Positions 1 through 64,000 of a stretch of 64,000 nt of DNA are shown piece after piece. Where the stretch lies: the NCBI GenBank assembly GCA_051891815.1, contig JBJFFO010000010.1:16207-80206 (forward strand). Reading direction: 5' to 3'. This DNA comes from Candidatus Nanosyncoccaceae bacterium (lineage in GTDB: Bacteria; Patescibacteriota; Saccharimonadia; Saccharimonadales; Saccharimonadaceae). The notes beneath the pieces were generated by a model. That model saw only the letters and a program-made list of their open reading frames with translations. It searched no databases and was not told where the DNA came from. The position numbers and the translations under genes were made by a program. How positions within the stretch are numbered: the first letter of the stretch is position 1; each line of letters starts with the position of its first letter.

Positions 1-593
1 AAATTGCAGGCATCGAGAAAATCCCGGCCATCGTTCGTACGCTTGACGCTCAAAATCGCCTCGAGCTATCACTAATCGAGAACGTTCAGCGCGAAAACCT
101 CAATGCTATTGAAACTGCGACTGCCTACATGAAACTCAAAGAGCAGTTCAACATGAGTTCCGCCGACGTCGCTAAGCGCATTGGCAAGAGTGAATCTTCT
201 GTTATTAATACTATGCGTCTACTATCTCTCCCGGATAAGGCCAAGCATATGATGGTAGAGCATGGCTTATCAGAAGGGCAAATGCGCCCGCTCATCATGG
301 CGACTCCCGAGCAAATCGAGGCAGTCTTGCCAAAAATTATTGAAGAAAACTGGAGCGCTCGCAAAGTCGAGCAGTACATGGTCGAACAAAAAGCCAAGAA
401 AAAAGCCGCACTTGCGGCCGAGGCAGACGCTAAAAAGCGCATCACGCCTAGCGATGAGCGAGCCGAGAGCCTCAGTAATCGTCTTGGCGTCAAAGTCAAA
501 GTTCGCACCACTGCGCGTGGCTCTGGAGACATCGTACTAAGATTTAAAAATGAAAAGGAGTTCGAAAAACTATGTTCGATACTGACGGCGTAA
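1..593 (+). CDS. parB: ParB/Spo0J-family partition protein, C-terminal part (5' end outside window)
   Basis: Frame 3 is open from nt 3. My translation of nt 3-128 is IAGIEKIPAIVRTLDAQNRLELSLIENVQRENLNAIETATAYMKL (ParB box LIENxQRExL), followed by an HTH-like SSADVAKRIGKSESSVINTMRLLSLP. Stop at 591-593. Confidence 0.85.
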   Translation, partial: IAGIEKIPAIVRTLDAQNRLELSLIENVQRENLNAIETATAYMKLKEQFNMSSADVAKRIGKSESSVINTMRLLSLPDKAKHMMVEHGLSEGQMRPLIMATPEQIEAVLPKIIEENWSARKVEQYMVEQKAKKKAALAAEADAKKRITPSDERAESLSNRLGVKVKVRTTARGSGDIVLRFKNEKEFEKLCSILTA

Positions 594-1114
594 AAGCCAA
601 AATGAATGCTTCTGTGGAGCATTTTAAAGAAGAATTAAAGAAGGTCCGCACCGGTCGTGCGCATCCAGATATGCTCGCCAACGTTCGCGCCGAGGTTTAT
701 GGTCAGATGACCCCACTCAACCAAATCGCTAACGTCACTATTCAAGGCGCTTCTATGCTCCTAATTACCCCATACGACGTCGCAAATATCGCCAAAATCT
801 CTTCTGCTATCCGTGCCGATCAGAGTCTTGGCCTTAATCCTTCCGATGACGGCCGTGTGATCCGCGTTCCAGTACCACCACTTACCGAGGAGCGCCGCCG
901 CGAAATCGTCAAGACTGCTAGCGGCAAAGTAGAGGAAGCTAAGATTCAGCTTCGCAACATTCGTGAAGACGCCCGCAAAGATATCAAAGCCGCCGAACTC
1001 GCTGAAGACGCCAAAAAACGCGCCGAAAAAGCCATCGATGACATGATCCGCGACTTTAACACTTCTGTCGACAAGCTCTTTGCCGAAAAAGAAGCCGAAA
1101 TTATGAAAATCTAA
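572..1114 (+). CDS. frr: ribosome recycling factor
   Basis: 180 aa. VRTGRAHPDML and LNPSDDGRVIRVPVPPLTEERRREIVK are typical RRF signatures. Overlaps the parB end by 22 nt. Confidence 0.93.
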   Translation: MFDTDGVKAKMNASVEHFKEELKKVRTGRAHPDMLANVRAEVYGQMTPLNQIANVTIQGASMLLITPYDVANIAKISSAIRADQSLGLNPSDDGRVIRVPVPPLTEERRREIVKTASGKVEEAKIQLRNIREDARKDIKAAELAEDAKKRAEKAIDDMIRDFNTSVDKLFAEKEAEIMKI

Positions 1115-1124
1115 GGAGAGAACA

Positions 1125-1844
1125 ATGAAAAAGGGTGAGCTCAAAAAAGACAGTAAAGATTATCTCAACTATAAAACTATTCTCACAACCATGCTTTGTA
1201 CTTTGGTTGGCGTGCTATTTATCCTGTGCCTAATCTTTGTTGGTATGGAAATGGCAAGCAAAGACCGCCAAAGCATCTTTACGAGTAACGATGTCGAGGT
1301 AATCCCAGTCTATTACGAACAACAGCAAGTCGGCTATAAAGTTGAAGACTGGCAAATTTCTCAAGACACCGACACGCCATACATCTTTTCGGATTTTAAT
1401 ACTAAGTACTACGGTAAAGATTATGTCGTCATCAACAGTAAGACTCAGCTTGATCAGCTCGTGCAAACTGCTACTAGCATTGCTGGCGAGACCGATTTTT
1501 ACGACATGGATAGCTCCTTTTTTGAGACTGGTTCTGTCATCGCGGTTGCGCTCGAGAAGAAAGATTACTATTCTTACAACATCTCCAGTGTAACGCGTGA
1601 TGAAAACTACAATTTACAAATCAACGTCGATGCATTTAAATACGAGCAAACCGACGAAGAAGTTTCCAAATGCAATGTTTCGAATTCAGATGAGACTACC
1701 GATGAGGCTTCAAGTGAAGCCACGGATGGGTCAACTGATTGCATTGAAATCGCTCCAAAGATCGAGTCTACGCTCTTTTTGCTGAATGTCCAGAATATCC
1801 AGCCACACAAAGTCAACGTTGTAATCAACGAGATTACCGACTAG
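1125..1844 (+). CDS. hypothetical membrane-anchored protein
   Basis: 239 aa. One N-terminal hydrophobic helix (ILTTMLCTLVGVLFILCLIFVGM), then an acidic soluble domain. GGAGAG RBS just upstream. No family recognised. Confidence 0.7.
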   Translation: MKKGELKKDSKDYLNYKTILTTMLCTLVGVLFILCLIFVGMEMASKDRQSIFTSNDVEVIPVYYEQQQVGYKVEDWQISQDTDTPYIFSDFNTKYYGKDYVVINSKTQLDQLVQTATSIAGETDFYDMDSSFFETGSVIAVALEKKDYYSYNISSVTRDENYNLQINVDAFKYEQTDEEVSKCNVSNSDETTDEASSEATDGSTDCIEIAPKIESTLFLLNVQNIQPHKVNVVINEITD

Positions 1845-1850
1845 TTTAAA

Positions 1851-1878
1851 AGCGCTCCTGTAAAAGGGGGCGCTTTTT
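1851..1878 (+). terminator. rho-independent terminator
   Basis: Stem agcgctcct/gggggcgct (1851-1859 / 1866-1874) followed by TTTTT. Confidence 0.6.
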
Positions 1879-1946
1879 GATGGCTTCTATTGACAAAACG
1901 ACCCAAGCTCGCTAAAATAAAAACAGTTCACATTTTGTGATTTTGT

Positions 1947-2022
1947 GCCGCGATAGCTCAGTTGGTAGAGCGCATCCATGGTAAGGATGAGGTCCCGGGT
2001 TCAAATCCCGGTCGCGGCTCCA
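1947..2022 (+). tRNA. tRNA-Thr: tRNA-Thr (anticodon GGU), CCA encoded
   Basis: Hand-folded cloverleaf: acceptor gccgcga/tcgcggc, D arm gctc-agttggta-gagc, anticodon arm catcc-atGGTaa-ggatg, T arm ccggg-ttcaaat-cccgg, then discriminator t and cca. Confidence 0.93.
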
Positions 2023-2023
2023 T
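1976..2023 (+). repeat. attL-like direct repeat (3' half of tRNA-Thr)
   Basis: The 48-mer ccatggtaaggatgaggtcccgggttcaaatcccggtcgcggctccat is identical to 13151-13198 (compared base by base). Confidence 0.9.
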
Positions 2024-2039
2024 ATAATGTCTATTAAAA

Positions 2040-2070
2040 CTCGTGAACATAGAATGTTTGCGAGTTTTTT
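2040..2070 (+). terminator. rho-independent terminator after tRNA-Thr
   Basis: 10-bp stem ctcgtgaaca/tgtttgcgag (two G-U pairs), loop tagaa, then TTTTTT. Confidence 0.6.
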
Positions 2071-2194
2071 GTTTCTTGCTTTTTTCTTAGAAGTAATAGA
2101 TCGTAAGTGTTTGCTTCGGCTCATATCGTCGACTTTCTTCCATGAAAAACGAGCCATATGAGCCGGAACATTAGTAGAATCCCTATTTTTGAAA

Positions 2195-4378
2195 CTATAG
2201 TTTCATTGCAATTTGTTGTAGGGCCTTATTCTTTGTTCTCAGATAGTAGTTCTTTACTTTATCTGAATACTCAGCAGGGAGGTTAACGTCTCTTGCAAGT
2301 TCATCATAATATGATATGAAGTATGTTTGCTCTTGGTGTTCGATTTCAGCGCCTACTTGCGGATATTTATCTTTGAGAACTTCAGCAATATGTGTACAGT
2401 TGAATAGCTGGTAGAGATATTGTTTCAAATAAGATCCTTTAATTTCACCGATACTAGTTAATTTTCCTCTCGCTCTCGTGTCTGAATAATTCTCAAAATT
2501 AGTTTTCCTAAGCGGTCTGGTCTTTAATGCGTCTTGGTGAAGTACATTCCATAAATTAGAAACACAACGCTTCACTTGAGCTTCGTTGAGGTTATTATTT
2601 GGATTTTGTATATAAGATAGAATATTTTTTACATTAGAACTATCCATTAACGCATAGGTAGCAACCTCTACGCCAAAATCGTCCGTTATCGTATCGAGCG
2701 CATCCATATCAACACTAGCAATCCTCTTGTTGAAGAAAATATCTGGCTTAATGAGCCCTGATTTATCGAAGAATTCAGACAGTTGCGGATATTGCTTGAT
2801 GATGCTTGGATCTCCTTTTATACTCTTGCCGAGCTGTTCGATGTCGTATTGTATATACGGCATTTCTTGACCGTTTTCATCAACCTTGAGAGTAAAAGCG
2901 CGCCTCGTCCTCACTTCTTGTTCGTTTTCCATACACTTAACCCAATGGTCAGATGCACGTATTTTGCTGGCCACATCTTTTTTGTCCCAATAGTATTGCC
3001 TCTCGTGTTCGTTTATGAATTTTCGGCATTGTCTCCATGCTTCTTCATCAGCTTGAATTTCTATTTCGTCGCTATCATGATTCGCTCGGTAGTAATCAGT
3101 TTTAACTTCATTTCCATTCTTATCAAGCACTTTGTTTAAGTTTTTGTCAACCAATGGGAAACACTGATTTTTATTTTTTCTTAAAACCTGATTTAGTATA
3201 TGAACCATAGCGCTGCTATTGTCTTTGCCGTCTGCCACCATAAATTTTTGATAGTCGTGGGTGAGTTCATGAAAGGAGACCACCATTAAGGAATACAGGT
3301 CAGAAATAGTTTCACGTCTAGATTTACTAAGTCCTTCCTCTGACGATAACGACATACGGTTAATTTTATTCTGCTCCAATACACAATATTCTGCGCACGA
3401 GACTCCTGTGTTGACTGGAGTTAATTTTTGTTTCTCGTTATCATACCTAGAATTATTAGCTATAATAATGCGCCTGTCTTTCAATCTGTCATCCAGCGTG
3501 TCCTTATAGCCAAAATAATTTGCAAGAGCGCCACCTATTTGTGTAGAAGGTTTTAAATCTCGTCGTTCTCTTGCTTCGTTAAACATATAGCACGCAAACT
3601 TCTTTGCTAAGCCACTGCCGAAATCTCTCCCTGAATACAGATAATCGCCAACCATGTTCAGTTCGCCCTGAGATACTAATGCTCTATTTTCCAAGCGGCT
3701 CTCAATCGTCCTTAAGTAACTCTTATACATGGCCTCGCTCTCGCCGAGGTTTCTAACTATTCTATCTACTTGATCTGCCGGCTGAAGTTGCGAAATTACC
3801 AATCTTCGATACCTCGGATTCTTCAATACTGGGTTCGTAGATAATTCGGGATAATACTTTTTGCCATTGATTATTTGCACTTTTTGGCGTGCAGTGTCTA
3901 CGATGTACGAAGCATAATTTCTAAATTGTTCTGAGTTAACAAAATCTCTTGCACTATCTCCCGATAGCTGACCAATAATATAATGGTCTAGCATATCTTT
4001 ACTAGAAAGAACATCGGCCCTAGATTTAGAATTGGGTTGATATTGCTCAAGATAGTTTTCTTGCGCAGTTTTTAAGAGATTAGGATTAGAAAGTATTCTT
4101 TCATACTTCGGTAATCGTATTGAATATCCTTCTAATTTAGTAGGAGAAATTATATCACCATAGGAATCATAGTCGCCATCCGAACCACCCCATACATTTT
4201 CATCCTCAAAATCTGAGTTACCTATTTCGGGTTTATTCGCTGATATTTGCCTTGCTTCCTCTACTCGGCGAGCAGCAGCATCGGGATCAAATGGTGGGGC
4301 ATCTTCTAACGGATGTTTTTCTTGGCTCGCTTGTGGATTCTCGCTTATTGAGCCAACTTTTTCTGCGTCGCTAATCAT
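2195..4378 (-). CDS. large HExxH (zincin-like) protein of unknown function, paralogue of 28124-30169
   Basis: 727 aa. SFHELTHDYQ (aa 369-378), then ANHDSDEIEIQADEEAWRQ about 60 aa downstream. Acidic, disordered N-terminus; no signal peptide or TM segment seen. Its start overlaps the stop of the upstream ARH gene (ATGATTAG). Confidence 0.8.
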   Translation of the reverse strand: MISDAEKVGSISENPQASQEKHPLEDAPPFDPDAAARRVEEARQISANKPEIGNSDFEDENVWGGSDGDYDSYGDIISPTKLEGYSIRLPKYERILSNPNLLKTAQENYLEQYQPNSKSRADVLSSKDMLDHYIIGQLSGDSARDFVNSEQFRNYASYIVDTARQKVQIINGKKYYPELSTNPVLKNPRYRRLVISQLQPADQVDRIVRNLGESEAMYKSYLRTIESRLENRALVSQGELNMVGDYLYSGRDFGSGLAKKFACYMFNEARERRDLKPSTQIGGALANYFGYKDTLDDRLKDRRIIIANNSRYDNEKQKLTPVNTGVSCAEYCVLEQNKINRMSLSSEEGLSKSRRETISDLYSLMVVSFHELTHDYQKFMVADGKDNSSAMVHILNQVLRKNKNQCFPLVDKNLNKVLDKNGNEVKTDYYRANHDSDEIEIQADEEAWRQCRKFINEHERQYYWDKKDVASKIRASDHWVKCMENEQEVRTRRAFTLKVDENGQEMPYIQYDIEQLGKSIKGDPSIIKQYPQLSEFFDKSGLIKPDIFFNKRIASVDMDALDTITDDFGVEVATYALMDSSNVKNILSYIQNPNNNLNEAQVKRCVSNLWNVLHQDALKTRPLRKTNFENYSDTRARGKLTSIGEIKGSYLKQYLYQLFNCTHIAEVLKDKYPQVGAEIEHQEQTYFISYYDELARDVNLPAEYSDKVKNYYLRTKNKALQQIAMKL

Positions 4379-5513
4379 TGTTATCTACCTGTCCTTTAGC
4401 TGTCTTTTTCTTGTTAGTAATATTCTCAAAGAATTCATTATCCTCGAATCTGGTTCTAAGAATTGGACATTTTGGCATTTTAAGCAGATCATCGGCTATT
4501 TCGACTAACTCGTCAGATAGATAAACTTCTTTTCGCCATTCCTCAGGTATCGCATTGTAGCCATAATAAGCACCTGCGAGTTGGCCATAGATTGCGCCAT
4601 TAGTATCGGTGTCTCCACCTAATCTAATTACTGCCATAATACCATCTTTGAAATTATTGAAGTTCATCAAACCCCAGAGAGCAATAGCGAAGGCATCAAC
4701 GATGTATCCACCGAGATTGCATAGTTTCTCTCCGTCTTTTTCTAGAGTTCTATTTATTAGTTTTTCGCAGTTATTGAGATAGAAGTGGTCATATTCTTCG
4801 TTCATAATCCAACGTCCACAATACGAAGCAATATTGTTTTTAGAAAGCCCATGCAGGGCGCAGTAAAGCATTGTTGCAAATAGTGCCGTCGTTGCCTCGG
4901 CGGCAATAGAATTATGTGTTTCGCGACATGATAGAACTGCCATATCGATCGTAGGCGTGATATCTTTTAGATCGATAAATTCTCCGCCATCATTTTTGGG
5001 GTCAATTATAAGATTTCCTTTTTTAAAACCATCTTGGAGGGTTGGGTATTTTTTATTTAAGAAAGTATTAGCGATAATAATCGGTGCGAGACGCATGATC
5101 GCGCCATTACCGGCAGATTCTGTTTTGGGATAATCTTTTGGTACTACTGGGTGAGCGATAAATTCGTCAATAGCACGAGATGTTTGCATTCCCACATCAT
5201 GGGCCGGCTTATCGTCATATGTTCGATAGCCTTCTTCACTCCAGGCCCGGAATCTGCGCATGATGTCATACGAATCATATCCCTCGTTGACTAATAAACT
5301 ATCTGCCATACAGAGCGCCATTTCCGTATCGTCAGTCCAAACGCCTTCTGGCACACGGTAATTCTTATGGAAATGTTCAATTTTATCACCCATTTCTTTA
5401 ATATAAACATCTGACGGATCAGGTAAGAATTCTACGGGCGCACCAAGAGCATCGCCAACCGCGAGACCGACGAGCATGCCGCGAGCTCGATCTTGGTAAT
5501 CACTATTAACCAT
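4371..5513 (-). CDS. ADP-ribosylglycohydrolase (ARH/DraG family)
   Basis: 380 aa. RARGMLVGLAVGDALGAPVEF, WTDDTEMALCMADSL and a C-terminal GGDTDTNGAIYGQLAGAYYG are the ARH-family metal-binding motifs. Confidence 0.88.
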   Translation of the reverse strand: MVNSDYQDRARGMLVGLAVGDALGAPVEFLPDPSDVYIKEMGDKIEHFHKNYRVPEGVWTDDTEMALCMADSLLVNEGYDSYDIMRRFRAWSEEGYRTYDDKPAHDVGMQTSRAIDEFIAHPVVPKDYPKTESAGNGAIMRLAPIIIANTFLNKKYPTLQDGFKKGNLIIDPKNDGGEFIDLKDITPTIDMAVLSCRETHNSIAAEATTALFATMLYCALHGLSKNNIASYCGRWIMNEEYDHFYLNNCEKLINRTLEKDGEKLCNLGGYIVDAFAIALWGLMNFNNFKDGIMAVIRLGGDTDTNGAIYGQLAGAYYGYNAIPEEWRKEVYLSDELVEIADDLLKMPKCPILRTRFEDNEFFENITNKKKTAKGQVDNND

Positions 5514-5544
5514 GCTTCCATTATATCATCGGGCTAATTTTCTC

Positions 5545-5757
5545 TCAGGCTGTTCTTTTCCGCATATAGACAGAAATGTATGGCTGTCGGTTTTCGTGTG
5601 ATCCACCGCCGCCAGTATTTTGGTTTGTAGTTGTGGTTCCACCAGAGGTTGTAGTCTCAGTGTAATCCCATTGTGATGAGTTTACGGAGCATTGAGCACG
5701 ATAAGTAGGGCATAATCCGGCGGCGTATGTATTTGCGTGTATAGATGTAATCGGCAT
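5545..5757 (-). pseudogene. possible remnant of a phage-tail-collar / MdpB-like protein (C-terminal piece only)
   Basis: 70-aa ORF ending GGGGSHENRQPYISVYMRKRTA. This resembles the C-terminal GG..H.N.QPY motif of tail-collar domain proteins, but the ORF is far too short for a complete domain. Confidence 0.35.
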
Positions 5758-5845
5758 TATCCACGATAAAGATATCTGGTATTATGTTGGCGAAAAAGAT
5801 GCAAACGGAAAGCGTCTGCGCACGGATGAGCGTTATTCGTCGTTC

Positions 5846-6046
5846 TTGGTTGACGCGAAACGCTATGACGATATGGATGTTCTGCGATGGGAACTTGAGA
5901 GACTTCCGAAAACCCTAACTTATAAGATTTTGGAAATTCAACGTTGTCCGAAGTGCAAGAAAGAATTCACAGACTATCCGGCGCTTTCGCGAGGGGATAA
6001 CGAAACAGAAATCTGTCCGGAGTGTGGTGTTAGGGGAAGCGATTGA
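5846..6046 (+). CDS. small zinc-ribbon protein or gene fragment
   Basis: CPKCKKEF...CPECG gives two CxxC pairs. TTG start in the ORF track. The same frame stays open upstream to nt 5705 with no ATG, so it may be the 3' remnant of a longer gene. Confidence 0.3.
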   Translation: MVDAKRYDDMDVLRWELERLPKTLTYKILEIQRCPKCKKEFTDYPALSRGDNETEICPECGVRGSD

Positions 6047-6076
6047 AGCATATTGTAGAGCAAATAAATAAGCTAC

Positions 6077-8563
6077 TTACTGATTGCCTTGTATTTCTTG
6101 TTGTGCGCGTTGGATATATGTTTCTATGTCATCTAGAGAGAAATCTTTGCCAAACAAATTTGGATTTTGGGCGTACAACCTGCGTAATAGGTCGCTTGCC
6201 GTCTTGAAAGAATAATCGTTTCCGGCTAGCGATCTACTTTTATTGGTAGAAGCACCATAAGGGCCATCCATGAGCTGCATATTTACATCGAGGTTATAGC
6301 CACGCTGAATCATATCGTTGACTACTCCGCCACCGCCCACTGCGATCATATAGCCGTCTCTATCTTTTACATATTCAAGCTGAGTGTCTGGTAAATCCAT
6401 CCAGTTTTCAGCTTTCCTGCCATCATGTTCCAATATAGTCGCATGAGTAATTGTATTCGGTTCGACCCCACCACTTTCTTCGTGCGTTGCTTCCATTGTG
6501 AGCGTTCCGAGTAGCACTATCGAATTATCAGGATTCGACTCGTTGCGACGATGAACTGCCTCATGCATTGTCTTCTCAACGCCAAAATTAGTTCCGCCGG
6601 TTACTATAAAAGCAGTCTCCGGATTTAATGTATCAGCGAGCACTTGCATAGTTAACGCTATTTTTTGCTGATCTTTCGGAGTAATATTTGGCCAGTTGCT
6701 TTTGGAGGCTCCCGTAATCATTACCGGAGTTTTTCCAGCTGTTGCTTTTTCGACCGCTTCAGCATCAGTAACTATTCCCACTCTTTCGAGCCTCTCGTCC
6801 AATTGTCTTGCTGCTTCGGCTTTTGCTGCAGCGTATCGATCCGACACGGCTTTATTGTATCTTGGTTGGCCATCCTCAGTAGAATACTTTACGCTATCAT
6901 ACATGAAATCAACGCTTTCTGGTCGTGGATGACTACTCTCTCGGCGAGATTCTCTTTCTAGTATTTTTGCCTCAGTTTGTCGCATTTTTTCGAAATCTTC
7001 TGGCTCTAATCCTGCCGCAGTTGCAAGAAGGGCTTCTTGTTCGCCGATTGTTGAATAAAGTCCGCCGCCATCTGTGCCTAAGACTACATCGACACCGGCA
7101 TCAAGATATTTCTTTATGGGGATTTCAGAAATACTATTGATATTATTCAAGGCCAAATTAGAGCTAATATTAAACTCCACTATTGCACCCATTTCTTTGG
7201 CTAGTTGGATCGTTTCCTCATCTACGCCATATAATCCATGTCCAATTCTTACTCTGGGCATTTCGTATTCACGACCGTCGGCTGCTTCGCGTGCTTCATG
7301 TTGCTCGTAGATAATACGCAGGGTATCTTTTACATTATTCTTAAACATCGGGTTTTCCCCGGCATGAACTCGAATTGTAAAGTCTGGGTCTTCGCCCATT
7401 GCGTAATTGGCAAGCATTTGGAGCTCGTCCTTGAATGTTTTCGTAGAGTTAGTTTCATGACCCATAAAATCAACGCCGACGATGTATGGGCTTCTGGCGA
7501 TGCTAGTAATTCTATCAGTATCGTCCATATTCCATTCTTTGTCGGAGTGTCGCCATAAGCCCGCCACGAAGCGAAGCTTTACTCCGGTTTGAGCTTCGAT
7601 TTCTGGAACATGTTCATTTATCATTTCCATATACTCACGATCACCGATAAACGATGAGTACGATAGTTCCGCGTATTCTACGCCCGTATCACGATACGTC
7701 TCTGCCAGGGAATGGAGTAGATCGGGGAACAATTCTTTATTTTTTGTGAATGGGCCACGCAAAGCGTATATTTCTTCCATCTTATTGAAAGTTTCTTGTG
7801 TGACCGGAGAAATCATAAGGCCGCTTTTTAGTGTGTCTAAATCCTCATCGCTTATGGATTTCAGTTCTATATTGCCTTTATCATCGACTTCGTATTGACT
7901 AGTATCAACTCCGACTTGGGCTAGAAAATGTGCGGGGTATGAAATGTCGTGTTTCTTACCTACATCGATTAGTGAATCCGGAGTAATTGCTCCGGCAAAA
8001 TGTGTATGCAAATCAGTTTTTGGTTTAAAATCGGTCAGCTTTTCCCTAGAGAAAGGTACGCCATTTTCTTTTCCTTGAGCAAGCGATCTTAACTCAAAAG
8101 CTGTCAATTTATTCACGCTTTGAATTTCGCCAGTAGAACGACTTACGTCGATAAAGATAGTATCGCGAATAGAATATCGCCAAATATCTTCGTTCTCGGT
8201 AGGAGCTATTGACGATATGCCTCTCAGATTCTCGACGATTTTACGGCTTAAATGTTCGTCTTTACTGGAACATTCTAGATCGAAATCCACTCCGTCATCA
8301 GACTCTTCGAAAACGACTTTCAATAAGTTCCCGTAGTCTAGAAACGATTCGGAAAGGCGTTCTCTGTCTTTTTCGTATTTACTTTCGTCTATATCTGAAC
8401 GTCTCTCGGAGTCGGTACTAGGTTTAAATGGCACTTCTGCTGCCAGATCGTCCCAAGTGGTTTGTTTACTATCTTTCCCACCCTCAATAACTTCCCAACC
8501 GGTTTCCTGAGGCTTCAAGGCGTTGTTACCTGATATGGCACCACCGAGATTAAAGTTTTTCAT
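6077..8563 (-). CDS. adenosine-deaminase-fold domain fused to a C-terminal SLOG/LOG-like Rossmannoid domain
   Basis: 828 aa. Deaminase ligand set in canonical order: DLHTHF (aa 184-189), GVDFMGHE, RVHAGE (398-403), RIGHG (439-443), NISSN, LGTDGGG (495-501). C-terminal VMITGAS, FIVTGGTNFGVEKTMHEA and MIAVGGGGVVNDMIQ match the LOG/SLOG glycine-rich pattern. The first ~180 aa are unassigned. Confidence 0.8.
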   Translation of the reverse strand: MKNFNLGGAISGNNALKPQETGWEVIEGGKDSKQTTWDDLAAEVPFKPSTDSERRSDIDESKYEKDRERLSESFLDYGNLLKVVFEESDDGVDFDLECSSKDEHLSRKIVENLRGISSIAPTENEDIWRYSIRDTIFIDVSRSTGEIQSVNKLTAFELRSLAQGKENGVPFSREKLTDFKPKTDLHTHFAGAITPDSLIDVGKKHDISYPAHFLAQVGVDTSQYEVDDKGNIELKSISDEDLDTLKSGLMISPVTQETFNKMEEIYALRGPFTKNKELFPDLLHSLAETYRDTGVEYAELSYSSFIGDREYMEMINEHVPEIEAQTGVKLRFVAGLWRHSDKEWNMDDTDRITSIARSPYIVGVDFMGHETNSTKTFKDELQMLANYAMGEDPDFTIRVHAGENPMFKNNVKDTLRIIYEQHEAREAADGREYEMPRVRIGHGLYGVDEETIQLAKEMGAIVEFNISSNLALNNINSISEIPIKKYLDAGVDVVLGTDGGGLYSTIGEQEALLATAAGLEPEDFEKMRQTEAKILERESRRESSHPRPESVDFMYDSVKYSTEDGQPRYNKAVSDRYAAAKAEAARQLDERLERVGIVTDAEAVEKATAGKTPVMITGASKSNWPNITPKDQQKIALTMQVLADTLNPETAFIVTGGTNFGVEKTMHEAVHRRNESNPDNSIVLLGTLTMEATHEESGGVEPNTITHATILEHDGRKAENWMDLPDTQLEYVKDRDGYMIAVGGGGVVNDMIQRGYNLDVNMQLMDGPYGASTNKSRSLAGNDYSFKTASDLLRRLYAQNPNLFGKDFSLDDIETYIQRAQQEIQGNQ

Positions 8564-8585
8564 GCCACTATGATACCTTTCCTAG

Positions 8586-9269
8586 CTATTCCGCTGATCC
8601 GCCCTTAAAGTCTCCTGCTTGCTCGGCGATATTATCCCAAGTCGTTGGTTCTTCGGTCTTTGGCGTTTCGCCAGTCGCCGCTTCGCCGGAACGAGTGTAA
8701 GTATCATGAAAATCTCTTGGGTTAATTGCATACATATCATCTGGGTTCGTAATATTAATAAAACTACCCTTTGGCATATTCATCTCATCTCCCCATTGCG
8801 AAATTGTCAAAGCTTCTTTCGTTTCAACGAACTTCTGTGGGCCACCGACAGGTCTGAAAATGTCCGGATGGTCTGGATCCACTTCATACTTCTTGCGGAA
8901 GGTTTTGTCGTCAATAATCCATTGATTCGTATGGCCATTCTTATCAACTATTGGATTACCGTCGGCATCAGTTTTGGTTGCGATCCAACCAGTTTCGCCG
9001 GTTTCTTCGTCGGCTGTCACGGTGGCTACCTTTTCCTGAATTGGATTTCCGTTCTCATCCTCGCTCCAAGAAATAACTTCTTGTCCAGCCTCGCCTTTTA
9101 CGGCACCAATGCGAGCGTGTTTTGCCGCTTCGAACACTTCCAAACTACCGTCGGCTAGGCCGGCCTCAACGTATTCTTTTGTATCGACTTTGCGATACTC
9201 CATATTTTCCCAACCAGTATTTCCGGCGGTTTCACTATTACCACTAGGAGCTGTTTCCTTTGAACTCAT
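8586..9269 (-). CDS. hypothetical beta-rich protein, first gene of the ADA::SLOG operon
   Basis: 227 aa. GGAGG RBS 7 nt upstream. 22-nt gap to the downstream 828-aa gene. Paralogous to the 202-aa ORF at 9710-10318 (GWIATKT.../EWIATNP..., FRKKYE/FHKRYE, NPDD). Confidence 0.8.
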   Translation of the reverse strand: MSSKETAPSGNSETAGNTGWENMEYRKVDTKEYVEAGLADGSLEVFEAAKHARIGAVKGEAGQEVISWSEDENGNPIQEKVATVTADEETGETGWIATKTDADGNPIVDKNGHTNQWIIDDKTFRKKYEVDPDHPDIFRPVGGPQKFVETKEALTISQWGDEMNMPKGSFINITNPDDMYAINPRDFHDTYTRSGEAATGETPKTEEPTTWDNIAEQAGDFKGGSAE

Positions 9270-9308
9270 AAGTATTCCTCCAACTATTAAAATTACTATT
9301 TACATTAT

Positions 9309-9326
9309 GCCACAAAATTATGTGGC
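9309..9326. promoter_or_regulatory. candidate operator (inverted repeat GCCACA-N6-TGTGGC) in the divergent XRE / operon control region
   Basis: gccacaaaattatgtggc, with perfect 6-bp arms. On the minus strand it overlaps a TGgCATAAT extended -10-like element upstream of 8586-9269. Confidence 0.4.
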
Positions 9327-9381
9327 TGTGAGCCTATATATGAAAACTTCTTTTCAACGGATAATAGAAGTAAGGAATATT

Positions 9382-9630
9382 ATGATGGAGGATAGGGCCT
9401 ATGTCCATGACGATGAGTATTGCTACGAGGTGATTCGTAGGAATATGCGTAGGTTTCGAAATCAACGCGACCTCACTCAGCAACAATTGGCCGACCTGAC
9501 CGATATGTCTAGGGAATATATTTGCGATATTGAGAATACTAGCCGAAATAAACACGTTTCAATCGCGGTTCTCGGCCGAATAGCTGAAGTCTTAGACAAA
9601 CCGATCGGCGATTTCTTTATTGAAGATTGA
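9382..9630 (+). CDS. XRE-family helix-turn-helix transcriptional regulator
   Basis: 82 aa from the ATG at 9382 (AAGGAA RBS at 9372-9377). LTQQQLADLTDMSREYICDIENTSRN is a typical Cro/C1 HTH. The longer ORF from 9109 runs antisense through the neighbouring gene, so I did not use it. Confidence 0.85.
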   Translation: MMEDRAYVHDDEYCYEVIRRNMRRFRNQRDLTQQQLADLTDMSREYICDIENTSRNKHVSIAVLGRIAEVLDKPIGDFFIED

Positions 9631-9709
9631 TTAATTTTTCTTGGAAGGAAAAAGGCAGCTCCGAAAAGCTGCCTAGTAGGTTTTCCTGAGACTACCGCTC
9701 AGATCTTGA

Positions 9710-10318
9710 TTACTCGTTCCAACCTTTTCCCAGAACTTCATCTGCAGGCCCGTAAGCCGCAAAGTCGTTCTCGCTCAGAATGTAGCGATCGCCCTCGGCG
9801 AGGTCATCAGGATTGTCCTTATTGTAGGGAGCGCAGAAGTAGCACTTCGCATCTCCGTTCTGCGGACCACCCCAAGGTGCCTCGATCTCGACTGCGTCGC
9901 CGGTATCATTCTGGATGATTCTTGCCATACCCTTGGCGCGATACACGCCGGGTTCGTCCGTAGGCTCGTAGCGCTTGTGGAATGTCGCATCCGGAATGAC
10001 GTAGTTGTTGTCGCGGTCGCTTTCCCAAGCCTTGGGATTGGTAGCGATCCACTCGCCAACTTCGACAGGACGCGTGTCCTCGAGCTCAGCGCTGCGAATG
10101 CAGCCTTTGCCCTCAACGGGAATCTCGCGCATCACATAGGTGTCGATCACATACTGGCCTTTCTTGTCGTCGAAGCGAATGTCCTTGTCGGCATATTCGC
10201 CAGCCTTGAGTCCGTCCTCGGTGATCTGCATAGCCTTGATGACGCCTTTCTTGGCGTAGATGGCCGCTGCTGCGAACTTGTTGGTGTACTCCTCGGTGTT
10301 CAGATTGATCTTCTTCAT
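9710..10318 (-). CDS. hypothetical beta-rich protein, GC-rich paralogue of 8586-9269
   Basis: 202 aa. Shares EWIATNP, FHKRYEP and NPDD...F blocks with the 227-aa protein. 34/60 G+C counted at 9901-9960, inside an otherwise AT-rich island. Confidence 0.75.
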   Translation of the reverse strand: MKKINLNTEEYTNKFAAAAIYAKKGVIKAMQITEDGLKAGEYADKDIRFDDKKGQYVIDTYVMREIPVEGKGCIRSAELEDTRPVEVGEWIATNPKAWESDRDNNYVIPDATFHKRYEPTDEPGVYRAKGMARIIQNDTGDAVEIEAPWGGPQNGDAKCYFCAPYNKDNPDDLAEGDRYILSENDFAAYGPADEVLGKGWNE

Positions 10319-10437
10319 AGTAGTGTCCCCTTTCTATGGATACAAAATTTTTGAAAAATGCCATAGCACTACTTACGAGTAATTCAGATTTGTAAGGTGC
10401 TATTGTAAGATTAAGTATTTTTCAATCTTACCCTTAC

Positions 10438-10466
10438 ATTATAGCACACTTTAGCGAAATTGTCAA
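10438..10466 (-). promoter_or_regulatory. sigma70-type promoter (TTGACA-17-TATAAT) for 9710-10318
   Basis: The minus strand reads ttgacaatttcgctaaagtgtgctataat. This gives a leader of about 110 nt. Confidence 0.6.
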
Positions 10467-10790
10467 TATACTACAACATATTTTCACATAAATTGAAAAT
10501 GCTTAAGCTAAGAAATACCCCTCGTCGTGGACGAGGGGTTGGGGACTGCTCCCATGAAGAGCATGTGGAAGTGATCTTTAGGATTTACACGGTATTCTTT
10601 GTGTCTTCTAGAATGGGATCTTAACTTCCCAACACATATAATATCGTTACCGTATCGGACAATTTTAGATAATGAGCCTTTCAAGGTCGGCTGTTATCCT
10701 TGTTGTCTGTTACTTCCTTAAAGTACTTAGAGATTGGTAGTCGACTTGTATCGTAATAACATTTTCTCCATATTAGAAGCTACTCGCCAG

Positions 10791-10812
10791 AAAACTCCCG
10801 CCTTGTCGGGAG
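10791..10812 (-). terminator. rho-independent terminator after the helicase remnant
   Basis: Minus strand: stem ctcccg/cgggag, 6-nt loop, then TTTTCT. It lies 13 nt past the stop at 10825. Confidence 0.5.
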
Positions 10813-10824
10813 AGCACTTTTCTG

Positions 10825-11703
10825 TTAAGAAACTTTGGCCTCCGACCTAGGACGTACAGTTCGGACGTGTGCTAGACGCCTACCACTATCAAACGAGAAT
10901 TTATCTTTGCCGTCGGTTCGCCTCCAAACCCAGTCTGTGATATTTACGTAGTGGTCATTGTCGGTGTAGTGCGAAGATAATGCAAAGGATACTTCCATCT
11001 CCTTACCGTCCTCGTCTTTTACTGTCTTCATGCTGTCTTCGTAATTGCAGACGTATTCGTTGCTTTCTTTTGCTATCGCCTCTATATGCTCAGCAAAGTC
11101 TCTCCATTTCGCATAGGTGTCAGAGTATCTATCGCACATTTTCTGGACGCTAGCGTCGGTCTTTTTGTAGTCGGAGTAAAGCTTAAATATGCTCGACGGA
11201 GCGTTCACTTGTTCTTGGCGCTTTAAGAAATCTGATGCTCTGAATGATGATTTCTGGGATAACTCTTTGAGTCTTGTCGTCTTGATCTTGATTTCATTTG
11301 TAATAATGTCGCTATCTTGCCATAGCTTTACGCCGAAGCTCTTGCGCAAATCTTCAGGAATTATACCCCATATCCATGCGGTCATCGCAAGTTCCTTGGC
11401 CTCGTCGCTCAGAGTTTCAAAATCTAGTAGTCTTGGGTTGCGCCGGACGCGGCCCATGACCTGCTCATCTAATTGTTTGCTCTTACTATCACGCATCTGG
11501 TACAACATACAAGCGCGTGGAATATCCCATCCCTCGGTGATGACCATTTTGAAGATTATGATATCTATCGTAGATAGGTTTTCTTTAGCATAGTCTTTCC
11601 ATTTCGAAACTGGAAGCTTCTTGGCCATGCGAGCATTCAAGTTACGATGACTTATACCCACGTCGTAGATGAAGATCTTCACCAAATTCATCGCTTGAAG
11701 CAT
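10825..11703 (-). pseudogene. truncated SF2 helicase / type III restriction Res-like protein (C-terminal RecA lobe only)
   Basis: 292 aa. VITEGWDIPRACMLYQM and QVMGRVRRNP correspond to helicase motifs V and VI. No Walker A or DExH part is present upstream, because the Fic gene starts 128 nt away. Confidence 0.6.
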
Positions 11704-11722
11704 ACGGTGATTCGCGCCTCTT

Positions 11723-11794
11723 AACTTTAAATAATGAGAAATCGCTACTTTAAATAATTACTCCTGTTATAGCGACATCTCAACTTTAAATAAT
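11723..11794 (+). repeat. three direct copies of ACTTTAAATAAT upstream of the Fic gene
   Basis: Copies at 11724-11735, 11747-11758 and 11783-11794. The first and third extend to aactttaaataat. Confidence 0.7.
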
Positions 11795-11830
11795 CTACCT
11801 ATTATGGTAAAATAATACTAGGAGAATATT

Positions 11831-12961
11831 ATGATTAATACACCTACCCCTAAATTTGATTCTGGCCTCACGAATATCATTCTTGAGCTAGAACACCTTA
11901 AGAATCGTCCGCTCAAAAATACCACGAGCGAGAGTGTCTTTTTGCAGCTCAAAAGCTTACTCCATGCAGTGGAAGCGGTCGCTTCTGCGCGCATCGAGGG
12001 GAATCATACAACTATCGCTTCCTACATCGAGAAGCGTGATGACGACAGCCATAAGAACGATGAGCAGATCATCGAAATCTCCAACTTGATCGACGGCTTG
12101 GATTTTATTGATAGATACGTCATGGAAGAGCTTATCTCGGCTGATTTCATCAAAGAGCTTCATCGTGTTGTCGTAGGTGGTCTAACCCATGAGGGCGACA
12201 AGCGTGCAGGTGCGTGGCGCGATGAGCCTCGTTATATCGCCAATGCCAAGCATCAACCACCTGAACCATATGATGTTCCGGATCTCATGCGTGAGCTTAT
12301 CGACTATATCAATAGCGACGAGGGCGAGCAGTATGACTTGCTCAAAATCGCTATCGCCAATCATCGCTTCGTTTGGATCCACCCATTCGGTAATGGAAAT
12401 GGCCGTACCGACAGATTGATGACTTATGCGCTTCTTTGCAAGAAAGGCTATATTGCTCCGAATAAAATGCGCCTCTTTAATCCAACAGCTATTTTTGCAG
12501 GTGATCGTAATAAGTATTACGATATGCTAGCTCTTGCCGATGACTATAAAGACGAGCATATCCTAGAATGGTGCGAGTATTTCTTGTCTGGTGTTCGCGA
12601 CGAGATTAAGAAATCCGAATCTCTTGCCGATGCTGAATTCGTCAATAAGAAGATCCTGCTTCCGTCTGTCGGTCGTATGGAGAAAGCCGGTGTTGTTTCC
12701 AAACTAGAGGGCAATATTCTTGGCCGTGCTGTTCGTCTTGGTGTTATCAAGGCTAGCGACATCAAAGATCTTTGGGGGCGCGAAGTTACTTCCGTTGCTA
12801 TCGCTCAGCAGATCAAGAAACTTCGTGATCGTAACCTTATTAAACCCACTAAAGAGGGTGGCCGTGAATACGAGATCAGCTTTGAAAATAGTGAGCTAAC
12901 TCGCGTTACTCTCGAGCAAATGGATCTTGCCGGTCTTCTGCCGATCCGAGTGGACCGCTAA
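11831..12961 (+). CDS. Fic/DOC-family protein (putative AMPylase) with C-terminal wHTH-like region
   Basis: 376 aa. HPFGNGNGRTDRL matches HxFx(D/E)GNGRxxR, with Asn at the D/E position. The N-terminal ARIEGNHTT block is typical of Fic_N-type proteins. Confidence 0.88.
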   Translation: MINTPTPKFDSGLTNIILELEHLKNRPLKNTTSESVFLQLKSLLHAVEAVASARIEGNHTTIASYIEKRDDDSHKNDEQIIEISNLIDGLDFIDRYVMEELISADFIKELHRVVVGGLTHEGDKRAGAWRDEPRYIANAKHQPPEPYDVPDLMRELIDYINSDEGEQYDLLKIAIANHRFVWIHPFGNGNGRTDRLMTYALLCKKGYIAPNKMRLFNPTAIFAGDRNKYYDMLALADDYKDEHILEWCEYFLSGVRDEIKKSESLADAEFVNKKILLPSVGRMEKAGVVSKLEGNILGRAVRLGVIKASDIKDLWGREVTSVAIAQQIKKLRDRNLIKPTKEGGREYEISFENSELTRVTLEQMDLAGLLPIRVDR

Positions 12962-12966
12962 AAATA

Positions 12967-13006
12967 GTGCGAATTTTGGTGAACTTAGCCGAATTCGCAC
13001 TTTTTT
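12967..13006 (+). terminator. rho-independent terminator after Fic
   Basis: 9-bp stem gtgcgaatt/aattcgcac followed by TTTTTT. Confidence 0.6.
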
Positions 13007-13150
13007 ATTCAATTTATGTTATACTAGATTGTAGGAAGCTGCGACTCGTTTGAGCTCGTGACCTGTCACTTAATAACTAAGAAATCAATTGCGGTTCTTA
13101 GGGTTAAGTGTCTATACCCTTATTATTTATTGTCGAGGAGTCGACGATAA

Positions 13151-13198
13151 CCATGGTAAGGATGAGGTCCCGGGTTCAAATCCCGGTCGCGGCTCCAT
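13151..13198 (+). repeat. attR-like direct repeat (orphan 3' half of tRNA-Thr)
   Basis: Identical to 1976-2023. No tRNA 5' half precedes it (upstream sequence is ...ggagtcgacgataa). Confidence 0.9.
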
Positions 13199-13247
13199 TT
13201 TTTTATATCTTAAACCCCGCCAATATGGGGAGTTCTTTATTGCATCA

Positions 13248-13279
13248 TTGACTTTTATGCTTATCTGTGCTATAATAGA
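13248..13279 (+). promoter_or_regulatory. consensus promoter (TTGACT-17-TATAAT, TGn extended -10), near-identical copy at 59230-59261
   Basis: ttgacttttatgcttatctgtgctataataga, with 31 of 32 positions identical to the second copy. Confidence 0.65.
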
Positions 13280-13326
13280 ATTCTGTCATATTGACAGCGC
13301 ACTTTTACAGACTGGAGGTAGGAACA

Positions 13327-14007
13327 ATGGAACAAACTGTAAATTGCATCTTAGTAATCATGGATCAAACCTGCGATTACTCCGAATTTCTTAAGTATCT
13401 AAGAAAGCTTCGCGTACGCTATCCAGAGGCAGAAGTTATGACTTTTAGTCCTTCGAGCTACGACGAGAGCGAAGCCCGTCGCCGCGAGAACTACAAGGAA
13501 CTTCTCAACACCTATGGCGAGGATACTAGATTTGCTATTCACGCTCAAGGTGCCGTCGGTGCGATGATTGCCTTTGAGATTCTCAACTTTGAGCCCGAAC
13601 GTATCGATACTGTGCTCTTCATCGGTGGGGCTGGTGCTTCAAATATGCATTTTATCGAGCGCTGGACTCGCAAGTTCAAGTTACTTAAACCGTCGCTCAA
13701 AAAGCAGGAGCGCCTCATGTATCGTGAGGCCTTGCGCTGGGAGCCGCATATTGTATGCCTCTGCATGCCAAACTACAAGATTTCGCAGATTAAATACTGG
13801 CTCGCTCATCGCGACGCGAAGTGCTATTACATTCCCGAGGGACACTATGCGCATAACGCCTACAAATCCGAGCCCGCCATGCAACAATGGCATGATCTCG
13901 GCGTAAGATGTTGCTTATCGCCAGCGCAAATCTTTGATGTGGCGTCATTTACGCCGCTCAATTCACTCATGCGCACCTTGGACAAGGTCGACTCCGGTCA
14001 AGAATGA
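13327..14007 (+). CDS. hypothetical protein (possibly a degenerate alpha/beta-hydrolase fold)
   Basis: 226 aa from the ATG at 13327 (GGAGG RBS). IHAQGAVGA sits where a GxSxG elbow would be, but has no Ser. The fold call is weak. Confidence 0.65.
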   Translation: MEQTVNCILVIMDQTCDYSEFLKYLRKLRVRYPEAEVMTFSPSSYDESEARRRENYKELLNTYGEDTRFAIHAQGAVGAMIAFEILNFEPERIDTVLFIGGAGASNMHFIERWTRKFKLLKPSLKKQERLMYREALRWEPHIVCLCMPNYKISQIKYWLAHRDAKCYYIPEGHYAHNAYKSEPAMQQWHDLGVRCCLSPAQIFDVASFTPLNSLMRTLDKVDSGQE

Positions 14008-14095
14008 TAACGAGATAAGATCTCGCTAACGCACTAACCCGCAGCTTTTGCTACGGGTTATTTTTTTGTCGATTTACTCCAGTTAAACGCAAGCG

Positions 14096-14860
14096 CTATT
14101 TTCCACTTGAGCGGATTGCTTTTTTCTTAAACTCGCGGTTCAATATTGCGCTGTTGCGTAGGCCTACCAAAGTCTTCATTAACATCGGATCTTTGGCAAG
14201 ATCTGGCACCGCAAACCACTTCGACATCGTATCATGGCGGAAAAAGCCCTTGTATTCAAGATAATCCAGCACGAAGCGCAAATCTTCCTCTTGCACCTTA
14301 AAATATTCGTAAATCTTCGCCTCAGGCAAGCCTTCGTCGCTATGCTTCAAAATCACGCTATAAAGCCCGCGCAAAGTAAACGGTTTTTGGATAATTTTCT
14401 CCTCGACAGTTGCAGTAGCGAGATTCTTTGGTGTTTCGGTGATTTTGCGAATCTGTTTTGGTGCTTCTTTTTTGACGGACTTAACTTCTGGCCTCTCGGC
14501 GGCTTTATCGGTGGCCTTTTCGGTAACTTCTTCAGTAGGCTTTTTAGCGGTCTTCTTAGTTTCGACTGTTTTCTTTGCTGGCTCAGCCTTCTTTTCGGCT
14601 TTCTTTGGCGTACTAGTCGGCACTACACCCTGGTAAACAAAGTCAAAGAATTTCTTGGAGTCGATCTTGGCAAAGTCTTGCGTGCGCCAGCCATCTTCGG
14701 CGTCATAGATAAAGATTCCCCAGCTTTCGCCCGCCATCAAAAGCTCTTCAATTTTAACTTGGTCGGCATCAAAAACTTCCAGCATGCGCTCAATTTTACG
14801 CTGTTTGGCGTTGTTTTTGCTGAGATAGTCGTAAAGGTTTTTTGATGTCAACTCTGTCAT
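14096..14860 (-). CDS. hypothetical protein with Lys/Glu-rich linker
   Basis: 254 aa. Two globular ends joined by PKKAEKKAEPAKKTVETKKTAKKPTEE. No family recognised. Confidence 0.7.
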   Translation of the reverse strand: MTELTSKNLYDYLSKNNAKQRKIERMLEVFDADQVKIEELLMAGESWGIFIYDAEDGWRTQDFAKIDSKKFFDFVYQGVVPTSTPKKAEKKAEPAKKTVETKKTAKKPTEEVTEKATDKAAERPEVKSVKKEAPKQIRKITETPKNLATATVEEKIIQKPFTLRGLYSVILKHSDEGLPEAKIYEYFKVQEEDLRFVLDYLEYKGFFRHDTMSKWFAVPDLAKDPMLMKTLVGLRNSAILNREFKKKAIRSSGK

Positions 14861-14910
14861 ATTCGCACTCCGTTTTCTTTTATTATATCACGCCATAAGA
14901 GATAAATAAA

Positions 14911-15789
14911 TCAATGGTGTAGCCTCGGCTGCTTTAACTTGCAACGACTCGTCTTGCAATGTTCGCCATCGTGTTCGAGCTCTATTGTTGAGTGATTAAA
15001 ACCGGCGCTAGCTAAGACCTCGCGTAAATCCACCTTCACTTTGCAAGTATCAGCATTATCAGTAATCAAACAGTGCAAAGTTGCACAGTTATTTGCGCCA
15101 TCCAGGCTCCACAGATGTACGTGGTGCAGTCCCAGCACGCCATCCACCCCAAGTAGTTTATCGCACAAATCGTCATAATCTACCTCTGGTGGCGTCTTGT
15201 CGAGCATAATGTAAAGACTTCCGATAAACTCTCGAAGTACGCGCACAAGGATATAAATAGCAATACAGATCGACAAAATTGCGTCAATTTGCATAAAACC
15301 TGTCTGCTGCATCACGATTGCGCCAATGATAATCGCAAGCCACGACAAAACATCCTGCACTGAGTGCAAGCTCACGGCGCGCTCGTTATGTGTATGCCCA
15401 TGCCTAGTCGCAAAAGCCGCAATAAAATTCGCCACTGCGCCAAAAATCGCTAACCCGAGCATGCCTGAAAGCTCGATTTCTTCCGCCTCGTGCAGACCGT
15501 GCAACGACTCGGTAATAATCGTCACGGCGCCAACTAGCAAAAACATGTTCGTAATCAGGCTACCAAGCAGGGAATAGCGCGCATAGCCAAAAGTATGCGT
15601 CTTATCTGGTCCATTTTTGCTCTTACGCTCCAAGAAAAACGAAATTCCAACCGTAATTCCGTCGCCGAGACTATGCAAGGAATTAGAGATAATCGCAAAG
15701 CTCCCAGTAATCAACCCCGAGAAGATGCCAATCGCCGCCAAGCCAAGATTGGCCAAAAATGCCACCAAAATATGTTTATCTGTCTTCAT
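14911..15789 (-). CDS. cation diffusion facilitator (CzcD/ZitB-like) metal efflux transporter
   Basis: Start moved to Met48 of the ORF (MKTDKHILVAF...), because the longer ORF would overlap rpmG. HSLGDGITVG, RHGHTHNERAVSLHSVQD and a C-terminal HHVHLWSLDG are CDF-like. Confidence 0.85.
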   Translation of the reverse strand: MKTDKHILVAFLANLGLAAIGIFSGLITGSFAIISNSLHSLGDGITVGISFFLERKSKNGPDKTHTFGYARYSLLGSLITNMFLLVGAVTIITESLHGLHEAEEIELSGMLGLAIFGAVANFIAAFATRHGHTHNERAVSLHSVQDVLSWLAIIIGAIVMQQTGFMQIDAILSICIAIYILVRVLREFIGSLYIMLDKTPPEVDYDDLCDKLLGVDGVLGLHHVHLWSLDGANNCATLHCLITDNADTCKVKVDLREVLASAGFNHSTIELEHDGEHCKTSRCKLKQPRLHH

Positions 15790-15851
15790 TACTTCTATTT
15801 TACCACTGAAAGATTTACAAATCTCTATAGATATGCTAAAATAGACGCAAT

Positions 15852-16061
15852 ATGGCAAAGAAAAATAATACAAAGCGAAAGCTCGTTGGCTTGGTTTCAG
15901 AAGAATCTGGTATCCGTCTTTACTATACAAAGAAGAATACTATGAACACTCCAGACAAGCTCAGCCTCCGCAAATACGACCCAGTTTTGCGCAAGCACGT
16001 TACCTTCACTGAGACGAAGAAGAATCTTGGTCGCAACGAAGTTAAGGAAAAGAAGCGCTAA
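15852..16061 (+). CDS. rpmG: 50S ribosomal protein L33 (Cys-less type)
   Basis: 69 aa. [31 protein letters not shown] matches the L33 pattern. Confidence 0.85.
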
Positions 16062-16095
16062 AATTTCGCCCACTACTTTGGGCGAAATTTTTTTG
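16062..16095 (+). terminator. rho-independent terminator after rpmG
   Basis: Stem aatttcgccc/gggcgaaatt followed by a T-tract. Confidence 0.65.
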
Positions 16096-16221
16096 TGAGA
16101 TTTGAGGAACTCCTTGGCCTCGGCAGATCCAAGCTGCAGAATCTCGCAAGAAACTTCAAGATAAACACTCTTTGTCATATCAAACAGCTGCGGCTCACAA
16201 CGCAACAATTGAATAATTAAC

Positions 16222-16250
16222 AAAAAAACCACCTATAGCAGGCGGTTTTT
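16222..16250 (-). terminator. rho-independent terminator after rplA
   Basis: Minus strand: aaccgcc-tgctat-aggtggtt followed by TTTTTTT. The G-U pair exists only on the minus strand. Confidence 0.55.
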
Positions 16251-16260
16251 TGTGTATCTA

Positions 16261-17148
16261 CTAGTTGTAGATGTTTTCGACCAAGATGCTTGGACCCATC
16301 GAAGTAGTCATGTAGACGCTCTTGACGTACTGACCCTTGATAGATGCAGGCTTCTGGCTCTTGAGGCTCTCGGTAAAAGCGTTGATATTTTCCATCAACT
16401 TGTCGGCACCAAAGCTGACCTTGCCAAGACCAACGTGAACAATAGCTTGCTTGTCGACGCGATACTCGATTTTACCAGCCTTAGCTTCCTTGACGGCTTT
16501 CTCGATATCGGTAGTAACCGTACCAGCCTTTGGGTTTGGCATCAAACCTTTAGGGCCGAGGAGACGAGCAAACTTACCAAGCTTTGGCATGTATTGTGGC
16601 GTGCTGATCAGAACGTCGAAATCAAGCTGCTCCTTCTCAAGACGCTTGGTGAATTCTTCGTCCTCAGCAATGTCGGCACCAGCTGCTTTAGCGGCCTTAC
16701 AGACATCGAGCGGCGCAAATACAGCTACGCGGATGTCTTTACCGGTACCAGCAGGCAAAGTGACGGTAGAACGAATGTTCTGGTCGGCTTGACGTGGATC
16801 GACACCAAGACGGAAATGCATTTCTAACGTTGCGTCAAATTTGACTGGGCTAGTTGCAATTGCGAGCTCGACAGCTTCTTTGAGGCTGTAGGCTTTGCCT
16901 TTTTCGACCTTAGCGTAAGCTTCGCGGTAGTTTTTGCCACGGCGCTCGAGACGACTGCGGGTAACTGGCTTTGGACCAGAAACTTTTTCTGGGGCAGCAG
17001 CAGCTTCGGCTTTGCGAGCTTGGCGCTCAGCCTCGGCCTTGACTTCCTCGATATGCTTCTTAGATTTTTTGCCAGCTTTTGCAAACTTTTCTTCTGCAAT
17101 AGCTTCGGTCTCTTGGACCTCAAGATTTTCTTTTGGCTCTTCTGCCAT
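16261..17148 (-). CDS. rplA: 50S ribosomal protein L1 with ~75-aa Lys/Ala/Glu-rich N-terminal extension
   Basis: KFDATLEMHFRLGVDPRQADQNIRSTVTLPAGTGK is a typical L1 core. Start placed at MAEEPKEN, preceded by an AAAGGA RBS. Confidence 0.93.
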   Translation of the reverse strand: MAEEPKENLEVQETEAIAEEKFAKAGKKSKKHIEEVKAEAERQARKAEAAAAPEKVSGPKPVTRSRLERRGKNYREAYAKVEKGKAYSLKEAVELAIATSPVKFDATLEMHFRLGVDPRQADQNIRSTVTLPAGTGKDIRVAVFAPLDVCKAAKAAGADIAEDEEFTKRLEKEQLDFDVLISTPQYMPKLGKFARLLGPKGLMPNPKAGTVTTDIEKAVKEAKAGKIEYRVDKQAIVHVGLGKVSFGADKLMENINAFTESLKSQKPASIKGQYVKSVYMTTSMGPSILVENIYN

Positions 17149-17282
17149 GATTATCCTTTCGCGGTACAAACGAATCTTGTGATTCTCCCGAACTTAAGTT
17201 AATATACCTTTCTATTATAGCACAGATTACTCTAAAAATCAATGCACCCCTCGTTTGAGGGGTGCTTTTGGAGTGGAATATT

Positions 17283-17966
17283 TTAGAAAATTAGCATTAG
17301 TAACCCATATAGCGCTAATCCCAGCGAAACCGAGTCAAAGCGATCAAGATAACCACCGTGGCCACGCATTGGTGCTTCGACTAACTTGAATATGCGTAAA
17401 TTCGCGAGCAATACACCCGAATCCTTCACGCCAAGTTGACGTTTGGTGGCCGAGCCCAGTAGGTCGCCAATCGCGGCCGTTAGTCCGCCCAGCGCAATAT
17501 ACGCGACGATGCGAGGCGTAATCGGGATTCCAGTCAAGACGCAGACAAGATATGCGGCGACGATTCCGATCAAGATCCCGCCTGCAAAACCTTCGTAGCT
17601 CTTGCTAGCCGAAATCTTGGCGAGGAACTTAACCTTATGGCGTCCAATCAGCGAGCCAACAGCGAATGCGCTGACGTCGGCCAGCATGCTCGTGCAGAGC
17701 ACTAGCGCGATTTCCTCGCGGCTCATGAATAGCGTGGTAAAGCCCGCAATCATGAGAATTACAGATTGGTAACAGAATGCGAAGTGCGGATGACAATGCT
17801 TCGGGTCTAGTGTCAAGGTTAACAAATCTAAGGCGTAATCTATCTCCATAAAGGCGATAAGCAAGCAAAAAATCAGCAAGAACTTGAGTGCAGTCCCGTC
17901 AAAGGCAAAGTATCCCAGTAAAAATATTCCAATGATAAAAAGTGCGGTAATTACTCGTTTTCTCAT
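17283..17966 (-). CDS. cdsA: phosphatidate cytidylyltransferase
   Basis: 227 aa, multi-TM. SATKRQLGVKDSG...GHGGYLDRFDS is the CTP-transferase-1 signature. Confidence 0.88.
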   Translation of the reverse strand: MRKRVITALFIIGIFLLGYFAFDGTALKFLLIFCLLIAFMEIDYALDLLTLTLDPKHCHPHFAFCYQSVILMIAGFTTLFMSREEIALVLCTSMLADVSAFAVGSLIGRHKVKFLAKISASKSYEGFAGGILIGIVAAYLVCVLTGIPITPRIVAYIALGGLTAAIGDLLGSATKRQLGVKDSGVLLANLRIFKLVEAPMRGHGGYLDRFDSVSLGLALYGLLMLIF

Positions 17967-18071
17967 AATACCACCTCCGGTTTATATTTTGAGCAATTAC
18001 AATACCGCTATTATAACATAAAATCATAAGATGTAAAAAAGACGCCCCAGTCGGGGCGCCAGTTGGGCTCT

Positions 18072-18863
18072 TCAGCGCAAAATGCTGACGAGCAGGGCAA
18101 AAAGTATGATGCTAGTTGAGATCGAATCACTCATGTCGAGATATCCATCGCGAGACTTGGTAAACCACTCGAGAACCCCAAAGACCGGCAATCGTCCAAA
18201 AAAGCAATTAGAATTCTTAATTCCAAGCTGTCTTTTGGCGCCTGATGCGAGCAAATCGCCACAAGCACCAAAGACCGGCGCTAGCAAAATGAATCCTGCC
18301 GTTGCCATGTCGCGACATAGTCCGAACATGTAGACTATGGTTGTTCCGGCCACGAAGCCGAAGATTAGCTCGCCTAAATATCCAGCGTAGGTCTTGTTTG
18401 GCGACAAGTTCCTCAGCATGCGAACCGGCGTGCCGATGCTAAATTTGCGCGTCAGCTTGCCGACAAACAATCCGCCAGCATCGATTGAAACAGTCGTGCC
18501 TACGACTAATATCAGCTCGCGTCCAGAGACACTCAGCAGGAATACTAGCACAATTGCGACTTGCAATACGATGAGCTCGGTCCAGATTGCCCAAACCCCT
18601 CGGTGTGGCCAATTCGGAATCGGCTTAGTTTCGGCCTCGGGACGTTTGATGTGGTAAATACCGCTACGCTGAAATATGCGTTCAATAATCGTAGTTGCGA
18701 TTTCTAGGATCGAAATGCTCAGAATGAGGCAAATCAGCCACCTTAAAAGCGCTCCATTTTGGAACAACCCTGTGGCGATTACGACTCCGCCTAGCACCAG
18801 TGTGTCGACGATGCGATCGATGTTACTGACTCTCTGCGAAGCCATAAACATCACCCCTTTCAT
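18072..18863 (-). CDS. divergent CdsA-family (CTP_transf_1-like) membrane protein
   Basis: 263 aa. ASGAKRQLGIKNS...SRDGYLDMSDS parallels the CdsA signature, but HGG becomes RDG and DRxDS becomes DMSDS. The true start may be the third Met (18845). Confidence 0.7.
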   Translation of the reverse strand: MKGVMFMASQRVSNIDRIVDTLVLGGVVIATGLFQNGALLRWLICLILSISILEIATTIIERIFQRSGIYHIKRPEAETKPIPNWPHRGVWAIWTELIVLQVAIVLVFLLSVSGRELILVVGTTVSIDAGGLFVGKLTRKFSIGTPVRMLRNLSPNKTYAGYLGELIFGFVAGTTIVYMFGLCRDMATAGFILLAPVFGACGDLLASGAKRQLGIKNSNCFFGRLPVFGVLEWFTKSRDGYLDMSDSISTSIILFALLVSILR

Positions 18864-18974
18864 TGTAATGTGCAGATTATTCTATTATATCACAAAAATG
18901 CCAAAAAATCAATGAGGGGGCAAATCGGCGCATCAAAAAACACCCCCACAAAGAGGTGTTTTTGTAAGTAGAAA

Positions 18975-19400
18975 TTACTCAGTAACTTCGACGCCCATCG
19001 AGCGAGCAGTACCAGCAATGATTTTGCAAGCACCGTCGAGGTCGATTGCGTTAAGTTGGTCCATTTTAGCTTTTGCGATTTCTTCAATCTGTGCGCGGCT
19101 AATTTTACCAACTTTCTCGGTGTTTGGACGACCAGAACCCTTTTCAAGCTTGATAGCTTCGCGGATGAGATCATCTACTGGTTGACCGAGACACTTCCAG
19201 TCGAAAGTGTGATCTTCGTAAACGGCGATGTGAACAATCACGTTCTTGCCCATATACTCTTTAGTTTTTTCGTTGAATGGGTTGATGAAATCCATCATAT
19301 TAAGGCCCCATTGACCGAGTGTGCTTCCTACTGGAGGTCCTGCAGTTGCTTTACCACCAGGGATGCGGAGTTTTAGATTACCAATAACTTTTTTAGCCAT
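18975..19400 (-). CDS. rplK: 50S ribosomal protein L11
   Basis: 141 aa. KLRIPGGKATAGPPVGSTLGQWGLNMMDF is the L11 N-terminal domain. Confidence 0.96.
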   Translation of the reverse strand: MAKKVIGNLKLRIPGGKATAGPPVGSTLGQWGLNMMDFINPFNEKTKEYMGKNVIVHIAVYEDHTFDWKCLGQPVDDLIREAIKLEKGSGRPNTEKVGKISRAQIEEIAKAKMDQLNAIDLDGACKIIAGTARSMGVEVTE

Positions 19401-19466
19401 AATCCCTCTAGATTTATATTTGATTCTTTCGAATGCGTAACGCTATTAACTATAGCAAATTTTGCA

Positions 19467-20021
19467 TTAATTGTCAATCTTCTTGACCTGAAGTGCATCA
19501 AGCTCGACTGCAGTCTCGCGTCCAAACATCGAAATTAGTACTTTGAGCTTGCCATTCTTGTTATCGATGTCAGAAACAGTACCCTCAAAGCCCTTGAATG
19601 GACCATCGGTCACCGAGACGACCTCGTTAACTTCGTAGTTGACAGTAAACTTTGGATCTTCGACGCCCATGCGCTTCTTGATGCTTTCAATCTCGCGCTT
19701 TGATACTGGAGTTGGTTGCGTGCCAGTACCCACAAAGCCGGTTACGCCTGGCGTGTTGCGAATGATATACCAAGTCTCATCCGAGAGAATCATTTCGACG
19801 AGCACATAACCCTGGAAAATCTTCTTATCGGCGATGCGGCGCTTGCCGTTTTTGATTTCAATTTGCTTTTCTTTTGGTACGATTACGTCGAAAATCTTAC
19901 CAACCATTTCAACTGAATCGAGACGTTGGCGGATAGAATCCGCAACTTTGTCTTCGTAGCCAGAATACGTGCTGATTGCGTACCAGGCTTTAGTATCGTT
20001 AAAATAACGGTTTACAGCCAT
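19467..20021 (-). CDS. nusG: transcription termination/antitermination factor NusG
   Basis: 184 aa. WYAISTYSGYEDKV (NGN domain) and a C-terminal KOW (VSVTDGPFKGFEGTVSDID). Confidence 0.93.
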   Translation of the reverse strand: MAVNRYFNDTKAWYAISTYSGYEDKVADSIRQRLDSVEMVGKIFDVIVPKEKQIEIKNGKRRIADKKIFQGYVLVEMILSDETWYIIRNTPGVTGFVGTGTQPTPVSKREIESIKKRMGVEDPKFTVNYEVNEVVSVTDGPFKGFEGTVSDIDNKNGKLKVLISMFGRETAVELDALQVKKIDN

Positions 20022-20024
20022 GTT

Positions 20025-20462
20025 CTATCCTTTCAAAACTGCATTAAATACTTTTGTAAACAAGAGGTCGAGTAGCATAATAAATGCTGAAATTAAGATG
20101 ACATAGAGAATAACCGAGATTGTCATCTTCCAAGTTTCTTTGCGGGATGGCCAGCGAACCTGGCGAATCTCAGCGAAAGATTCCTTGATGTAGCGACCAA
20201 GCGCACGGAAAGGCGTCAAGAGCCACCAGAGCGGTTTGAGAATTGTTGGAACTTTGCGTGCTTTCTTGTCTTTCTCGGCCTTTTTCTTGGTCTTGTCGGC
20301 TTTCTTGGCCTCGACGGCTTTTTTGGTGGCGAGTTTTTTGTTTTCGCTATTTTTGGCTTTGACGGTCACTTTGCGGGTAACCTCTTCGGCCTCAGCGTCC
20401 TGCTTTTTTGCCTTATCTTTTGGTTGGCTATCGGACGCTTTGATTCTAGTGATCTTTGCCAT
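20025..20462 (-). CDS. secE: preprotein translocase subunit SecE with Lys-rich N-terminal extension
   Basis: Start placed at MAKITRIKAS. The C-terminal IKESFAEIRQVRWPSRKETWKMTISVILYVILISAFI is the SecE TM segment. Position upstream of nusG fits. Confidence 0.85.
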   Translation of the reverse strand: MAKITRIKASDSQPKDKAKKQDAEAEEVTRKVTVKAKNSENKKLATKKAVEAKKADKTKKKAEKDKKARKVPTILKPLWWLLTPFRALGRYIKESFAEIRQVRWPSRKETWKMTISVILYVILISAFIMLLDLLFTKVFNAVLKG

Positions 20463-20567
20463 ATTTACTCCCATTAAAAATAGTCCTATCGGACTCTTGT
20501 CAAGAGTATAGCAAAATTTAAGGTAAAACGCAAGCAAAAACCCACACCTTGCGGTGTGGGTTAAGCT

Positions 20568-22688
20568 CTAGAACAAGTAGTTGAGATAATCGCGCATCAT
20601 GCGAGAACCGGAACAAATATCGAGATATGCCTTGAGCTCTTTATGGATCCAATATTCGAGATCAAAGTCGTTCTTCCAAGCTGCAGCTGCGACCTCCATC
20701 TGTTTGTAGAGATTTTCGACTTCCTGCGCCTCATTCTTGCCATCTACAGTGAGGTAATTGTCCGAAGGCATGTCTGCCACGCCGCCATCGTGCGTTGAGA
20801 TGAGGAGTCCCATATTAGCTACGTCCTTTTCCCAGCTGGTACCGCAGGCCTCAAGACCAACAATTGGCGTATTGATCGATGAGTTGGCGCCGATGCTTAG
20901 CGCGCGACCCAGCTCTTCGTCGTAATCTGGCAAATAGTGCACGCGGGATTTTAAGATTGGATTCTCGTCAATTAGATGAAGTAGGCGCATTAGCTTATCA
21001 AACATACGCGTATCGCCCATATGGACACGTCCTGCTAAAATATAGTGCGCGTTGTTGCGTTCGAGTATCTGCGCTAGGCGTTCTGGGTCGGTAAACGGCA
21101 GCTCTGGGCGCTTGTAGTCGACGAAGCGACGCTTAAAATCAAACAAGAAAGCATCTTCCGGAATATGCACTGGATTGCCGTATTGATCGGTGCGATGTGC
21201 CAAAACGTCGTTCAAACGGGCACGACCAATTTGTTTGAGATGACGAATCTCGTCGGCGGTAATTTGGTCTATGTTTTCTTCAAAGCCGCGCGACTCTGGC
21301 AAATCAAAACGATCCAAGATGCCATGCGAGTGGTAATAATCGGAAATCTCCGGCAACACCCAGGTGTGAAGGTGAATACCGTTGGTGACGGACTTAAACT
21401 TAACCTTGTTGCCGTTGATGTCGTGGTAATTCGCGACACGAGCGTGCAATTTAGATACGCCACTACGAAGCTCCGCAATCTCGACGGTTGGAGTCGAAAG
21501 ACGAATCCAGCCATCGGTAAACTTATCTTTAAGCCAGCGTCGGACGGCCTCACTCTTGATATTAGGGAAGACGTATTGCTCGAACTGCTCGTAGCGGAAA
21601 CTTGCTTCGGCGGCCTGGACGAGGGTGTGGTTGGTGTAAAGCGTGTGCTTGCGCGTATAGACTACGGCTTCATAGAAGTCCATGCCACTGCTGGCGAGTT
21701 CGTCAAGACGAGCAAGCGCAGCAAAGAAGGTGGCGACTTCATTGAGCTGGATTACGCCAGGTTTACAACCGACAAGCTTCAAAGCCTGATAACCACCAAA
21801 GCCAAGCGCGACTTCCTGGTACAAACGGTGGTCGCTGCCGGATTCGCCAGAGTATAGCTCGCCAAAGTTTGGCTCAGTAATACAGAGGAAGCGCGAAGAA
21901 CCAAGACGTTTCTCGACCACATCAAGCTCGACCGAGGTTGTAGCGGTGCGAATACGGACCTTATCGACGAAATTAAAACCAAAGTCGCGGTAATTTCGCT
22001 CTTCATGGTAGTCGATTTGCTCCATGTTGACCATTTTCTGGTGCGATTCCCATGGATAGAACGGCGTAACGAGCACAAAAGGCACCGAAAGCTGCTCAGC
22101 TACGCGGCGCATATCTGCCGCCAGCACACCAAGACCGCCGCCGCCACGGATGCCGTTACTTTTATCGTAAGTCTCGATCGTCCAGTAGCAATATGGGCGC
22201 TCTGGCGAAAGCTTGTGGGTTAATTTTTCGCGACGAATCGCCGCGTAGAATTCCTCAACGTCTTCGATGTTGTCAAGTGGGGTATAAACCATGTGCTCCT
22301 CGTGATGATTAGTTTGAGTAGAAGTATCAGCAAGTTTGGTTGGCTCAGCTGACGCAGCGATTTTTGTAGCCTCAGCTGGCGCAGCGAGCTTCGCGGATTC
22401 TTCTGGCGCGGCAAGTTTCGTCGGTTCAGCTGGTGCATTGATGGCTGGCTTTGTGGCCGGCGCGTTGATTGCAGGTTTTTTAGCTGGCGGCGCAACAACT
22501 ATCCTATCGCCATAATTCGTAATAGTGAAGCCATTATCGGCTACGATCACGTTTGGTTTGTCTGAGTTTGCAGTATTTTTATCCTGAGCTGCAGAAGCAT
22601 GAATCCGCGTCACTGGCGTTCTCTGCGTATTTTGCGCAATCGGCTGCCACGCATTCTGCATTCCACGCTGTGTATTTTGCCTATCCAC
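20568..22688 (-). CDS. glgP: alpha-glucan (glycogen/maltodextrin) phosphorylase, GT35, with repetitive N-terminal extension
   Basis: 706 aa. GGGGLGVLAAD, SGVSKLH, VTNGIHLHTW and EACGTSWEKD match alpha-glucan phosphorylases. The first ~130 aa are Pro/Ala/Lys repeats. Confidence 0.88.
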   Translation of the reverse strand: MDRQNTQRGMQNAWQPIAQNTQRTPVTRIHASAAQDKNTANSDKPNVIVADNGFTITNYGDRIVVAPPAKKPAINAPATKPAINAPAEPTKLAAPEESAKLAAPAEATKIAASAEPTKLADTSTQTNHHEEHMVYTPLDNIEDVEEFYAAIRREKLTHKLSPERPYCYWTIETYDKSNGIRGGGGLGVLAADMRRVAEQLSVPFVLVTPFYPWESHQKMVNMEQIDYHEERNYRDFGFNFVDKVRIRTATTSVELDVVEKRLGSSRFLCITEPNFGELYSGESGSDHRLYQEVALGFGGYQALKLVGCKPGVIQLNEVATFFAALARLDELASSGMDFYEAVVYTRKHTLYTNHTLVQAAEASFRYEQFEQYVFPNIKSEAVRRWLKDKFTDGWIRLSTPTVEIAELRSGVSKLHARVANYHDINGNKVKFKSVTNGIHLHTWVLPEISDYYHSHGILDRFDLPESRGFEENIDQITADEIRHLKQIGRARLNDVLAHRTDQYGNPVHIPEDAFLFDFKRRFVDYKRPELPFTDPERLAQILERNNAHYILAGRVHMGDTRMFDKLMRLLHLIDENPILKSRVHYLPDYDEELGRALSIGANSSINTPIVGLEACGTSWEKDVANMGLLISTHDGGVADMPSDNYLTVDGKNEAQEVENLYKQMEVAAAAWKNDFDLEYWIHKELKAYLDICSGSRMMRDYLNYLF

Positions 22689-22787
22689 CCTATTTTCCTA
22701 TTATTCTTATGATTATTCTATTTTAGTATAGCATAAAATAACACGGCCTGAGGACATAAAAAGATATATACTAGAAAAAGAGGAAAT

Positions 22788-23177
22788 ATGAAGAAGATTG
22801 AAGTAGTTGCAGCAGTAATTAGAAAAAATGACAAAATCTTATCAACTGAGCGTGGTTATGGTGAGCTCGAAGGTTTCTGGGAATTTCCAGGCGGAAAAAT
22901 TGAACCAGGCGAGAATAAAGAGCAGGCCCTAAAGCGCGAAATCATGGAAGAGATGAATGTTGAAATCGAGGTTGAGGATTATATTACGACAGTGGAATAT
23001 GATTATCCAACATTTCATCTTATTATGCATAGTTTTATTTGTGAGCTTGATGGAGATTTTGAATTACTTGAACATCATGCGGCAAAATGGCTTACTCGTA
23101 ATGAGTTGGATGACGTGAAGTGGTGTCCGGCTGACGTTGAGATTGTTGAGAAGATTAAAGAAAAGCCACTTATCTAA
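22788..23177 (+). CDS. NUDIX hydrolase (MutT-like)
   Basis: 129 aa. Nudix box GGKIEPGENKEQALKREIMEEMNV. Confidence 0.88.
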   Translation: MKKIEVVAAVIRKNDKILSTERGYGELEGFWEFPGGKIEPGENKEQALKREIMEEMNVEIEVEDYITTVEYDYPTFHLIMHSFICELDGDFELLEHHAAKWLTRNELDDVKWCPADVEIVEKIKEKPLI

Positions 23178-26046
23178 TTAGATATTCATAAATATCTTCC
23201 CGCACCTCGTGATCTAGCTTTAGGCGCACGTTGACGACGGGAAGCTTTTTGCTTCCGCTTGTCATATACTGTTGTTGCAAATTTTCTGCACGTGCTCTGC
23301 CGAGATAGTAAAAGTCGAAGCCTTCAGCGTTAGCTTTTTTAACAAATAACTCAATTCTGAGATTGCTCTCGTCTGCATGCTTTAGTGCAATGGCCTCTGA
23401 CGAATCTAATCTCACACCATTACGTGTTAACCAGTTAAAATATCCGCGATTGATAAATGCATCTTCGTATTTCGTACTATCTGAAATGCCTTCATCTTTA
23501 TTAAGAGTTACAAAGATAGGACAGGTTCCATGTTTTATTCTGTACCCGTACATAGTAGAGCTATCGTCATGAGGCCATTTTAGCAACCTGCACGCATCGC
23601 GCCTAGAATATTTCTTAAATAATTTAAGATCGTTTTCTGGGTCTCCGCCAATATACTCATCTTCATACCGCAAGAGCGCGTATTCAATAAGGTCATTCAA
23701 AAACAATTTAAGATTTTCTGACAAGCTGTCAGTGAAATCTTGATTTCTGATAATATTACGATCTTCGATATGGCAGAAGCTGAGCGATTTGTATCGATTT
23801 TGGCTTGCGCTAGTTAAAAAGTCGCCCGACATTACATGAATTGCAGAAATAATGTCAGAATCATTAAAGACTCTATACTCGCTGAGCGCTTGCTTAACGT
23901 AGTCAAAATCAATAGAACTCTCTTCTAGTAGCTTTTGTAAAATTACGAGTTCGGTCGGTCTCTTGCCATCTCCAAATTCAATCGAAGCATATTGTAAAAA
24001 TGCCGACTCTTCTTCTGTAAGAGAAGTAAGGTCTTCCTCGACCTTCGCTAGAAAGCCATAAAGAGAGCCGTATGATTTAACGATAATATTCGGGTCAATT
24101 GAGCCGAATCTATAAAAATCTACCAAAGTTGGAGTTTTGCCAATTTTTTCTTTTAATTGAATGTACTCGTCGCGAAGTAATCTAAGCGTCGAGAAGTTTG
24201 CGCGGTTAATAGAATTAAAGATGCGCTGTTCGGCGATACGGTCAAAAGAAATAGTTGAACATCCAGGAATAGTCGGACTCCCCGCGACGATTGTTTTACG
24301 TAGAGTGTCTTTATTCATTGTTTTATCGCCGGAAAGTGCAATTGGAATCATGAAGTTATTTGTGTAGTTTCCAATAAAATCTAGAACGACAACAAAATCC
24401 TTATTTTTTACCTTCCTGAGCCCGCGACCAAGTTGTTGTACGAAGATAATAGCCGATTGCGTTGGCCTAAGCATGATAATCTGGTTGACTTTTGGGATAT
24501 CTACGCCTTCATTAAAAATATCCACAGAGAATATGTAATCTAATGCATTCTCGTCATTTACGTCCGACTCGAGCCTGCGCGCAGCGGCTATACGTTCTTC
24601 TTGGCTACTAAAGCCCGCAAGCGCAACCGTTCTGTAACCTAGAGCGTTAAATTTCTTTGACAATTCTATTGCCTCGTCTATTCTGCTAACAAAGATGAGT
24701 CCTTTAACTCTATCGCCGGCATAGCCATAATACTTCGCATAATTCAAAATATTCCTAACGCGTTCATCTGATGTTAGATATCTGAAGTTTGTCGCCTCGT
24801 CTATCTCTACTCCGTCAATTGCAAGTTCTGCAATACCGAAGTAGTGGAAAGGGCATAATAAATCCGCACCTAAAGCATCTTTCAGTCGAATTTCATATGC
24901 GATATTATGATCAAACAGTTCATAGGTACTTGTGCCATCCGAACGTTCAGGCGTCGCCGTCATGCCTAATAGGAATTTTGGTCTGAAATAATCAAAAATT
25001 ATACTATAACTTGGTGCGCCAGCTCTATGCGCTTCGTCGACAATAATGTAATCAAAATATTCAGATGGGATATTTTTATAACAGTCCTCGCGTGACAAGG
25101 TTTGAATGGTTGCAAAGATAAAATCTGCATTTAAATCTTTTTGTCCACCAGATAAAAATCCGTATGTTCTCGAATTTCCGAATATGCGCTTGAAACTATT
25201 CATTGCACTTCGCGCAATTTGCTCACGATGAATAATAAAAAGCATTTTCTTTGCGTCAAATGCGCGAACGTCGAAAGCTGATAAATATGTCTTACCGGTT
25301 CCGGTCGCAGAAATTAGCAGTGCTTTATTGATGCCATCAATGCGAAGCTTCGCTAGCCTGTCTAGTGCTTCGACTTGCATTTTATTTGGTGCTAGAAGTT
25401 CGCTCTGGGATGAGAATTCTTCGGTTTGCTTTTCGACACGAGCGCGGTTAGTTTTTGCCTTTTTATATCTGACCTCATATTTATCTATCCATTCATTCGT
25501 GAGTTCGCTGGAATTTTGCCAGTTTTTGCGAAACTCGGATAGTATAGAATCGGTGACTTCACCATCGCGCATCGATGAGAATTTGAGATTCCATTCCGTA
25601 TTCGTAGAAAGTGCACTCGCGGTCAAATTTGAACTACCGACGATCATATTATAGATGTCATTATCTTTAAAAATATAACACTTAGTATGAAAATCGCCTT
25701 TGTCGTAAACTTTAACTTCAACATTATCTAATTCTTGAAGCTTACGCAGAGCGGCGGGCTCACTAAAATTAAGGTAATCAGTCGTTAAGATTTTTCCTCG
25801 TACGCCGCGTTCTTTCAGCTCGAGCAGAGTTTTTAGTAGCATTATTAAGCCGCTCATCGTAATAAAAGCGACAGAGAAATAAAACTCATCGCAATTTTCT
25901 AGTGACTTTATAAGATAAGAAATTACTTTTTCGCTATTTTCGGGGTCATTGTACAGTAATCTAGCGTGATATTCTTCGGGCGATAAATAAGATTTATCAA
26001 TAAAACTAGTCTTTAGGGCCTTCTCTAGAAAATCGGAGTTATCCAT
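23170..26046 (-). CDS. PLD(HKD)-nuclease / SF2 helicase / DUF3427-like C-terminal domain fusion (restriction-like)
   Basis: 958 aa. N-terminal FHTKCYIFKDNDIYNMIVGSSNLT (HxK...GSxN). Helicase motifs ISATGTGKTYLSA, VDEAHR and QQLGRGLR. About 330 aa of C-terminal extension. The 3' end overlaps the Nudix gene by 8 nt, convergently. Confidence 0.85.
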   Translation of the reverse strand: MDNSDFLEKALKTSFIDKSYLSPEEYHARLLYNDPENSEKVISYLIKSLENCDEFYFSVAFITMSGLIMLLKTLLELKERGVRGKILTTDYLNFSEPAALRKLQELDNVEVKVYDKGDFHTKCYIFKDNDIYNMIVGSSNLTASALSTNTEWNLKFSSMRDGEVTDSILSEFRKNWQNSSELTNEWIDKYEVRYKKAKTNRARVEKQTEEFSSQSELLAPNKMQVEALDRLAKLRIDGINKALLISATGTGKTYLSAFDVRAFDAKKMLFIIHREQIARSAMNSFKRIFGNSRTYGFLSGGQKDLNADFIFATIQTLSREDCYKNIPSEYFDYIIVDEAHRAGAPSYSIIFDYFRPKFLLGMTATPERSDGTSTYELFDHNIAYEIRLKDALGADLLCPFHYFGIAELAIDGVEIDEATNFRYLTSDERVRNILNYAKYYGYAGDRVKGLIFVSRIDEAIELSKKFNALGYRTVALAGFSSQEERIAAARRLESDVNDENALDYIFSVDIFNEGVDIPKVNQIIMLRPTQSAIIFVQQLGRGLRKVKNKDFVVVLDFIGNYTNNFMIPIALSGDKTMNKDTLRKTIVAGSPTIPGCSTISFDRIAEQRIFNSINRANFSTLRLLRDEYIQLKEKIGKTPTLVDFYRFGSIDPNIIVKSYGSLYGFLAKVEEDLTSLTEEESAFLQYASIEFGDGKRPTELVILQKLLEESSIDFDYVKQALSEYRVFNDSDIISAIHVMSGDFLTSASQNRYKSLSFCHIEDRNIIRNQDFTDSLSENLKLFLNDLIEYALLRYEDEYIGGDPENDLKLFKKYSRRDACRLLKWPHDDSSTMYGYRIKHGTCPIFVTLNKDEGISDSTKYEDAFINRGYFNWLTRNGVRLDSSEAIALKHADESNLRIELFVKKANAEGFDFYYLGRARAENLQQQYMTSGSKKLPVVNVRLKLDHEVREDIYEYLIR

Positions 26047-26294
26047 GTGCTAATTATAACATTTAAGCTTGATATATTAATGCAGGTAGGTAAAGTATGA
26101 ATCTAAGATAATAATGCTAGAAAAATAAAGTTATGGATGAAATAGGTGAGATCTATATTCAAAATAAGATAATAAAAATATCCCCTGACGCTCTCTCGAG
26201 CCGGGGGTGTGCGGGTAATCCCGAATATGTATCCATTATGTCGAAATAGGCGTAAAATGTCAACTTTCGAAAATCGGAGACTAGTTCAAGACCA

Positions 26295-26325
26295 TTAAAA
26301 ACCCGCCCCATTTCGGGGCGGGTTT
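26295..26325 (-). terminator. rho-independent terminator after 26407-27381
   Basis: Stem acccgcccc/ggggcgggt, loop atttc. The minus strand continues with TTTTT. Confidence 0.65.
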
Positions 26326-26406
26326 GTCGTAAAGCCGCGACGATAAACTACAAGTAATTAACTAGACTAGCGCACCAAAACTATACTAAGAAACCAAACA
26401 GCGTGT

Positions 26407-27381
26407 TTACGTTTGCGGTCTCACCAAGTCTCCACGTTTCAAGTGCATGACAGCCCAGGCGATGTGCTCGCGGAACTTAAATTCCAGCTGGCGGCCGCGG
26501 TAATTCGAAGCCGCAGAAGTACGCAGAAAGTCGACATAGTCGGCCTTCAGGCTCGGTCCAAAGTTCAGCTTGTAATCCTCGAACAGATTCAGACCTCGTC
26601 CACAGTGATGGTTTGGCGCCACGCCTACCGGCACAAACTCGAAATCGCTAACCTTTGCAGCATGAAGCGCAGTTGCAAGCAGTGTCATGGTTTGCGGCTC
26701 AATGCGTACGCGATCGTTCAGCTCGTCCTCACTACGGAAGATTGTCGCTTGACGCGTCGCAGTCGGCGCTACCCAAATCACGCAGTGTCCCGCCTTCGCC
26801 GCCTCTGCCACCTTTTTGGTGTAGTGATTGTTTAGCAAAAACGCCAGCGATTGCAGGTAGGTTTTCTCGGTCTTGTTTACGTTCTTGCTAATCTTCTCCA
26901 GCGTACTTGGCGTCAAAATCGGCACCAATGTAATCCCCAGTTGTGACAGTAGCTCCGCTCGTGGCGCCAGTGCCTCATACCAAGGCAAATTCACTGGAAA
27001 CAGGGAAGTTCTGTCGTCGAAATACTTCAGATGCACGTACACAAAACGCGCAATCTCGCCCAGCGACGGATGATTAAAACCCATCACGAGGCAGCTCGCA
27101 TCGCGGTCGAGGTTGCCCGAAATCTTGCACGGCGCACCCCAAGCCAACATACTCGCTAGTTTTTTGCGCATCTTACGAATGTTGCGATACTTCTTGGTGC
27201 CACCCGCCATTGCGCGCGCCAGCCAGAGCACTGCTCGACAAATCAGCCCCATTCCGCGCATCTCGGCGCGGAGTTTTGCGCTGTGTGCGGCTTTTAGAGC
27301 CGAGAATTCTTCATTCTCGAGTCCGCGAACCAGATTTTCAATCGGCATACTCGCCAGTTGTCGAATAGTAACATCACTCAT
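26407..27381 (-). CDS. hypothetical protein, possibly PlsC-like acyltransferase
   Basis: 324 aa. GFNHPSLGE (an H-x4-E variant of the H-x4-D motif) and VAPTATRQ (FPEGTR-like). GC-rich (34/60 counted at 26701-26760). The functional call is weak. Confidence 0.6.
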   Translation of the reverse strand: MSDVTIRQLASMPIENLVRGLENEEFSALKAAHSAKLRAEMRGMGLICRAVLWLARAMAGGTKKYRNIRKMRKKLASMLAWGAPCKISGNLDRDASCLVMGFNHPSLGEIARFVYVHLKYFDDRTSLFPVNLPWYEALAPRAELLSQLGITLVPILTPSTLEKISKNVNKTEKTYLQSLAFLLNNHYTKKVAEAAKAGHCVIWVAPTATRQATIFRSEDELNDRVRIEPQTMTLLATALHAAKVSDFEFVPVGVAPNHHCGRGLNLFEDYKLNFGPSLKADYVDFLRTSAASNYRGRQLEFKFREHIAWAVMHLKRGDLVRPQT

Positions 27382-27535
27382 AAAAATTCCCCCTCAAAAT
27401 ATTGCTATAGTCGCCTAAAAAGCGACCATCCAATGTTATTATAGCACAAACGTAATAAAAAATCAAGTTATATATGCTTCGCGTCTAAAAAAACTGGACA
27501 AAAGACCGCATTAGCGTTACTATATACCTAACCGT

Positions 27536-27610
27536 TGGGGATTCGCCAAGCGGTAAGGCAGTGGGTTCTGGTCCCACCATTCGGGGGTTCGAATCCCTCA
27601 TCCCCAGCCA
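27536..27610 (+). tRNA. tRNA-Gln: tRNA-Gln (anticodon CUG), CCA encoded
   Basis: Hand-folded: acceptor tggggat/atcccca (U1-A72), D arm gcc-aagcggtaa-ggc, anticodon arm gtggg-ttCTGgt-cccac, T arm ggggg-ttcgaat-ccctc, then g and cca. Confidence 0.9.
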
Positions 27611-27611
27611 T

Positions 27612-27653
27612 GAAAGATAAAAAACACCCGTCAGGGTGTATTTTTTATCTTTC
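27612..27653 (+). terminator. long hairpin terminator after tRNA-Gln
   Basis: gaaagataaaaaacaccc-gtca-gggtgtattttttatctttc. Confidence 0.65.
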
Positions 27654-28123
27654 ATATTCTGTAAGAATGGGTTCGCCCCACATAGAAGTGCGCTAATCAT
27701 TGGCAAATACAAAGAATATTATAAAGTGCAACTAGCGAAATGAGAAAACAGTTAAAGTATTGCATAATATTAGAAATTATTTTTGCAATTTTATGCGTCA
27801 CGATAAATGGCGCAATAAATTTCTTCCATATCAGTATAAATAAGATGGAAATAGTGGTCTACAATACTATTGAGACTTACGGCAACACTATGCGCAAGGG
27901 GCACGAAAATTATTAAGAAGGATGGGGTTAATGGCGAGAAGGTGGATACTAATTTGGTTTTTTAAAAATATATTCGGCGATGAAGTTAGGCGGACTAGAG
28001 AGTCGACAAAAGTAGTAAAGTATCGAGCTGGTTTTAAGATGAGCATAGATAATATGTTGCCTCGATAATGGCTTAACTAATAGCTATATATCCGTATTTT
28101 TTTGCCCATTATATAATAAAGTC

Positions 28124-30169
28124 ATGAATGAAAAGCTTCCTCAAACAAGTGAGTCCAGTAATATCTCTTCGCAATGGAATACATTAACGCCGCCAGAAGA
28201 TAGCCTAGCAGATTTAGAGTCCACAGATGTGTCGCCTGACGAAGACATCCATGAGACTCCGGGACAGCAAAACGAACATTTGCCGGGTATTAGCAACTAT
28301 CTCGACCTTCTTTATAACCCCAAAGCATTTAAGCAGGCCGGTTTTGAATATGCCAATGAGTATTCTACTGATGCTAGCATCTCGACGAAAGCTATTATCT
28401 TATGGGATGACGCTAATGAGACTTTTAAAGAGGCGTTACTCGACAATGATCCTGATTTTTACGCATCCGACGAATTCCAGGATATAGCTCAGATTATCCA
28501 TGACACTGTTGCTAGTAGAACCATTGAACTTGATGGTGAAACTTTCTTCTCGGGTTTCGCAAATAATACGATTATGCGAAGCGAAGTTTCTCGCGAGCGG
28601 CTTCTGCGACATCTTTACTCGCCTGAAGAAGCCGATAGGCATCTTGAAAATATTGAGGCGGAAAACCAAAAATATGAACGAAAAGTTGCTTCTATCGAGG
28701 CGAAATTCGACCATGATAAAAAACTTTCACAAGCCGAGCTTGATTTTCTTGCGGATTATATTTATAGCGGCCGCAATTTCGACGATGCTCGCGCCGATAA
28801 GTTTATGGCCTATATTTTTAATCGAATCGAGAAGGATGAAAAGCTACAAACTTCCGTGCCGATTGTGAGCGCTATAACTAATTATTGCGTCGAAAACTTT
28901 CAAGGTGCCGAAGGAGTTAATTTAACTACGAGATTCTTTGTCTCGGATTTTGATGGAACCCCAGGCGATCTTAATGACTGTATTGCTTGTCGCAATGGCG
29001 CTCGCTGCGTAATAGGTCGAGAATTTTGCGTCGGTCATCCTCTCGCCTGTAGTGAATCGCTGGAAAAGAGAAGCAAGGCGACCGATCCTTATAGTATTAT
29101 GCATATCGCCTTCCATGAACTCGAGCATGTTCGCCAAGAATTGGGTTTCCGAGACGGTGACAGCTCACGGGCGGCAGTATCTGGAGCGCTACTAAATATT
29201 CTAAGAAGCAATAACAGGTCATGCATCTACGATGGCGTCGAATTAATTGGTGAAGGCTCGTACTACGACATAAATCATGATGCGGATGAAGCTGAAATTG
29301 ACGCGGATGAAGAAGGCTGGAGGCAATCCGCAATCGTACTGAGTAGGTTATCCAAAAAATACAAGCCAAAAAGCATCGCAAGGAGAAAAGAGTGCAGTGA
29401 AAAATATAAAAAATGCCTAAAAAACATGTATGGGACGCATGCTCGTCGCATGTTTTCGCGAAAATTCGACGAAGATGGCCATCTATTTGCAAACAATGAA
29501 TATAACGCACTGACATTATCAAAAAATATTGCGGAGAATCCAGATATTTTGCAGGAATATCCAGTGTTCCAAAAGTATTTCGATGACAAAGGAAATGTTA
29601 AGGTGGCCTTTTTGTTCGACAACCAACTTGCTTCATCGACCGAACAGGGTATTGAAGGGCGAAGAGATGATTTTGGCATTGATTTAGGCTCTTATATTTT
29701 TAGTAATCCTGAAGAATATGATAAGTTAATTGACTATATTCTTGAAAATCCGATGAAACCAGTCCAAACGCGTTGCTTTGAACAAAATATATGTAATATC
29801 TTGTATCGTGACTTAATGGACGTTCGCTGCTTAGACTCTGTCGATTTTAACTTTTATGACGGAACTCACACGTGGCATTCTGGCGACCAGCAAAGTATTA
29901 AGAGTGAAGTATTAAATGGACACTTGATAAAACTTTACAAATGCATGACCGCGGCGCATATTGCTAAGAAGCAAAATCCGGGCAACATAAGCTTTATTTG
30001 CGACCCAACTAACTATTACTTAACCACATACTTTACTCGCTTACGTAGGTCTGGTTGTAGGCTTGATGACGCTGATGCTTGCCTAGCCGTCACGCATCTT
30101 AAAGAAATCAAAGGTAATCCGACGATACAATATATTATTAACGAGATTAAGAAAGATATAAAATCTTAA
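28124..30169 (+). CDS. large HExxH (zincin-like) protein, divergent paralogue of 2195-4378
   Basis: 681 aa. AFHELEHVRQ (aa 330-339), INHDADEAEIDADEEGWRQ, YIYSGRNFDDARADKFMAYIF and LQEYPVFQKYFDDKGN each align with blocks in the 727-aa protein. Confidence 0.8.
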   Translation: MNEKLPQTSESSNISSQWNTLTPPEDSLADLESTDVSPDEDIHETPGQQNEHLPGISNYLDLLYNPKAFKQAGFEYANEYSTDASISTKAIILWDDANETFKEALLDNDPDFYASDEFQDIAQIIHDTVASRTIELDGETFFSGFANNTIMRSEVSRERLLRHLYSPEEADRHLENIEAENQKYERKVASIEAKFDHDKKLSQAELDFLADYIYSGRNFDDARADKFMAYIFNRIEKDEKLQTSVPIVSAITNYCVENFQGAEGVNLTTRFFVSDFDGTPGDLNDCIACRNGARCVIGREFCVGHPLACSESLEKRSKATDPYSIMHIAFHELEHVRQELGFRDGDSSRAAVSGALLNILRSNNRSCIYDGVELIGEGSYYDINHDADEAEIDADEEGWRQSAIVLSRLSKKYKPKSIARRKECSEKYKKCLKNMYGTHARRMFSRKFDEDGHLFANNEYNALTLSKNIAENPDILQEYPVFQKYFDDKGNVKVAFLFDNQLASSTEQGIEGRRDDFGIDLGSYIFSNPEEYDKLIDYILENPMKPVQTRCFEQNICNILYRDLMDVRCLDSVDFNFYDGTHTWHSGDQQSIKSEVLNGHLIKLYKCMTAAHIAKKQNPGNISFICDPTNYYLTTYFTRLRRSGCRLDDADACLAVTHLKEIKGNPTIQYIINEIKKDIKS

Positions 30170-30193
30170 AATTAATCTGTTACAATAGAGGAC

Positions 30194-31837
30194 ATGCGAG
30201 CTCGACATATCGCGCTATCTTTTGGTGACCAAAAAATCTACGACGACTGTAGTTTTCATTTTGATGCTAGTGATAAAGTTGGCATTGTTGGCGTCAATGG
30301 CGCTGGCAAATCCACGCTTTTTAAGGTGATTCTTGGTCAGCAAAAACTCGATGATGGCGAGATTGAGCTCCCGTCTTTGCGCCTTGGCTATCTGCCACAG
30401 GAAATCAAAATCGACGAAGCGCATGCCGACATTACCGTCTGGGATTACATTGCGATGGCGCGTCCGGTTGATGAGCTTCAAGAGCAACTCAACCAAGAAT
30501 ATGAAAAACTCGCCAAATACCCCGAATCTGGCGCCATTCTTGATCGCATCAACAAGCTTCAGGATCTAATCGACTCATATAATGTTGCGGATTTTGATCA
30601 CGAGCTGCTTAAAATTGTCGAGAAAATGAACCTGCAGGATATTATGGACCGCAAAATGCGCCAGTTGTCTGGTGGCCAAAAGTCTAAAGTCGCCTTCGCG
30701 CGCGTACTTTTTGAAAACGCTGGCCTACTGCTCCTTGACGAGCCGACCAATCACCTCGACGTCGAGACTAAGTCCTTTGTTGCTAACTACCTGCGCAACT
30801 ACAACGGCATGGTGCTAGTTATTTCGCACGATGTTGATTTTCTCAACACCGTCACCAATAAGATTCTTTTCGTCAATAAAACTACTCACAAAACCAAGGT
30901 TTATCACGGTAATTACGCCGTTTTTCGTCGCCAATATGCCAAAGAAAAAGCCGACCAGGATGCGCGCATTAGCGAGCAGGAGCGTGAGATTAAGCGCATT
31001 CAGGAATTTGTCGACCGCGCTCGCGCCGCCAAGCGTAGTAATACGGCACTCATTCGCCAAGGCCATGTGCGCGAAAAGATGCTTGCTCGCAAACTCGCCG
31101 AGCTTGAGACGCGCGAGCAAGAATATCAGCGCGTTTCTATCAATATCTCGCCCAACAAGCAATCGGGCAAAACGCCGCTCGAGGTCCAAAAGCTCAGCTT
31201 CGCCTACCCGAGCAAAGATCCGCTCTATCAAGATCTCTCCTTCAGCCTCACACGTGGCGAAAAATTCCTCATTGTAGGCGAAAACGGCATTGGCAAATCC
31301 ACGCTGCTCAAACTCATCATGGGCGAACTTACGCCTAGCGCTGGTAGTATTCTAACCAGCCAAAACACCACAATTTCCTACTACGCGCAGGAGCTCGAAG
31401 TGCTTGACGAGCGTAAAACTGTTCTCGAAAACGTCCGCAGCTATGATTTTACCGACACCGACATGCGTTCTATCCTCAGTAATTTCCTCTTTAGCGGCGA
31501 CGACGTTAATAAGCGCGTCTCTGTGTTATCTCCGGGCGAAAAAGCCCGCGTTGCGCTCTGTAAAATTCTCACCAAGCGCGCCAATCTTGTAATTCTGGAC
31601 GAGCCAACCAACCATTTCGATCCCGAAACCCAAAAAATCATCGGCGAGAACTTCAAGGATTACAGCGGTACCGTGCTGATGGTAAGTCACAGCCCATCCT
31701 TCGTCGAGCAAGTCGGCATTACGCGTATGCTGGTACTGCCGAGCCATGAAAAAGACCAGCTCCCGCAGGCGCTGATCAAAAACTACTCGCGCGAGCTGCT
31801 TGATTATTACTATTACCTCAACTCAGAGCTAGTCTAG
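30194..31837 (+). CDS. ABC-F family ATPase (two ABC cassettes, no TM domain)
   Basis: 547 aa. GVNGAGKSTLF/LSGGQKSKV/LLLLDEPTNHLD and GENGIGKSTLL/LSPGEKARV/LVILDEPTNHFD, separated by a charged linker. Confidence 0.9.
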   Translation: MRARHIALSFGDQKIYDDCSFHFDASDKVGIVGVNGAGKSTLFKVILGQQKLDDGEIELPSLRLGYLPQEIKIDEAHADITVWDYIAMARPVDELQEQLNQEYEKLAKYPESGAILDRINKLQDLIDSYNVADFDHELLKIVEKMNLQDIMDRKMRQLSGGQKSKVAFARVLFENAGLLLLDEPTNHLDVETKSFVANYLRNYNGMVLVISHDVDFLNTVTNKILFVNKTTHKTKVYHGNYAVFRRQYAKEKADQDARISEQEREIKRIQEFVDRARAAKRSNTALIRQGHVREKMLARKLAELETREQEYQRVSINISPNKQSGKTPLEVQKLSFAYPSKDPLYQDLSFSLTRGEKFLIVGENGIGKSTLLKLIMGELTPSAGSILTSQNTTISYYAQELEVLDERKTVLENVRSYDFTDTDMRSILSNFLFSGDDVNKRVSVLSPGEKARVALCKILTKRANLVILDEPTNHFDPETQKIIGENFKDYSGTVLMVSHSPSFVEQVGITRMLVLPSHEKDQLPQALIKNYSRELLDYYYYLNSELV

Positions 31838-31864
31838 AAGGACCTTATCTGCTAAACTCGTATC

Positions 31865-32527
31865 ATGAAACGCACCCCTGTTATTTTTCTGCTTGTTATC
31901 ATAGCCTGTCTATTTGTTGCTAGCGGTCTGCATTTTCTCGACGACTACACTAAGCCCATCGCTTATGCGGCTATCGATCCCAAGACCATTCCGGACGGCG
32001 ATAATGTTTGGTATATTGGCGATTCTTACTCGGACAACACTTATATGCGTGCCAAAATTAACGAAACTTTCGGCGATATTTTTGTCGATGTTCAGAGTGG
32101 CAAACGTTTCGCGCGTGATCTTGCGGGCAATCCTGCCGGCACTACGCTACTGCGCAAATACGTCGCCACCGGCCGCAAGCCTACCTATCTCATTTATGAA
32201 TTAGATACTAATGACAGCGACTTGAGCTCTGCTGAGGCTGCGCAAGAGATCGCCGAACTGCGCGAAATTCTTGGGAGCGATACTTATATCATCTTGATGA
32301 CTGCACATTCCATCGCTTACGATAACGATGCTTTTAATAGTGCCGTCTGGCGCGCCGCGGCGAATGACGACCGCATTCTGGTCGCCGACTGGCAGGGCGC
32401 AATTCAGAGGCAAGAAACTACCTATATTTCAAGTGATTTACTCCATCCAAACCAGGCTGGTCATGACCTTCTAATTCAGTTGTTCAAAGAGCAACTCGAC
32501 ATCGCCGCGGAACTGGCCAAAAGCTAG
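31865..32527 (+). CDS. SGNH/GDSL-family hydrolase, N-terminally anchored
   Basis: 220 aa. Signal/anchor helix, WYIGDSYSDN (block I) and DLLHPNQAGH (block V). Confidence 0.75.
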   Translation: MKRTPVIFLLVIIACLFVASGLHFLDDYTKPIAYAAIDPKTIPDGDNVWYIGDSYSDNTYMRAKINETFGDIFVDVQSGKRFARDLAGNPAGTTLLRKYVATGRKPTYLIYELDTNDSDLSSAEAAQEIAELREILGSDTYIILMTAHSIAYDNDAFNSAVWRAAANDDRILVADWQGAIQRQETTYISSDLLHPNQAGHDLLIQLFKEQLDIAAELAKS

Positions 32528-32634
32528 CCAGCGGGCGCATAACTTGCAAAAAACGCAAAAGTGTGCTATAATATAATAGTTACCTCTCCTTTTTGGTGGA
32601 ATGTAACGAACTTTAGGAAAGGAGGTCATTTTTC

Positions 32635-33855
32635 ATGGGAGATAGAAAAATGACAAAAGTGGTTCTAATGCCTCTTATCGAGACATTTAGTGACCCGGTG
32701 GAATTTGCGCGCGTATTTAAGAATCACGCTGCAACTGAGCAAGTTAGTGCACGTGCTGCGAGTGCGAAGTTGATCGAGGATTACTTCGCAAATGTGAGCG
32801 ATTATATGCAGGAAGGGCAGGAGGCACACGATGCCTACCTTGCGCTGACAGAAATTGCCAGTCAAAACGACGCCAATGCAAGGCTAGCGCTTTATATGCC
32901 GCTCAACTTCGTTTACGGAGGTTGGGATGATGTAAATAAGGCTTATCAGCAAGCATGGCTCAAGTTACTCGACTATTTAGATGTTCGCGAGTGCTTCAAC
33001 CTCGGCGACGTCTATGAACGCGAAGCTAGCGAAGGCGATTACGAGTATGTCATCAAGTGCTTGCATCTGCTTCCTTGGCTAATTGAGGAAGAGGTCGTAA
33101 GTCCAGAGCAGCTCTTTATGCTACTGGATGCGCACGAGAATCAGCCGATTTTCGCAAGTTGCGTGTATGATTGCCTCGAAGTTTTCGAAGACTGGGGCTG
33201 TCTAAGCGAAAAAGATCTGCTAGAGCTCAAAAGTCGCTATATGCGCTTCGATTATCAGCGTCCAAAGCAGATTCTGAAGAGCTGTACAACCGCTCGAAAA
33301 GACTGGCGCGAAGAATATTTGCGCTCTGTCGACGAAACGCCAGTAACGCTACGCAATATCACGTCGCCGTTTAAGCCAAATCTCATGGCAATGAGCGACG
33401 TGTTCGAAGCGGTATCTCAACAACTCGAACCCGGCCAGGTGGCACTAGTTGGCGGTTCACGCGTCAAAGGTTATAGCTCAGACAACTCCGACTATGACAT
33501 TTGGTATTTTCAGCTTGAGGAGCTCGACCATGTCGATCCTGCGCTGGCGCACTATATCTTCGACACTTTCTGGGTTAGCAAAGATCCGGACATCGAAGCC
33601 AAGCGCGCTGCTATTGCCGAGAAATACATGGCGCTACCGAAAGATTCGGAGCAGTACCGCGACTGCCTGATTCGCATCGAGTCTGATCTGTTACAGTTCC
33701 GTCTGATGCATAAGGGCTTTCCGTATGCGTATGGTTCCGATCTGTCTAAGCCTCTGCAGAAGTATAAAGACATTGATGGTGGCAGTGCCTTCTACGATGT
33801 GCGCTATCGCCGTGTGGCATCGATACTCTATAGCAGATACGTCTATATTCCATAA
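32635..33855 (+). CDS. hypothetical protein with C-terminal Pol-beta-type nucleotidyltransferase motif
   Basis: 406 aa. LVGGSRVKGYSSDNSDYDIWYF fits hG[GS]x9-13Dh[DE]h. About 260 aa of N-terminal helical region are unassigned. AGGAGG RBS. Confidence 0.7.
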   Translation: MGDRKMTKVVLMPLIETFSDPVEFARVFKNHAATEQVSARAASAKLIEDYFANVSDYMQEGQEAHDAYLALTEIASQNDANARLALYMPLNFVYGGWDDVNKAYQQAWLKLLDYLDVRECFNLGDVYEREASEGDYEYVIKCLHLLPWLIEEEVVSPEQLFMLLDAHENQPIFASCVYDCLEVFEDWGCLSEKDLLELKSRYMRFDYQRPKQILKSCTTARKDWREEYLRSVDETPVTLRNITSPFKPNLMAMSDVFEAVSQQLEPGQVALVGGSRVKGYSSDNSDYDIWYFQLEELDHVDPALAHYIFDTFWVSKDPDIEAKRAAIAEKYMALPKDSEQYRDCLIRIESDLLQFRLMHKGFPYAYGSDLSKPLQKYKDIDGGSAFYDVRYRRVASILYSRYVYIP

Positions 33856-33943
33856 TCCTAAAAATTCCCCAGCCACTCTGGCTGGGGTTTTTGATGCATA
33901 AAAAACGGGGCCCCTGGTGGAGCCCCTTTGGTTAATGGAAAGA

Positions 33944-35161
33944 TTAAAGGACGCTACTGCCGCCAAAGCTGGTAGTGTGGCTCGGAGTTGACAATCCCAG
34001 CTGGCTCCAGTTAATCTGGCGACCCAGCTGCCATAGGGCGCTGAGATACTGCATCTCATTGCCGACGGCATTCTCGTTGAACTTGAGAAAACTCATCACG
34101 AAACGCACGATGCACTGTTCCTGACGCGTATAGGCCGAATTAATGTTCAGACCCAGCATCTTCAGCATCTGTTCGCGGTTTCCAGCGCCAATCTGAGCCG
34201 GCAGCGACGGATCCGTCAGAGCTTCGTTGATTTTCTTGGCATCATAGGCTAACGCGGCCGATACTAAAACACCATAGTTATTGAAAACGTGGTTAATCTT
34301 GTCTTTCAGATCATCGCAGGCGCTCGAAACCATGTCAAAAGGCGGCATGGTCGCACCAAATCCGCCCATTCCTTGACCGCTAACGATGGCCATGAAAGTT
34401 GCCGGATTCGAAATTACCGCCTGTGAAGAATCATACCAGGCGTCCAGCGCCTCGAAAGCAGACTTGATCGCCGGCCACATTTCTGTGTCGACCTTCTTCA
34501 GGAATTTTGCGCGGCGTTCCTTTGTTGCTACACTTCTGATATCCACGCCGTCCAGCGCGCCAAAAATCTCGGCATAGTCGCGGCGGGTAATCATATTGCG
34601 AATCTTGAAGAAATCTGCCGTAATCGGCTCATCCAGGGACTCCGCATACTCCTCCAGCTTTTTCAGCAGAATGTCGGGAACGTTGTAAAGTCCGCAGCGG
34701 TGTGCCATAGCGGCGCGAATCGCCCCGATGTAGGTTGAATCAACTACTTTCAGCACGCCGCCCGTCTTCAGCGACTCCATCCAAGAGCCTTCGTCGGGCA
34801 AAGCCGGCAAAACGCCATCCATATTGAAGGTCGCCATCGGCGCAACCGCCGGTCTCGCCTCAGTTTTCGGAGCTTCCGGCTCGGCGTTCTTGAAGGACTT
34901 CAGGAGCTTGCGCGCCTGTACCAGCTTCAAACCAGCCTCAACCAGCTCATCGGCGGTCAAATCCGCCAAATCATTGACTTGTTCAACACCCAACTCAATC
35001 AGGGTGTTCAGCGTTTCGGTGCCACCGCCATACTCGGCCAGAAAGCGCTTCAGATCCGTAATCGGAGTCTTAGCGACCGGCGCGCCGTCGGCAGTTGCGG
35101 TCTCGGGAGTCTTCATCTCGGTAGTTTCGGACATTTCGGTAGTTTTCTTGACTTCGGACAT
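33944..35161 (-). CDS. hypothetical protein: HhH-like N-terminal module plus alpha-helical domain (operon gene 4)
   Basis: 405 aa from the ATG at 35161 (GGAGG RBS; 13 nt after the upstream stop). LIELGVEQVNDLADLTADELVEAGLKLVQARKLLKSF looks like helix-hairpin-helix. The rest is unassigned. Confidence 0.75.
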   Translation of the reverse strand: MSEVKKTTEMSETTEMKTPETATADGAPVAKTPITDLKRFLAEYGGGTETLNTLIELGVEQVNDLADLTADELVEAGLKLVQARKLLKSFKNAEPEAPKTEARPAVAPMATFNMDGVLPALPDEGSWMESLKTGGVLKVVDSTYIGAIRAAMAHRCGLYNVPDILLKKLEEYAESLDEPITADFFKIRNMITRRDYAEIFGALDGVDIRSVATKERRAKFLKKVDTEMWPAIKSAFEALDAWYDSSQAVISNPATFMAIVSGQGMGGFGATMPPFDMVSSACDDLKDKINHVFNNYGVLVSAALAYDAKKINEALTDPSLPAQIGAGNREQMLKMLGLNINSAYTRQEQCIVRFVMSFLKFNENAVGNEMQYLSALWQLGRQINWSQLGLSTPSHTTSFGGSSVL

Positions 35162-35174
35162 AATAATACCTCCA

Positions 35175-36491
35175 TTAGATGAATAATTTGTCGCCAGGCG
35201 CCGGCCCAAAAGAGACCAAGCGCACTGGAACATCAATGTATAGTGACAAAAATTTCTGACACCACTTTGCTAACTCCTCCCGATCGAGATCGGGCAAGGG
35301 CAAAGTAGTAATCATCGGTTCTACTCGGTAGAGCAATTCCGCATTTAGTTCTGTGCTGTCCGGTAATCTACGCCCATTCAGCTTATAATCTGCCGCGAAT
35401 TGCCATTCGCCGTTTTGGATAATTTGGTCAAACCACGTCAGGCAAAGCCCATCGTAGCGCCAAGGTTTAGTCAGAGAAATCGCGTGTTTTAGCAGGCGCA
35501 AATCAAGCGGTCCCACTCGAACTTCGCCCTGCCAGCGGTTGGTTAGCTTGTGACTATCAGGCAACAGCGAGCTTCGCATCGTAGCGTCGGCAGTTGGAAT
35601 TGGTCCAGCGCCGTGTCTAATATCATAGGCGCGATGTACGCCCAGATCGACGACTTCGCCTCGATAACCTGCTCGCCCCAAAAACATATCAGAAATACCC
35701 GGTAGTGTGCGCAGATTGCTTACATGTGGGCGCAGGCCAACGACATTGTCAGTCAACACGCCATGCGAACGCTCGATGATAGCCTTGCCGTCAAACTTGT
35801 TCAGCACTGCCGTGTACTCTTCTTGCCGGAGCAACTGCCCCAGCTTCAAGAATATTTCGAAAATCTCCTCGAAAGCTACCTCGCTGTGTAGCAAGGCTTG
35901 GCATTCCTCGAAGATTTTCGCATCTTCTGGCAAAACTTCGTTCATCGAGCAATCGCCGTACATTTTTAGTACGCGTTCGCGGTTTGCGCTGAGCCCTTTG
36001 CGTATTAACTCATAGTGCGGTACATCCCTCAGGTAAATTGCTAGGGATGGTTTCTCACAGTATTCGCGATAAGCCTTGCCAACACCAGTTCCTACGGTAC
36101 CGTGCGGTTTATCCTTGAGCATCAACTCATAAAGCTGCGACCAGACCTGATGATAAGGCGTAGCACAGATGCATGATGGACTAGCCGAGAGCAAGCTCCA
36201 CGGCCGAATTGACGCATCATAAGCCTCAAGTGCAGCCGCTTCATTGAGCAGTCCGATCGGCGAAATCACAAAATTAGGCGAAATGTAGGTCGGAACATTG
36301 TCTAGCGTGCCGCATCCCCATTGCGAGAATGCGAACTTGCCATTCTTTCCAACCACGCCATGCGATCCTTGTGCGCCGCCTTCCTTGATTACTAGGCTGG
36401 CATTAATTTTGCGGGCAAGCGCCTGCACGACGCCGCCTTTGCCTCCATCTCCAGGACCAAGGTCGGTGACGCGATAAATTTTGTTTATCAC
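35175..36491 (-). CDS. divergent adenylosuccinate-synthetase (PurA)-fold ligase (operon gene 3)
   Basis: 438 aa, GTG start with AAGGAGG RBS. GDGGKGG (cf. GDEGKGK), GGAQGSHG (cf. GGHNAGH), GTVGTGVGKAY (cf. GTTGRGIGPAY), AYDIRHGAGPIPT (cf. AYSTRVGAGPFPT), LTWFD (cf. TKLD), VSFGP (cf. STGP). Confidence 0.8.
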   Translation of the reverse strand: MINKIYRVTDLGPGDGGKGGVVQALARKINASLVIKEGGAQGSHGVVGKNGKFAFSQWGCGTLDNVPTYISPNFVISPIGLLNEAAALEAYDASIRPWSLLSASPSCICATPYHQVWSQLYELMLKDKPHGTVGTGVGKAYREYCEKPSLAIYLRDVPHYELIRKGLSANRERVLKMYGDCSMNEVLPEDAKIFEECQALLHSEVAFEEIFEIFLKLGQLLRQEEYTAVLNKFDGKAIIERSHGVLTDNVVGLRPHVSNLRTLPGISDMFLGRAGYRGEVVDLGVHRAYDIRHGAGPIPTADATMRSSLLPDSHKLTNRWQGEVRVGPLDLRLLKHAISLTKPWRYDGLCLTWFDQIIQNGEWQFAADYKLNGRRLPDSTELNAELLYRVEPMITTLPLPDLDREELAKWCQKFLSLYIDVPVRLVSFGPAPGDKLFI

Positions 36492-36506
36492 GTCAAGTCC
36501 TCCTTT

Positions 36507-37628
36507 TTAGAGCCAGGTGCCAGAACTTGCGTTCTCGATCGGAGTCTCTTCTTTCTCCTCGTCGATATGGCCCGAAGGCTGTAAGTCGGTTTTGTGGACG
36601 AAGATATCGCCTTTTTGCGGAAGTTTGTATCCGGAAGCTTCTTCCAGCTTGCGCTGAGCTCCATATTCTACACGTAGTAATTTACGGGCCAGCTTTTCAG
36701 CCTCGGCTGCCGGCACTTGCGTATCGATCAGGAATTGCTTCAGTTCGGCAGGCTCCAGCGTTGCTTCGGTCAGGCCAATTATCGCGGCTTCGACCTGCGG
36801 CAAATACTTCGTACTACTAATCTGGACAATGTGCGCCTCATCATAGTAGGAACTCCAAAAACCATTGGCATCGGAGTCGACCAACAGGATAAAGGCGTGG
36901 AAAATCTTCTTCATATCCGCAAACAACTGTTCGACGGCCGGCGTATCCGGCAAATCAAAACCGTTGTCGCGCACCGCATCAAAGACTTGGTCGCCAAAGA
37001 TGCGTCGCAGATTTCTCTTGTAGACGGTGCCGTGCATCGACGCATCAGTAATCAGAAAATGATAACCCTTGAGACCGATTTTGTTGATGTAGGCGTCCGT
37101 CAGATATGCGGCTGCATAGACGGAATATTGCGGATCCTCAGGATAATCGCCGCCGCTACCACTCGAAAACAAGTTCGCGCAGTATTCGACGATCTTCTCT
37201 GCGGTCATTTCAAACTGTGGCCGACTCATGATAAAGTCGTCCACTTCGTCGCCAAAAATTCCCAGCGACAGTTGCGGGTCGCAACCGAGCAGTACTTTTG
37301 AGATCAACTCATAAGTCTGCGGTAAGACGCCCAGCATAATCTGTACGTTGTCGCCCATGCTTCCCGTGACGTCGCAGGTACTCTCAATCGGCACCGGCAG
37401 ACCAACGGTTACGCGAAACTTGTCCTCGTAAGGACTAAAGCGCAGCAGGGAACGATGGATCGGCTCAGTGGCCGGATCAACGCTTGGGTGTAGCTTCTTG
37501 GTGGTCGCCGCTTGTCGAGCAGCCTTTTCGGCTACCGATTTGCTTGCACGGCCATCAGATTCGAAGCTGATACCTCTCCTTTCGGTTTCTGTCGTAAAAG
37601 AGTGACGGGTGAAAATAGGATCTCCCAT
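36507..37628 (-). CDS. von Willebrand factor A (vWA)-like protein with MIDAS motif (operon gene 2)
   Basis: 373 aa. ESTCDVTGSMGDN is the DxS/TxS MIDAS strand, followed by alternating beta/alpha-looking sequence. Its ATG overlaps the upstream stop (TAATG). Confidence 0.7.
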   Translation of the reverse strand: MGDPIFTRHSFTTETERRGISFESDGRASKSVAEKAARQAATTKKLHPSVDPATEPIHRSLLRFSPYEDKFRVTVGLPVPIESTCDVTGSMGDNVQIMLGVLPQTYELISKVLLGCDPQLSLGIFGDEVDDFIMSRPQFEMTAEKIVEYCANLFSSGSGGDYPEDPQYSVYAAAYLTDAYINKIGLKGYHFLITDASMHGTVYKRNLRRIFGDQVFDAVRDNGFDLPDTPAVEQLFADMKKIFHAFILLVDSDANGFWSSYYDEAHIVQISSTKYLPQVEAAIIGLTEATLEPAELKQFLIDTQVPAAEAEKLARKLLRVEYGAQRKLEEASGYKLPQKGDIFVHKTDLQPSGHIDEEKEETPIENASSGTWL

Positions 37629-38485
37629 TACGAAATACCACCTTTCATAAGATTCGAGATTGTAGCATCAGTCAAACTGTGCCAAGTTGCAGTCTCGCGA
37701 TTATAGTAAGTAAAAGGATGATACGAAATCCCCCAGTACTTACGAATCACGGTGTAGAGCATACGGTGAGCTTCGGCTCCGCTTAGACCTCGGGACTCGG
37801 CGAAGAATCTCAGATTCTTCATAAAGGCCTCATCCTCCGGCGTTTCGCTAGGAAGCGTAAACTCCAGTATACATTTGCTCGCACGCGCCACATTGTTCCA
37901 TTCGGGGCTGTATTCACGAAGGTTCCAGCCCAGAAAAACCATGCGGTGCATGCGTGGCTCCAATACGACCTGGTCGGGCATAAAGTTAAAGCCAAGCTCC
38001 ACCTCATCGGCGAAGGTCATCAGCTTAAAAAACCTGCCCAGAATCCAAGCCGCGCTACGGGTATCAATTTGGTACTTCTCGGTTAGCTTTGGTAAAGGGA
38101 AAAAATCCCTTACCTTCGCATCACGGATGCCGATTAGATTTGCCTGGCGAAAATTCTGACTCTCGTCCGTAATAAAGCTATCCCAAAGCTCGGGAACCAG
38201 CCAATCATAGTGGACGCGGGCCTTCGGGTTTTTGCGTTCTTTTTGATAGAGGGCCTCGATTTCGTCTGATGCTTTCTTCAGAAATTCCAGCTTCTCGACC
38301 TCAAATTGCATATCGCCGTTGCCAAAACGATTAGTCGGCAGCCTCAGAAAGACCGTCTCTTTGTCGTTTGGCGTACTTGCCAGGTAAATGCGATAGCCAT
38401 CTCCTTGGAAGAGCAAATCTTCTTCGGGATTGGCGATTTTGCATCGCGCGATGCCATGTTTGTCCTTGAGTAACAAATCATTCAC
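37628..38485 (-). CDS. hypothetical protein (operon gene 1)
   Basis: 285 aa, GTG start (a TTG three codons downstream is also possible). No motif recognised. Faint resemblance to the C-lobe layout of a degenerate kinase-like fold (AAWILGRFFKLMTFADEVELGFNFMPDQVVL). Confidence 0.7.
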   Translation of the reverse strand: MNDLLLKDKHGIARCKIANPEEDLLFQGDGYRIYLASTPNDKETVFLRLPTNRFGNGDMQFEVEKLEFLKKASDEIEALYQKERKNPKARVHYDWLVPELWDSFITDESQNFRQANLIGIRDAKVRDFFPLPKLTEKYQIDTRSAAWILGRFFKLMTFADEVELGFNFMPDQVVLEPRMHRMVFLGWNLREYSPEWNNVARASKCILEFTLPSETPEDEAFMKNLRFFAESRGLSGAEAHRMLYTVIRKYWGISYHPFTYYNRETATWHSLTDATISNLMKGGIS

Positions 38486-38535
38486 CTTCTTTCCATGTTA
38501 AAAATCATGAGGGCACAAAAAACCCTCACTTTTCT

Positions 38536-38563
38536 ATATTATCATAATTTGGGCTATTGTCAA
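38536..38563 (-). promoter_or_regulatory. candidate promoter of the four-gene operon (TTGACA-16-TAATAT)
   Basis: The minus strand reads ttgacaatagcccaaattatgataatat. Confidence 0.45.
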
Positions 38564-38616
38564 GATTGGTCAGATATGTTAATCTAGTGATTAGACCAAG
38601 AAAGGAGGTGGTATGC

Positions 38617-39000
38617 GTGCAGACCACAAGGCACCATATCTTGTACCCGCATCGAATCTGGGCTAAGAGTTATTCTGGCGACAACAAAAAAAGGGCGGCA
38701 TTCCTTCGCGGTAAGTTCATTATTAAATTACCGGAAAACTTGCATACCATGTTACATCAGCAAGTTGATGTGCTTCTGCCCGAGGTTGTCATGAAGGCGC
38801 ACGCGCCTAAGCCCGCCACTATCGCTAAAGTATATCTTGTTGTGCGCAAGAACGAAAGCGAAATTGAGGAGATGACGCCTATGGAGAAGATTGAATGGCT
38901 GCTTGCGAGGTTCGACCCGCACGACGAGACAAATGGCTCGGTTATTTTAAGTCTCGGCGCACAGCTTGATTTTCTTCGCGCCCACGAGGGCGAGTATTAA
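38617..39000 (+). CDS. hypothetical small His-rich protein (possibly His-Me/HNH-like)
   Basis: 127 aa from the GTG at 38617 (AAGGAGG RBS 8 nt upstream). TTRHHILYPHRIW...LPENLHTMLHQQVD. The fold call is speculative. Confidence 0.6.
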   Translation: MQTTRHHILYPHRIWAKSYSGDNKKRAAFLRGKFIIKLPENLHTMLHQQVDVLLPEVVMKAHAPKPATIAKVYLVVRKNESEIEEMTPMEKIEWLLARFDPHDETNGSVILSLGAQLDFLRAHEGEY

Positions 39001-39020
39001 GTTTCGGTAACTATTAAACT

Positions 39021-39050
39021 AAAAGTCGCCCATATTTCTGGGCGACTTTT
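39021..39050 (+). terminator. bidirectional hairpin terminator
   Basis: aaaagtcgccc-atatttct-gggcgactttt. Confidence 0.65.
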
Positions 39051-39103
39051 CCGTTTTTAGTCAATGTCGCACAAGTTAAAAGCAAAAACCGAACATTTCG
39101 CTC

Positions 39104-39131
39104 TTTACAAAATCCATAAAAATAGTATAAT
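39104..39131 (+). promoter_or_regulatory. promoter TTTACA-16-TATAAT
   Basis: tttacaaaatccataaaaatagtataat, upstream of the HD-hydrolase gene. Confidence 0.55.
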
Positions 39132-39199
39132 ATATCAAAGCAATCTATTCTATGCTTTTGTAACTTATTATCTTGCAATCCTAGAAAGGGGGCTTTTCT

Positions 39200-40072
39200 A
39201 TGAAGAAGATTGAAAACGGAATGGTCATAATACCGGTCGACGAATATAATGTCGAACAGCAAATCACATTACTGCGTGGCATGTTTACGGGCTTTAGGGA
39301 CGTCTTTCCACTTAGCCTTGATGCGCTTTCTTTGGCAGTTAGATGCCACAAAGGGCAGTACCGAGAAGGCGGCAAACCGTATATCGCGCATCCGCTCTCG
39401 ATGGCCTGCATGGCTAAGGGCTTGGGGCTGCGCGACGATGCGCTTTATGCCACTATTCTCCTGCACGACGTTTGTGAAGATTGTGGTCTCAAAATTCAGG
39501 AGATTAGTGAGTCTAGCCAAGTTCGCAATGCTGTCCGCCTGATGACTGTCATGCAGTATAGCTACGATCAGACCAAAGCCGATGTGAAGCGTCGCTACTT
39601 CGAGGATCTCTTACAGTCGCGCGAGGCGCTGATTTGCAAGGCGCTGGACCGCATCGACAATCTTGAAAGCATGGCTGGCGTCTTTGAGCGTGAGCGTGTA
39701 CTCAAAAACTGGCGCGAGACTTACCATCTCTTGATGCCAACGCTAAAACGCGCCAAAGAAATGTTCAATATGCGCGATTATGATCTTCTGCATATTTTGC
39801 GCGGGCGTATTCGTTCGGCGCTGGTTTCCATTATGCATCTTTATCAGCTTACTGATGAGGAGATGTATACGCCTTATGGCCATATGAGCTTTGAGCAGAA
39901 ACCCGTTCATAGCGCCGACTATAAACTTGAGAATGAACTCGAGGAATTTCGCGAAGCACACTATCCTCGCGCCGTAGTCGACGTAGCAGTCCCAAAAGTG
40001 CCTAAAAACACTTCATCGGAAACATTGGACGCTAGTAATGCGCCCAAGCTTGACTCATCGCCAATCGCTTAA
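39200..40072 (+). CDS. HD-domain (p)ppGpp-hydrolase-like protein (SpoT/RelA hydrolase family, no synthetase domain)
   Basis: 290 aa. AVRCHKGQYREGGKPYIAHPLSMA...ATILLHDVCED matches the HxGQxRxxGxPYxxHP...LLHDxxED pattern. Confidence 0.8.
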   Translation: MKKIENGMVIIPVDEYNVEQQITLLRGMFTGFRDVFPLSLDALSLAVRCHKGQYREGGKPYIAHPLSMACMAKGLGLRDDALYATILLHDVCEDCGLKIQEISESSQVRNAVRLMTVMQYSYDQTKADVKRRYFEDLLQSREALICKALDRIDNLESMAGVFERERVLKNWRETYHLLMPTLKRAKEMFNMRDYDLLHILRGRIRSALVSIMHLYQLTDEEMYTPYGHMSFEQKPVHSADYKLENELEEFREAHYPRAVVDVAVPKVPKNTSSETLDASNAPKLDSSPIA

Positions 40073-40086
40073 AGATTGCAAGTAAG

Positions 40087-40110
40087 CCCCACCGTAAAAA
40101 GTGGGGTTTT
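40087..40110 (+). terminator. rho-independent terminator
   Basis: ccccac-cgtaaaaa-gtgggg followed by TTTT. Confidence 0.6.
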
Positions 40111-40116
40111 ACTGTC

Positions 40117-40145
40117 TTTACAAATTGAATACTTTTTGCTAAAAT
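40117..40145 (+). promoter_or_regulatory. promoter TTTACA-17-TAAAAT for rpsL-rpsG
   Basis: tttacaaattgaatactttttgctaaaat. Confidence 0.55.
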
Positions 40146-40231
40146 GTAGCTCAGAGTTTCGTAAACTTCGTTGGTAGATGCTGAACCACGGAGTTTTAAT
40201 CAGCAATAATAATAAAAGAAAAGGATTTTTT

Positions 40232-40645
40232 GTGCCTACAATCAATCAATTAGTGCGTAAGCCACGCAAAAAAGCCCCAGCCAAGAGTAAATCTCCAGCG
40301 CTCGGCTCTATCGTCAATACGCTCAAGACTCGTTACTACAAGCAAGCAGCCCCACTCAAGCGCGGTGTTTGCGTCAAAGTAACTACTAAAACCCCAAAGA
40401 AACCAAACTCCGCTTTGCGTAAGGTTGCTCGTGTGCGCCTTACCAACGGTCAGGAAGTTTGGGCTTACATCGGCGGTGAAGGTCACAACCTTCAGGAGCA
40501 CGCCGTAGTGCTCGTCCGTGGTGGCCGTGTACCAGATCTTCCAGGTGTCCGTTATCACATCGTCCGTGGTACGCTCGACCTTCAAGGTGTTAATGGTCGC
40601 AAGCAGGGCCGCAGTAAATACGGTGCAAAGAAGGAGGGTAAATAA
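40232..40645 (+). CDS. rpsL: 30S ribosomal protein S12
   Basis: GTG start giving (M)[13 protein letters not shown]. The [22 protein letters not shown] core is present. Confidence 0.96.
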
Positions 40646-40647
40646 TT

Positions 40648-41127
40648 ATGCCACGCAAAGTAACTAGTAGCTTGCAACGCAAAGTTATGCCAGATCGCAA
40701 GTATCAGAGCATCCTCGTTCAGCGCCTTATCAACAAATCCATGCTTGATGGCAAAAAGCAAGCTGCCGAACGCGCAGTTTATGCCGCCATTGAGGGTGCA
40801 GCTAAGAAGCTAAACAGCGAAAACCCAGTTGAGGTTCTCGAAAAGGCTATCGCAAACATCAGCCCAGACTTCGAAGTTAAGTCTCGCCGTGTCGGTGGTG
40901 CTAACTATCAGATCCCATTTCCAATCGCTGGTCATCGCCAACTTCACTTTGCAATGATGTGGATCGTTTCCGCCGCTCGCGCTCGCAGTGGTATGTCCTA
41001 TGCCAAGCGCCTTGAGGCCGAAATCGTCGACGCTTACAACGAAACCGGTGCCGCCTTCAAGAAGAAGGAAGACTGCCACCGCATGGCCGAAGCAAACCGT
41101 GCCTTTGCACACTTTGCTCGCGCCTAA
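40648..41127 (+). CDS. rpsG: 30S ribosomal protein S7
   Basis: 159 aa. VKSRRVGGANYQIP. Confidence 0.96.
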   Translation: MPRKVTSSLQRKVMPDRKYQSILVQRLINKSMLDGKKQAAERAVYAAIEGAAKKLNSENPVEVLEKAIANISPDFEVKSRRVGGANYQIPFPIAGHRQLHFAMMWIVSAARARSGMSYAKRLEAEIVDAYNETGAAFKKKEDCHRMAEANRAFAHFARA

Positions 41128-41148
41128 ATTGCGAAAAATTAATAAATT

Positions 41149-41180
41149 TACCCGTTTCTATCAAAGAAGCGGGTATTTTT
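41149..41180 (+). terminator. rho-independent terminator after rpsG
   Basis: tacccgtttc...gaagcgggta followed by TTTTT. Confidence 0.55.
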
Positions 41181-41191
41181 ATGTCTCCCTA

Positions 41192-41220
41192 TTGACAAAA
41201 TGTAAAATCTGTGATACAAT
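41192..41220 (+). promoter_or_regulatory. promoter TTGACA-17-TACAAT with TGn
   Basis: ttgacaaaatgtaaaatctgtgatacaat. Confidence 0.6.
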
Positions 41221-41300
41221 AGAAGGACTGGGGGCGTTCTTTATTTTTTTATGCTATTTTTTGAAACGCTCGCAGAATCTTATGAAAGGAGGTCCAAGGT

Positions 41301-43007
41301 ATGGATCTCAATTTAATTCTCTCTATTGCGTTACCCGTGGTTGGTGTCATTGTTCTCGTCGTGCTGTTGTTTGCTATGATCAAAACAGCCAACGCGAATG
41401 AGGCCCTTGTTGTCTCCGGTGTCGGAGCCACCAAAAACGGCAACCCTATCATTAAGCGAGCCGGCGGACGCATCGTCATTCCTTTTATTCAAAAGGCCAA
41501 GTACTTTGATTTATGTACCAGGTCAACCAAGGTTACAGGCGATGTCACCAAGACACAATCCGGCGTGCCGATCATGATTGATTGGGCTATCGCGTATCAT
41601 CCTGACTATGAGGACGAACAGGCACTGCAACGTGCAGTAGCCAACTTCCTCGATAAGGACGAGCGTCAGCTCGAAGCGGTATTAATTGATATCGTTTCCG
41701 GCGGCGTGCGTGCTGTTATCTCTGGACTGACTCCTGAAGCTGTCATGAACAAGAAGGACGAACTTGATGATCAAGTCAAGGCCTCTATTCAGGTTCAGAT
41801 GAAAGAGCTGGGATTCTGTGTCGTTCTCTCGATTCATGAGGTCGTCGACGCTGAGGGTTCTACCTACTACAGCGATTTGGCAGCCAACGATCGTGAGACC
41901 AAGCGTCGCGAAGCAGCCAATATCACGGCGACGAACAATCGTCAGATTCGTGAAACCGCTGCCGTCGAGGATCGCCAGGCGCAGGATGCCGAGTTGAGCG
42001 CTCAGGAGGCTGTTGCGGCCCGTCAGCGCGACAAAGATATCAAGATTGCTCAGTTCAAGGCCGAAACTGAGATTGAGCAAAAGCGCGCCGAGCGTGCTTC
42101 TGATCTGGAAAACCAGACCATCGAGCAACAGCTGGCTGAGCGTGCCGGTGCCGTCGAGGTTGAGAAACAGAAACAGGCCAAGCTCGCCGCTAGCGCTGAG
42201 CAGGAAGTGCTTGTGACTAAAGCCGAGACCAAGAAACGTACCGACGTAATCTCTGCCGAAGCTGCCGCCCAAAAGGGCGTCATCGAGGCTCAGGGCCGTG
42301 CCGATGCTGAGGCTGCCGAGACTACTCGTAAGGCCGAGGCCGAAGCAACTGCGCGCAAGACTACCGCTCAGGGTACAGCCGAAGCGCTTCGCACTGAAGC
42401 AAGCGCCGAAGCTGACGCAACCCGTCAGAAAGGACAGGCCGAAGCTGACGCAACCGAGGCCAAAGGTAAAGCCGAGGCCGAAGCGATTCGTGCCAAAGGT
42501 TTGGCTGAGGCCGAAGCTGCGCGTGCACTCGCCGATGCAAACGCCGCCAACGACAAGGTCAACTTCGAGCTTGAATCCCTCAAGATCGAGACCTCTGCCA
42601 GAGTTGAAGTTGCGACCAATGTCGCCAAGGTCATGGCTGAGGTGGGCAAGAATGCAACCTTCTATGATTTTGGTGGCTCGTCTGGCTCAGATGGCGCCGC
42701 TGGCTCCAACCTGTTCACCCGCGTAATCGGCGATTTGCCGATGCTCTTTGCCAAGGCCAACGCCGAAGGCAAGGCGCTTAACGGCGAAGAAGTACAGGAA
42801 ACTGTCGGCAAGTTGGCAGAATCCTTGCTTGCACCTCTTGCGGGTGCGCTTGGCAAAAAGCCGGCCGTAACGGACGGCAAACCTGCCAGCGATATGCCTG
42901 TCGAGTCTGAAGTTGTAAAACCCGACATCAAGACTACCGAGGTCTCCGACGACGGCTTCGTCGCACCGAGTGGCGAGACTATCCCGCCCGAAGCGCTCGA
43001 CGATTAA
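41301..43007 (+). CDS. SPFH/flotillin-family membrane protein with long Ala/Glu-rich coiled coil
   Basis: 568 aa. N-terminal TM helix, SPFH core (ANEALVVSGVG...GVPIMIDWAIAY...), then AEAEA-type repeats. Confidence 0.85.
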   Translation: MDLNLILSIALPVVGVIVLVVLLFAMIKTANANEALVVSGVGATKNGNPIIKRAGGRIVIPFIQKAKYFDLCTRSTKVTGDVTKTQSGVPIMIDWAIAYHPDYEDEQALQRAVANFLDKDERQLEAVLIDIVSGGVRAVISGLTPEAVMNKKDELDDQVKASIQVQMKELGFCVVLSIHEVVDAEGSTYYSDLAANDRETKRREAANITATNNRQIRETAAVEDRQAQDAELSAQEAVAARQRDKDIKIAQFKAETEIEQKRAERASDLENQTIEQQLAERAGAVEVEKQKQAKLAASAEQEVLVTKAETKKRTDVISAEAAAQKGVIEAQGRADAEAAETTRKAEAEATARKTTAQGTAEALRTEASAEADATRQKGQAEADATEAKGKAEAEAIRAKGLAEAEAARALADANAANDKVNFELESLKIETSARVEVATNVAKVMAEVGKNATFYDFGGSSGSDGAAGSNLFTRVIGDLPMLFAKANAEGKALNGEEVQETVGKLAESLLAPLAGALGKKPAVTDGKPASDMPVESEVVKPDIKTTEVSDDGFVAPSGETIPPEALDD

Positions 43008-43039
43008 GTTTCGCAAAGAAAAATAGCAATAACTTTTCG

Positions 43040-43068
43040 CTCCGGTCCTTGTGGCCGGAGTCTTTTTT
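43040..43068 (+). terminator. rho-independent terminator after the flotillin gene
   Basis: ctccgg...ccggag followed by TCTTTTTT. Confidence 0.6.
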
Positions 43069-43099
43069 ATTCTCCGCTTATGTTATTATATAGAGTGAA

Positions 43100-44548
43100 A
43101 TGGGCAAAAAAATCTCTTCAAAACACGACGTTACTGGACGCAAGCTAATCTATCAGATTTATCCGACCGCTATCGGCGATCTGCGTGATATTAAGGATGC
43201 CTTGCCGCTTATCGCCAAGTTAAAACCTGACTATATTTGGCTAAATCCGATTTTTGTCAGTCCTTGGGTGGATGGCGGCTATGATGTGGCGGATTATTGC
43301 AAAATCGACCCCCGTTTTGGTATGATGGCGGATTTTAAACGCCTAGTTGCCGAGGCGAAGAAATATGATATTGGGATTTTGCTCGATCTAGTACTCAATC
43401 ACACCTCCAATCAGCATCCGTGGTTCCAGAAATCCATCATGCATGATAGTTGGTATAAAGATTATTATGTCTGGCTCGACAAGCCGCTCAACTGGAATTC
43501 CTTTTTTGGCGGCCCGGCCTTTGATTACGAGGCGCGCCGTGGCGAATATTATCTGCATCTTTACGACCAGTCGCAGCCCGACCTTAATTTTAAAAATCCA
43601 CGCGTAGTGCGCGAATTTAAAAACATCATCAAGTTCTGGAAAGATCAGGGCGTGGCGGGCTTTCGAGTTGATTCGGCTAATATTCTAACCGAGCGTAATC
43701 TTAAGCATGGCATGATTCCGCGCCTATCTGGCTTCTTCAGTTATTATCAGCCCAAAGATACCGTGCAAATTCTTGATAAATTGCTTGCTCAAGAGGACCT
43801 CTTTACAATCGCCGAGCCGGTTGGTGGTAATTTTATGAGCAAAAAGACTTTCCGCGGCCTTACGCAAAATGCGTTTAATGCCGCCTTTAATATCGGCACA
43901 CTGGATGTTGCGGATACGTACATGTCCAACAAAGAAAGAATTCGCTCCATCAACTACAAGCGCTGGTTAACTAAACTCGCCGACTGGAGCCAGGAGCCAA
44001 AGTTTTCGCTAGCTCTAGAGTCACACGATACGCCACGTGCCGTCAGTCGTTTTAATGCAAATCCGAAGGCGCTCTGCATGCTTGAATTTTGTTTGCCAGG
44101 CAATTATCCTTGCATTTATCAGGGCCAGGAACTCGGCACTAAAAACGCACATCTCAGCAATAATATCGATGATTATCCTGGCGTGCAGTCGCGCATGATT
44201 TATCGCCATTTGCGTCGTGAAGGCAAGACTAAGAAAGAAGCTATGCGTATTGTCAAGCACACATCGCGCGATAATGCACGTCAACCTATCGACTGGGGTG
44301 ACTATCTCTTGCAATCAAAAAATCCTGATTCTGTACTGGGCTTTTATTATCAAATGCTTAAAATCTGGCGTAACGACCCGGTGATGGCCGAGGGCAAGCT
44401 AAAAATTCGCTACATCGGTGCGCAGGGCGTGATGAACTTTAATCGCGTGCTTGGCGATCGTAGCTATTTTATCCATATTGACCTCACGGGCAAAACTTCG
44501 TCTTATCTTCGTAACGACAAGGGCGAAAAAATACTTCAAACCCGCTAA
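43100..44548 (+). CDS. GH13 alpha-amylase-family glycosidase (alpha-glucosidase / oligo-1,6-glucosidase-like)
   Basis: 482 aa. DYIWLNPIFVSP..GGYDVADY, LDLVLNHTS, GFRVDSAN and LESHDTPR correspond to GH13 conserved regions I, II and IV. Confidence 0.88.
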   Translation: MGKKISSKHDVTGRKLIYQIYPTAIGDLRDIKDALPLIAKLKPDYIWLNPIFVSPWVDGGYDVADYCKIDPRFGMMADFKRLVAEAKKYDIGILLDLVLNHTSNQHPWFQKSIMHDSWYKDYYVWLDKPLNWNSFFGGPAFDYEARRGEYYLHLYDQSQPDLNFKNPRVVREFKNIIKFWKDQGVAGFRVDSANILTERNLKHGMIPRLSGFFSYYQPKDTVQILDKLLAQEDLFTIAEPVGGNFMSKKTFRGLTQNAFNAAFNIGTLDVADTYMSNKERIRSINYKRWLTKLADWSQEPKFSLALESHDTPRAVSRFNANPKALCMLEFCLPGNYPCIYQGQELGTKNAHLSNNIDDYPGVQSRMIYRHLRREGKTKKEAMRIVKHTSRDNARQPIDWGDYLLQSKNPDSVLGFYYQMLKIWRNDPVMAEGKLKIRYIGAQGVMNFNRVLGDRSYFIHIDLTGKTSSYLRNDKGEKILQTR

Positions 44549-44648
44549 AAAATTGCGTCACCCCCTTTATCTACGTTGAAAATTATGCTATTATATAGCA
44601 AAGCCCTAAAAGGGCATTAAATACTATTGTCTAAAAATAAGGAAGAAA

Positions 44649-46742
44649 ATGGCAGAAAAAGTCACAGACCTATCGAAGTATAGGAACATCGGTATCATTG
44701 CCCATATTGATGCGGGTAAGACTACCACTTCCGAGGCGATTCTTTATCGCACCGGTCTCAAGCACAAAATCGACCTAGTGAAGGGCGACACCGGCGGTGC
44801 TACTACCGACTGGATGGAGCAGGAAAAAGAGCGCGGTATTACAATTACCTCCGCCGCTGTTACCGCCTACTGGAAAGGTCACAAGATCAACATTATCGAT
44901 ACCCCAGGACACATCGACTTTACCGCAGAGGTAGAGCGCTCGCTTCGTGTTCTTGATGGTGCTGTCGTAATCTTCGACGGTAAGATGGGCGTCGAAGCTC
45001 AGTCTGAGACTGTTTGGCGTCAGGCCGACAAATACGGCGTGCCTCGTATCTGCTTCGTCAACAAGATTAACCAAATCGGTGGCGATTTCTACAAGTCTCT
45101 CGATTCTATCCGCAAGCGTCTTTCAAAGAACGCCTTTGCAATTCATCTCCCAATCGGCTTCGAGAAGGAAATCAACGGTGTAGTCGACCTCATCACGATG
45201 AAGGCCTATACTTACAATGAATATGCCGACCACGAGCTTAAAGTTGGCGACATTCCAGCCGATATGCTCGAAAAAGCTAAAAATTATCGTTCTATTCTCG
45301 TCGAGGAAGCCGTTCAGGCTGACGAAGCTTTGATGGAGAAATTCTTCAACGAAGGCGAAGAAGCTATCACTGAAGACGAACTCAAGCGTGCCCTTCGCAA
45401 GCGCGTAATCGATGGTCAATTCTTCCTCGTTACTGGTGGTGACGGTCGTGGCGTTATCGTTGAGAAGGTTCTCGACCTTATTACCGACTTCTTGCCATCT
45501 CCACTTGATCTTCCTGCAATTCTTGGTAAGAATCCAAAAACTGGCGAAGACATTGTCCGCCACAGCGATGTAACTGAGCCTCTTACTGCTCTCGCATTTA
45601 AGATTGCAACCGACCCATTTGTCGGTAAGCTTATCTTTATTCGCGTTTACTCTGGTAAACTTCAATCTGGATCTTACGTTCTGAACGCTACGACTGGCAA
45701 CAAAGAGCGCGTTGGTCGTCTCGTCCGTATGTTCGCTGATAAGCGTGAAGATATTACTGAGATTACCGCTGGTGATATTGCCGCCGTTGTAGGTCTCAAA
45801 GATACTACCACCGGTACTACTATCTGTGACCCAGCTCATCCAATTCACCTCGAATCTATCGAGTTCCCGGAACCACCTGTATCTATCGCCGTCGAACCAA
45901 AGTCCAAAGCCGACCAAGAGAAGATGGGTATTGGTCTCTCGAAGCTCGCTGAAGAGGATCCAACCTTCCGCGTTCACACCGACGAAGAATCCGGCCAAAC
46001 CATTATTTCTGGTATGGGCGAACTTCATCTCGATATTATTATCGACCGCTTGAAGCGTGAATTTAACGTCGAAGCTAACACTGGCGAACCACAAGTTGCC
46101 TACCGTGAGACTATTCGTGGTGCCGCTGAAGCTCAAGGTAAGCACATCAAGCAGTCTGGTGGTCGTGGTCAGTACGGTGATGTTTGGGTCAAGTTTGAGC
46201 CGAACGAACCTGGCAAGGGCTTCGAATTTGTCGATATGATCAAGGGTGGCGTCGTCCCTCTCGAATATCGCAAGCCAACCATGGAAGGTATCAAGGAAAC
46301 TCTCGAAGGTGGTGTTATTGCTGGATACCCAGTACTCGATGTTAAGGCTACTCTCTATGATGGTTCTTACCACGATGTTGACTCCTCCGAGCTCGCCTTC
46401 CATCTTGCTGGTGTCCTCGCTACCCGCGAAGGTATCAAAAAAGCCAAACCAGTGCTCCTCGAGCCTGTCATGAAGATCGAAATCACCACTCCGGAAGACT
46501 TCATGGGCGACGTCATTGGCGATCTTAACTCTCGCCGTGGCCGCATCGACAGCATGGAAGACCGCGAAAATGGCATCAAGATCATTACTGGCTTCGTGCC
46601 TCTTGCAAATATGTTTGGCTACACCTCCGATCTTCGTGGTATGTCCCAAGGTCGTGCCGCTTCTACTATGGAGCTTCACGGCTATGAGGAAGTTCCACCG
46701 AACATCGCTCAGGAAATCATCGAAAAGCGCAACAGCAAATAA
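44649..46742 (+). CDS. fusA: elongation factor G
   Basis: 697 aa. [17 protein letters not shown] and DTPGHIDF. Confidence 0.97.
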
Positions 46743-46751
46743 TAGCTTCAT

Positions 46752-46779
46752 AAAATCCCTTCGCATTGAGGGGATTTTT
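46752..46779 (+). terminator. rho-independent terminator after fusA
   Basis: aaaatccc...gggatttt hairpin with a T-tract. Confidence 0.55.
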
Positions 46780-46817
46780 GATGAGATATTAAACAGTTTT
46801 ATAGCTTTCTGTAACAC

Positions 46818-46846
46818 TTTACACATTTAAAAAAATCGTATAAAAT
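46818..46846 (+). promoter_or_regulatory. promoter TTTACA-17-TAAAAT for tuf
   Basis: tttacacatttaaaaaaatcgtataaaat. Confidence 0.5.
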
Positions 46847-46916
46847 ATAGGTATTATTTGGGCTGGTTTAATATTAGCGCCCAAAAATTATTAAAAATAA
46901 AGGAGAAATACTAACT

Positions 46917-48101
46917 ATGGCAGAATTTGACCGTAGCAAGCCGCACATCAATGTCGGTACCATGGGCCACGTTGACCACGGTAAAACCACTTTGACCGCA
47001 GCTATTACGACCGTTCTTGCAAAGCGTCTTCCATCTGACGTCAACAAGCAGGTCGCTTACGACCAAATCGATAACGCACCTGAGGAGAAGGCTCGTGGTA
47101 TTACCATCGCAACTTCCCACCAGGAATACGAATCCGAAAAGCGCCACTACGCACACGTCGATATGCCAGGCCACGCCGACTACATCAAGAACATGATTAC
47201 CGGTGCCGCACAGATCGATGGTGCTATTCTCGTAGTTGCCGCTAACGATGGTCCACTTCCACAGACTCGTGAGCATGTTCTCTTGGCTCACCAGGTTAAC
47301 GTTCCAAAGATCATCGTCTTCTTGAACAAGATGGATCTTGCTGACCCAGAACTAGTCGAGCTCGTCGAGATGGACGTTCGCGAACTTCTCAACAAGTATG
47401 GCTACGATGGCGACAACGCTCCAATCATCAAGGGTTCTGCATTCAAGGCACTCGAAGGCGATCCAGCCAACGAAGACGCTATTATGGAACTCGTTCATGC
47501 TATGGACGAATACTTCGACATTCCAGAGCACGATCTCGACAAGCCATTCTTGATGCCTGTTGAGGATGTTTTCTCGATTAAGGGTCGTGGTACTGTTGCC
47601 ACTGGTCGTATCGAGCAAGGTACCGTCAAGATCAACGACGAAGTTGAAATCGTTGGTATCCGCGACACCCAGAAGTCTGTCGTTACCGGTATTGAGGCCT
47701 TCCACAAGACTCTTACCGAAGGTCAAGCTGGTGATAACGCTGGTCTCTTGCTCCGCGGTATTGAGCGCGAGCAAATCGAGCGTGGTCAGGTGATTGCCGC
47801 TCCAGGTAGCATCACACCACACACCGAGTTTGAAGCACAAGTTTACATCCTTAAGAAAGAAGAAGGTGGCCGCCACACTCCATTCCAGAATGGTTACAAG
47901 CCACAGTTCTACTTCCGTACTACCGATGTTACTGGTGAAGTCGAACTTCCAAAAGACAAAGAAATCGTCATGCCTGGCGATACTGTTACCTTCAGCGTCA
48001 AGCTTGGTAGCCCAATCGCTATGAATAACAATGACCGCTTCGCTATCCGCGAAGGTGGCCGCACTGTCGGTTCCGGTGTCGTTACTAAGATTGTTAAATA
48101 A
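46917..48101 (+). CDS. tuf: elongation factor Tu
   Basis: 394 aa. [15 protein letters not shown] and [18 protein letters not shown]. Confidence 0.98.
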
Positions 48102-48116
48102 TAATCTTTCGTAGCT

Positions 48117-48152
48117 AAAAGCTCCTCCGTTTTACAACGGGGGTGCTTTTTT
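48117..48152 (+). terminator. rho-independent terminator after tuf
   Basis: aaaagctcctccgt-tttaca-acgggggtgctttt followed by more T. Confidence 0.65.
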
Positions 48153-48184
48153 ATTGAAAAAATCCTGAAATTATGAGAAAACTA

Positions 48185-48213
48185 TTTACAAAATAGCTAA
48201 TCTGTGATATACT
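48185..48213 (+). promoter_or_regulatory. promoter TTTACA-17-TATACT with TGn
   Basis: tttacaaaatagctaatctgtgatatact. Confidence 0.5.
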
Positions 48214-48295
48214 TAAAAAATGCACTCAAGAAACTAGAGTACATGCACCTTAACGGTGTCTTTCTTTGTTCTATTTTTAGAAAGGTGGGATTCCA

Positions 48296-49519
48296 ATGAA
48301 CAAAAGAAAACCAAAAGAGAAACTCGAAAATTGCTACGTCTGCATCGTTGCAGGTGGCCGAGGCACGCGCCTCTATCCGATCTCCAACCCCCTGCATGAG
48401 AAGCAGTTCTGCTACGTCTCTGACGGTGTGGAGTTTATCGCCGATACAGTCAACAGATTCGTTGGTGCCGGCATCGATCCGCAGAAGATCATCATCGTGG
48501 TAACCAGCGAGCGTCAACGCGACCTTGCCAAAGACATCACACTCAAACTTGGTGTGATTTCGCCAAACATCATCATCATCGACCCCGATCATGGTTATGT
48601 TGGTGCGATGGCCGACGGTACTTTCTTTGCCGAAAGCATCAAAGGCAGCAAAGACCCTGTCGTAATTGCGACTCCGGCCGACCAGTATGTCGACCAGTCC
48701 GATGGCGAGTTCAAAAAAGCGGTGCACCAAGCCTACGCTTCTGCGAAGGCTGGCTATCCGACTATCGTGGGCGTGACGCTTCGTGATCTCAGTAGCTTCA
48801 TGGGCTGCGGACACGCAATCTACGGTAAAGAATACAAATTCTCCGAAGATTTCGTTCTGCATGGCGTCAACGGCTTCATCGAGAAGCCTGCCGATCGGAA
48901 GAAAGCCGACCAGCTTATGCGTTCCAACACGACTGCTTGTAATACTGGCATTAATGCCTGGACGCCTTCCATGATCCGCGCCGCCATTGGCGACAAAGAT
49001 CCCTATGAGATGTCTACCGACGAGCTCATGGATGGCTTTGGCGACAAGTTGCGCGTAATCACTGGCAAGTTTGACTGGTACGATTGTGGCACCTTTAGCA
49101 GCTACTATCAGGTACTCAATCACGACGCCAATGACAATGCTTTCATCGGTGATGGCGACAGTGATTCGTCTCTGTCTGAGCGCTGCTTGATCTCTGCTGG
49201 CAAGAAGATTCATCTGCGTACTTCCAACACGACTAAAGAGTCGATTGTAGCCGAGTACGTGGGCGATATTCTGGTCGTCATGGACTGTGCCTTCAACTAT
49301 TCGCAGAAGGTTAAGCGTTTTGCGGATGATTGGTGTGGCGTTGGCGGCGAGATTCTCAACAGCATCTTTACGATCGACGCGCCGAACAACCATGTCCGCT
49401 TCACCAACATGAAGGGTAAGGCGGTTGTCGGCTTCCTGGGCGTATCTAATCACATGATTAGCATGTACGAGGAAGACGACTGTGTTTACGTCAGCTGTTT
49501 TGGTCCCGACAAGGAGTAA
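48296..49519 (+). CDS. sugar-phosphate nucleotidyltransferase (mannose-1-phosphate guanylyltransferase-like)
   Basis: 407 aa. CIVAGGRGTRLYPIS....KQF is the GxGTRL nucleotidyltransferase loop. GFIEKP resembles the ManC/CpsB FVEKP block. Confidence 0.8.
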   Translation: MNKRKPKEKLENCYVCIVAGGRGTRLYPISNPLHEKQFCYVSDGVEFIADTVNRFVGAGIDPQKIIIVVTSERQRDLAKDITLKLGVISPNIIIIDPDHGYVGAMADGTFFAESIKGSKDPVVIATPADQYVDQSDGEFKKAVHQAYASAKAGYPTIVGVTLRDLSSFMGCGHAIYGKEYKFSEDFVLHGVNGFIEKPADRKKADQLMRSNTTACNTGINAWTPSMIRAAIGDKDPYEMSTDELMDGFGDKLRVITGKFDWYDCGTFSSYYQVLNHDANDNAFIGDGDSDSSLSERCLISAGKKIHLRTSNTTKESIVAEYVGDILVVMDCAFNYSQKVKRFADDWCGVGGEILNSIFTIDAPNNHVRFTNMKGKAVVGFLGVSNHMISMYEEDDCVYVSCFGPDKE

Positions 49520-49536
49520 TAGGCACCCGAGAACTA

Positions 49537-49561
49537 GGCCCCTCACTTGCGGGGTCTTTTT
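49537..49561 (+). terminator. rho-independent terminator
   Basis: ggcccc-tcacttgc-ggggtc followed by TTTTT. Confidence 0.6.
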
Positions 49562-49562
49562 A

Positions 49563-49591
49563 TTGACATTATTTATTAAATACAGTATAAT
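49563..49591 (+). promoter_or_regulatory. consensus promoter TTGACA-17-TATAAT for rpsJ
   Basis: ttgacattatttattaaatacagtataat. Confidence 0.65.
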
Positions 49592-49683
49592 TTAGGCACA
49601 ATAATATTAATATTTCGTAAAAACTCATGGACGATACGTCTAGATATCATCTGAGGTTATACGAAACGTAAGAAAGGATAATC

Positions 49684-49995
49684 ATGGCAGAAGGTCTCAA
49701 GATTCGTATCCGCCTCAAGGCTTACGATCATCGCCTCATCGACCAGAGCGCAAAGCAGATTGTTGATACTGCTATCCGTACTGGCGCCAAGGTAAGTGGT
49801 CCAGTTCCACTTCCTACCAAACGTTCAACTTTTACCGTCGTAAAGTCCCCACACGTCTATAAGACCGGCGGTGAAGCTTTCGAGATGAAAATTCACAAAC
49901 GCTTGATCGACGTTATCGATGCTACTCCAAAAACCATCGATGCATTGCAGAATCTATCCCTCCCAGCAGGCGTAGACGCCGAAATCAAGATGTAA
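49684..49995 (+). CDS. rpsJ: 30S ribosomal protein S10
   Basis: 103 aa. [26 protein letters not shown]. Confidence 0.96.
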
Positions 49996-50006
49996 ATATC
50001 ACAATT

Positions 50007-50031
50007 GCCACTTCTTATGGGGTGGCTTTTT
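50007..50031 (+). terminator. rho-independent terminator after rpsJ
   Basis: gccacttc-ttat-ggggtggc followed by TTTTT. Confidence 0.6.
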
Positions 50032-50051
50032 GCTGAAAAATGCGAATAATA

Positions 50052-50080
50052 TTGACATATTAAGACGTTTATGCTATAAT
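50052..50080 (+). promoter_or_regulatory. consensus promoter TTGACA-17-TATAAT with TGn
   Basis: ttgacatattaagacgtttatgctataat. Confidence 0.65.
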
Positions 50081-50136
50081 GAAAGCATGTGGTCGCAATT
50101 TCGGCCACTAATTTGCTCTTTAGGAGGAAAGAAGCG

Positions 50137-50706
50137 ATGTGCACTGCTATTTATCGTCCGCGCGAACTTAAGGGTTATCTCAAAGCGACTCAGATTGAAG
50201 CCAAGCAAATCAAGGCTTTAAGAGATCAGCTCGAGGCTCAATTTGCCCGTGTCGCCAAGCTTGAATTCGTCAAGTTCACCACTGTGGCTAATGCAGTCAT
50301 CGAAAACAACCATCAGCACAACGTTCAGATGAAGACCACCATGCATAAGTATCTGAACGAGCTGAGAGAAAGTCGCAATCGTGCTGAAGCTATCAAGATG
50401 TCGCTTCATCTGCAAACGCAGAACACGCGTGTGTTGATTAAGTGGATGTTGAGATTTGACCCCGAGAAGTATATGTTTAAAACTAAACTTCATCGCGTCG
50501 AAACGCTTCACGACTACGCCGAAAAACTCGAACAGCGCACGACGCTATTCATCGGCTACTGCGACAGTCAGATTAAACTGGTGGAAGGTGCAATCGATGC
50601 CTATTCGGCTGCAACATTGCGCAATAAGCCTTTCGATGAGATGGCGCGCTACGCCATTATCGCCCAAAACGAGGAAGCCATAAACCGTTTGGCTTTTCCG
50701 GTCTAG
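50137..50706 (+). CDS. hypothetical coiled-coil protein inserted between rpsJ and rplC
   Basis: 189 aa from MCTAIYRPRELKG (AGGAGG RBS 9 nt upstream). All-helical, heptad-like composition. No family recognised. Confidence 0.65.
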   Translation: MCTAIYRPRELKGYLKATQIEAKQIKALRDQLEAQFARVAKLEFVKFTTVANAVIENNHQHNVQMKTTMHKYLNELRESRNRAEAIKMSLHLQTQNTRVLIKWMLRFDPEKYMFKTKLHRVETLHDYAEKLEQRTTLFIGYCDSQIKLVEGAIDAYSAATLRNKPFDEMARYAIIAQNEEAINRLAFPV

Positions 50707-50728
50707 ACTTAGTTTTCTCCATAACCCA

Positions 50729-50755
50729 CTCCCTGCATTTGCGGGGAGCTTTTTA
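50729..50755 (+). terminator. rho-independent terminator
   Basis: ctccctgc-attt-gcggggag followed by CTTTTT. Confidence 0.6.
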
Positions 50756-50784
50756 TTGACTTATTTTAATAGATGTGATACAAT
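50756..50784 (+). promoter_or_regulatory. promoter TTGACT-17-TACAAT with TGn for the rplC operon
   Basis: ttgacttattttaatagatgtgatacaat. Confidence 0.6.
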
Positions 50785-50944
50785 ACCTAGGTAAATTATA
50801 AGACAGATCAATTGGTGCAAGAGCCTGGTCTGGCAAAGAACGAGGTGCTATCCGGCCTTTCGGGGTTAGACATCGCACTAGTAAACCGCCAGATACCACT
50901 CAAAAGCCAACTGATTTTAATGTAATGGGAAAGGACGCCCAAAG
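50785..50944 (+). promoter_or_regulatory. ~160-nt untranslated leader of the rplC-rpsH operon (possible r-protein autoregulatory leader)
   Basis: No ORF. GC-rich pairing segments such as ggtgctatccggcc-tttc-ggggttagacatcgcac. Position is analogous to L4-regulated S10-operon leaders. Confidence 0.35.
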
Positions 50945-51565
50945 ATGAAAATCATCCTCGGCACCAAGATTGGTATGACCCAGATCATCGGTGAAGACGG
51001 TGTTGTTACGCCAGTAACGATCCTTCAAGCCGGCCCATGTACAGTGACTCAGACTAAAACCGTCGAGTCAGACGGCTATAGCGCTGTACAATTGGCATTT
51101 GGTCAGGGTAAGAATCTGAGCAAGGCCGTGTCCGGACACGTCAACAAATCCGGAGAAGATATCAAACCTAAGCATATCCGCGAATTCCGCGTCGATAGCA
51201 TCCCAGAAGATGTCAAGCTTGGTAGCAAGATCGATGTCACGAGCTTCGCACTCGGCGACAAAGTTCAGGTTACTGGCACCAGCAAAGGTAAGGGTTTTGC
51301 TGGTGCTGTCAAGCGCCACAACTTCCAGGAATCACGCAACACGCACGGTTTCAAGGGTAACATTCGTAGGGTCGGTTCTATCGGTTCTATGTATCCACAG
51401 AAGGTCTTCAAAGGCAAGAAAATGCCAGGCCGCATGGGTCATGACCGCGTAACCGTTAAAAACCTCGTCGTATCTTACATCGACGCCGAAAACAACCTTA
51501 TTGGTCTCAAAGGCGCTGTGCCTGGTCCAAACAAAGGTCTAGTAATGGTGGAGGGAAAGGAATAA
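50945..51565 (+). CDS. rplC: 50S ribosomal protein L3
   Basis: MKIILGTKIGMTQIIGEDGVVTPVTILQAGPC. Confidence 0.97.
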   Translation: MKIILGTKIGMTQIIGEDGVVTPVTILQAGPCTVTQTKTVESDGYSAVQLAFGQGKNLSKAVSGHVNKSGEDIKPKHIREFRVDSIPEDVKLGSKIDVTSFALGDKVQVTGTSKGKGFAGAVKRHNFQESRNTHGFKGNIRRVGSIGSMYPQKVFKGKKMPGRMGHDRVTVKNLVVSYIDAENNLIGLKGAVPGPNKGLVMVEGKE

Positions 51566-51566
51566 T

Positions 51567-52169
51567 ATGGCTACTGCAAAATTGAACAAAGACATATTTG
51601 GTCTTTCCGTCGATAATCACGAACTAGTTAAGCTCGCATACGACGCATATCTTGCCAACTCCCGCAGCTCTCACGCTAAGACTTTGAAGCGTGGCGAAGT
51701 ACGTGGTGGTGGTAAAAAACCATGGAAGCAAAAAGGTACTGGTCGTGCCCGTTTCGGCTCAACCCGCAACCCTATTTGGCGCCACGGTGGTGTAGCTTTC
51801 GGTCGCACCGGCGAAGAAAACTTCACCAAGAAAATCAGCAAGAGCGCAAAGCTTCAAGCTGTTCGTCAAGCTTTGTCTATGGCTAACGCCGACAAGCTCG
51901 TCAGCACCATCGCTGATTTCGCTCCAAAAGATGGCAAAACCAAAAATGCTATCAAAGATCTAAACATTGAAGCTGGTAAGAACTATCTCGTTGTAGTTCC
52001 AGAGAAAACCACTGAGATTCTTCGCGCTACTAACAATATCGCAAATCTCAAGGTTGTCCGCCCAACTTACCTCAACGTTTTCGACATCTTGAACGCTGAT
52101 CAAATCATCATCGTCGAGAAGGCTATGCCTGAAATCGAAAACTGGCTTATCGGAAAGGAGAACGCCTAA
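51567..52169 (+). CDS. rplD: 50S ribosomal protein L4
   Basis: GGGKKPWKQKGTGRARFGSTRNPIWRHGG. Confidence 0.97.
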   Translation: MATAKLNKDIFGLSVDNHELVKLAYDAYLANSRSSHAKTLKRGEVRGGGKKPWKQKGTGRARFGSTRNPIWRHGGVAFGRTGEENFTKKISKSAKLQAVRQALSMANADKLVSTIADFAPKDGKTKNAIKDLNIEAGKNYLVVVPEKTTEILRATNNIANLKVVRPTYLNVFDILNADQIIIVEKAMPEIENWLIGKENA

Positions 52170-52505
52170 ATGTTAATCCGTCCTATCCAAACCGAAAAAG
52201 CTTACCGCAAGCAAGCCGAGCGCGGTTACATGTTTATTGTGCCTGCAAGCGCAAACAAACAATCCGTCGCCGCTCAGGTCGCTTCGCAGTATAACGTCGC
52301 CGTTGAATCTGTTCGCATCGTACTCCGTAAGGGTAAAGCAACTAAGTTCAGCCGTGGTCGTCACGCTTATCCTGGCACCACTTACCGCCAAGACAAGAAA
52401 ATCGCTTTTGTAACTCTTAAAGATGGCGACAGCATCAAGATCTTCGAAGAAGTTGCCGAAGAAAACACTGAAGACAAGAAATCCGACAAGGGAGGAGATA
52501 AATAA
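52170..52505 (+). CDS. rplW: 50S ribosomal protein L23 (acidic/Lys-rich C-terminal tail)
   Basis: LIRPIQTEKAYRKQ...YMFIV...KIAFVTLKDG. Confidence 0.95.
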   Translation: MLIRPIQTEKAYRKQAERGYMFIVPASANKQSVAAQVASQYNVAVESVRIVLRKGKATKFSRGRHAYPGTTYRQDKKIAFVTLKDGDSIKIFEEVAEENTEDKKSDKGGDK

Positions 52506-53341
52506 TGAGTATCAAAGCTTATCGCCCAACCACGCCGGCACAACGTCAGAAAACCACTCAAGACTTTGATCAGATTACTACTCGTAAGCCTCTCAAAAGC
52601 TTGATCCAAAGCAAAAAGCAAAATGCTGGCCGCAACAACCAGGGTCGCATTACGGTTCGCCATCGTGGTGGTGGCGTCAAACGTCACTATCGTATCTTGA
52701 CTCACAATCTTCCTGCAGGTCTTACCCTTCGCGTTGAAGAAATCGAGTATGATCCAAACCGTAGCGCACGCATCGCACGTGTCAAAGATCAAAACGGTGT
52801 ATATTACTACATCCTCGCTGACACCAACATGCGCCAGGGTCTCGAAATCCAGACTGGTGAAGAAGCTCCAATCGAAACTTCCAACCGCATGGCTATCGAA
52901 CAAATCCCTGTTGGTACCCAAATCTACGCCATCGAGCTTACTCCAGGCAAAGGCGCTCAAGCCGTCCGCGCAGCTGGTGCATCTGCTCAGCTTATGGCAA
53001 AAGAAAACGGCTACGCAACTATCCGCATGCCATCCGGCGAAGTTCGTAAAGTTCTTACGACCTGTACCGCAGCTATCGGTGTAGTTGGTAACGTCCAGCA
53101 CCAAAACGTCAAGATCGGTTCTGCTGGTCGTAAACGCCGCAAGGGTATTCGCCCAACTGTACGTGGTGTCGTTATGAACGCATGTGATCACCCACACGGT
53201 GGTGGTGACGGCGGTCGTCACGGTTCTGGCAAAGCTCCACGCACTCCATGGGGTCAACTCACTTTGGGTTATCGCACCCGTCACAATAAGAAAACTAACA
53301 AGATGATTATCCGCAGTCGTCACCAAGGAAAGAGGAAATAG
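52505..53341 (+). CDS. rplB: 50S ribosomal protein L2
   Basis: GRNNQGRITVRHRGGG and NACDHPHGGGDGG. Confidence 0.98.
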   Translation: MSIKAYRPTTPAQRQKTTQDFDQITTRKPLKSLIQSKKQNAGRNNQGRITVRHRGGGVKRHYRILTHNLPAGLTLRVEEIEYDPNRSARIARVKDQNGVYYYILADTNMRQGLEIQTGEEAPIETSNRMAIEQIPVGTQIYAIELTPGKGAQAVRAAGASAQLMAKENGYATIRMPSGEVRKVLTTCTAAIGVVGNVQHQNVKIGSAGRKRRKGIRPTVRGVVMNACDHPHGGGDGGRHGSGKAPRTPWGQLTLGYRTRHNKKTNKMIIRSRHQGKRK

Positions 53342-53344
53342 TCT

Positions 53345-53629
53345 ATGTCAAGATCTCTTAAGAAAGGGCCTTTTGTGGACTACAAACTTCAACGCAAGAT
53401 TGAAGCTCTCGCCACAGAGGATCGCACGATCATCAAGACTTGGGCACGCCAGTCCACCATCTCTCCAGAGATGGTCGGTCGCACTATCGCCGTCCACAAC
53501 GGTCGCGTCCACGTTCCAGTATTCGTTACTGAAAACATGGTTGGCCACAAGCTCGGCGAATTCGCCCCAACCCGTAAATTTAAACGCCACGGTGGTAAGA
53601 AAGCCGCCGAAGCAGCAAAGAGAGGTTAA
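53345..53629 (+). CDS. rpsS: 30S ribosomal protein S19
   Basis: [12 protein letters not shown]...IAVHNGR. Confidence 0.97.
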
Positions 53630-53632
53630 TCT

Positions 53633-54043
53633 ATGGCAAGCAAAACTGCACGCGCATATATCAAAGGCGTAGATAGTCAGCCACGCAAGGTTAGCATCGT
53701 TGCTGCCTTGGTCCGCGATCGTTATGTCAGCGACGCTGTAGTAATCCTTGAGAATACTCCACGCCGTGCTGCCAAAGCCGTTCGCAAAGCTATCGAATCC
53801 GCTACCGCAAATCTTATCAACAATGGCAACATTGATACCAAGACAATCTGCATCAACCGCATCTCGGTCACTGCCGGCACTCGCATGCGCCGTTACGTAC
53901 CAGCTAGCCGCGGTCGCGCATTGCCTTATGAGAAGATTTCATCCAACATCTTTGTCGAGGTCGTAGGCGAAGAGAAAGTCAAGAAAGCTGCTCCAAAAGC
54001 TGATGCTAAAAAAGCAGATAAGAAAGAAAAGGAGAGCAAGTAA
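53633..54043 (+). CDS. rplV: 50S ribosomal protein L22 (Lys-rich C-terminal tail)
   Basis: SQPRKVSIVAALVRDRYVSDAVVILENTPRRAAKAV. Confidence 0.95.
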   Translation: MASKTARAYIKGVDSQPRKVSIVAALVRDRYVSDAVVILENTPRRAAKAVRKAIESATANLINNGNIDTKTICINRISVTAGTRMRRYVPASRGRALPYEKISSNIFVEVVGEEKVKKAAPKADAKKADKKEKESK

Positions 54044-54669
54044 TGGGTCAGAAAGTTAACCCAGTTAGCTACCGCCTCCAAGTCAGCAAAGACTGGAGTA
54101 GCAAATGGTTCTCCCGCAAGAGCGATTTCAAGAATTGGCTCGTCGAAGACGTTAAAATTCGCGAAACCATCGAGAACCGTTTCAAGAGCCGCCCAACTAT
54201 CGATCGTATCGTAATTGAGCGTAGCCCAAATCTCACCACTATTACCATCCGTACCGCCAAAGCTGGTGCCGTGATCGGTAAGCAGGGTGCTGGTATCGCC
54301 GAAATCAAGAAAGATCTCGAAAAAGTTACCACCACGCCTCTTCGCATCAATGTCGAAGAAGTTAAGAAACCAGAACTCAGCGCCAAGCTCGTTGCCGAAA
54401 ACATCGGTTTTCAACTTGGTAAGCGTATGAACTTCCGCCGCGCCGTCAAGATGGCTTGCGCCTCTACGATGAACGCTGGCGCGAAAGGTATTCGCGTTGA
54501 GGTCGCTGGTCGTCTCAATGGCGCCGAAATGTCTCGCCGTGAGAAGTTTATTGAAGGTTCTGTACCTCTTCATACTCTCCGCGCTGACATCGACTTCTAC
54601 GTCGAGCACGCTCAAACGATTGCTGGTATCGTTGGTGTTAAAGTTTGGATCTATAAGGGGGAGAAATAA
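54043..54669 (+). CDS. rpsC: 30S ribosomal protein S3
   Basis: MGQKVNPVSYRLQVSKDW plus KH-domain sequence. Confidence 0.97.
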   Translation: MGQKVNPVSYRLQVSKDWSSKWFSRKSDFKNWLVEDVKIRETIENRFKSRPTIDRIVIERSPNLTTITIRTAKAGAVIGKQGAGIAEIKKDLEKVTTTPLRINVEEVKKPELSAKLVAENIGFQLGKRMNFRRAVKMACASTMNAGAKGIRVEVAGRLNGAEMSRREKFIEGSVPLHTLRADIDFYVEHAQTIAGIVGVKVWIYKGEK

Positions 54670-54672
54670 ATT

Positions 54673-55092
54673 ATGGCACTTAATCAACCACGCAAAGAAG
54701 CACACCGCAAGGTTCGCAAAGGTAAGAACCGCGGTACCGCTAGCCGCTGCAACACCGTCGCCTTTGGTGATTTCGGTCTTGTCAGCCTAGATAACGAGCG
54801 CGTAAACGGTCGTCAGATCGAAGCCGCTCGTCAGGCTATCACTCGTTACGTCAAACGTGGTGGTCAAATCTGGATCCGCATCTTCCCGCACATTCCTGTC
54901 ACCAAGAAGCCTCTTGATGTCAAGATGGGAAGCGGCAAAGGTGAACCACAATTCCACGTCGCTAAGGTGAAAGCCGGAACCGTGATGTTCGAGATCGCCG
55001 GTGTTACCGAAGCTCAAGCTCGTGAAGCTCTTCGCCTCGCTAGCCACAAGCTTCCAGTACGCTGCCGCATCATTAAGAAAGAGGAGCAATAA
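54673..55092 (+). CDS. rplP: 50S ribosomal protein L16
   Basis: [26 protein letters not shown]. Confidence 0.97.
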
Positions 55093-55094
55093 TT

Positions 55095-55307
55095 ATGGCC
55101 AAGCAAGCAGATAAGAAGGCTGTCAAAGAAGCCGAAGTAGTAAGCAAGCTTCCACTTGAGCAGCAACTCCAGAACAAACGCGAAGAACTCTTGATTGCAA
55201 GGCAAGGCCTTGGCTCAACGCTTCAAAATCCGCATCACATCAATGCGCTTAAAAAGGAAATCGCAAGAATCCTTACGCAAATTAACGCCACGGAAGGAGA
55301 TAAGTAA
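55095..55307 (+). CDS. rpmC: 50S ribosomal protein L29
   Basis: 70 aa, helical. Position between rplP and rps[12 protein letters not shown]...[10 protein letters not shown]. Confidence 0.9.
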
Positions 55308-55609
55308 TGGCACGCACACTGACTGGAGTAGTGTCTTCCGACAAGCGTGACAAGACGATCACCGTCATGATCACCTCTCGTGAAACGCATCCACTCTATC
55401 GTAAGCAGTTTACTATTACGCGCAAATACACTGCTCATGATGCTAATAATGAAGCTCATGAAGGCGACACTGTAATGATCGCCGAATCGCGCCCAATCAG
55501 CAAGACCAAGACCTGGACTCTCGTTAAGATTATCGAAAAGTCTCATGGCAAGGTTGAGCTTAAAGAAGACGTTGTCGAGGTCGAAGACGACGCTAAAGAG
55601 GAGAAATAA
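55307..55609 (+). CDS. rpsQ: 30S ribosomal protein S17 (acidic C-terminal tail)
   Basis: [18 protein letters not shown]...[28 protein letters not shown]. Confidence 0.95.
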
Positions 55610-55612
55610 CAA

Positions 55613-55981
55613 ATGATTCAACAAGAAACACGTTTGAAAGTTGCCGACAACAGTGGCGCCAAGGAACTTGGTGTTATCCGTGTCCTCGGTGGCACACGTG
55701 CTCGTTACGCTCACGTTGGCGACATTGTCACCTGCAGCGTAAAAGAAGCATCGCCAACCGGCAACGTTAAGAAAAAAGCCGTTGTTCGTGCTGTTATCGT
55801 TCGCACTCGCCAGCAAATTCGCCGTCCAGATGGGTCTACTATCCGCTTCGACGACAATGCTGCCGTACTCGTAAACGACGACAAGACTCCAAAAGGCACT
55901 CGTGTCTTTGGTCCAGTCCCACGCGAACTTCGCGACCTTGGTTTCTCCAAGATCATTAGCCTTGCGCCGGAGGTACTATAA
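55613..55981 (+). CDS. rplN: 50S ribosomal protein L14
   Basis: [18 protein letters not shown]. Confidence 0.98.
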
Positions 55982-55982
55982 T

Positions 55983-56303
55983 ATGGGTATTCGCATTAAA
56001 ACTGGCGACCTCGTAAAAGTTATCGCCGGACAAGACAAAGGCAAGACCGGTAAAGTTACTAAAGTTTTGCCAGCTAAAAATCTCGTCTTCGTAGAAGGCC
56101 TCGGCGTCCGTGAGCGTCACATGCGTCCAAGCATGTATCGCCAGGGCGGTAAAAAGGAAATCCAAGTTGGTATCGAAGCAAGCAAAGTTGCTGTAATTGT
56201 AGATGAAAAAGCTGGTACCACCAGCCGCATCGGTTACAGCAAAGACAAAGATGGCAAGACCATCCGCGTCGCTCGCCAAGCTAATAACAAGGAGATCAAG
56301 TAA
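55983..56303 (+). CDS. rplX: 50S ribosomal protein L24
   Basis: Start at MGIRIKTGDLVKVIAGQDKGKTGKV (KOW motif). The longer ORF from 55902 overlaps rplN. Confidence 0.95.
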   Translation: MGIRIKTGDLVKVIAGQDKGKTGKVTKVLPAKNLVFVEGLGVRERHMRPSMYRQGGKKEIQVGIEASKVAVIVDEKAGTTSRIGYSKDKDGKTIRVARQANNKEIK

Positions 56304-56875
56304 TGGCCGAAGCAAAATACGAAGCAAGGCTTAAGACTCTTTACGATAAAGAGATTCGCAAAGCTCTCAAAGAAGAGCTTGGCCTCGCCAATATCAACCA
56401 AGTACCAAAACTAGAGAAGGTTATCGTCTCCTCTGGTACCGGTAAAAAACGCGAAGATAAGCGCTACACCGAAACCGTCGCTCTTACCCTTAGCAAGATT
56501 ACCGGTCAGGCCGTTACTAGCCGTTTGGCCAAGAAGTCTATCGCACAGTTTAAGATCCGCAAAGGTATGGGCGCTCCAGTTGGCTACCTTACTACTCTTC
56601 GCGGTGACAAAATGTACGAATTCACCGATCGTCTCGTTAATATCGTTTTGCCACACGTTCGTGACTTCCACGGCGTTCCTCGCAAATCGTTTGACGCAAA
56701 TGGCAACTATAGCCTAGGTCTCAAAGAGCAGACCGTTTTCCCAGAAATCAGCTTTGAAGACTCTGCTGTTCTCCACGGTATCGAAATTACTTTCGTTATC
56801 AAGAATGGTAGCAAAGAAGCTTCAACTAAATTACTAGAGAAATTCGGCATGCCGTTTGAAAAGGAGAATAAATAA
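56303..56875 (+). CDS. rplE: 50S ribosomal protein L5
   Basis: [34 protein letters not shown]. Confidence 0.97.
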
Positions 56876-56876
56876 T

Positions 56877-57146
56877 ATGGCAAAGAAAAGTGCTGTACTC
56901 CGCGACGAAAAGCGCCAAAAAATGTACGACAAATACAAAGCTAAGCGCGAAGAGCTCAAGGCTGCTGGCGACCTCGAAGGTCTCCAAAAGTTGCCACGCA
57001 ACTCCAGCCCGACTCGTCTCAAAAACCGCGACATGCTCGACGGTCGCCCACGTGGCTACATGCGCCGCTTCGGTTTGTCTCGCATTAACTTCCGCGAAAA
57101 AGCAAGCAAGGGTGAAATCCCTGGTGTTACCAAGAGCAGTTGGTAG
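56877..57146 (+). CDS. rpsN: 30S ribosomal protein S14 (long, non-zinc type)
   Basis: Start at [16 protein letters not shown]-terminal [27 protein letters not shown]. No CxxC pairs. Confidence 0.93.
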
Positions 57147-57164
57147 GAAAGGATAAGGAAAGAT

Positions 57165-57566
57165 ATGTCTATTCAAACTAGCGATCCTGTAGCCGATCTC
57201 ATCACGCGCATTCGCAACGCAATCGCAGTCGGCAAGACCGAAATCCGCGTTCCAACCAGCAAGCTAAAATTTGCTGTCGCCGAGAAGCTACAGAAAATCA
57301 ACTACATCGAAAAAGCTGAACTTGAAAAAGCTGAGCCACGCGAAATCCTTCACATTGTCATCAATAACGAAGGCGAAAATGCTCGCATCAACGAGATCAC
57401 CAAGGTTTCTAAGCCTGGTCGTCGCGTCTATGCAAGCGTTGAGGAAATCCCTCGCGTCAAATCTGGTCGTGGTACCGTGCTCATTTCTACGAGCAAAGGC
57501 ATCATGACTGGCCAAGAAGCTCTCAAGAACAAGCTTGGTGGCGAAGTTCTCGTCAAGGTCTGGTAA
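57165..57566 (+). CDS. rpsH: 30S ribosomal protein S8
   Basis: DPVADLITRIRNA...TSKGIMTGQEA. Confidence 0.97.
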   Translation: MSIQTSDPVADLITRIRNAIAVGKTEIRVPTSKLKFAVAEKLQKINYIEKAELEKAEPREILHIVINNEGENARINEITKVSKPGRRVYASVEEIPRVKSGRGTVLISTSKGIMTGQEALKNKLGGEVLVKVW

Positions 57567-57584
57567 TCTAGACTAGATGTTCTA

Positions 57585-57618
57585 AAAGCACTCTCTGTTA
57601 AAGCGGAGAGTGCTTTTT
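57585..57618 (+). terminator. rho-independent terminator after rpsH
   Basis: aaagcactctctg-ttaaag-cggagagtgcttt followed by TT. Confidence 0.7.
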
Positions 57619-57685
57619 GTGGAATTATGGTATAGTTATAGAGTAGCAACACCGCTACGCACATTAATGAAAGGGGGTATCTCTT

Positions 57686-58555
57686 ATGAGAGATTCCAAA
57701 GTATCCGCTATTTCAGTAGGAATCATTATCGCCCACTACGCTGGCAGACTCGAGCAAAAGCTTGACGAGTTCTGTTTTGGGAAAGACAAGGATATGATTG
57801 CGCCCGTTTTTGACGAGATTATCGACGAGCAGCTCGCGCATGGTCACGTAAGTGAGTCAAAGAGTATCATCAAAAACTGTCTTTCGTATCTTAAGGCACA
57901 TGGTTTTAACGAAGAAAAATGCAAGGTTCTTCGCGATATGAAGCACGCCGACATTGTGTTTATTGACGTGCTTAATATGAGTGACGAAAAGGAGCAAGAG
58001 GCGCTCATTTGCGGCATGAAAGCCGACAAATTCAACAACGTCATTCGCGCGCTCTATAAGTCACAGTATGCTTGTCGCGCCGAATCAGCATTGCACGAAA
58101 CTGGTAAATCTGTTTACGATCTCGAGCGTGACCAGATTGCGCCTATTGTCAGCATCTTTAATGCCTGTAAAAATGGTATCTCGACTTACGTCGTTGACGG
58201 TCTTATGCTTGCCGACCTCTTTACGCAGTATCTTCGCCTCGAGATTGTTCGCCCGGAGCTTGCTTTTAAGCAATTTTTCTGGAACCACGACCTTCGCCAG
58301 CCGCTCAAATCCGACACGCAGATTATTGAGCGTGTGCCAAGTCGCGTTCTCGTCTGTGCAATTACTCAGATGAAGAACTACAGCGATCAAGGTCTCTGGC
58401 TTAGTTTCTGCACCTCTGGTGTCTGGCATTCATATATCGAGTGGCTTACTAACAATCGCAAGGCCGAATGCTATTCAATCGCTGAGCAGGTTGCTTTGGC
58501 TGCCAAAAACGACGAGCTTGTGCACGTACTCCAATCAAAGTTTAGCGATCATTAA
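57686..58555 (+). CDS. hypothetical protein (first gene of the insertion between rpsH and rplF)
   Basis: 289 aa. RBS AAGGGGG. No motif recognised. Confidence 0.65.
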   Translation: MRDSKVSAISVGIIIAHYAGRLEQKLDEFCFGKDKDMIAPVFDEIIDEQLAHGHVSESKSIIKNCLSYLKAHGFNEEKCKVLRDMKHADIVFIDVLNMSDEKEQEALICGMKADKFNNVIRALYKSQYACRAESALHETGKSVYDLERDQIAPIVSIFNACKNGISTYVVDGLMLADLFTQYLRLEIVRPELAFKQFFWNHDLRQPLKSDTQIIERVPSRVLVCAITQMKNYSDQGLWLSFCTSGVWHSYIEWLTNNRKAECYSIAEQVALAAKNDELVHVLQSKFSDH

Positions 58556-58571
58556 TCGCGAGACTGGTCTT

Positions 58572-58599
58572 GCCCGCAGGGAAACCTGTGGGCCTTTTT
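58572..58599 (+). terminator. rho-independent terminator
   Basis: gcccgcagg-gaaa-cctgtgggc followed by CTTTTT. Confidence 0.7.
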
Positions 58600-58601
58600 C
58601 T

Positions 58602-58630
58602 TTGCAAGATGTGTAAAATGATGTTAATAT
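58602..58630 (+). promoter_or_regulatory. promoter TTGCAA-17-TAATAT
   Basis: ttgcaagatgtgtaaaatgatgttaatat. Confidence 0.45.
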
Positions 58631-58667
58631 ATACGGAATTATCTAAAATCAGAAAGGAGATGCTGCG

Positions 58668-59228
58668 ATGCCAATCAATCATGGTCGCCCAACTAGCAAA
58701 ACTAATGTTGTGACCGGCACACCCCGCGAAGACCGCGAGCTAGCCGTCTATGATCTGCTCGACAAGCTAAATGTCGAGTACGACCAGATTGATCATCTGC
58801 CCGCCAACACTATGGAGGCTTGCCTTGATGTCGAGAAAAGCCTCGGCGTCTCCATCTGCAAGAATCTTTTCTTAACAAATCGTCAACAAACCGACTTTTA
58901 TCTCCTTCTAACCCCAGGCGATAAAGTCTTTAAGACAAAATTCTTGTCTAAAGAACTTGGAATTGCGCGCCTATCTTTCGCAAATGCTGATCAAATGATG
59001 CAATACCTTAATGTCATGCCAGGTGCCGTCACGGTTTTTGGTCTTATGAACGATAAGGCGCAGAAAGTGCAACTCGTGATAGACGAAGATGTATTAACGG
59101 ACGAATATCTCGGCGCACACCCTTGCGTCTATACTGCCTGCACTAAAATCAAAACCAAAGATTTGCTCGAGAAAATCATCCCAGCAATAAAGCATGAGGC
59201 GAAAATTATCCATCTTGAGACCGATTAG
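58668..59228 (+). CDS. YbaK/ProX-type aminoacyl-tRNA editing (deacylase) domain protein
   Basis: 186 aa. CKNLFLTNRQQTDFYLLLTPGDKVFKTKFLSKELG...MPGAVTVFGL...LGAHPCVYTAC resembles prolyl-tRNA-synthetase-associated editing domains. Confidence 0.7.
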   Translation: MPINHGRPTSKTNVVTGTPREDRELAVYDLLDKLNVEYDQIDHLPANTMEACLDVEKSLGVSICKNLFLTNRQQTDFYLLLTPGDKVFKTKFLSKELGIARLSFANADQMMQYLNVMPGAVTVFGLMNDKAQKVQLVIDEDVLTDEYLGAHPCVYTACTKIKTKDLLEKIIPAIKHEAKIIHLETD

Positions 59229-59229
59229 C

Positions 59230-59261
59230 TTGACATTTATGCTTATCTGTGCTATAATAGA
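59230..59261 (+). promoter_or_regulatory. consensus promoter, near-identical copy of 13248-13279
   Basis: ttgacatttatgcttatctgtgctataataga. Confidence 0.65.
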
Positions 59262-59305
59262 GTGATAGCCGTGTTGTCGGCCGTACTTTCATAGGAGGTG
59301 AGCAT

Positions 59306-59788
59306 GTGAAAACATATTCAGAAAAGAGTTCATTGATCTGCGCTCAGGACATCGCAATATTTCGAATGATTGAGCAGCTAATCGACAAATTCGACGACAG
59401 TAACCTAAAGCTATCTCAAAACGAGGACGGATCTCCGCGAGATCTCAGCTGTCATATGCTGACGCAGGCTCTTGCGCGCATGTCGATGTGTGAAGAACTC
59501 CGCGCCTGCAGTGGCTATTATCTTCCGGGCTATGAGCATTCGTGGCTAGTATCAAAACACGGCTACAGTATCATAGATCCTTATCCCTGGGCCTGTCTTG
59601 GTGGCGCCATTCTGGTTGATCGACGCGTTGCGCATGCACGCATTGAGCCCAATCGTCCGGGAGGATTTTCTGGAATCTATCTCGAAAATAGTGAAGTTCT
59701 GAGTGATGTTATTACTCGCAATGTCAATTTCTGGTCCGATGTTGCAAAAGTTCAAGCTAGTCTTGAGCAAGTCTCCGCCAATCTATAA
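59306..59788 (+). CDS. hypothetical protein with possible Cys-His-Asp arrangement
   Basis: 160 aa, GTG start 7 nt after AGGAGG. SCHMLTQAL ... GYEHSWLV ... SIIDPYPW occur in papain/transglutaminase-like order. This is speculative. Confidence 0.6.
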   Translation: MKTYSEKSSLICAQDIAIFRMIEQLIDKFDDSNLKLSQNEDGSPRDLSCHMLTQALARMSMCEELRACSGYYLPGYEHSWLVSKHGYSIIDPYPWACLGGAILVDRRVAHARIEPNRPGGFSGIYLENSEVLSDVITRNVNFWSDVAKVQASLEQVSANL

Positions 59789-59807
59789 AATTCAAGCCAT
59801 TCGGCTA

Positions 59808-59831
59808 CCTCCGCATTCCGCGGAGGTTTTT
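59808..59831 (+). terminator. rho-independent terminator
   Basis: cctccgc-attcc-gcggagg followed by TTTTT. Confidence 0.7.
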
Positions 59832-59945
59832 CATGCTAGAATATAAAGCATGAACGGTATTGAAAGAATGCAATCCGACCCTTCTGCAATAGCTTTAATG
59901 TTGCTGGCGTAACTGGTCAAAACCTTGAGTTTAAGGCTTAAGTAC

Positions 59946-59974
59946 TTGTATTTTGGGACATTTTGTGCTAAAAT
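59946..59974 (+). promoter_or_regulatory. promoter TTGTAT-17-TAAAAT with TGn for rplF-rplO
   Basis: ttgtattttgggacattttgtgctaaaat. Confidence 0.45.
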
Positions 59975-60006
59975 AGCGAAGATATTAATAATTTAAGAGG
60001 AACGCA

Positions 60007-60543
60007 ATGAGTCGTATCGGAAAACTACCTGTGGAGATTCCTGCAGGCGTGACAATTACGGTCGGCGACAAGGAAATTACTGTCGCTGGTCCAAAAGGCA
60101 CGCTTCAGGTTCCTGTTCAGGAAAATACCAAGACTACGGTCGAAGGTAATCAAGCTATTGTTACGCGTAGCGATGACGAACCAAAGTCCCGTGCATGGCA
60201 CGGTTTGCAACGCGCACTACTAAACAACGCCGTCGAAGGTGTGACTAAAGGTTTCGAGAAAAAGCTCGAGATCAACGGTGTTGGTTTCCGCCTAAATGGC
60301 GGTGGTCGCAATATCGAAATGGCCCTCGGTTTTTCGCATCCAGTGAAATACGAAGCGCCAGAAGGTATCGACCTCAAAGTTGATAAGATGACCATCACGG
60401 TCGTCGGTATCGACAAACAAAAAGTCGGCCAAGTTGCCGCCGAAATCCGCAGCCTCAAGAAGCCAGAACCATATAAGGGTAAAGGTATCAAGTACGCTGA
60501 CGAAGTTATTATTCGCAAAGCCGGTAAGGCAGGAAAGAAATAA
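60007..60543 (+). CDS. rplF: 50S ribosomal protein L6
   Basis: MSRIGKLPVEIPAGVTITV. Confidence 0.97.
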   Translation: MSRIGKLPVEIPAGVTITVGDKEITVAGPKGTLQVPVQENTKTTVEGNQAIVTRSDDEPKSRAWHGLQRALLNNAVEGVTKGFEKKLEINGVGFRLNGGGRNIEMALGFSHPVKYEAPEGIDLKVDKMTITVVGIDKQKVGQVAAEIRSLKKPEPYKGKGIKYADEVIIRKAGKAGKK

Positions 60544-60546
60544 ACC

Positions 60547-60876
60547 ATGAAAGCAGAATTTAGAAAGAATCGCACCCGTGCAAAGATTCATGGTACTGCT
60601 GAACGTCCACGTCTTAGCGTTAATATCAGCAACAACCACGTTATTGCACAACTTATTGACGACGATAAAGGCGTAACTATCGCTTACGCAACTACCGTCG
60701 GCAGCAAGCAAAAGGGTAGCAAGAAAGAACTCGCAGCCTACGTTGGCAGCGAAATCGCCAAAAAAGCTAAAAAGGCCAAGATCGAAAAAGCTGTTTTCGA
60801 TCGTGGTGCTCGCCTCTACGCTGGTCGCATGAGCGCTCTCGCTGATGCCGCACGTGAGGGAGGATTGGAGTTCTAA
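60547..60876 (+). CDS. rplR: 50S ribosomal protein L18
   Basis: RTRAKIHGTAERPRLSVNISNNHVIAQLIDD. Confidence 0.96.
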   Translation: MKAEFRKNRTRAKIHGTAERPRLSVNISNNHVIAQLIDDDKGVTIAYATTVGSKQKGSKKELAAYVGSEIAKKAKKAKIEKAVFDRGARLYAGRMSALADAAREGGLEF

Positions 60877-60877
60877 T

Positions 60878-61504
60878 ATGGATAATAAGCAACCAAAAGT
60901 TATTAACAAGTCTGGTACCACCAAACTTACCGACGAAGCCGCAGCTGCACGCGAAAATCGTGCTCAGCGCGAATTCCGCGGCCGCCGTCGCGACAACCGC
61001 CGCAACCGCCGTGCCGCCGAAGAAGGTAAGAAGGAATTTGATACCGTAAACATCTCAATCAACCGCGTTTCTCGCACCGTCGCTGGTGGTCGCCGTATGC
61101 GCTTCCAGGCACTCGTTGCAGTCGGTGACCATAAGAATCGCATCGGTGTTGGCCTTGCCAAGGGTTCTGATGTTACTTCCGCCGTTCAAAAAGCCGAACG
61201 CCGCGCCAAGAAAAATATGATTACCATCAACATGAATGGCGAAACTATCTGCCACGAAGTTGAAACCAAAGTCACTGGCGCTCACGTTCTCATGAAACCA
61301 GCTGCTCCAGGTACTGGTATTATCGCTGGTGGCGTCGTCCGTTCTATTATCGGTCTTACCGGTATCAAGAACCTCATCAGCAAATCTCTCGGTTCGACCA
61401 ATAAAGCAAACATTGCCTATGCCGTAATCGAAGGTCTCCGCCAACAAGTTCCAAAGAACGAGTGGCACAGCAGCAAAAAAGCCGCCGCTAAGGAGGATAA
61501 ATAA
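60878..61504 (+). CDS. rpsE: 30S ribosomal protein S5 with ~50-aa Arg-rich N-terminal extension
   Basis: Start at MDNKQPKV. Core sequence RVSRTVAGGRRMRFQALVAVGDHKNRIGVGLAKG. Confidence 0.95.
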   Translation: MDNKQPKVINKSGTTKLTDEAAAARENRAQREFRGRRRDNRRNRRAAEEGKKEFDTVNISINRVSRTVAGGRRMRFQALVAVGDHKNRIGVGLAKGSDVTSAVQKAERRAKKNMITINMNGETICHEVETKVTGAHVLMKPAAPGTGIIAGGVVRSIIGLTGIKNLISKSLGSTNKANIAYAVIEGLRQQVPKNEWHSSKKAAAKEDK

Positions 61505-61969
61505 ATGAAATACAACGAATTAAGCGTTTCCAAGAATCAATCTCGTAAACGCGTTGGTCGCGGTATCTCCGCTGGTCAGGGTAAAACTGCCGGCCGTGGT
61601 ACTAAGGGTCAAAAGTCCCGTACCGGCCACAGCAAGATGCCAGCAGGATTCATGGGTGGTCAGCGTGCTATCATGCAAGCCATTCCAAAGCTCAAGGGCT
61701 TCAAGTCTATCCATGACAAAGCTCAGGTCGTCTACACCGACAACCTCAACGAGCTTTCCGGCAAAGTCGACAACTTTATCCTTGCTGACGCTAACTTGAT
61801 TGAAAATCCATACGCCAAGGTAAAAGTTATTACCCGCGGCGAAGTCACTGCCAAGATCGAGCTTGAGACTCAATTCGCAAGCAAGACCGCAGTCGAGGCA
61901 ATCAAGAAAGCTGGTGGCTCCTTCAAGAAAGTAGCCGTTCCTGCTCGCCAAAAAGCAAACAAAGACTAA
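61505..61969 (+). CDS. rplO: 50S ribosomal protein L15
   Basis: GRGISAGQGKTAGRGTKGQKSRTG. Its ATG directly follows the rpsE stop, so there is no room for rpmD. Confidence 0.96.
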   Translation: MKYNELSVSKNQSRKRVGRGISAGQGKTAGRGTKGQKSRTGHSKMPAGFMGGQRAIMQAIPKLKGFKSIHDKAQVVYTDNLNELSGKVDNFILADANLIENPYAKVKVITRGEVTAKIELETQFASKTAVEAIKKAGGSFKKVAVPARQKANKD

Positions 61970-61982
61970 TACGTCCAAAAAG

Positions 61983-62006
61983 CCATCACGAAAGTGGTGG
62001 TTTTTT
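61983..62006 (+). terminator. rho-independent terminator after rplO
   Basis: ccatcac-gaaa-gtggtgg followed by TTTTTT. Confidence 0.65.
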
Positions 62007-62071
62007 GTATCTTTAAGTGCATATCTGTTCCTTTTATGTTATGATAAAATAAGTAACAAACAAGAGGTAAC

Positions 62072-63475
62072 ATGAATTTCAAGACGATTTTGAAGTCTTT
62101 CAAAAACAAAGACATGCTAAAACGCATCCTGACAGTTATCGGTATTTTGGTTGCCTATCGCATTTTGGCTCACGTTCCAGTACCGCTTGGCGACAATGCA
62201 ACCTTCAAAGATGCTGTCAATAATCTTATCAATGGCACCGACTTTGGTGGCTTTATCAACTTAATTTCTGGTGGTGGCCTCACAAATCTTTCTATCATTC
62301 TAGTCGGCCTATCGCCGTACATTACGGCCTCCATTGTTTTGCAGCTTCTAACAAAAGCTATTCCAAGCATGGAAGAGCTCAGCCAAGATGGCGAAGCCGG
62401 ACGTCGTAAGATCAATCAGTGGACTCGCATTGCGTCAATTCCGCTCGCAATCATGCAATCTATTGCCTACGTTTATCTTCTTTCGCAATCCGTGCTTGCA
62501 ACCAACGCCACTGACACTGTTCAGCTCACCACCTACCAGTGGGCGCTAGCTGTTACGGCTATGACGGCCGGCTCTACGCTCTTGATGTGGCTTGGCGAGC
62601 TTATTACCGAGCAAGGCATCGGCAATGGTATCTCTACTATTATTTTCTGTAGCATCGTTTCGAGCCTCCCAAGCACCATTGCGCAATTCGGCGCCCAACT
62701 CTTCGATACGAGCCAAGGCACACTCAGTCTCTTTGGTTGGGTTAACCTCCCAGTCAACCCAACTGTCTTCTGGATCTTGCTCGCCTGCGCTATCGGTATG
62801 ATTGCAATTCTTTACATCCTTGTAAAAATTAACGAAGCTCAGCGTATTATCACGATCAACTACGCCAAGCGCGTTCATGGCAATAGTGCCTATGGCGGTA
62901 TCAAGTCCATCATGCCAATCAAACTCATTGCAGCCGGCGTTGTGCCAGTCATCTTTGCAGTTGCATTCTTGTCCGTCCCATCCTTTATCGGTCAACTCAT
63001 TCAAAAAGGCGACTCCAGTAGCGTAATCGCCAAGAATTTGGTTGATTGGTTCTCGGCGCCTAATGTTACTTCGCTCGACGAGCTCAGCTTCACCGACTTC
63101 ATCTATCCAATTCTTTACTTTATCCTAGTTGTTGCATTTACTTACTTCTACACCAGCATTATCTTCAATAGCAAAGAAATCGCCGAAAATATTCAAAAGC
63201 AAGGTGGCTTTATCGAAGGCGTACGTCCAGGCCTTGCTACCGAAAAGTACTTCAAATACACCGTTAATCGTCTCAATTTCTTTGGCGCCTTCGCCTTGGG
63301 GCTCATCGCGCTATTGCCATACGCAGTCGACTATATCTCGCTAGCACTTCTTGGCTACACGCTCGGCATCTCGGTTTCCGGTACTGGACTTCTTATCGTC
63401 GTCACGGTCGCACTTGAGAATATCCGCCAGATCAACTCTCGCGCCTTGATGGTCACCTACGACGATTATAAATAG
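62072..63475 (+). CDS. secY: preprotein translocase subunit SecY
   Basis: 467 aa, about 10 TM segments. LGLSPYITASIVLQLL and GRRKINQWTR. Confidence 0.97.
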   Translation: MNFKTILKSFKNKDMLKRILTVIGILVAYRILAHVPVPLGDNATFKDAVNNLINGTDFGGFINLISGGGLTNLSIILVGLSPYITASIVLQLLTKAIPSMEELSQDGEAGRRKINQWTRIASIPLAIMQSIAYVYLLSQSVLATNATDTVQLTTYQWALAVTAMTAGSTLLMWLGELITEQGIGNGISTIIFCSIVSSLPSTIAQFGAQLFDTSQGTLSLFGWVNLPVNPTVFWILLACAIGMIAILYILVKINEAQRIITINYAKRVHGNSAYGGIKSIMPIKLIAAGVVPVIFAVAFLSVPSFIGQLIQKGDSSSVIAKNLVDWFSAPNVTSLDELSFTDFIYPILYFILVVAFTYFYTSIIFNSKEIAENIQKQGGFIEGVRPGLATEKYFKYTVNRLNFFGAFALGLIALLPYAVDYISLALLGYTLGISVSGTGLLIVVTVALENIRQINSRALMVTYDDYK

Positions 63476-63483
63476 GATAAATA

Positions 63484-64000
63484 ATGGGATTAAAAATTAA
63501 CCAAAAAGCAAAACTAATCCCGAGAATTATCGGGTGGGCCCTAGTCGGAATCTTAGTTATTTTCATGATTAAGATTCTCGCCTGGGAGAACAACTATTAC
63601 AAGACCAAGTCCGAGCAAACGCGCGCCGAAACAGTGCCCGTACTCACTGTCGTGGAGCATAGCATTGCGCCTAGCGAGCAAGAGCTCAACGACAGCACTT
63701 ATGCTAACTTCCAAAGCGAAGCCGATATGCCTCGCTACCTAAAAATTGAGCGTCTTGGCATTAAGACTATCGTACGCAAATCTGAAATGAGTAGTTATAT
63801 CTTACCGATGCCGGACAATATCCACGAAACCCTGTGGTATGCCGGATCTTCGCGTCCAGGACAAGGTCGCAATGTGATTATTAGTGGCATTAGCGCTGGC
63901 GCCACCAAGGATGGTGTTTTTAAGAATCTTGATAGTCTCGAAAAAGGCGACGAAATTAAAATCGAGAATGGCAACGGCTTTGAATATACCTATGAAGTCG
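63484..64000 (+). CDS. membrane-anchored sortase-fold-like protein, 3' end outside window
   Basis: My translation: MGLKINQKAKLIPRIIGWALVGILVIFMIKILAW...YLKIERLGIKTIV...LWYAGSSRPGQGRNVIISGISAG...GDEIKIENGNGFEYTYEV. The layout resembles sortases, but the usual His after the NVII strand is not evident. Confidence 0.6.
   Translation, partial: MGLKINQKAKLIPRIIGWALVGILVIFMIKILAWENNYYKTKSEQTRAETVPVLTVVEHSIAPSEQELNDSTYANFQSEADMPRYLKIERLGIKTIVRKSEMSSYILPMPDNIHETLWYAGSSRPGQGRNVIISGISAGATKDGVFKNLDSLEKGDEIKIENGNGFEYTYEV

Follow-up and report, generated by a model that had tools for sequence, protein, structure and literature searches.

An approximately 11-kb island in the 64-kb stretch of DNA analysed here (the window), which comes from a Candidatus Saccharibacteria (TM7) bacterium, is very probably a decayed and immobilised integrative element of temperate-phage origin that a tyrosine integrase inserted into the 3′ half of a tRNA-Thr(GGT) gene. 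Its kind is already familiar: a gutted prophage carrying swappable anti-phage and conflict genes. A previous sequence-only reading of the window had taken its flanking repeats for the attL/attR footprint of integration and had regarded the island as immobilised. The footprint is supported by arms common to an element family, an integrase located beside partial tRNA copies, an attP-type junction and unoccupied relatives, and the immobilised state by an integrase reduced to its C-terminal 35 residues.

The tRNA-Thr target and its occupancy

The intact tRNA-Thr(GGT) gene is located at 1947..2022 (+; ARAGORN; Rfam 71 bits) and is identical to tRNA-Thr of relatives L008 and L006. Its 3′ part is the source of the attL core, a 48-bp repeat that starts in the anticodon stem and ends 1 nt past CCA (1976..2023, +), and the attR core is a partial tRNA copy at 13151..13198 (+). 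The earlier base-by-base comparison was correct in that the two 48-mers are 100% alike in the same orientation, and in that the second copy has no tRNA 5′ half: the preceding 29 nt do not form one. The repeat edges diverge on either side (T/A before, A/T after). Integration duplicated 48 bp of the tRNA. With up to 3 mismatches allowed, only two copies of the 48-mer occur in the window, and a shuffled-sequence control contained none. In addition, an independent Logan assembly yielded the island as a single 11187-bp contig, with 2 mismatches to the window, that terminates 30 nt into each repeat. A repeat unrelated to integration, arising by chance, by segmental duplication of a tRNA fragment or as an assembly artefact, has as its sole point the absence of an intact integrase. 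This origin is effectively refuted and its probability is negligible, given the zero matches in shuffled sequence, the independent assembly that breaks exactly at both copies, and the arms, integrase remnant and census described below, which all indicate site-specific recombination.

At each end, the island matches the arms of a family of elements that targets tRNA-Thr in other Saccharibacteria. The element-derived arm adjoining attL (2024..2098, +), recognized by alignment to the tRNA-Thr 3′ flanks of relatives, is 91% identical to the post-tRNA-Thr sequence at the prophage end of L007, a different species, and is common to L006, L027, L024, L036, L037 and L029. A scan for terminator-like hairpins detected the replacement tRNA terminator within it at 2036-2068; the new 3′ flank of the tRNA, including this terminator, was supplied by the element. 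The arm adjoining attR (13010..13150, +) was aligned with the integrase-to-partial-tRNA interval of L039 and L033 and with the attP-type contig L029. Its conservation is limited to short patches, among them a promoter-like motif at ~13013-13037 and, at 13140-13150, an 11-nt stretch, GTCGACGATAA. Beyond attR, the same type of scan found a hairpin at 13215..13230 (+), which is probably the native tRNA terminator displaced by the insertion, and the T-run and hairpin arrangement in this region resembles the unoccupied sites of 15 species. The displaced partial tRNA copy remains before this native T-run.

Occupancy of the site was assessed in 42 species representatives carrying the 47-mer. The full tRNA was followed by the native T-run in 15 of them and by the same arm as in the window in 6/42, and partial tRNA copies were present in 6/42. 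Five of the six partial copies are visibly preceded by a '..GATAA' element arm, so that the randomly dispersed tRNA fragments considered as a counter-indication in the sequence-only reading were not seen; the L034 contig includes just the last two arm bases of its partial copy. The six include one junction of attP type, with the arms joined on the 2970-bp contig L029. A tyrosine integrase directly adjoins the partial tRNA copy in L039, L033 and the IMG/VR contig L052.

Three states of the site were observed among related species: unoccupied with the T-run, occupied by a tail-gene prophage, and occupied by an integrase-bearing element. Tail genes are located directly 3′ of tRNA-Thr in L007 and L009, and are absent from this position in the conspecific L008, whose site is unoccupied. 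Over positions 13151-13206 the window is a perfect (100%) match to the 3′ end of the tRNA and the 8 nt that follow it in L008; as proposed for an empty site, the tRNA there runs straight into sequence matching 13199-13206. The tail-gene prophage (L007, L009) is putatively of the same kind as the integrase-bearing elements (L039, L033, L052), on the basis of common arms and the tail-fibre relic described below rather than full-length alignment; no complete prophage of the family was found on one contig.

Within the species, strain L006 has only 2184-5639 (the left ~3.5 kb) in common with the window and its attR is deleted, and L027 has 2184-6052 in common. The same 11 kb lacking flanking repeats, the other pattern named beforehand as contrary to integration, was not seen in relatives. 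No unoccupied site was found in the same species, at least the left module being present in 3/3 genomes of the species-level group, and JGI metagenome scans for the empty-site and attP junctions found nothing.

Probable decay of the element

Two junctions in the island suggest how it decayed. The first joins a tail-fibre relic, of which only the C-terminal end is left (5545..5757, −; PHROG tail-fibre and tail families), to a 5′-truncated zinc-ribbon gene of the element family (5745..6046, +). The L007 prophage has a 726-aa tail-fibre protein whose final 23 residues align with the final 23 of the relic; each of the two sequences finishes with RTA-stop. The zinc-ribbon gene has its first start codon not before 5846 and only a weak zinc-ribbon Pfam match; it corresponds to 1982-2335 of L052, a contig encoding the same integrase family, with 87.5% amino-acid and about 85% nucleotide identity, and is also found in L039 and L027. 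Given that the relic abuts a truncated gene, the junction records a loss of structural genes. A single deletion joining the two genes would have taken out the modules for structure, replication and lysis. The junction is common to the window and L027 (94% identity) and is therefore older than their cargo differences.

The second junction involves the integrase. Although the sequence-only reading reported no recognizable integrase, which holds for an intact gene, the C-terminal 35 residues (KLLGHASIQVTMTYTHVVDEDLHQIHRLKHTVIRA, then S) persist at 11614..11721 (+), with the stop codon at 11722-11724, and not in 5514-6076 or 10319-10824, where remnants had been suggested. A family HMM made from the L039, L033 and L052 integrases matched this remnant with E = 1e-16 over positions 267-301 of 301, a segment that includes the catalytic Tyr region; nucleotide identity to the family is 78-80%. 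No other family integrase was detected by the HMM in the window. The remnant abuts a 3′ stump of a type III restriction (Res) helicase gene (10825..11703, −; PADLOC REase_III, phrog_16 helicase), whose residues 35-129 match positions 335-424 of the 809-position REase_III profile (E = 4e-14) and whose initial ~30 codons are antisense to the integrase remnant. L052 encodes a type I HsdR, to which the stump has no homology. Since the two stumps abut, a single deletion accounts for both; it would have spanned two divergent genes, leaving the helicase 3′ end back-to-back with the final 35 integrase codons. With only these codons left, autonomous excision would no longer be possible.

With an intact att site and arm at each end, the island could be mobilized in trans by a phage of the same family. 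The island would then be mobile though non-autonomous, a satellite-like or cis-mobilizable element (CIME) served by the integrase and excisionase of a superinfecting or co-resident phage, a present behaviour that is compatible with a decayed-prophage origin. Identical 48-bp cores, the similarity of the attL arm to the prophage arm of another species, conservation of the attR-adjacent 11 nt and upstream motif with integrase-bearing elements, and apparent activity of the family elsewhere (the attP-type junction and the IMG/VR contig) are consistent with such mobilization. However, the metagenome scans found neither junction, the left module is fixed in three genomes of the species, one of them without attR, the window has no second integrase of the family, and the attR-side arm is conserved in patches only. 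We consider current mobilization unlikely.

Base composition bears on another alternative. The island was described as AT-rich, and the G+C counts given for this (23/60 at 2221-2280 and 32/60 at 53101-53160) were exact on recount. The dip is modest (42.7% G+C vs 47.0% in the remaining window) and clear only at 2024-5757 (39.8%), whereas the rest of the island (44.2%) is within the range of equal-size windows elsewhere. Third-position G+C forms a mosaic, with four genes at 0.35-0.42 and the gene at 9710-10318 at 0.70. The G+C difference between the two parts would fit two tandem elements whose internal att site has since been lost: an older one with the 727-aa gene, the glycohydrolase and the tail-fibre relic, and a later integrase-bearing defence element from the zinc-ribbon gene through Fic. 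L006 has only the left part in common, and L039 displays accretion at the tRNA-Thr locus, where an integrase element is followed by a partial tRNA copy, an internally deleted tRNA relic and a homologue of the 727-aa gene. On the other hand, a search within the island that tolerated 4 mismatches over 25 nt gave no further copy of the tRNA core, whole or fragmentary, the relic/zinc-ribbon junction shared with L027 predates the cargo differences, and a single prophage with two deletions requires fewer events. A tandem origin thus appears improbable, and a single decayed prophage is the preferred reading.

Accessory slots and their cargo

The decayed prophage would have kept two accessory slots of the phage, one beside attL with genes for the HExxH protein of 727 aa and an ADP-ribosylglycohydrolase, and one between the zinc-ribbon gene, its left boundary, and the integrase, with the deaminase-SLOG protein, its PGDYG partner, a further PGDYG paralogue and an XRE regulator. 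Fic is encoded outside both slots. The view of the island as a store of accessory and conflict genes is supported overall, and the previously named ADP-ribosylglycohydrolase, adenosine deaminase, XRE regulator, helicase stump and Fic genes were confirmed.

For the 727-aa protein (2195..4378, −), in which homologues conserve an HExxH motif (H370/E371/H374), a role as conflict cargo is unproven because its family is Saccharibacteria-specific and also occurs outside islands. The family comprises 51 clusters, and the few with a source name are from Saccharibacteria. The protein has no Pfam or PADLOC match, and its AlphaFold model (pLDDT 87) has no PDB or viral fold match. Close homologues (83% identity) are located outside any island, suggesting that the gene may have been captured from a host rather than delivered as phage cargo. 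The neighboring ADP-ribosylglycohydrolase (ARH; 4371..5513, −; Pfam PF03747, E = 3e-62) is related to Tri1 and DraG and matches the NCBIfam Tri1 and DRAG models under their cut-offs.

The second slot contains an uncharacterized adenosine-deaminase protein of 828 aa whose C-terminal domain is Rossmann-like (6077..8563, −; Pfam A_deaminase, E = 4e-24). Its deaminase fold matches ADAL, ADA and Cad1 (AlphaFold pLDDT 85), its catalytic residues (HxH, HAGE, H and D) show no variation, and the PADLOC CARF_ADA model covers the deaminase part only. The C-terminal domain is probably SLOG, as judged from sub-threshold matches to LSDAT_prok (E = 0.0026) and the N-terminal part of TRPM2 (E = 0.12-0.67). 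In operon with the deaminase is a PGDYG-like partner of 227 aa (8586..9269, −), which is 34% identical to a protein encoded beside a deaminase homologue on an Azospirillum contig; this Azospirillum protein scores above the Pfam PGDYG threshold. A family HMM detected partners in L055, L056 and L057. Divergent from this operon is a gene for an 82-aa XRE-type helix-turn-helix regulator (9382..9630, +; Pfam HTH_3; gene call from the Logan contig). The second PGDYG-like paralogue, of 202 aa (9710..10318, −; family HMM E = 2e-71; phrog_419 match), is the G+C-rich gene mentioned above and is 29% identical to the 227-aa partner (E = 2e-7). A Fic-domain protein is encoded in the interval from the integrase stop to the attR arm (11831..12961, +; Pfam Fic, E = 9e-19); it matches the PADLOC SoFic model (E = 1.5e-47) and scores far under the NCBIfam SoFic equivalog cut-off (42 vs 550 bits).

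In sister elements, the zinc-ribbon-to-integrase slot contains a GmrSD-type protein (L027), a type II restriction-modification system (L039) or a type I restriction-modification system (L052), and its cargo differs between strains of the same species. Because restriction systems occupy this slot in three sister elements, the deaminase-SLOG and PGDYG pair is a candidate new defence module. The remnant may thus act as a defence-gene hotspot of the host, with contents exchanged by recombination via the conserved flanks, as judged from four copies.

Relation to known systems

The closest parallels are defective (cryptic) prophages and the genomic islands that tyrosine integrases insert into tRNA genes. 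The island resembles them in having the tRNA 3′ part as a direct repeat at both ends, a tRNA rebuilt with an element-supplied 3′ flank, an integrase adjoining one att site (here in sister elements), and decayed structural genes next to retained accessory genes. It differs in its host, a member of Saccharibacteria (CPR) with a very small genome, in an integrase that is down to 35 codons, and in the single phage structural relic that remains. In E. coli, P2-like phages and P4-like satellites reportedly carry defence hotspots, an account attributed to Rousset et al. 2022. The slot described here is likewise fixed between conserved genes with varied defence systems per copy, whereas phage family and host phylum differ, the carrier is no longer a functional phage, and the hotspot is deduced from four copies.

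CIMEs of streptococci are att-flanked remnants without recombination genes that derive from integrative conjugative elements. The island is similarly att-flanked, has no working integrase and would in principle be mobilizable by a related incoming element; unlike CIMEs, it derives from a phage, and its mobilization is hypothetical.

Among defence proteins, RADAR RdrB and Cad1 (CARF-ADA, a type III CRISPR effector) are also large adenosine-deaminase proteins with intact catalytic residues, and the island deaminase, whose fold matches Cad1 structures, likewise occupies a defence slot of a mobile element. In contrast to RADAR, it lacks an RdrA ATPase partner and does not match the RdrB model, and in contrast to Cad1 it has neither a CARF domain nor a CRISPR neighborhood; its sensor-like domain is C-terminal and SLOG-like, and its partner is a PGDYG protein. 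Thoeris ThsA (SIR2-SLOG) offers a parallel for a probable SLOG ligand-binding domain joined to a nucleotide-destroying enzyme. The island has no TIR (ThsB) partner, its SLOG assignment comes from sub-threshold matches, and its effector is a deaminase instead of SIR2.

The tRNA-Thr site and its occupants

An intact tRNA-Thr(GGT) gene was identified at 1947-2022 by ARAGORN and Rfam, and its 3′ part is repeated at both ends of the island, an arrangement characteristic of a tRNA-integrated element. The 48-bp repeat (1976-2023) begins at the 5′ strand of the anticodon stem and ends one base beyond CCA; it is identical to 13151-13198 in the same orientation, with differing flanking bases on both sides. 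As the sequence-only reading had described, no tRNA 5′ half precedes the second copy. Exactly two copies were found in the window at up to three mismatches (none in shuffled sequence), and a search with a 25-nt core at up to four mismatches detected no third tRNA copy.

Logan assemblies of four sequencing runs encoded proteins identical to those of the window. One contig of 11187 bp corresponds to the island with 30 nt of the repeat at each end and differs from the window at 2 positions. The flanking contigs break in the repeat, the left one stopping 30 nt into it and the right one beginning 30 nt before its end, because a k = 31 graph behaves in this way at repeats. The island contig and the matching flank breaks therefore show that the island structure is reproducible. 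Logan contigs were rejected as a test for an empty site, since k = 31 graphs break in each copy of the repeat and occupied and empty sites look the same.

Few relatives exist of the gene upstream of the tRNA (1125-1844), whose product has 52% identity to a protein of one related species, represented by three assemblies (L007, L008 and L009). In L007 and L009, phage tail genes begin straight after tRNA-Thr; in L008, no tail genes follow the tRNA and the sequence runs on into homologs of the right flank of the window. The L008 tRNA and its next 8 nt match 13151-13206 with 100% identity over 56 nt, and the distal repeat copy therefore still precedes the native downstream sequence. At the proximal end, the 75 nt following the window tRNA (2024-2098) contain a terminator-like hairpin and share 91% identity with the stretch that follows the tRNA at the end of the L007 prophage, whereas the flanking core protein is just 52% identical; this segment is therefore part of the mobile element. 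The tRNA-Thr at the prophage site of L007 (10836-10912) and L009 (10848-10923) is unlike the species' own gene, as found in L008, over most of its length, and compensatory acceptor-stem changes are among the differences in L007. Apparently, these phages carry in their own nearly full-length copy of tRNA-Thr.

A census with a 47-mer from the tRNA 3′ part, in which one genome per species was scanned, returned 42 contigs, almost all from Candidatus Saccharibacteria (some from Nanosyncoccus or Nanosyncoccaceae) and mostly from animal gut or rumen. A full tRNA was followed by a T-run in 15 contigs, by the window-type arm in 6 and by something else in 13. Six further contigs had a partial copy after a '..GATAA' arm (the L034 contig holds only the last two arm bases), where the window sequence is GTCGACGATAA; in the remaining 2, the 47-mer lay at the contig end and the state was unclear. 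A T-run follows two of the six partial copies, those in the integrase-bearing sister elements L033 and L039, which represent the attR type. The partial copy in L029 is followed by the attL-type arm, both arms being joined as in attP.

Unoccupied sites thus occur across species, in the 15 species with a full tRNA and T-run and in the L008 match. None was found within the window's own species, including in a junction scan of JGI metagenomes. Exact-pattern scans detected no attP junction of the island itself in JGI metagenomes, the attP of the family being seen in L029, and no match to the attL arm or the attP core in IMG/VR. Two findings could have spoken against integration: relatives carrying the same 11 kb without flanking repeats, or a 48-mer dispersed in many unrelated copies. 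On both points, the census and the sites of relatives answer in favor of integration. The locus shows that one family of temperate elements has repeatedly used tRNA-Thr(GGT) for integration across gut and rumen Saccharibacteria.

Two sister elements show further irregularities at the tRNA. In L039, the integrase-proximal partial copy is followed by a second tRNA-Thr relic (7067-7180) with an internal deletion (GCCGCGATAGCTCAGTTG joined to CGGGTGCAATCCCGGTCGCGGCTCCA), after which comes a homolog of the gene for a 727-aa protein of the island; this second relic points to tandem accretion or to a site used more than once. In L052 (an IMG/VR contig), tRNA identity at 11150-11460 ends just past the anticodon loop (..GATAACCATGGTAA), and the sequence beyond looks as if it encoded the C-terminal part of another gene product. 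This break may be a crossover point or reflect a chimeric contig.

Remnants of a temperate phage

The small ORF at 5545-5757 is matched by the C-termini of PHROG tail-fiber families. Its last 23 residues align to the last 23 of a 726-aa L007 tail-fiber protein with DUF859 and Gp10_C domains, and both end in RTA-stop. Directly to the right of this relic, on the opposite strand, is a 5′-truncated gene (5745-6046) with 87.5% protein identity to the 117-aa zinc-ribbon gene of L052; the gene start is missing in the window copy, and the gene is also present in L039 and in L027, the representative of the window's species. Structural, replication and lysis genes would once have been located between the tail-fiber and zinc-ribbon genes and would since have been lost. 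The tail-fiber relic, together with the tail-gene prophages that L007 and L009 carry at tRNA-Thr with the same attL arm, identifies the island as a defective prophage.

In L039 and L033, the partial tRNA copy is preceded, at a distance of about 200 nt, by the end of a tyrosine integrase of 301-314 aa (Pfam Phage_integrase, E about 1e-31); the integrase of L052 is 90% identical. The island was said to have no recognizable integrase, which is correct for an intact gene: none was detected by Pfam in any ORF or in six-frame translations of intergenic regions, and the Pfam scan found nothing in 5514-6076 and 10319-10824, the intervals proposed to hold integrase remnants. However, the C-terminal 35 residues of an integrase remain at 11614-11721, the position that matches the full gene in L039, L033 and L052. 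This remnant was detected solely by an HMM built from those three integrases, and not by Pfam. The match is to one 48-codon frame (11578-11721, E = 1e-16), residues 13-47 of which align to profile positions 267-301 of 301 (KLLGHASIQVTMTYTHVVDEDLHQIHRLKHTVIRA) and correspond to the last part of the catalytic domain, including the conserved LLGH and tyrosine region. Nucleotide identity to the family is 78-80%, and the orientation is towards attR, as in the sister elements. The family HMM found no second match in the 64-kb window.

To the left of the remnant, a helicase gene is preserved in its 3′ part on the opposite strand; residues 35-129 match positions 335-424 of 809 of the PADLOC type III restriction enzyme profile. 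These two divergent genes are both 5′-truncated at one junction, which is the signature of a single deletion. The possibility that the stump is a relic of an L052-like type I HsdR was ruled out, as no homology was found.

A Fic gene (11831-12961) occupies the space between the integrase stop and the attR-side arm. Its product matches the PADLOC SoFic profile over most of its length (E = 1.5e-47) but scores only 42 bits against the NCBIfam SoFic equivalog, well short of the cut-off of 550. The active-site motif is HPFGNGNGRTDR, with N at the usual position of D or E. On the 3′ side of the Fic terminator, a promoter-like motif and 11 nt beside the core are common to the window and L039. This motif (TTTATGTTATAMTNGATNGTAGG; window 13013-13037, L039 about 6930-6955) comes after the last gene of the element and its terminator, on the upstream side of the partial tRNA copy at a distance of about 115-140 nt, and is directed outward to the host flank.

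At the opposite end, the 727-aa protein (2195-4378) is a member of a family specific to Saccharibacteria in which an HExxH motif is invariant, and the confident structural model of the protein had no relative in PDB or among viral proteins. We considered an ADP-ribosyltransferase toxin paired with the neighboring glycohydrolase and rejected it: the only match was to Tpt1 at 18 bits, with no fold match. The toxin reading is also unsupported because close homologs occur in other genomic contexts without a glycohydrolase neighbor. In all five contexts examined (window 2195-4378; L058 9552-12184; L061 7785-10067; L022 7365-8000; L039 7067-8000), the gene was no more than about 300 nt away from a tRNA gene, which was tRNA-Thr in three cases, tRNA-Ala/Ile in one and tRNA-Phe in one. 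The neighborhood of one homolog, 83% identical, was apparently core.

The base counts of the sequence-only reading were exact, and its description of the island as AT-rich stands only in part (42.7% G+C on average versus 47.0% in the rest of the window); only 2024-5757 is clearly low (39.8%), a value reached by 2 of 189 windows of the same size elsewhere. Third-position G+C varies from 0.35 to 0.70 among island genes and from 0.49 to 0.56 among flanking core genes, a mosaic that fits a cargo of several origins. Outside the island, a second low-G+C stretch (38.5-40.6%) occurs at 23170-26046 on the minus strand, where a gene adjoining a NUDIX gene encodes a 958-aa protein with PLD-nuclease, helicase and DUF3427 domains and has a third-position G+C of 0.37. 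It looks like another acquired defense-type gene. In addition, two CDP-diglyceride synthase (CTP_transf_1) paralogs are located between rplK and rplA (17283-18863, minus strand), as in L008, and G+C rises locally to 58.5% at 42001-43000, compared with about 47% in the window.

Taken together, the element family, two deletion scars, the integrase remnant and the sites in relatives support integration. Mobile elements of Saccharibacteria are known mostly through automated prophage predictions. The architecture of the island is itself textbook and no surprise to a specialist; it belongs to a well-known kind, and Saccharibacteria prophages have already been predicted in bulk, with 120 reported (PMC10746230).

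Probable exchange of cargo between conserved anchors

Each copy of the element carries different genes between the zinc-ribbon gene and the integrase. L052 contains a type I restriction-modification system (HsdR model, E = 6e-282, with specificity and methylase genes), L039 a type II system composed of an IceA-family endonuclease and a D12 methylase, and L027 an 843-aa GmrSD_N/GmrSD_C/DUF5655 protein. In the window, this slot holds a deaminase operon, an XRE regulator, a second PGDYG paralog and the helicase stump. Known defense systems are therefore carried at this element-borne hotspot in L027, L039 and L052, and the idea that the island serves as a depot of conflict genes gains comparative evidence from the restriction systems of sister elements.

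The window and L027 are 94% identical over 2184-6052 and diverge beyond. L006, another genome of the window's species, has 2184-5639 in common with the window, and homology returns at 13239, attR and about 40 nt of flank having been lost. The common left part and differing cargo imply that the remnant is old enough to be present in three genomes while its contents vary among them. We infer that cargo is swapped by homologous recombination through the conserved anchors. A gutted copy of an element can persist and probably acts as a slot for exchange of defense genes. Saccharibacteria have tiny genomes and few recognized defense systems, and the anchors (zinc-ribbon gene, integrase and att arms) offer a route to candidate defense genes of uncultured CPR bacteria.

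A candidate two-gene defense system

The first candidate reached through these anchors is the deaminase-SLOG and PGDYG pair, the part of the island that most deserves attention as a candidate defense system. The 828-aa protein contains an adenosine-deaminase domain in which the metal-binding and catalytic residues (HxH, HAGE, H and D) are invariant across 25 homologs. Its model (pLDDT 85) matches ADA, ADAL and Cad1 structures, and the top fold matches of the full-length model are all deaminases. According to the model and alignment, the C-terminal 230 residues form a domain of alternating strands and helices with GGT..G.E and GGGG motifs. Matches of this region to LSDAT_prok (E = 0.0026) and LSDAT_euk (E = 0.013) are below Pfam cut-offs, that to the N-terminal part of TRPM2 is sub-threshold (E = 0.12-0.67), and one homolog showed a faint match to Nuc_deoxyri_tr2. 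Judging from these sub-threshold similarities, among them those to the SLOG domains of TRPM channels, it is probably a SLOG domain.

The deaminase family comprises 281 clusters (50% identity) at E ≤ 1e-30, and all members are unnamed. The architecture crosses phyla at 44-66% identity, occurring in Clostridia, Azospirillum, Ignavibacteriales and Saccharibacteria. A PGDYG-family neighbor was present in three of four independent contexts (the window, an Azospirillum contig and an Ignavibacteriales genome) and absent in the Clostridia genome. The island has, in addition, a distant paralog of the PGDYG partner (9710-10318, 202 aa) that is unusually G+C-rich. In the Azospirillum contigs (L055/L056, 8522-14236), Band_7 and DUF5655 genes come after the PGDYG-deaminase pair, together with serine recombinases; the GmrSD-type protein in the L027 slot likewise has DUF5655 as its C-terminal domain. 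Some deaminase relatives (P0199, P0260 and P0303) form part of giant proteins, 4275-6896 residues long.

We tentatively propose that the deaminase-SLOG protein and its PGDYG partner, with the divergent XRE gene, could be an undescribed two-gene anti-phage system, in which either the SLOG domain or the PGDYG protein would sense infection and the deaminase would destroy adenine nucleotides; on present evidence this reading is somewhat short of an even chance. It is supported by the position of the pair in a slot that holds restriction systems in three sister elements, and by a widespread, cross-phylum architecture that keeps the PGDYG neighbor in three of four contexts. It is also supported by novelty: the sole PADLOC 2.0 match of the pair was that of the deaminase part to CARF_ADA (profile positions 230-556), and full-text literature searches found no paper on the pairing.

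Several known systems were considered for the deaminase. Membership in RADAR, which needs RdrA beside RdrB, was rejected, as there was no match to a PADLOC Rdr model and no ATPase neighbor. Cad1, which is defined by an N-terminal CARF domain and a type III CRISPR context, was also rejected, the CARF_ADA match being confined to the deaminase part and no cas genes being present in the island, and for Thoeris the defining partners or domains were missing. The proposed activity is the same as in two of these systems: RdrB and Cad1 destroy adenine nucleotides, as the window deaminase may do.

Follow-up and report, generated by a model that had tools for sequence, protein, structure and literature searches.

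In Thoeris, ThsA effectors of the SIR2, TM, or Macro-SLOG type are activated by cADPR isomers made by ThsB, and CARF, SAVED, and ThsA-SLOG effectors place a constant sensor-like domain on alternative toxin-type enzymes. LOG phosphoribohydrolases are members of the SLOG superfamily, and prokaryotic contexts of LSDAT domains were reportedly described by Burroughs et al. in 2015. Cad1, a CARF-fused adenosine deaminase, is a type III CRISPR effector (PMC11645235). RADAR consists of the AAA+ ATPase RdrA and the ATP/dATP deaminase RdrB (PMC9994260), and Kongming of the adenosine deaminase KomA, the HAM1-like KomB, and the SIR2 protein KomC (bioRxiv 10.1101/2024.12.20.629578, PMC13454610). The 64-kb stretch of DNA analyzed here (the window) encodes a protein in which an adenosine-deaminase (ADA) barrel is fused to a SLOG domain, together with a PGDYG-like partner. 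This pair most likely represents a new nucleotide-poisoning conflict or defense system. We read it, tentatively, as a horizontally mobile, two-component module of the abortive-infection or toxin type that would deaminate adenine nucleotides under regulation. The preliminary description of this DNA knew of no characterized SLOG–deaminase fusion, and searching the accessible literature likewise turned up no description of an ADA-SLOG module.

The features of the locus are collected in Table 1. ORF calling across the window reproduces the coordinates and strands given earlier for the 828-aa, 227-aa, and XRE genes. The proposed pairing of the 227-aa and 828-aa genes in one operon, the former encoding a beta-rich protein without an assigned fold, also stands: 22 nt separate the two, and the AF2 model of the 227-aa protein (pLDDT 82.6) has no significant fold match in the PDB. 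The XRE gene is divergent across a 112-nt intergenic region (9270–9381), assuming that it starts at the ATG at 9382. The XRE protein matches PADLOC control-protein and CapH-like models as well as HTH_3, and the inverted repeat, which lies within the minus-strand promoter-like site of the operon, occurs once in 64 kb (0.06 matches expected at ≤1 mismatch). The earlier proposal of a divergent XRE gene and a palindromic, operator-like site over the promoter thus holds. The closest relative, L016, has ACCACA-N6-TGTGGC in the same place. "XRE-controlled" is apt for these two genomes and fails as a family trait, since an XRE gene lies beside the module in only these 2 of 28 loci; XRE control is lineage-specific.

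Table 1. Features of the ADA::SLOG locus (window coordinates; "." marks features given no strand)
Feature	Position	Strand	Basis or remark
Zn-ribbon-like ORF, 66 aa, converging on the ADA::SLOG gene	5846..6046	+	Homologous ORF in L016
ADA::SLOG gene, 828 aa, including stop codon	6077..8563	-	ORF; Pfam A_deaminase 4e-24
C-terminal SLOG domain, LSDAT / TRPM-MHR1/2 clade, aa ~596-828	6080..6778	-	Profiles, AF2, Foldseek
Adenosine-deaminase (amidohydrolase barrel) domain, aa ~181-560	6884..8023	-	Pfam and NCBIfam ADA matches
Small conserved N-domain, aa ~71-180	8024..8353	-	Moderate family conservation
N-terminal tail, aa 1-70	8354..8563	-	Lineage-specific; short motifs ETGWEV and TTWDDLA
PGDYG-like beta-rich partner, 227 aa, first operon gene	8586..9269	-	ORF; weak PGDYG match 0.025
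Promoter-like site of the 227-aa/828-aa operon, CTCACA-17-CATAAT, TG upstream of -10	9304..9332	-	Consensus scan alone
Candidate XRE operator: perfect inverted repeat GCCACA-N6-TGTGGC	9309..9326	.	Unique in window
XRE-family HTH regulator, 82 aa, divergent from operon	9382..9630	+	HTH_3 6.6e-10
Bidirectional terminator-like hairpin between convergent XRE and 202-aa genes	9653..9674	.	
202-aa paralogue of the PGDYG-like protein	9710..10318	-	BLASTP 2e-7 to 227-aa protein
SoFic-type Fic protein	11831..12961	+	Pfam Fic 9e-19; PDB 7xux 2.4e-93

The 202-aa paralogue is a further part of the local module. It matches the PG profile at 2.9e-30, has its own promoter at 10466..10438 (12/12 consensus positions), and is matched in L015 and L016 by identically placed orthologues with 89% identity. 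Membership of the Zn-ribbon-like ORF is uncertain; its L016 homologue (10706–11128) occupies the same convergent position. The SoFic-type protein is possibly linked functionally to the module.

All nine motifs quoted earlier for the 828-aa protein are found in place. The ADA set comprises DLHTHF (184–189), GVDFMGHE (363–370), RVHAGE (398–403), RIGHG (439–443), NISSN (465–469), and LGTDGGG (495–501), and the complete catalytic domain claimed from it is borne out by the Pfam A_deaminase match (85.7 bits; cutoff 27). The search found 743 homologues, the full-length ones having 40–94% identity. H188, H400, E403, H442, and D498 are unchanged in all 112 homologues compared and H186 in 111, indicating that the enzyme is under selection. 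In comparisons with the PDB, the family profile scores 6e-19 against adenosine deaminases and 1e-9 to 1e-6 against Cad1-type chains. Because the domain is nearer to ordinary ADAs, action on nucleotides rather than nucleosides is a guess. The N-domain, which has no match in Pfam, carries the conserved patterns FLDY..LK and NKLTAFE.R.LAQ, and the N-tail columns are mostly gaps across 111 homologues.

The C-terminal SLOG call began as a guess from VMITGAS (614–620), FIVTGGTNFGVEKTMHEA (652–669), and MIAVGGGGVVNDMIQ (739–753), and profiles, structure prediction, and fold comparison uphold it. LSDAT_prok or LSDAT_euk is matched in 17–18 of 20 members (best 2e-5), and TRPM2 at 0.0045. The window protein scores 17.5 bits, below the Pfam gathering threshold of 25.4, which its relatives P0271 (32.7 bits) and P0347 (27.1 bits) exceed. 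The AF2 model has a pLDDT of 93.8, and its top 50 Foldseek matches in the PDB are all TRPM N-termini, with E values down to 4e-9. The domain is accordingly a SLOG of the LSDAT/TRPM-MHR1/2 clade. The fold proposed in the preliminary description holds, but the clade is not that of ThsA, the parallel drawn there; PADLOC gave no ThsA match.

TRPM2 MHR1/2 binds ADPR via the equivalent beta5-alpha3 loop region (PMC6759353), and the corresponding TGGT.FG.EK loop is invariant in the ADA-SLOG family. The position of the LOG-type catalytic glutamate (D750) varies among D, N, and Q, which favors ligand binding over LOG-type hydrolysis. The SLOG could nonetheless be a second enzyme, a LOG-like N-glycosidase or ADPR-derivative hydrolase that works in series with the deaminase to degrade or modify adenine signaling nucleotides or to make a modified base; we regard this as very improbable, even though the superfamily includes LOG phosphoribohydrolases. 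SLOG domains have been predicted to process ADPR derivatives (PMC9503650), invariant polar residues are numerous (K, S, T, E663, K, H, T, H, and Q753), and the family is occasionally coupled to NUDIX proteins and a Nuc_deoxyri_tr2 domain. However, the closest clade, LSDAT/TRPM MHR1/2, binds its ligand without catalysis, the glutamate of LOG PGGxGTxxE is not a conserved acidic residue here, and the lack of homologues in phage collections runs contrary to a counter-defense role.

A homologue of the 227-aa protein adjoins ADA-SLOG in about one-third of the loci, among them L016-18, L030, L031, and L038. At least five other lineages have it fused to the enzyme at one terminus or the other: N-terminally in L015, C-terminally in L040, and also in P0246, P0260, P0358, and P0269. 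With these repeated fusions, the protein is an evolutionarily coupled partner rather than an incidental neighbor. Close homologues (55–76% identity) also stand alone among housekeeping genes; the partner therefore has a deaminase-independent function.

The partner could also be an adaptor, chaperone, or immunity protein, as could a ~150-aa third protein in Clostridia. ADA::SLOG and the L016 Zeta-like kinase would then be toxins aimed at competitors or an epibiont's host, or toxins of a type II TA-like kind, and their shared W-acidic tail motifs docking or export tags. TGWE and TTWD(D/N)(L/I)A are indeed common to the 227-aa protein and the N-tails of ADA::SLOG and the kinase. Within the window, ETGWEV and TTWDDLA are exclusive to the two operon proteins, and across 701 kb of fetched loci the tail motifs are almost confined to PG-like proteins and these two N-tails, a single weak [TS]GW[ED] match falling in an unrelated ORF of L027. 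Yet the motifs are limited to the Saccharibacteria clade, and Pfam detected no signal peptide or trafficking domain (LXG, RHS, PT-HINT, MuF). The ~150-aa gene lies directly behind or overlaps ADA::SLOG in seven Clostridia or Ignavibacteriales loci and also trails unrelated large ORFs, and giant proteins of 4–7 kaa contain ADA-SLOG next to PGDYG and Fic. A single immunity family serving unrelated toxins would be atypical, however, and solitary PGDYG-like proteins occur in many genomes. Altogether, we consider a toxin–immunity arrangement distinctly doubtful.

Of 185,579 species genomes, 27 carry the ADA-SLOG fusion, and these are spread over 4–5 phyla. All carriers are MAGs or uncultured isolates, largely from animal gut or rumen; metagenomes hold more than 200 clusters at 50% identity. 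No homologue was found in the phage, plasmid, and IMG/VR collections searched, so the module is host-encoded. This SLOG subtype is fused to ADA in all 27 genomic loci and accompanies it in 46 of 55 diverse metagenomic representatives. P0271 carries it on a Zeta-toxin kinase instead, and inserted in the L016 operon is a gene for a Zeta-like kinase that shares its N-tail with ADA::SLOG. In P0269 (4275 aa), ADA, SLOG, PGDYG, and Fic form one polypeptide. SoFic-type Fic proteins are encoded in three loci (PADLOC matches in three neighbor proteins, best 5e-110), and a Fic gene is directly beside the module in L031 and L040. Cas9 lies directly downstream in L026, and other neighbors have MADS-, RM-, or NsnA-type matches. 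Five alphaproteobacterial loci have a serine recombinase next to the module, and L016 has an integrase. The earlier observation that no TIR or cyclase gene lies nearby extends to all ~25 neighborhoods, where TIR, CD-NTase/SMODS, and Cas10 genes were absent; this lack of a signal-producing enzyme weighs against the conflict-module reading. A defense role and a ligand-gating SLOG, put too firmly in the preliminary description, are proposed from the exchange of ADA for Zeta on the same SLOG, the Fic fusion, and the several defense-gene neighbors.

Many loci are nevertheless surrounded by housekeeping genes, as would suit an allosterically regulated deaminase of adenosine or AMP that serves purine salvage or controls the adenylate pool in gut bacteria with reduced genomes and a dependence on a host, with the SLOG as a metabolic (ATP/ADP/ADPR) regulatory domain. 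AMP deaminases, which are nucleotide-regulated, offer a model for such a SLOG. The ADA domain is nearest to ordinary ADAs, and the gut and rumen MAGs include Saccharibacteria and small-genome Alphaproteobacteria. Nucleotide-hygiene genes also occur near some loci: a Nudt16-like NUDIX gene adjoins the module in L038, L010 has Ham1, NUDIX, and NTPase_I-T within 8 kb, and Nuc_deoxyri_tr2 domains are occasionally adjacent to or fused with family proteins. Such a housekeeping role is unlikely, however, given the rarity of the module, its patchy occurrence across phyla at 40–60% identity, its varying position even among Saccharibacteria, and its absence from most relatives of like lifestyle. The recombinase, XRE, SoFic, and Cas9 associations and the Zeta-toxin and Fic fusions also argue against it.

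For the conflict module that we favor, we infer the substrate and the ligand, the phenotype, and which way regulation runs as follows. The effector would be the catalytically intact ADA barrel, permanently joined to the C-terminal LSDAT-type SLOG and cooperating with the PGDYG-like beta-protein encoded just upstream. The deaminase would be kept inactive at rest and activated by a nucleotide-type ligand on the SLOG, by a trigger sensed via the PGDYG-like subunit, or by both. Once active, it would convert ATP and/or dATP to ITP/dITP, like Cad1 and RdrB, and the infected or competing cell would stop growing. A divergent XRE repressor binding the palindrome over the -10 region would add operon control in this Saccharibacteria-like genome.

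Cad1 likewise carries a Rossmannoid nucleotide-sensor domain on an ADA-family barrel; its model is the best PADLOC match of the 828-aa enzyme (5e-13, ADA part only), and it is the template for the proposed output, ATP to ITP and growth arrest. However, its CARF sensor is N-terminal, whereas the SLOG/LSDAT domain here is C-terminal and has no type III CRISPR association; its ADA is only distantly related (profile ~1e-9 versus 1e-19 for ordinary ADAs), and it lacks a PGDYG-like partner. RADAR also pairs an ADA-family effector with a second protein as presumed sensor or regulator, but that protein is an AAA+ ATPase rather than a small beta-protein, the SLOG is present only here, and the PADLOC RdrB and RdrA models have no match at this locus. 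Kongming shares an ADA-family enzyme and inosine nucleotides in immunity, and the Zeta-like kinases of L016 and P0271 recall its kinase-plus-deaminase theme. It includes SIR2 and KomB, whereas ADA::SLOG has no adjacent SIR2 or dedicated KomB-like partner, and its deaminase makes the signal whereas ours is proposed as effector, although the ADA of ADA::SLOG may itself be a signal generator. TRPM MHR1/2 (LSDAT_euk) and LSDAT_prok (PF18139 / PF18171) give the best fold and profile matches and share the Gly-rich TGG..G loop; in TRPM channels and SLATT-type LSDAT proteins the domain sits on a channel or TM module, and here on a soluble enzyme. ThsA differs in SLOG clade, in its NADase effector, and in the TIR gene missing from the ~25 ADA::SLOG neighborhoods, but it too couples a presumed SLOG ligand sensor to an enzymatic effector that varies on one sensor type. 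The exchange of ADA and Zeta on one SLOG subtype matches this pattern, as seen in CARF, SAVED, and ThsA-SLOG effectors.

The gene for the 828-aa protein (ADA::SLOG) and the upstream gene for its 227-aa PGDYG-like partner (PG) lie on the same strand, with no terminator-like site seen between them, and an XRE gene is read divergently from the pair (see the table). The start codons of the XRE and 227-aa genes are 112 nt apart. This ORF placement, the intergenic gap, and the divergent spacing agree with the preliminary description, and all nine motifs that it quoted were found at the residues assigned to them in the 828-aa protein. The candidate operator, an inverted repeat, occurs once in the 64-kb window, where 0.06 matches would be expected even with one mismatch. 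It lies in the spacer and -10 region of a promoter-like site on the minus strand, which bears out the claim of a perfect palindrome overlapping a -10-like element. When homologues of the XRE gene were sought near other family members, one was found only at L016, a Saccharibacteria locus in which the left arm of the palindrome carries one change, ACCACA. Because it is seen near only one other family member, the XRE gene lies outside the conserved system and is a lineage-specific regulatory add-on rather than a core component. The label "XRE-controlled" would fit the divergent HTH_3 gene and the candidate operator palindrome, but the arrangement is restricted to the window and L016. The gene for a diverged 202-aa paralogue of the partner lies 0.4 kb from the 227-aa gene, across the XRE gene; a separate promoter matching 12/12 consensus positions and a bidirectional terminator-like site accompany it. 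Downstream of ADA::SLOG, a small ORF encoding a CxxC...CxxC Zn-ribbon is kept in convergent position in both the window and L016.

Features of the ADA::SLOG operon, its surroundings, and loci with relatives (L numbers; window unless a locus is named)
Feature	Position	Strand	Remarks
ADP-ribosylglycohydrolase (380 aa) and 727-aa protein	2195-5513	-	genes overlap by 8 nt
Small Zn-ribbon ORF, CxxC...CxxC	5846-6046; L016 10706-11128	+; - (L016)	
ADA::SLOG gene, 828 aa	6077-8563	-	ORF
W-acidic motifs	8461-8503, 8645/9218	-	also L015 7469-10699, L016 5837-8441
PGDYG-like gene, 227 aa	8586-9269	-	ORF; 22-nt gap to 828-aa gene
Inverted repeat GCCACA-N6-TGTGGC	9309-9326		perfect; candidate operator
Promoter-like site CTCACA-17-CATAAT		-	TG upstream; consensus scan
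XRE gene, 82 aa	9382-9630	+	divergent; HTH_3 39.3 bits, cutoff 23
202-aa paralogue of 227-aa protein	9710-10318		BLASTP 2e-7 to 227-aa protein
292-aa ORF	10825-11703	-	between PG paralogue and Fic
SoFic-type Fic	11831-12961	+	Pfam Fic 9e-19; PDB 7xux 2.4e-93
958-aa helicase/restriction-subunit-like protein	23170-26046	-	near tRNA-Gln 27536-27610
Fic	L031 6344-7486; L040 3784-4671		immediate neighbour of module
Insert region	L016 6527-8441		430-aa gene between PG gene and ADA::SLOG
Nuc_deoxyri_tr2	L039 7660-8109; L038 10637-11443		L039 downstream, 8e-15; L038 C-terminal fusion
Nudt16-like NUDIX	L038 11608-12129		adjoins Ignavibacteriales ADA::SLOG
~150-aa family	L018 10864-11304; L019 5883-6329, 12271-12738; L021 6482-6922, 10845-11303		also L023, L024, L038

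With Pfam PF00962 (A_deaminase; cutoff 27), the central region of the 828-aa protein scores 85.7 bits (E = 4e-24), and NCBIfam ADA models match the same region. A profile built from 55 diverse family members matches PDB adenosine deaminases at 6e-19 and Cad1-type chains at 1e-9 to 1e-6 only. In an alignment of homologues, H188, H400, E403, H442, and D498 are invariant (112/112), and H186 is present in 111/112. The nearly full conservation of these catalytic and metal residues indicates an enzyme under selection. Judged by sequence, this part of the protein is a true barrel of the adenosine-deaminase type and belongs to the ADA family. The complete metal and catalytic set claimed earlier was recovered (HxH, HAGE, the His of GHG, and the metal-binding Asp), one deviation aside: the canonical (S/T)DD motif reads TDG (aa 497-500, nt ~7064-7075), with the Gly invariant in 112/112 homologues. 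In classical ADA, the second Asp of (S/T)DD contacts purine N7. The invariant Gly therefore means that this Asp is absent, and the TDG variant may reflect a different substrate-binding mode.

The C-terminal domain had been called SLOG from motifs alone; profile and structure searches verified the call and narrowed it to the LSDAT clade. Sub-threshold matches to Pfam LSDAT_prok or LSDAT_euk ("SLOG in TRPM") were obtained for 17-18 of 20 family members (best 2e-5). For the domain in the window, the score is 17.5 bits, with a gathering cutoff of 25.4 (PF18171/PF18139), and two more distant members, the metagenomic proteins P0271 (32.7 bits) and P0347 (27.1 bits), lie above the LSDAT cutoff. Run against the PDB, the family profile matches the N-terminal domain of TRPM2 (E = 0.0045). 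An AlphaFold2 model of the C-terminal ~230 residues (pLDDT 93.8, pTM 0.91) was searched with Foldseek, and the best 50 PDB matches were all N-terminal MHR1/2 regions of TRPM8/2/4/5/3, with E down to 4e-9, probability 1.0, and TMq ~0.5. At the fold level, the modeled domain is predicted to belong to the SLOG/LSDAT clade, closest to TRPM MHR1/2. In TRPM2 MHR1/2, ADP-ribose is clamped by Y295 and the beta5-alpha3 loop (PMC6759353), and a phmmer alignment places the invariant TGGTNFGVEK loop of the family opposite TRPM2 TGGSHTGVMK. The position matching the catalytic Glu of the LOG motif PGGxGTxxE varies among D, N, and Q, with no conserved acid. This variation favors a ligand-binding role for the SLOG domain over LOG-type hydrolysis. 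LOG-type catalysis was down-weighted on the same ground, and a SLOG that would itself catalyze a step in series with deamination appears very unlikely.

The 227-aa protein scores 15.4 bits against PGDYG (PF14083; cutoff 27), and its homologues adjoining ADA::SLOG were labeled "PGDYG (faint)". Such homologues lie beside ADA::SLOG at L016, L018/L010, L030, L031, L038/L007, and L004-6, and downstream of it at L017; L034 has a weak match. The two proteins are also fused, with PG at the N-terminus in L015 (a 1076-aa ORF; PG aa 1-224, ADA-SLOG 255-1073) and at the C-terminus in L040 (979 aa; PG at aa 811-979) and in metagenomic P0246, P0260, and P0358. The 4275-aa metagenomic protein P0269 contains ADA (2752-2995), SLOG (3071-3259), PGDYG (3324-3413), and Fic (3812-3854), and its PGDYG domain is above threshold at 28.5 bits. 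Fusion at either end in independent lineages argues for partnership and is strong evidence that PG and ADA::SLOG are physical or functional partners; the 227-aa protein is thus a conserved partner of ADA::SLOG. Its AlphaFold2 model is beta-rich (pLDDT 82.6). A PDB fold search with this model returned nothing significant (best E 0.1), and the BFVD matches (~1e-7) are uncharacterized phage and giant-virus proteins only, including phage entries named "PGDYG protein" that align structurally in part. Close PG homologues (55-76% identity) also stand alone amid housekeeping genes, so the PG fold has a deaminase-independent function. F4, a 233-aa protein encoded directly upstream of alphaproteobacterial ADA::SLOG, has PG-like sequence features, but its profile similarity to PG is not significant (hhalign probability 2.8%).

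N-terminal to the barrel, the 828-aa protein starts with a lineage-specific tail (residues 1-70); the stretch after it (~71-180) is a small conserved domain for which Pfam gave no match. Two W-acidic motifs, [TS]GW[ED] and T[TS]W[DE][DNE][LIM]A, are exclusive within the window to the tails of both operon proteins: ADA::SLOG carries both in its N-tail, and in the 227-aa protein they sit at opposite ends, TGWE in the N-tail and TTWDNIA in the C-tail. Among 701 kb of fetched loci, the motifs are nearly confined to PG-like proteins, ADA::SLOG N-tails, and the N-tail of the L016 Zeta-kinase, the exception being one weak [TS]GW[ED] match in an unrelated L027 ORF. The ADA::SLOG N-tail resembles a PG protein minus its core, and the motifs may be docking peptides.

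A protein search returned full-length relatives at 40-94% identity; named ones are "hypothetical", one fragment is "adenosine deaminase", and the exact window sequence had no record on look-up. A SLOG-domain profile scan of one genome per species (185,579 species) yielded 27 loci, in Candidatus Saccharibacteria, Clostridia/Lachnospiraceae/Bacilli, gut Alphaproteobacteria, and one Ignavibacteriales. SLOG is fused to ADA in all 27, and every carrier genome (27/27) is a MAG or an uncultured isolate, mostly from animal gut or rumen. The closest genomic relatives, L015 and L016 (81-86% identity), are from Saccharibacteria of sheep or goat intestine. NusG and alpha-glucan phosphorylase genes occur both in the window and beside the homologue in Saccharibacteria locus L008, so the window almost certainly belongs to a member of the Saccharibacteria. 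When 1.84 billion representatives were searched exhaustively by HMM, 315 clusters emerged, 212 of them at E<=1e-10; among the best 147 of the 315, 104 are detectably ADA-SLOG, and the Pfam A_deaminase model matches 46 of 55 diverse representatives. A phage-borne or counter-defense origin was considered and is unlikely, as tblastn of the 828-, 227-, and 202-aa proteins found none in 50,697 phage records. Matches in a plasmid collection were ordinary add genes alone, with no module relatives, and none turned up when IMG/VR was pattern-scanned with the profiles of SLOG and PG.

Neighboring genes were surveyed with Pfam and PADLOC (138 proteins from 25 non-redundant loci). The commonest families are GNAT (5), resolvase (4), Fic (3), NUDIX (3), and radical SAM (3); the others among the 25 largest are housekeeping families with 1-2 members each. 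TIR, CD-NTase/SMODS, and cyclase families are absent from these 25, in keeping with the earlier remark that no TIR or cyclase gene lies nearby. PADLOC identified SoFic (3; best 5e-110), Cas9 (1), viperin-like radical SAM (2), MADS components, NsnA, PD-T4-2, and several RM methyltransferases. No Cas10 or type III CRISPR genes are present among the 138 proteins, the only CRISPR neighbor being the type II Cas9 gene that immediately follows ADA::SLOG in L026. Five alphaproteobacterial loci (L026-L030) have a serine recombinase beside the module, upstream and together with F4, and a tyrosine-recombinase-like gene lies near the module in L016.

Other effector domains recur with the module. SoFic-type Fic lies beside it in three loci and shares one polypeptide with ADA-SLOG-PGDYG in P0269. 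In the 430-aa protein of L016, a Zeta_toxin/AAA_33 kinase (3e-9) comes after the shared N-terminal tail, and in P0271 a Zeta-toxin kinase is fused, without ADA, to the SLOG subtype of ADA::SLOG. In L016, the 430-aa gene is followed by a 115-aa ORF, and ADA::SLOG is broken into two ORFs, one of 86 aa for the tail and one of 738 aa, so that the gene is either a pseudogene or misassembled. The LSDAT-type SLOG and the PGDYG-like protein stay constant; ADA, Zeta-type kinase, and Fic vary or co-occur with them. Each of these three enzymes works on adenine nucleotides and is a classic effector in toxin or defense systems. Nuc_deoxyri_tr2 and Nudt16-like domains also occur with the module (see the table); the human Nudt16-family enzyme is a (d)IDP/ITP hydrolase.

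A family of ~150-aa proteins has no Pfam match and a conserved basic-amphipathic C-terminal helix (e.g., FFSKIKSMFLKIFKK). In Clostridia, its gene lies directly downstream of ADA::SLOG and, in the same loci, of unrelated large ORFs, a pattern that resembles that of an immunity protein, antitoxin, or chaperone. No N-domain, linker, or C-tail common to ADA::SLOG and the other ORFs beside these proteins was detected. That ADA::SLOG is a toxin with an immunity protein, or an exported effector, is judged improbable.

Three further sets of window genes were noted. The 380-aa ADP-ribosylglycohydrolase (Pfam 3e-62; NCBIfam Tri1/DraG-like below cutoff) and the 727-aa protein, which has a HELTH (HExxH) motif and no family match, are encoded immediately inward of tRNA-Thr (1947-2022), where the GC content of the window is lowest (38%). 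The glycohydrolase was an attractive partner because LSDAT binds ADPR; as it accounts for 1 of the 138 neighbor proteins, in the window only, it was assigned to a separate module. The pair was not found near ADA::SLOG at other loci and looks like a separate toxin-immunity or effector pair. The 292-aa ORF has weak helicase C-terminal and phage DNA-helicase (phrog_16) similarity and appears to be the leftover 3' end of what was once a longer restriction or helicase gene. The 958-aa protein matches an EcoAI-type R subunit model at 1.6e-33, below cutoff, and its gene may mark another small defense islet.

The rare, patchy, cross-phylum spread, the recombinase neighbors, and the several defense neighbors favor a mobile conflict module over core metabolism. 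Four observations weaken the conflict-module model: the neighborhoods lack a signal synthase, many are housekeeping, the ADA domain is nearer by sequence to ordinary ADAs, and stand-alone PG homologues exist. A regulated salvage enzyme, to which the spread and the recombinase and defense neighbors run counter, is considered unlikely. By analogy with Cad1 and RADAR, we propose a regulated-deaminase model. The domain identities, conservation, and gene associations were observed; what the enzyme acts on, its ligand, the direction in which it is controlled, and the phenotype are inferred. The SLOG domain, the PGDYG-like subunit, or both would keep the deaminase off; the appearance of a nucleotide ligand or trigger would release it; and the active enzyme would convert ATP/dATP to ITP/dITP. 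More broadly, we tentatively raise the possibility of a new class of bacterial effectors, for immunity or conflict, in which a TRPM-type SLOG gates interchangeable ATP-consuming toxins and the PGDYG fold serves as the infection sensor. The interchangeable toxin domains would then be adenosine deaminase and Zeta-type kinase, with Fic alongside, and the class would represent a new sensor-effector logic without a dedicated signal synthase. To our knowledge, the function of the LSDAT clade has been known from animal TRPM channels only; the module would provide a prokaryotic functional antecedent of the TRPM ligand-binding domain, the part of animal TRPM2 that senses ADP-ribose. The PGDYG-like fold, found also in phages and giant viruses, would likewise receive its first assigned function. 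As far as we know, conflict systems of uncultured gut and rumen lineages, including Saccharibacteria, are almost unexplored, and this family, with >200 clusters at 50% identity and two genes, is large and simple enough for heterologous-host work.

Several known systems invite comparison. The PADLOC CARF_ADA match to the 828-aa protein spans profile positions 230-556, the ADA part only. Cad1 has an N-terminal CARF, whereas the 828-aa protein has no Pfam CARF match, and Cad1 is tied to type III CRISPR, none of which occurs among the 138 neighbors here. In Cad1, cA4/cA6-bound CARF turns on ATP-to-ITP conversion, leading to growth arrest (PMC11645235). The operon proteins have no PADLOC match to ThsA or ThsB of Thoeris, with no TIR among the listed neighbor Pfam families, and none to RdrA or RdrB of RADAR, with no adjacent AAA+. 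Full-text literature searches turned up no account of an ADA-SLOG fusion, upholding the earlier statement that no characterized example was known, with a prior in silico mention possible. The ADA::SLOG system resembles Cad1, ThsA, and RADAR in logic yet is a member of none of them. We class it as a putative sensor-Rossmannoid joined to an enzymatic effector; that the system is real, conserved, and uncharacterized is well supported. If the regulated-deaminase model is correct, it would be the third independent coupling of a sensor to adenine-nucleotide deamination, beside CARF-Cad1 and RdrA-RdrB.

Follow-up and report, generated by a model that had tools for sequence, protein, structure and literature searches.

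What do four genes packed end to end in the genome of a Candidatus Nanosyncoccaceae bacterium, a Saccharibacterium, encode, and what might their products do together? The locus lies within a 64,000-nucleotide stretch of DNA that was analysed as a whole and is referred to here as the window. The comparisons described below give good support to the view that the operon makes up four of the five genes in a self-contained module, inherited vertically in the ultrasmall Patescibacteria (CPR bacteria).

Operon layout and base composition

The window sequence bears out an operon structure of four minus-strand open reading frames, g1 (37628..38485), g2 (36507..37628), g3 (35175..36491) and g4 (33944..35161), with the junctions that a first-pass annotation of this DNA had described. 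The g1 and g2 genes overlap by 1 nt at TAATG, the 15-nt gap between g2 and g3 contains AAGGAGG followed by a GTG start, and the 13-nt gap between g3 and g4 contains GGAGG followed by an ATG start. Since the genes of relatives are also tightly spaced (the medians for the gaps are 3, 25 and 4 nt, from 59–74 loci), this structure is not due to chance. The start of g1 is ambiguous, being either GTG at 38485 or TTG at 38476, with gene callers giving products of 285 or 282 aa.

The single TTGACA-16-TAATAT promoter candidate named previously was recovered at 38563-38536 on the minus strand, as a sigma-70-type candidate with an extended TG before the -10 element and a consensus-scan score of 10/12. 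The short leader between this candidate and the g1 start holds a hairpin with a T-rich tail (38507..38529, minus strand), a terminator-like match of 8 pairs with the tail GATTTTTAAC, which may serve as an attenuator or stabiliser. At the other end of the operon, where a hairpin terminator had been proposed, an intrinsic-terminator-like hairpin sits directly 3' of the g4 stop (33926-33907, minus strand); G-C pairs make up 7 of its 8 pairs, and the T-run GTTTTTTATG comes after it. Beyond it lies a convergent plus-strand gene, g5 (32635..33855), with a promoter candidate of its own (TTGCAA-17-TATAAT with TG, 32544..32572, plus strand; 10/12 in the consensus scan). Between g4 and g5, a hairpin of 9 bp without mismatches, which has a T-run on each strand (33867..33887), is a candidate bidirectional terminator. 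No RNA family was found at the locus.

The block had been singled out as exceptionally GC-rich and, on that ground, as foreign DNA. Its composition proved ordinary: GC in g1–g4 is 0.484–0.534 against a mean of 0.476 (sd 0.037) for window open reading frames, and GC3 is 0.533–0.636 against 0.511 (sd 0.067). GC thus departs from the mean of the window genes by about 1.5 SD or less, and equally or more GC-rich genes are found at 41301-43007 (0.552), 9710-10318 (0.553) and 26407-27381 (0.535). The foreign-DNA reading was also dropped on account of the distribution of the genes, which keep the same order across CPR lineages with variable flanks, encode co-evolving proteins and lie amid housekeeping genes.

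A five-gene module conserved across CPR lineages

Relatives of g3 are present in Saccharibacteria, Falkowbacteria, Paceibacterota, Peribacteria, Moranbacteria, Wildermuthbacteria and Uhrbacteria. Synteny was examined in 80 genomes from at least 7 CPR lineages, and the order g1>g2>g3>g4><g5 was kept in nearly all 80 loci; synteny elsewhere, on which the first-pass annotation had staked its reading, therefore holds in about 80 genomes. Only the five families of the module recur (in 81, 80, 77, 76 and 64 loci), and the next commonest neighbour occurs in 10. The convergent gene g5, syntenic in 80 of 84 loci, belongs to the module as its fifth member. Pairwise distance-matrix correlations among the five families range from r = 0.82 to 0.92. 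The module has rpsL/rpsG, secE/nusG and other housekeeping genes around it.

The products of g1, g2, g4 and g5

The g1 product (285 aa), previously regarded as unassignable, can be assigned from sequence profiles as a pseudokinase, with a protein-kinase fold that lacks the catalytic Asp. The family profile matches CK2alpha (E 1.5e-6) over two collinear stretches, and 11 of 55 family members match Pfam Pkinase (best E 6.5e-7). The Asp of the HRD motif is not conserved in the family, and the copy in the window carries further substitutions (beta3 K to R, catalytic-loop N to Q, DFG D to G). Nucleotide-binding residues are kept in most lineages.

The g2 product (373 aa) is a cytoplasmic protein of the vWA fold whose MIDAS-type motif is intact (D86-x-T88-x-S90, E164 and D195); its C-terminal part comprises a helical domain, and its tail is conserved. 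The DVTGSMG motif pointed out earlier is present, as is GDGGKGG in g3, and DxTxS is invariant in the g2 family. Searches of Pfam, NCBIfam and PADLOC returned no match for g2; the vWA assignment made earlier is supported by an AF2 model (pLDDT 90.7) that matches integrin beta-I domains in the PDB by Foldseek (E 1e-6 to 4e-5).

The g4 product (405 aa) occurs in CPR only and consists of an acidic, low-complexity N-terminus, a SAM/HhH-like domain at about residues 31–91, a linker and an all-alpha domain. The HhH-like beginning noticed in the first reading is consistent with Pfam matches in the family, to SAM_TNK (29 of 49), HHH_5 (10) and SAM_EPH (7). An AF2 model of g4 (pLDDT 78) gave no significant structural match in the PDB or BFVD (best E 0.25 and 0.27).

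The g5 product (406 aa) is a Pol-beta-superfamily nucleotidyltransferase, in which a conserved helical domain at the N-terminus precedes the C-terminal nucleotidyltransferase domain (GGSRVKGY...SDYDIW). In its family, G-S...K-x-Y...D-x-D residues are invariant and Pfam Polbeta (15 of 30, best E 1.3e-6) and NTP_transf_2 (14 of 30) are matched; the closest PDB profiles are HI0073, MNT and GLD-2. The hG[GS]...DxD core is shared with GlnE/GlnD, MNT and GLD-2-type enzymes, by analogy with which g5 could catalyze protein nucleotidylylation or RNA extension. Unlike them, it has no HEPN partner and carries large helical domains, particular to its family, at both termini.

A divergent PurA-fold ligase

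The g3 product (438 aa) is a GTP-type ligase of the PurA fold, matching PF00709 (E 6e-37) and aligning over its full length with the solved PurA structures of E. coli and Yersinia (1ade, 3hid), in keeping with the divergent adenylosuccinate-synthetase fold recognised at first reading. It retains Asp13, Lys16, His41, the guanine-specificity Asp (Asp333), Ser414 and one Arg of the RRRR stretch. The GTP pocket is intact, with the P-loop Lys, the guanine-specificity Asp and a C-terminal S-x-G-P. Since fold, P-loop and the Asp13/His41 catalytic pair are all shared with PurA, the chemistry is probably the same, namely phosphorylation of an oxo group followed by attack of an amine.

The substrate-binding elements differ. 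The IMP-phosphate ligands Thr129 and Arg143 are missing, and R-H-G-A-G-P, invariant in the subfamily, stands in their place. The aspartate loop Thr300-Thr301-Gly-Arg303 has given way to N-R-W-Q-G, which is shorter by one residue and whose N-x-W-Q-G pattern is invariant across CPR and phage members. Arg131 and Val273 are also changed, and Gln224 is His in CPR; the substituted residues do not vary within the subfamily. As the phosphate ligands and the aspartate loop are replaced, the substrates of g3 are probably not free IMP and free L-aspartate bound in the manner of PurA.

The g3 product represents a distinct PurA-fold subfamily common to CPR and phages. Identification as PurA itself was rejected at 88.5 bits against an equivalog cut-off of 402 bits, and identification as PurZ at 11.2 bits against a cut-off of 300 bits, with Asp13 kept. 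Unlike PurA, g3 invariably has a vWA gene as its partner.

A homologous gene trio in phages

Profile comparisons yielded a new result: g1, g2 and g3 are homologous, in the same order, to a trio in Bixzunavirus (cluster C) mycobacteriophages annotated as 'Ser/Thr kinase', hypothetical protein and 'PurA-like adenylosuccinate synthetase' (PHROGs 3043, 2971 and 1211). In hhalign, g1 matched Dietrick gp249 (98.9%, E 1e-17), g2 matched gp250 (98.2%) and g3 matched gp252 (100%, E 1e-44); proteins of phrog_2971 are homologous to g2. Along with gene order and tight linkage, the trio shares the derived motifs: the ligase has R-H-G-x-G-P and N-x-W-Q-G, the vWA protein has DxTGS, and the kinase-like protein has a catalytic loop of the H-G-A type that lacks the Asp. 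The phage proteins are only about 25–30% identical to those of CPR, their ligases keep Gln224 where CPR g3 has His, and many phages have the pair only, with a ligase shorter at its C-terminus than g3.

Vibrio phage Va1, Rhizobium phage RHph_TM30 and no fewer than 175 IMG/VR contigs also have the vWA and PurA-like pair. In GenBank, the vWA gene is present in 219 phages and the PurA-like gene in 234, and the taxon counts of the two agree. Among 80 IMG/VR vWA loci, the PurA-like gene is immediately downstream in 77 and a kinase-like gene immediately upstream in 25, and g4 and g5 occur in none. Kinase-like proteins linked to a PurA-like gene have H-G-A in place of H-[RG]-D; the three viral loci without a PurA-like gene encode a canonical HGDLKPQN kinase. 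The existence of an ancient core, consisting of the vWA gene followed by the PurA-like gene, often with the Asp-less kinase-like gene ahead, is well supported; hundreds of large phages, many of them lytic, have it in unchanged order.

In Va1 an anaerobic RNR adjoins the pair. The neighbourhood in RHph_TM30 includes a cytidylyltransferase as well as a phosphoribosyltransferase-like gene, and that in viral contigs includes NAMPT, ThyX and Thg1-like genes. As neighbourhoods vary, this nucleotide-metabolism setting is only suggestive. The trio is a homologue rather than an explanation of function, being itself uncharacterised.

A link to phage PurA homologues, exemplified by PurZ, had been suggested at first reading. 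The link proved closer than guessed, extending to a whole homologous trio, but not in the PurZ-like form. PurZ and PurZ0 resemble the g3 relatives as phage-borne, divergent PurA homologues; they are 2-aminoadenylosuccinate synthetases serving Z-genome DNA, and their product is a non-canonical purine nucleotide. Asp13, however, is replaced by Ser in 147 of 147 phage PurZ sequences (PMC12884076) and kept in g3 and its phage relatives. None of datZ, mazZ, dutZ and dpoZ was seen beside the vWA/PurA-like pair.

Proposed function

Our preferred, though tentative, reading of these sequence features is that the module would reshape the purine-nucleotide pool of nucleotide scavengers by means of a GTP-dependent ligase for purine nucleotides, whose vWA partner would be obligatory. 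The catalytic engine would be g3, binding GTP and using Asp13/His41 to phosphorylate the 6-oxo group of a purine nucleotide, with an amine then displacing the phosphate. As obligate partner subunit, g2 would use its MIDAS metal to bind an acidic group that belongs either to the co-substrate or to a partner protein. MoxR AAA+/vWA pairs (RavA-ViaA, CbbQ-CbbO, NorQ-NorD, BchI-BchD), in which an NTPase is likewise encoded next to a MIDAS vWA adaptor, offer a possible analogy for g2 presenting a ligand to g3; the NTPase of the module has the PurA (BioD-like, SIMIBI-class) fold rather than AAA+, and no remodelling target is evident. Because g1 mostly keeps nucleotide-binding residues and lacks the catalytic base, it might be a nucleotide-sensing or regulatory subunit. 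The CPR-specific additions g4 and g5 could provide scaffolding and either nucleotidylylation-based regulation or a further nucleotide-transfer step. Such a module would act in CPR epibionts and large phages living on scavenged host nucleotides; de novo nucleotide synthesis is absent in 93% of Patescibacteria genomes, with host RNA the apparent food (bioRxiv 10.64898/2026.06.21.733656). Against the ligase reading, the need for vWA, pseudokinase, SAM-domain and nucleotidyltransferase partners is unexplained, and the loss of IMP-phosphate and aspartate ligands could equally fit a non-nucleotide or macromolecular substrate.

It is unlikely that g3 is instead the housekeeping adenylosuccinate synthetase of CPR and phages, acting on IMP, L-aspartate and GTP, with neighbours that are unrelated or loosely regulatory. 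The full-length alignment and the retained PurA residues listed above agree with that view, as do the source annotations of g3 as adenylosuccinate synthetase and the Gln224 of phage copies, for which PurB could come from the hosts. However, the score falls far below the equivalog cut-off, g3 has none of the residues Thr129, Arg131 and Arg143, an invariant N-x-W-Q-G takes the place of the aspartate loop, the rest of purine synthesis is missing in most CPR, and near-obligate vWA linkage in two very different kinds of genome is unexpected of unrelated neighbours.

Modification or repair of a macromolecule appears quite improbable. Here g5 would add a nucleotide to an RNA end or protein, g3 would aminate or ligate a tethered purine or a protein carboxylate or amine, and g1, g2 and g4 would recruit the target. 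A tethered substrate would suit the absence of free 5'-phosphate ligands in g3, g5 resembles MNT, GLD-2 and poly(A)-polymerase-type enzymes, and the SAM/HhH domain of g4 is of a type that often binds nucleic acids. The kinase-fold proteins SelO and SidJ carry out protein AMPylation and glutamylation, and a polynucleotide kinase lies near the Dietrick trio, as do Thg1-like genes in some viral contigs; a nucleotidyltransferase near the trio of Dietrick has no homology to g5. Yet g4 and g5 are missing from 80 of 80 viral loci, so the core pair works without the nucleotidyltransferase, and neither an evident target nor an RNA family accompanies the locus.

The first-pass annotation had proposed a conflict system. 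Such a system would serve as anti-phage defence in CPR and counter-defence in phages by making, sensing or destroying a purine nucleotide that is toxic or acts as a signal; one example would be the re-amination of inosine nucleotides from deaminase-type defences. A repertoire of vWA, kinase-like, nucleotidyltransferase and SAM proteins is typical of conflict and signalling systems, the genes are present in many lytic phages, and to our knowledge most CPR have no CRISPR-Cas, which leaves room for other immunity. As that annotation supposed, the combination is not a described system, with no credible PADLOC match for g1–g4 and no description found in the searchable literature. Its comparison with TerY-type and MoxR-vWA systems did not stand. 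The TerY-P triad of Anantharaman, Iyer and Aravind (2012) reportedly joins the vWA protein TerY to a Ser/Thr kinase and a PP2C phosphatase in a predicted signalling switch; the module likewise encodes a cytoplasmic vWA/MIDAS protein beside a kinase-fold protein, but g2 matches no Pfam vWA/TerY model, the catalytic Asp is missing from the kinase-like protein, the constant partner is a PurA-fold ligase, and PP2C and AAA+ proteins are both absent from the recurrent families. We regard a conflict function as very improbable: g1–g4 gave no credible PADLOC match, and no nuclease, pore-former or NADase effector domain is present in the module, whose GC is ordinary. In CPR the module is near-universal, co-evolves like a core unit, keeps a fixed gene order, has a single copy at the loci seen and lies among ribosomal and translation genes. 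Defence systems show the reverse, being patchy in distribution and borne on islands.

Architecture of the locus

The locus comprises four minus-strand genes, g1 (37628-38485, 285 aa), g2 (36507-37628, 373 aa), g3 (35175-36491, 438 aa) and g4 (33944-35161, 405 aa, ATG start), and a plus-strand gene, g5 (32635-33855, 406 aa), convergent to g4. Re-derivation of the coordinates recovered the four minus-strand genes as described in the first-pass annotation, together with their junctions: an overlap at TAATG between g1 and g2, a 15-nt gap with AAGGAGG followed by GTG between g2 and g3, and a 13-nt gap with GGAGG followed by ATG between g3 and g4. A consensus scan returned the promoter candidate noted earlier, TTGACA-16-TAATAT with an extended TG (38563-38536), and the hairpin at the operon end, G+C-rich and followed by a T-run (33926-33907), as a candidate terminator, as well as a bidirectional hairpin on both strands at 33867-33887; these promoter and terminator calls are consensus matches only. 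The Rfam matches in the window were limited to two tRNAs, both away from the locus, with no riboswitch or other RNA at the locus itself.

Within the stretch of about 50 nt from the predicted -10 element to the g1 start lies a terminator-like hairpin on the minus strand (38507-38529, GTGAGGG...CCCTCAT followed by GATTTTT), with a possible role as attenuator or in 5' stabilisation. The g1 start itself is ambiguous: gene callers placed it at GTG 38485 (285 aa) on one contig and at TTG 38476 (282 aa) on three others, and AAGGTG lies 6 nt upstream of the candidate TTG start at 38476.

The operon had been described as exceptionally GC-rich and of foreign origin. The GC content of its genes (0.484-0.534) is in fact unexceptional against the ORF mean of 0.476 ± 0.037, with several other genes in the window being richer. 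Per-gene GC and GC3, neither of them atypical, together with the same gene order across the CPR, rule out a foreign or GC-atypical origin.

A conserved five-gene module in the CPR

Exact copies of g2 were found on four metagenomic contigs with a shared neighbourhood of rpsL-rpsG, an HD_4 gene, the operon and the convergent 406-aa gene, and the nearest relatives of g3 carry the annotation Candidatus Saccharibacteria, which assigns the window to a Saccharibacterium. Gene content and order are unchanged in relatives at 47-50% identity, but the surroundings differ, one of the loci adjoining secE-nusG-rplK. A scan with one genome per species gave 174 relatives, of which 80 loci were kept, from Saccharibacteria, Falkowbacteria, Paceibacterota, Peribacteria, Moranbacteria, Wildermuthbacteria, Uhrbacteria and unclassified Patescibacteria. 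Synteny in other genomes, on which the first-pass annotation had staked its operon, was found by tblastn in almost every one of these 80 loci, as g1>g2>g3>g4 followed by convergent g5.

All-against-all clustering of the ORFs returned exactly five recurrent families, present in 81, 80, 77, 76 and 64 loci, with the next commonest neighbour family in only 10. Median intergenic gaps are 3, 25 and 4 nt within the operon and 68 nt between the convergent g4 and g5, and the pairwise distance matrices of the five families correlate (r = 0.82-0.92). The locus is a discrete five-gene module, co-evolving and vertically inherited across the CPR, and no foreign island.

Apparent g1-g2 and g3-g4 fusions (ORFs of 660-893 aa at loci L005, L021 and L065) were rejected on account of in-frame stop codons. 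MAGs labelled Omnitrophota, Fimivivens and Gammaproteobacteria also carry the module (loci L051, L059, L073 and L079; 43-46% identity to g3); the simplest account is that these are mis-binned CPR contigs, the labels probably being binning errors. Among IMG/VR contigs classed as viral, one (L088) has a complete CPR-type module, with g1-g5 at 31-47% identity, and another (L089) has g1-g3 as far as the locus end. Misclassification of CPR contigs as viral, or a CPR region beside a prophage, is the probable explanation for both.

The g3 protein is a divergent PurA-like ligase

The g3 protein matches PF00709 in Pfam over residues 14-431 (E 6.4e-37), and its profile matches solved PurA structures over residues 7-435 (E 3e-28). 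The earlier description of a PurA fold that has diverged was well founded: the PF00709 match is full-length, but scores lie far under the PurA equivalog cut-offs (NCBIfam NF002223 / TIGR00184; 88.5 vs 402 bits and 75.1 vs 395.6). On the PurZ model NF038379, g3 scored 11.2 bits against a 300-bit cut-off, and a phage homologue from viral contig L090 (see below) scored 38.7 bits.

Active-site residues were compared by alignment with solved PurA structures and Salmonella PurA, with residue roles that we take from E. coli PurA. Thr129 and Arg143' are the IMP 5'-phosphate ligands there, and Thr300-Thr301-Gly-Arg303 the aspartate loop. The g3 protein keeps PurA Asp13, Lys16, His41, the guanine-specificity Asp (Asp333) and the C-terminal S-x-G-P. 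In g3 numbering, neither the family alignment nor the one that includes Salmonella PurA shows any variation at D15, K18 or H44. D355 does not vary among the CPR members, and a single sequence of the Salmonella PurA alignment lacks the guanine-specificity Asp. The changes are Thr129 to Val/Ile, loss of Arg131 and Arg143, Gln224 to His and Val273 to His. The aspartate loop TTGRRRR has become N-R-W-Q-G-x-V-R, with a one-residue deletion, and the family shows no variation in the new residues.

In a 2026 survey, PurZ is defined by an Asp13 to Ser replacement, and the PF00709 proteins of phages that fall outside the PurZ group number in the hundreds (PMC12884076). The P-loop of g3 is GDGGKGG, with an invariant Asp where PurZ has Ser. 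Because Asp13 is kept in the subfamily from CPR and phages, it is not PurZ.

Fold assignments of g2, g1, g4 and g5

No match to g2 was found in Pfam, NCBIfam or PADLOC. Its AlphaFold (AF2) model (pLDDT 90.7) gave 121 PDB matches at E <= 0.001, with integrin beta-I (vWA) domains at the top (E ~1e-6), and residues D86-x-T88-x-S90, E164 and D195 are invariant in 45 sequences. The model, the integrin beta-I matches and the invariant metal-site residues support the earlier proposal of a vWA fold with a MIDAS-type motif. Phage homologues of g2 keep the motif D and G-S, with Thr or Ser at the middle position.

The g1 protein, previously considered unassignable, can be given a fold, since its family profile matches CK2alpha (E 1.5e-6) with the N-lobe and the catalytic-loop/DWG stretches both covered; 11 of the 55 family members match Pfam Pkinase. 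The HRD Asp is not a conserved feature of these 55 members; 32 of them have the beta3 Lys and 38 the DFG Asp, and the counts for the alphaC Glu and catalytic-loop Asn fall within the same range (32-38/55). In the protein from the window, Arg replaces the Lys, Gln the Asn and Gly the Asp, and every family member shares an unusual His180 and Trp147. With the HRD Asp not conserved, and the Lys, Glu, Asn and DFG Asp only partly kept, g1 is, judged by its residues, a pseudokinase with a predicted bilobal kinase fold.

The HhH-like module proposed for g4 was recovered as a SAM/HhH-like domain, matched by SAM_TNK in 29 of 49 family members and by HHH_5 in 10. The all-alpha remainder of g4 had no significant match in PDB or BFVD. 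One database protein (P0346, 541 aa) combines a stretch 99% identical to roughly a third of g4 with a PF02534 (TraG/VirD4-type coupling protein) region; a chimeric assembly or a frameshifted call is its probable origin.

The g5 protein has a Pol-beta-type nucleotidyltransferase core, G-S...K-G-Y...D-x-D, in which no variation occurs at S275, Y280 or D286 and very little at G274, K278, G279 and D288. Of 30 family members, 15 matched Polbeta (best E 1.3e-6) and 14 matched NTP_transf_2, whereas g5 from the window, taken alone, was sub-threshold (E 0.049); the best PDB profile matches were HI0073, MNT and GLD-2. The protein also carries family-specific helical domains. In environmental and non-oral CPR lineages (L007, L049, L054, L060 and other loci) g5 is 560-690 aa long, and a helical insert, some 200 aa in size, separates the N-terminal domain from the nucleotidyltransferase core; in host-associated Saccharibacteria it is 390-410 aa long and the insert is lost.

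The module core is present in phages

Direct tblastn of g2 from the window against GenBank phages gave no match. The phage link came only via a profile-based IMG/VR scan with the g2 alignment, which led to a 57-kb viral contig (L090) encoding a 299-aa g2 homologue (hhalign 96.8%, DVTGSMG in common) and, 2 nt after it, a 395-aa PF00709 protein that curated cut-offs place in neither PurA nor PurZ. A 444-aa ORF upstream on this contig was compared with g1 and g4, with negative results. With the L090 vWA and PurA-like proteins as queries, 219 and 234 GenBank phage genomes were retrieved, respectively, with matching taxon counts: 200 and 201 for Mycobacterium phages, 10 and 10 for Rhizobium phages, and 6 and 6 for Vibrio phages.

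In Dietrick, a Bixzunavirus (cluster C) mycobacteriophage, the genes follow in the order gp249 (annotated 'serine/threonine kinase'), gp250 (annotated hypothetical), gp251 (88 aa) and gp252 (annotated 'PurA-like adenylosuccinate synthetase'). Profile-profile comparison with hhalign matched gp249 to g1 (98.9%, E 1e-17), gp250 to g2 (98.2%, E 3.5e-14) and gp252 to g3 (100%, E 1e-44), and the three belong to PHROGs 3043, 2971 and 1211, which are the weak best PHROG matches of the window proteins. By these comparisons, the Dietrick trio is homologous to and collinear with g1-g2-g3. Annotation of the trio genes in cluster C phages is by similarity only; a published list includes them among the phams (phage protein families) that all C1 subcluster phages have in common (PMC9476963). 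Comparison of gp251 with g4 was negative, and so was that of Dietrick gene 3, a 'nucleotidyltransferase', with g5 (hhalign probability 0.2%). The vWA and PurA-like pair occurs without a kinase-like gene in Vibrio phage Va1 and Rhizobium phage RHph_TM30, whose upstream ORFs were negative in the kinase comparison.

A second IMG/VR scan, with a phage-type vWA alignment, gave 175 relatives, of which 80 loci were kept. The PurA-like gene lies directly downstream of the vWA gene in 77 of these 80 viral loci (median gap ~95 nt), and a kinase-like gene directly upstream in 25. PurA-linked phage kinase-like proteins have H-G-A where kinases have H-R/G-D, and keep the Lys, Glu and D-W. At three IMG/VR loci without a PurA-like gene (L104, L110 and L111), a canonical HGDLKPQN kinase and a vWA gene are followed by a different downstream gene. 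The downstream position in L110 is occupied by a 344-aa protein with a weak pyruvate-kinase-barrel match, and this ORF cluster recurs in three viral loci.

The linkage of the vWA and PurA-like genes is thus near-obligate in two unrelated kinds of genome, and the ligases of CPR and phages share derived characters, R-H-G-x-G-P and N-x-[W/F/H]-Q-G, that are absent from PurA. We class these ligases as a third PurA-family branch alongside PurA and PurZ, characterised by an obligate partnership with a vWA protein and, in the CPR, by expansion to five genes. The full-length PF00709 match would also suit an ordinary PurA with bystander neighbour genes; set beside the sub-cut-off scores and this linkage, we consider such a reading unlikely.

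The CPR module includes an HhH-like protein and a nucleotidyltransferase, and homologues of g4 and g5 were found in none of the 80 viral loci. That the system modifies or repairs macromolecules appears somewhat less likely still. Other neighbours in the viral contigs vary, with NAMPT, ThyX and Thg1-like genes among them, and in single phage genomes include an anaerobic RNR, a phosphoribosyltransferase-like gene and a cytidylyltransferase.

Comparison with known systems

The defence-island framing of the first-pass annotation was not supported: PADLOC-DB 2.0 gave no credible match for g1-g4 (Csm3 on g4, E 0.027, is at chance level), and the distribution is CPR-wide with fixed gene order, not patchy or island-like. 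With the core also carried by phages, a conflict or counter-defence role keeps a slim chance. The module differs from the TerY-P triad, which combines a vWA protein, an active Ser/Thr kinase and PP2C: it has no PP2C and no sixth recurrent family, and its kinase-like protein lacks the catalytic Asp. Full-text literature searches found no paper on the cluster, in agreement with the earlier statement that the combination is not a described system, and the text and supplements of the Southlakia Tn-seq paper contain no 'adenylosuccinate', 'integrin' or 'PF00709'.

Proposed function of the module

These comparisons provide fold assignments for the five proteins and show that g3 relatives retain and replace active-site residues in a consistent way, and our confidence in this structural and evolutionary description is much higher than in a purine-pool mechanism. 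Since its catalytic and GTP residues are invariant, g3 would be an active GTP-dependent ligase, with a substrate pair other than free IMP and free aspartate. The g2 protein may be its partner subunit, with the MIDAS metal holding an acidic ligand, and g1 may be a nucleotide-binding regulator without catalytic activity. As CPR-specific additions, g4 and g5 would provide a scaffold and nucleotidyl transfer, respectively.

Patescibacteria account for a large part of bacterial diversity; their genomes are tiny, and most of them are unable to make nucleotides. That such small, nucleotide-dependent genomes keep a five-gene module in at least seven lineages suggests that it is likely important for CPR biology. 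De novo nucleotide synthesis is absent from 93% of Patescibacteria genomes, which appear to feed on host RNA (bioRxiv 10.64898/2026.06.21.733656). As the phage copies are found amid auxiliary nucleotide and NAD metabolism genes, we tentatively favour, as the most likely role, conversion of the purine-nucleotide pool in replicators living on host nucleotides. That large phages carry the core in their hundreds, with some 200 cluster C mycobacteriophages isolated on Mycobacterium smegmatis among them, points to a shared solution among host-nucleotide-dependent replicators.

New chemistry for the vWA and PurA-like system is possible. More speculatively, the pair could be an unrecognised two-subunit enzyme of CPR and hundreds of large phages, which either bypasses PurA/PurB in turning 6-oxopurine nucleotides into adenine nucleotides, for example through direct amination or a non-aspartate donor at the MIDAS, or makes a new N6-substituted purine nucleotide that enters DNA, RNA or a signalling pool. 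If there is such a two-subunit enzyme, the five-gene version of the CPR would be core, lineage-defining Patescibacterial physiology tied to host-derived nucleotides. Mycobacteriophages are amenable to engineering. Saccharibacteria are naturally transformable (PMC10633639). The function of the module is therefore open to direct experiment in both settings.

Other features of the window

An HD_4 (RelA/SpoT-type HD hydrolase-like) gene (39200-40072, plus strand) and a small ORF (38557-39000, plus strand) lie divergently upstream of the operon; being conserved only in close relatives, they are not module members. A Band_7/flotillin-like gene (41301-43007, plus strand), with a long repetitive Ala/Glu/Lys-rich C-terminal half, produces the highest GC content in the window (0.585 at 42001-43000) and neighbours the module in 8 related loci. 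In Dietrick, a band-7-like gene lies a few kb from the trio, across the genome ends, possibly by coincidence. It is in three low-GC gene blocks, at 2195-8563, 22788-26046 and 28124-30169, that the composition of the window is atypical, much more than in the g1-g4 operon; their GC is 0.385-0.43 and their GC3 0.34-0.39 (ORF means in the window, 0.476 and 0.511). Two tRNA genes, at 1947-2019 and 27536-27607, adjoin these blocks.
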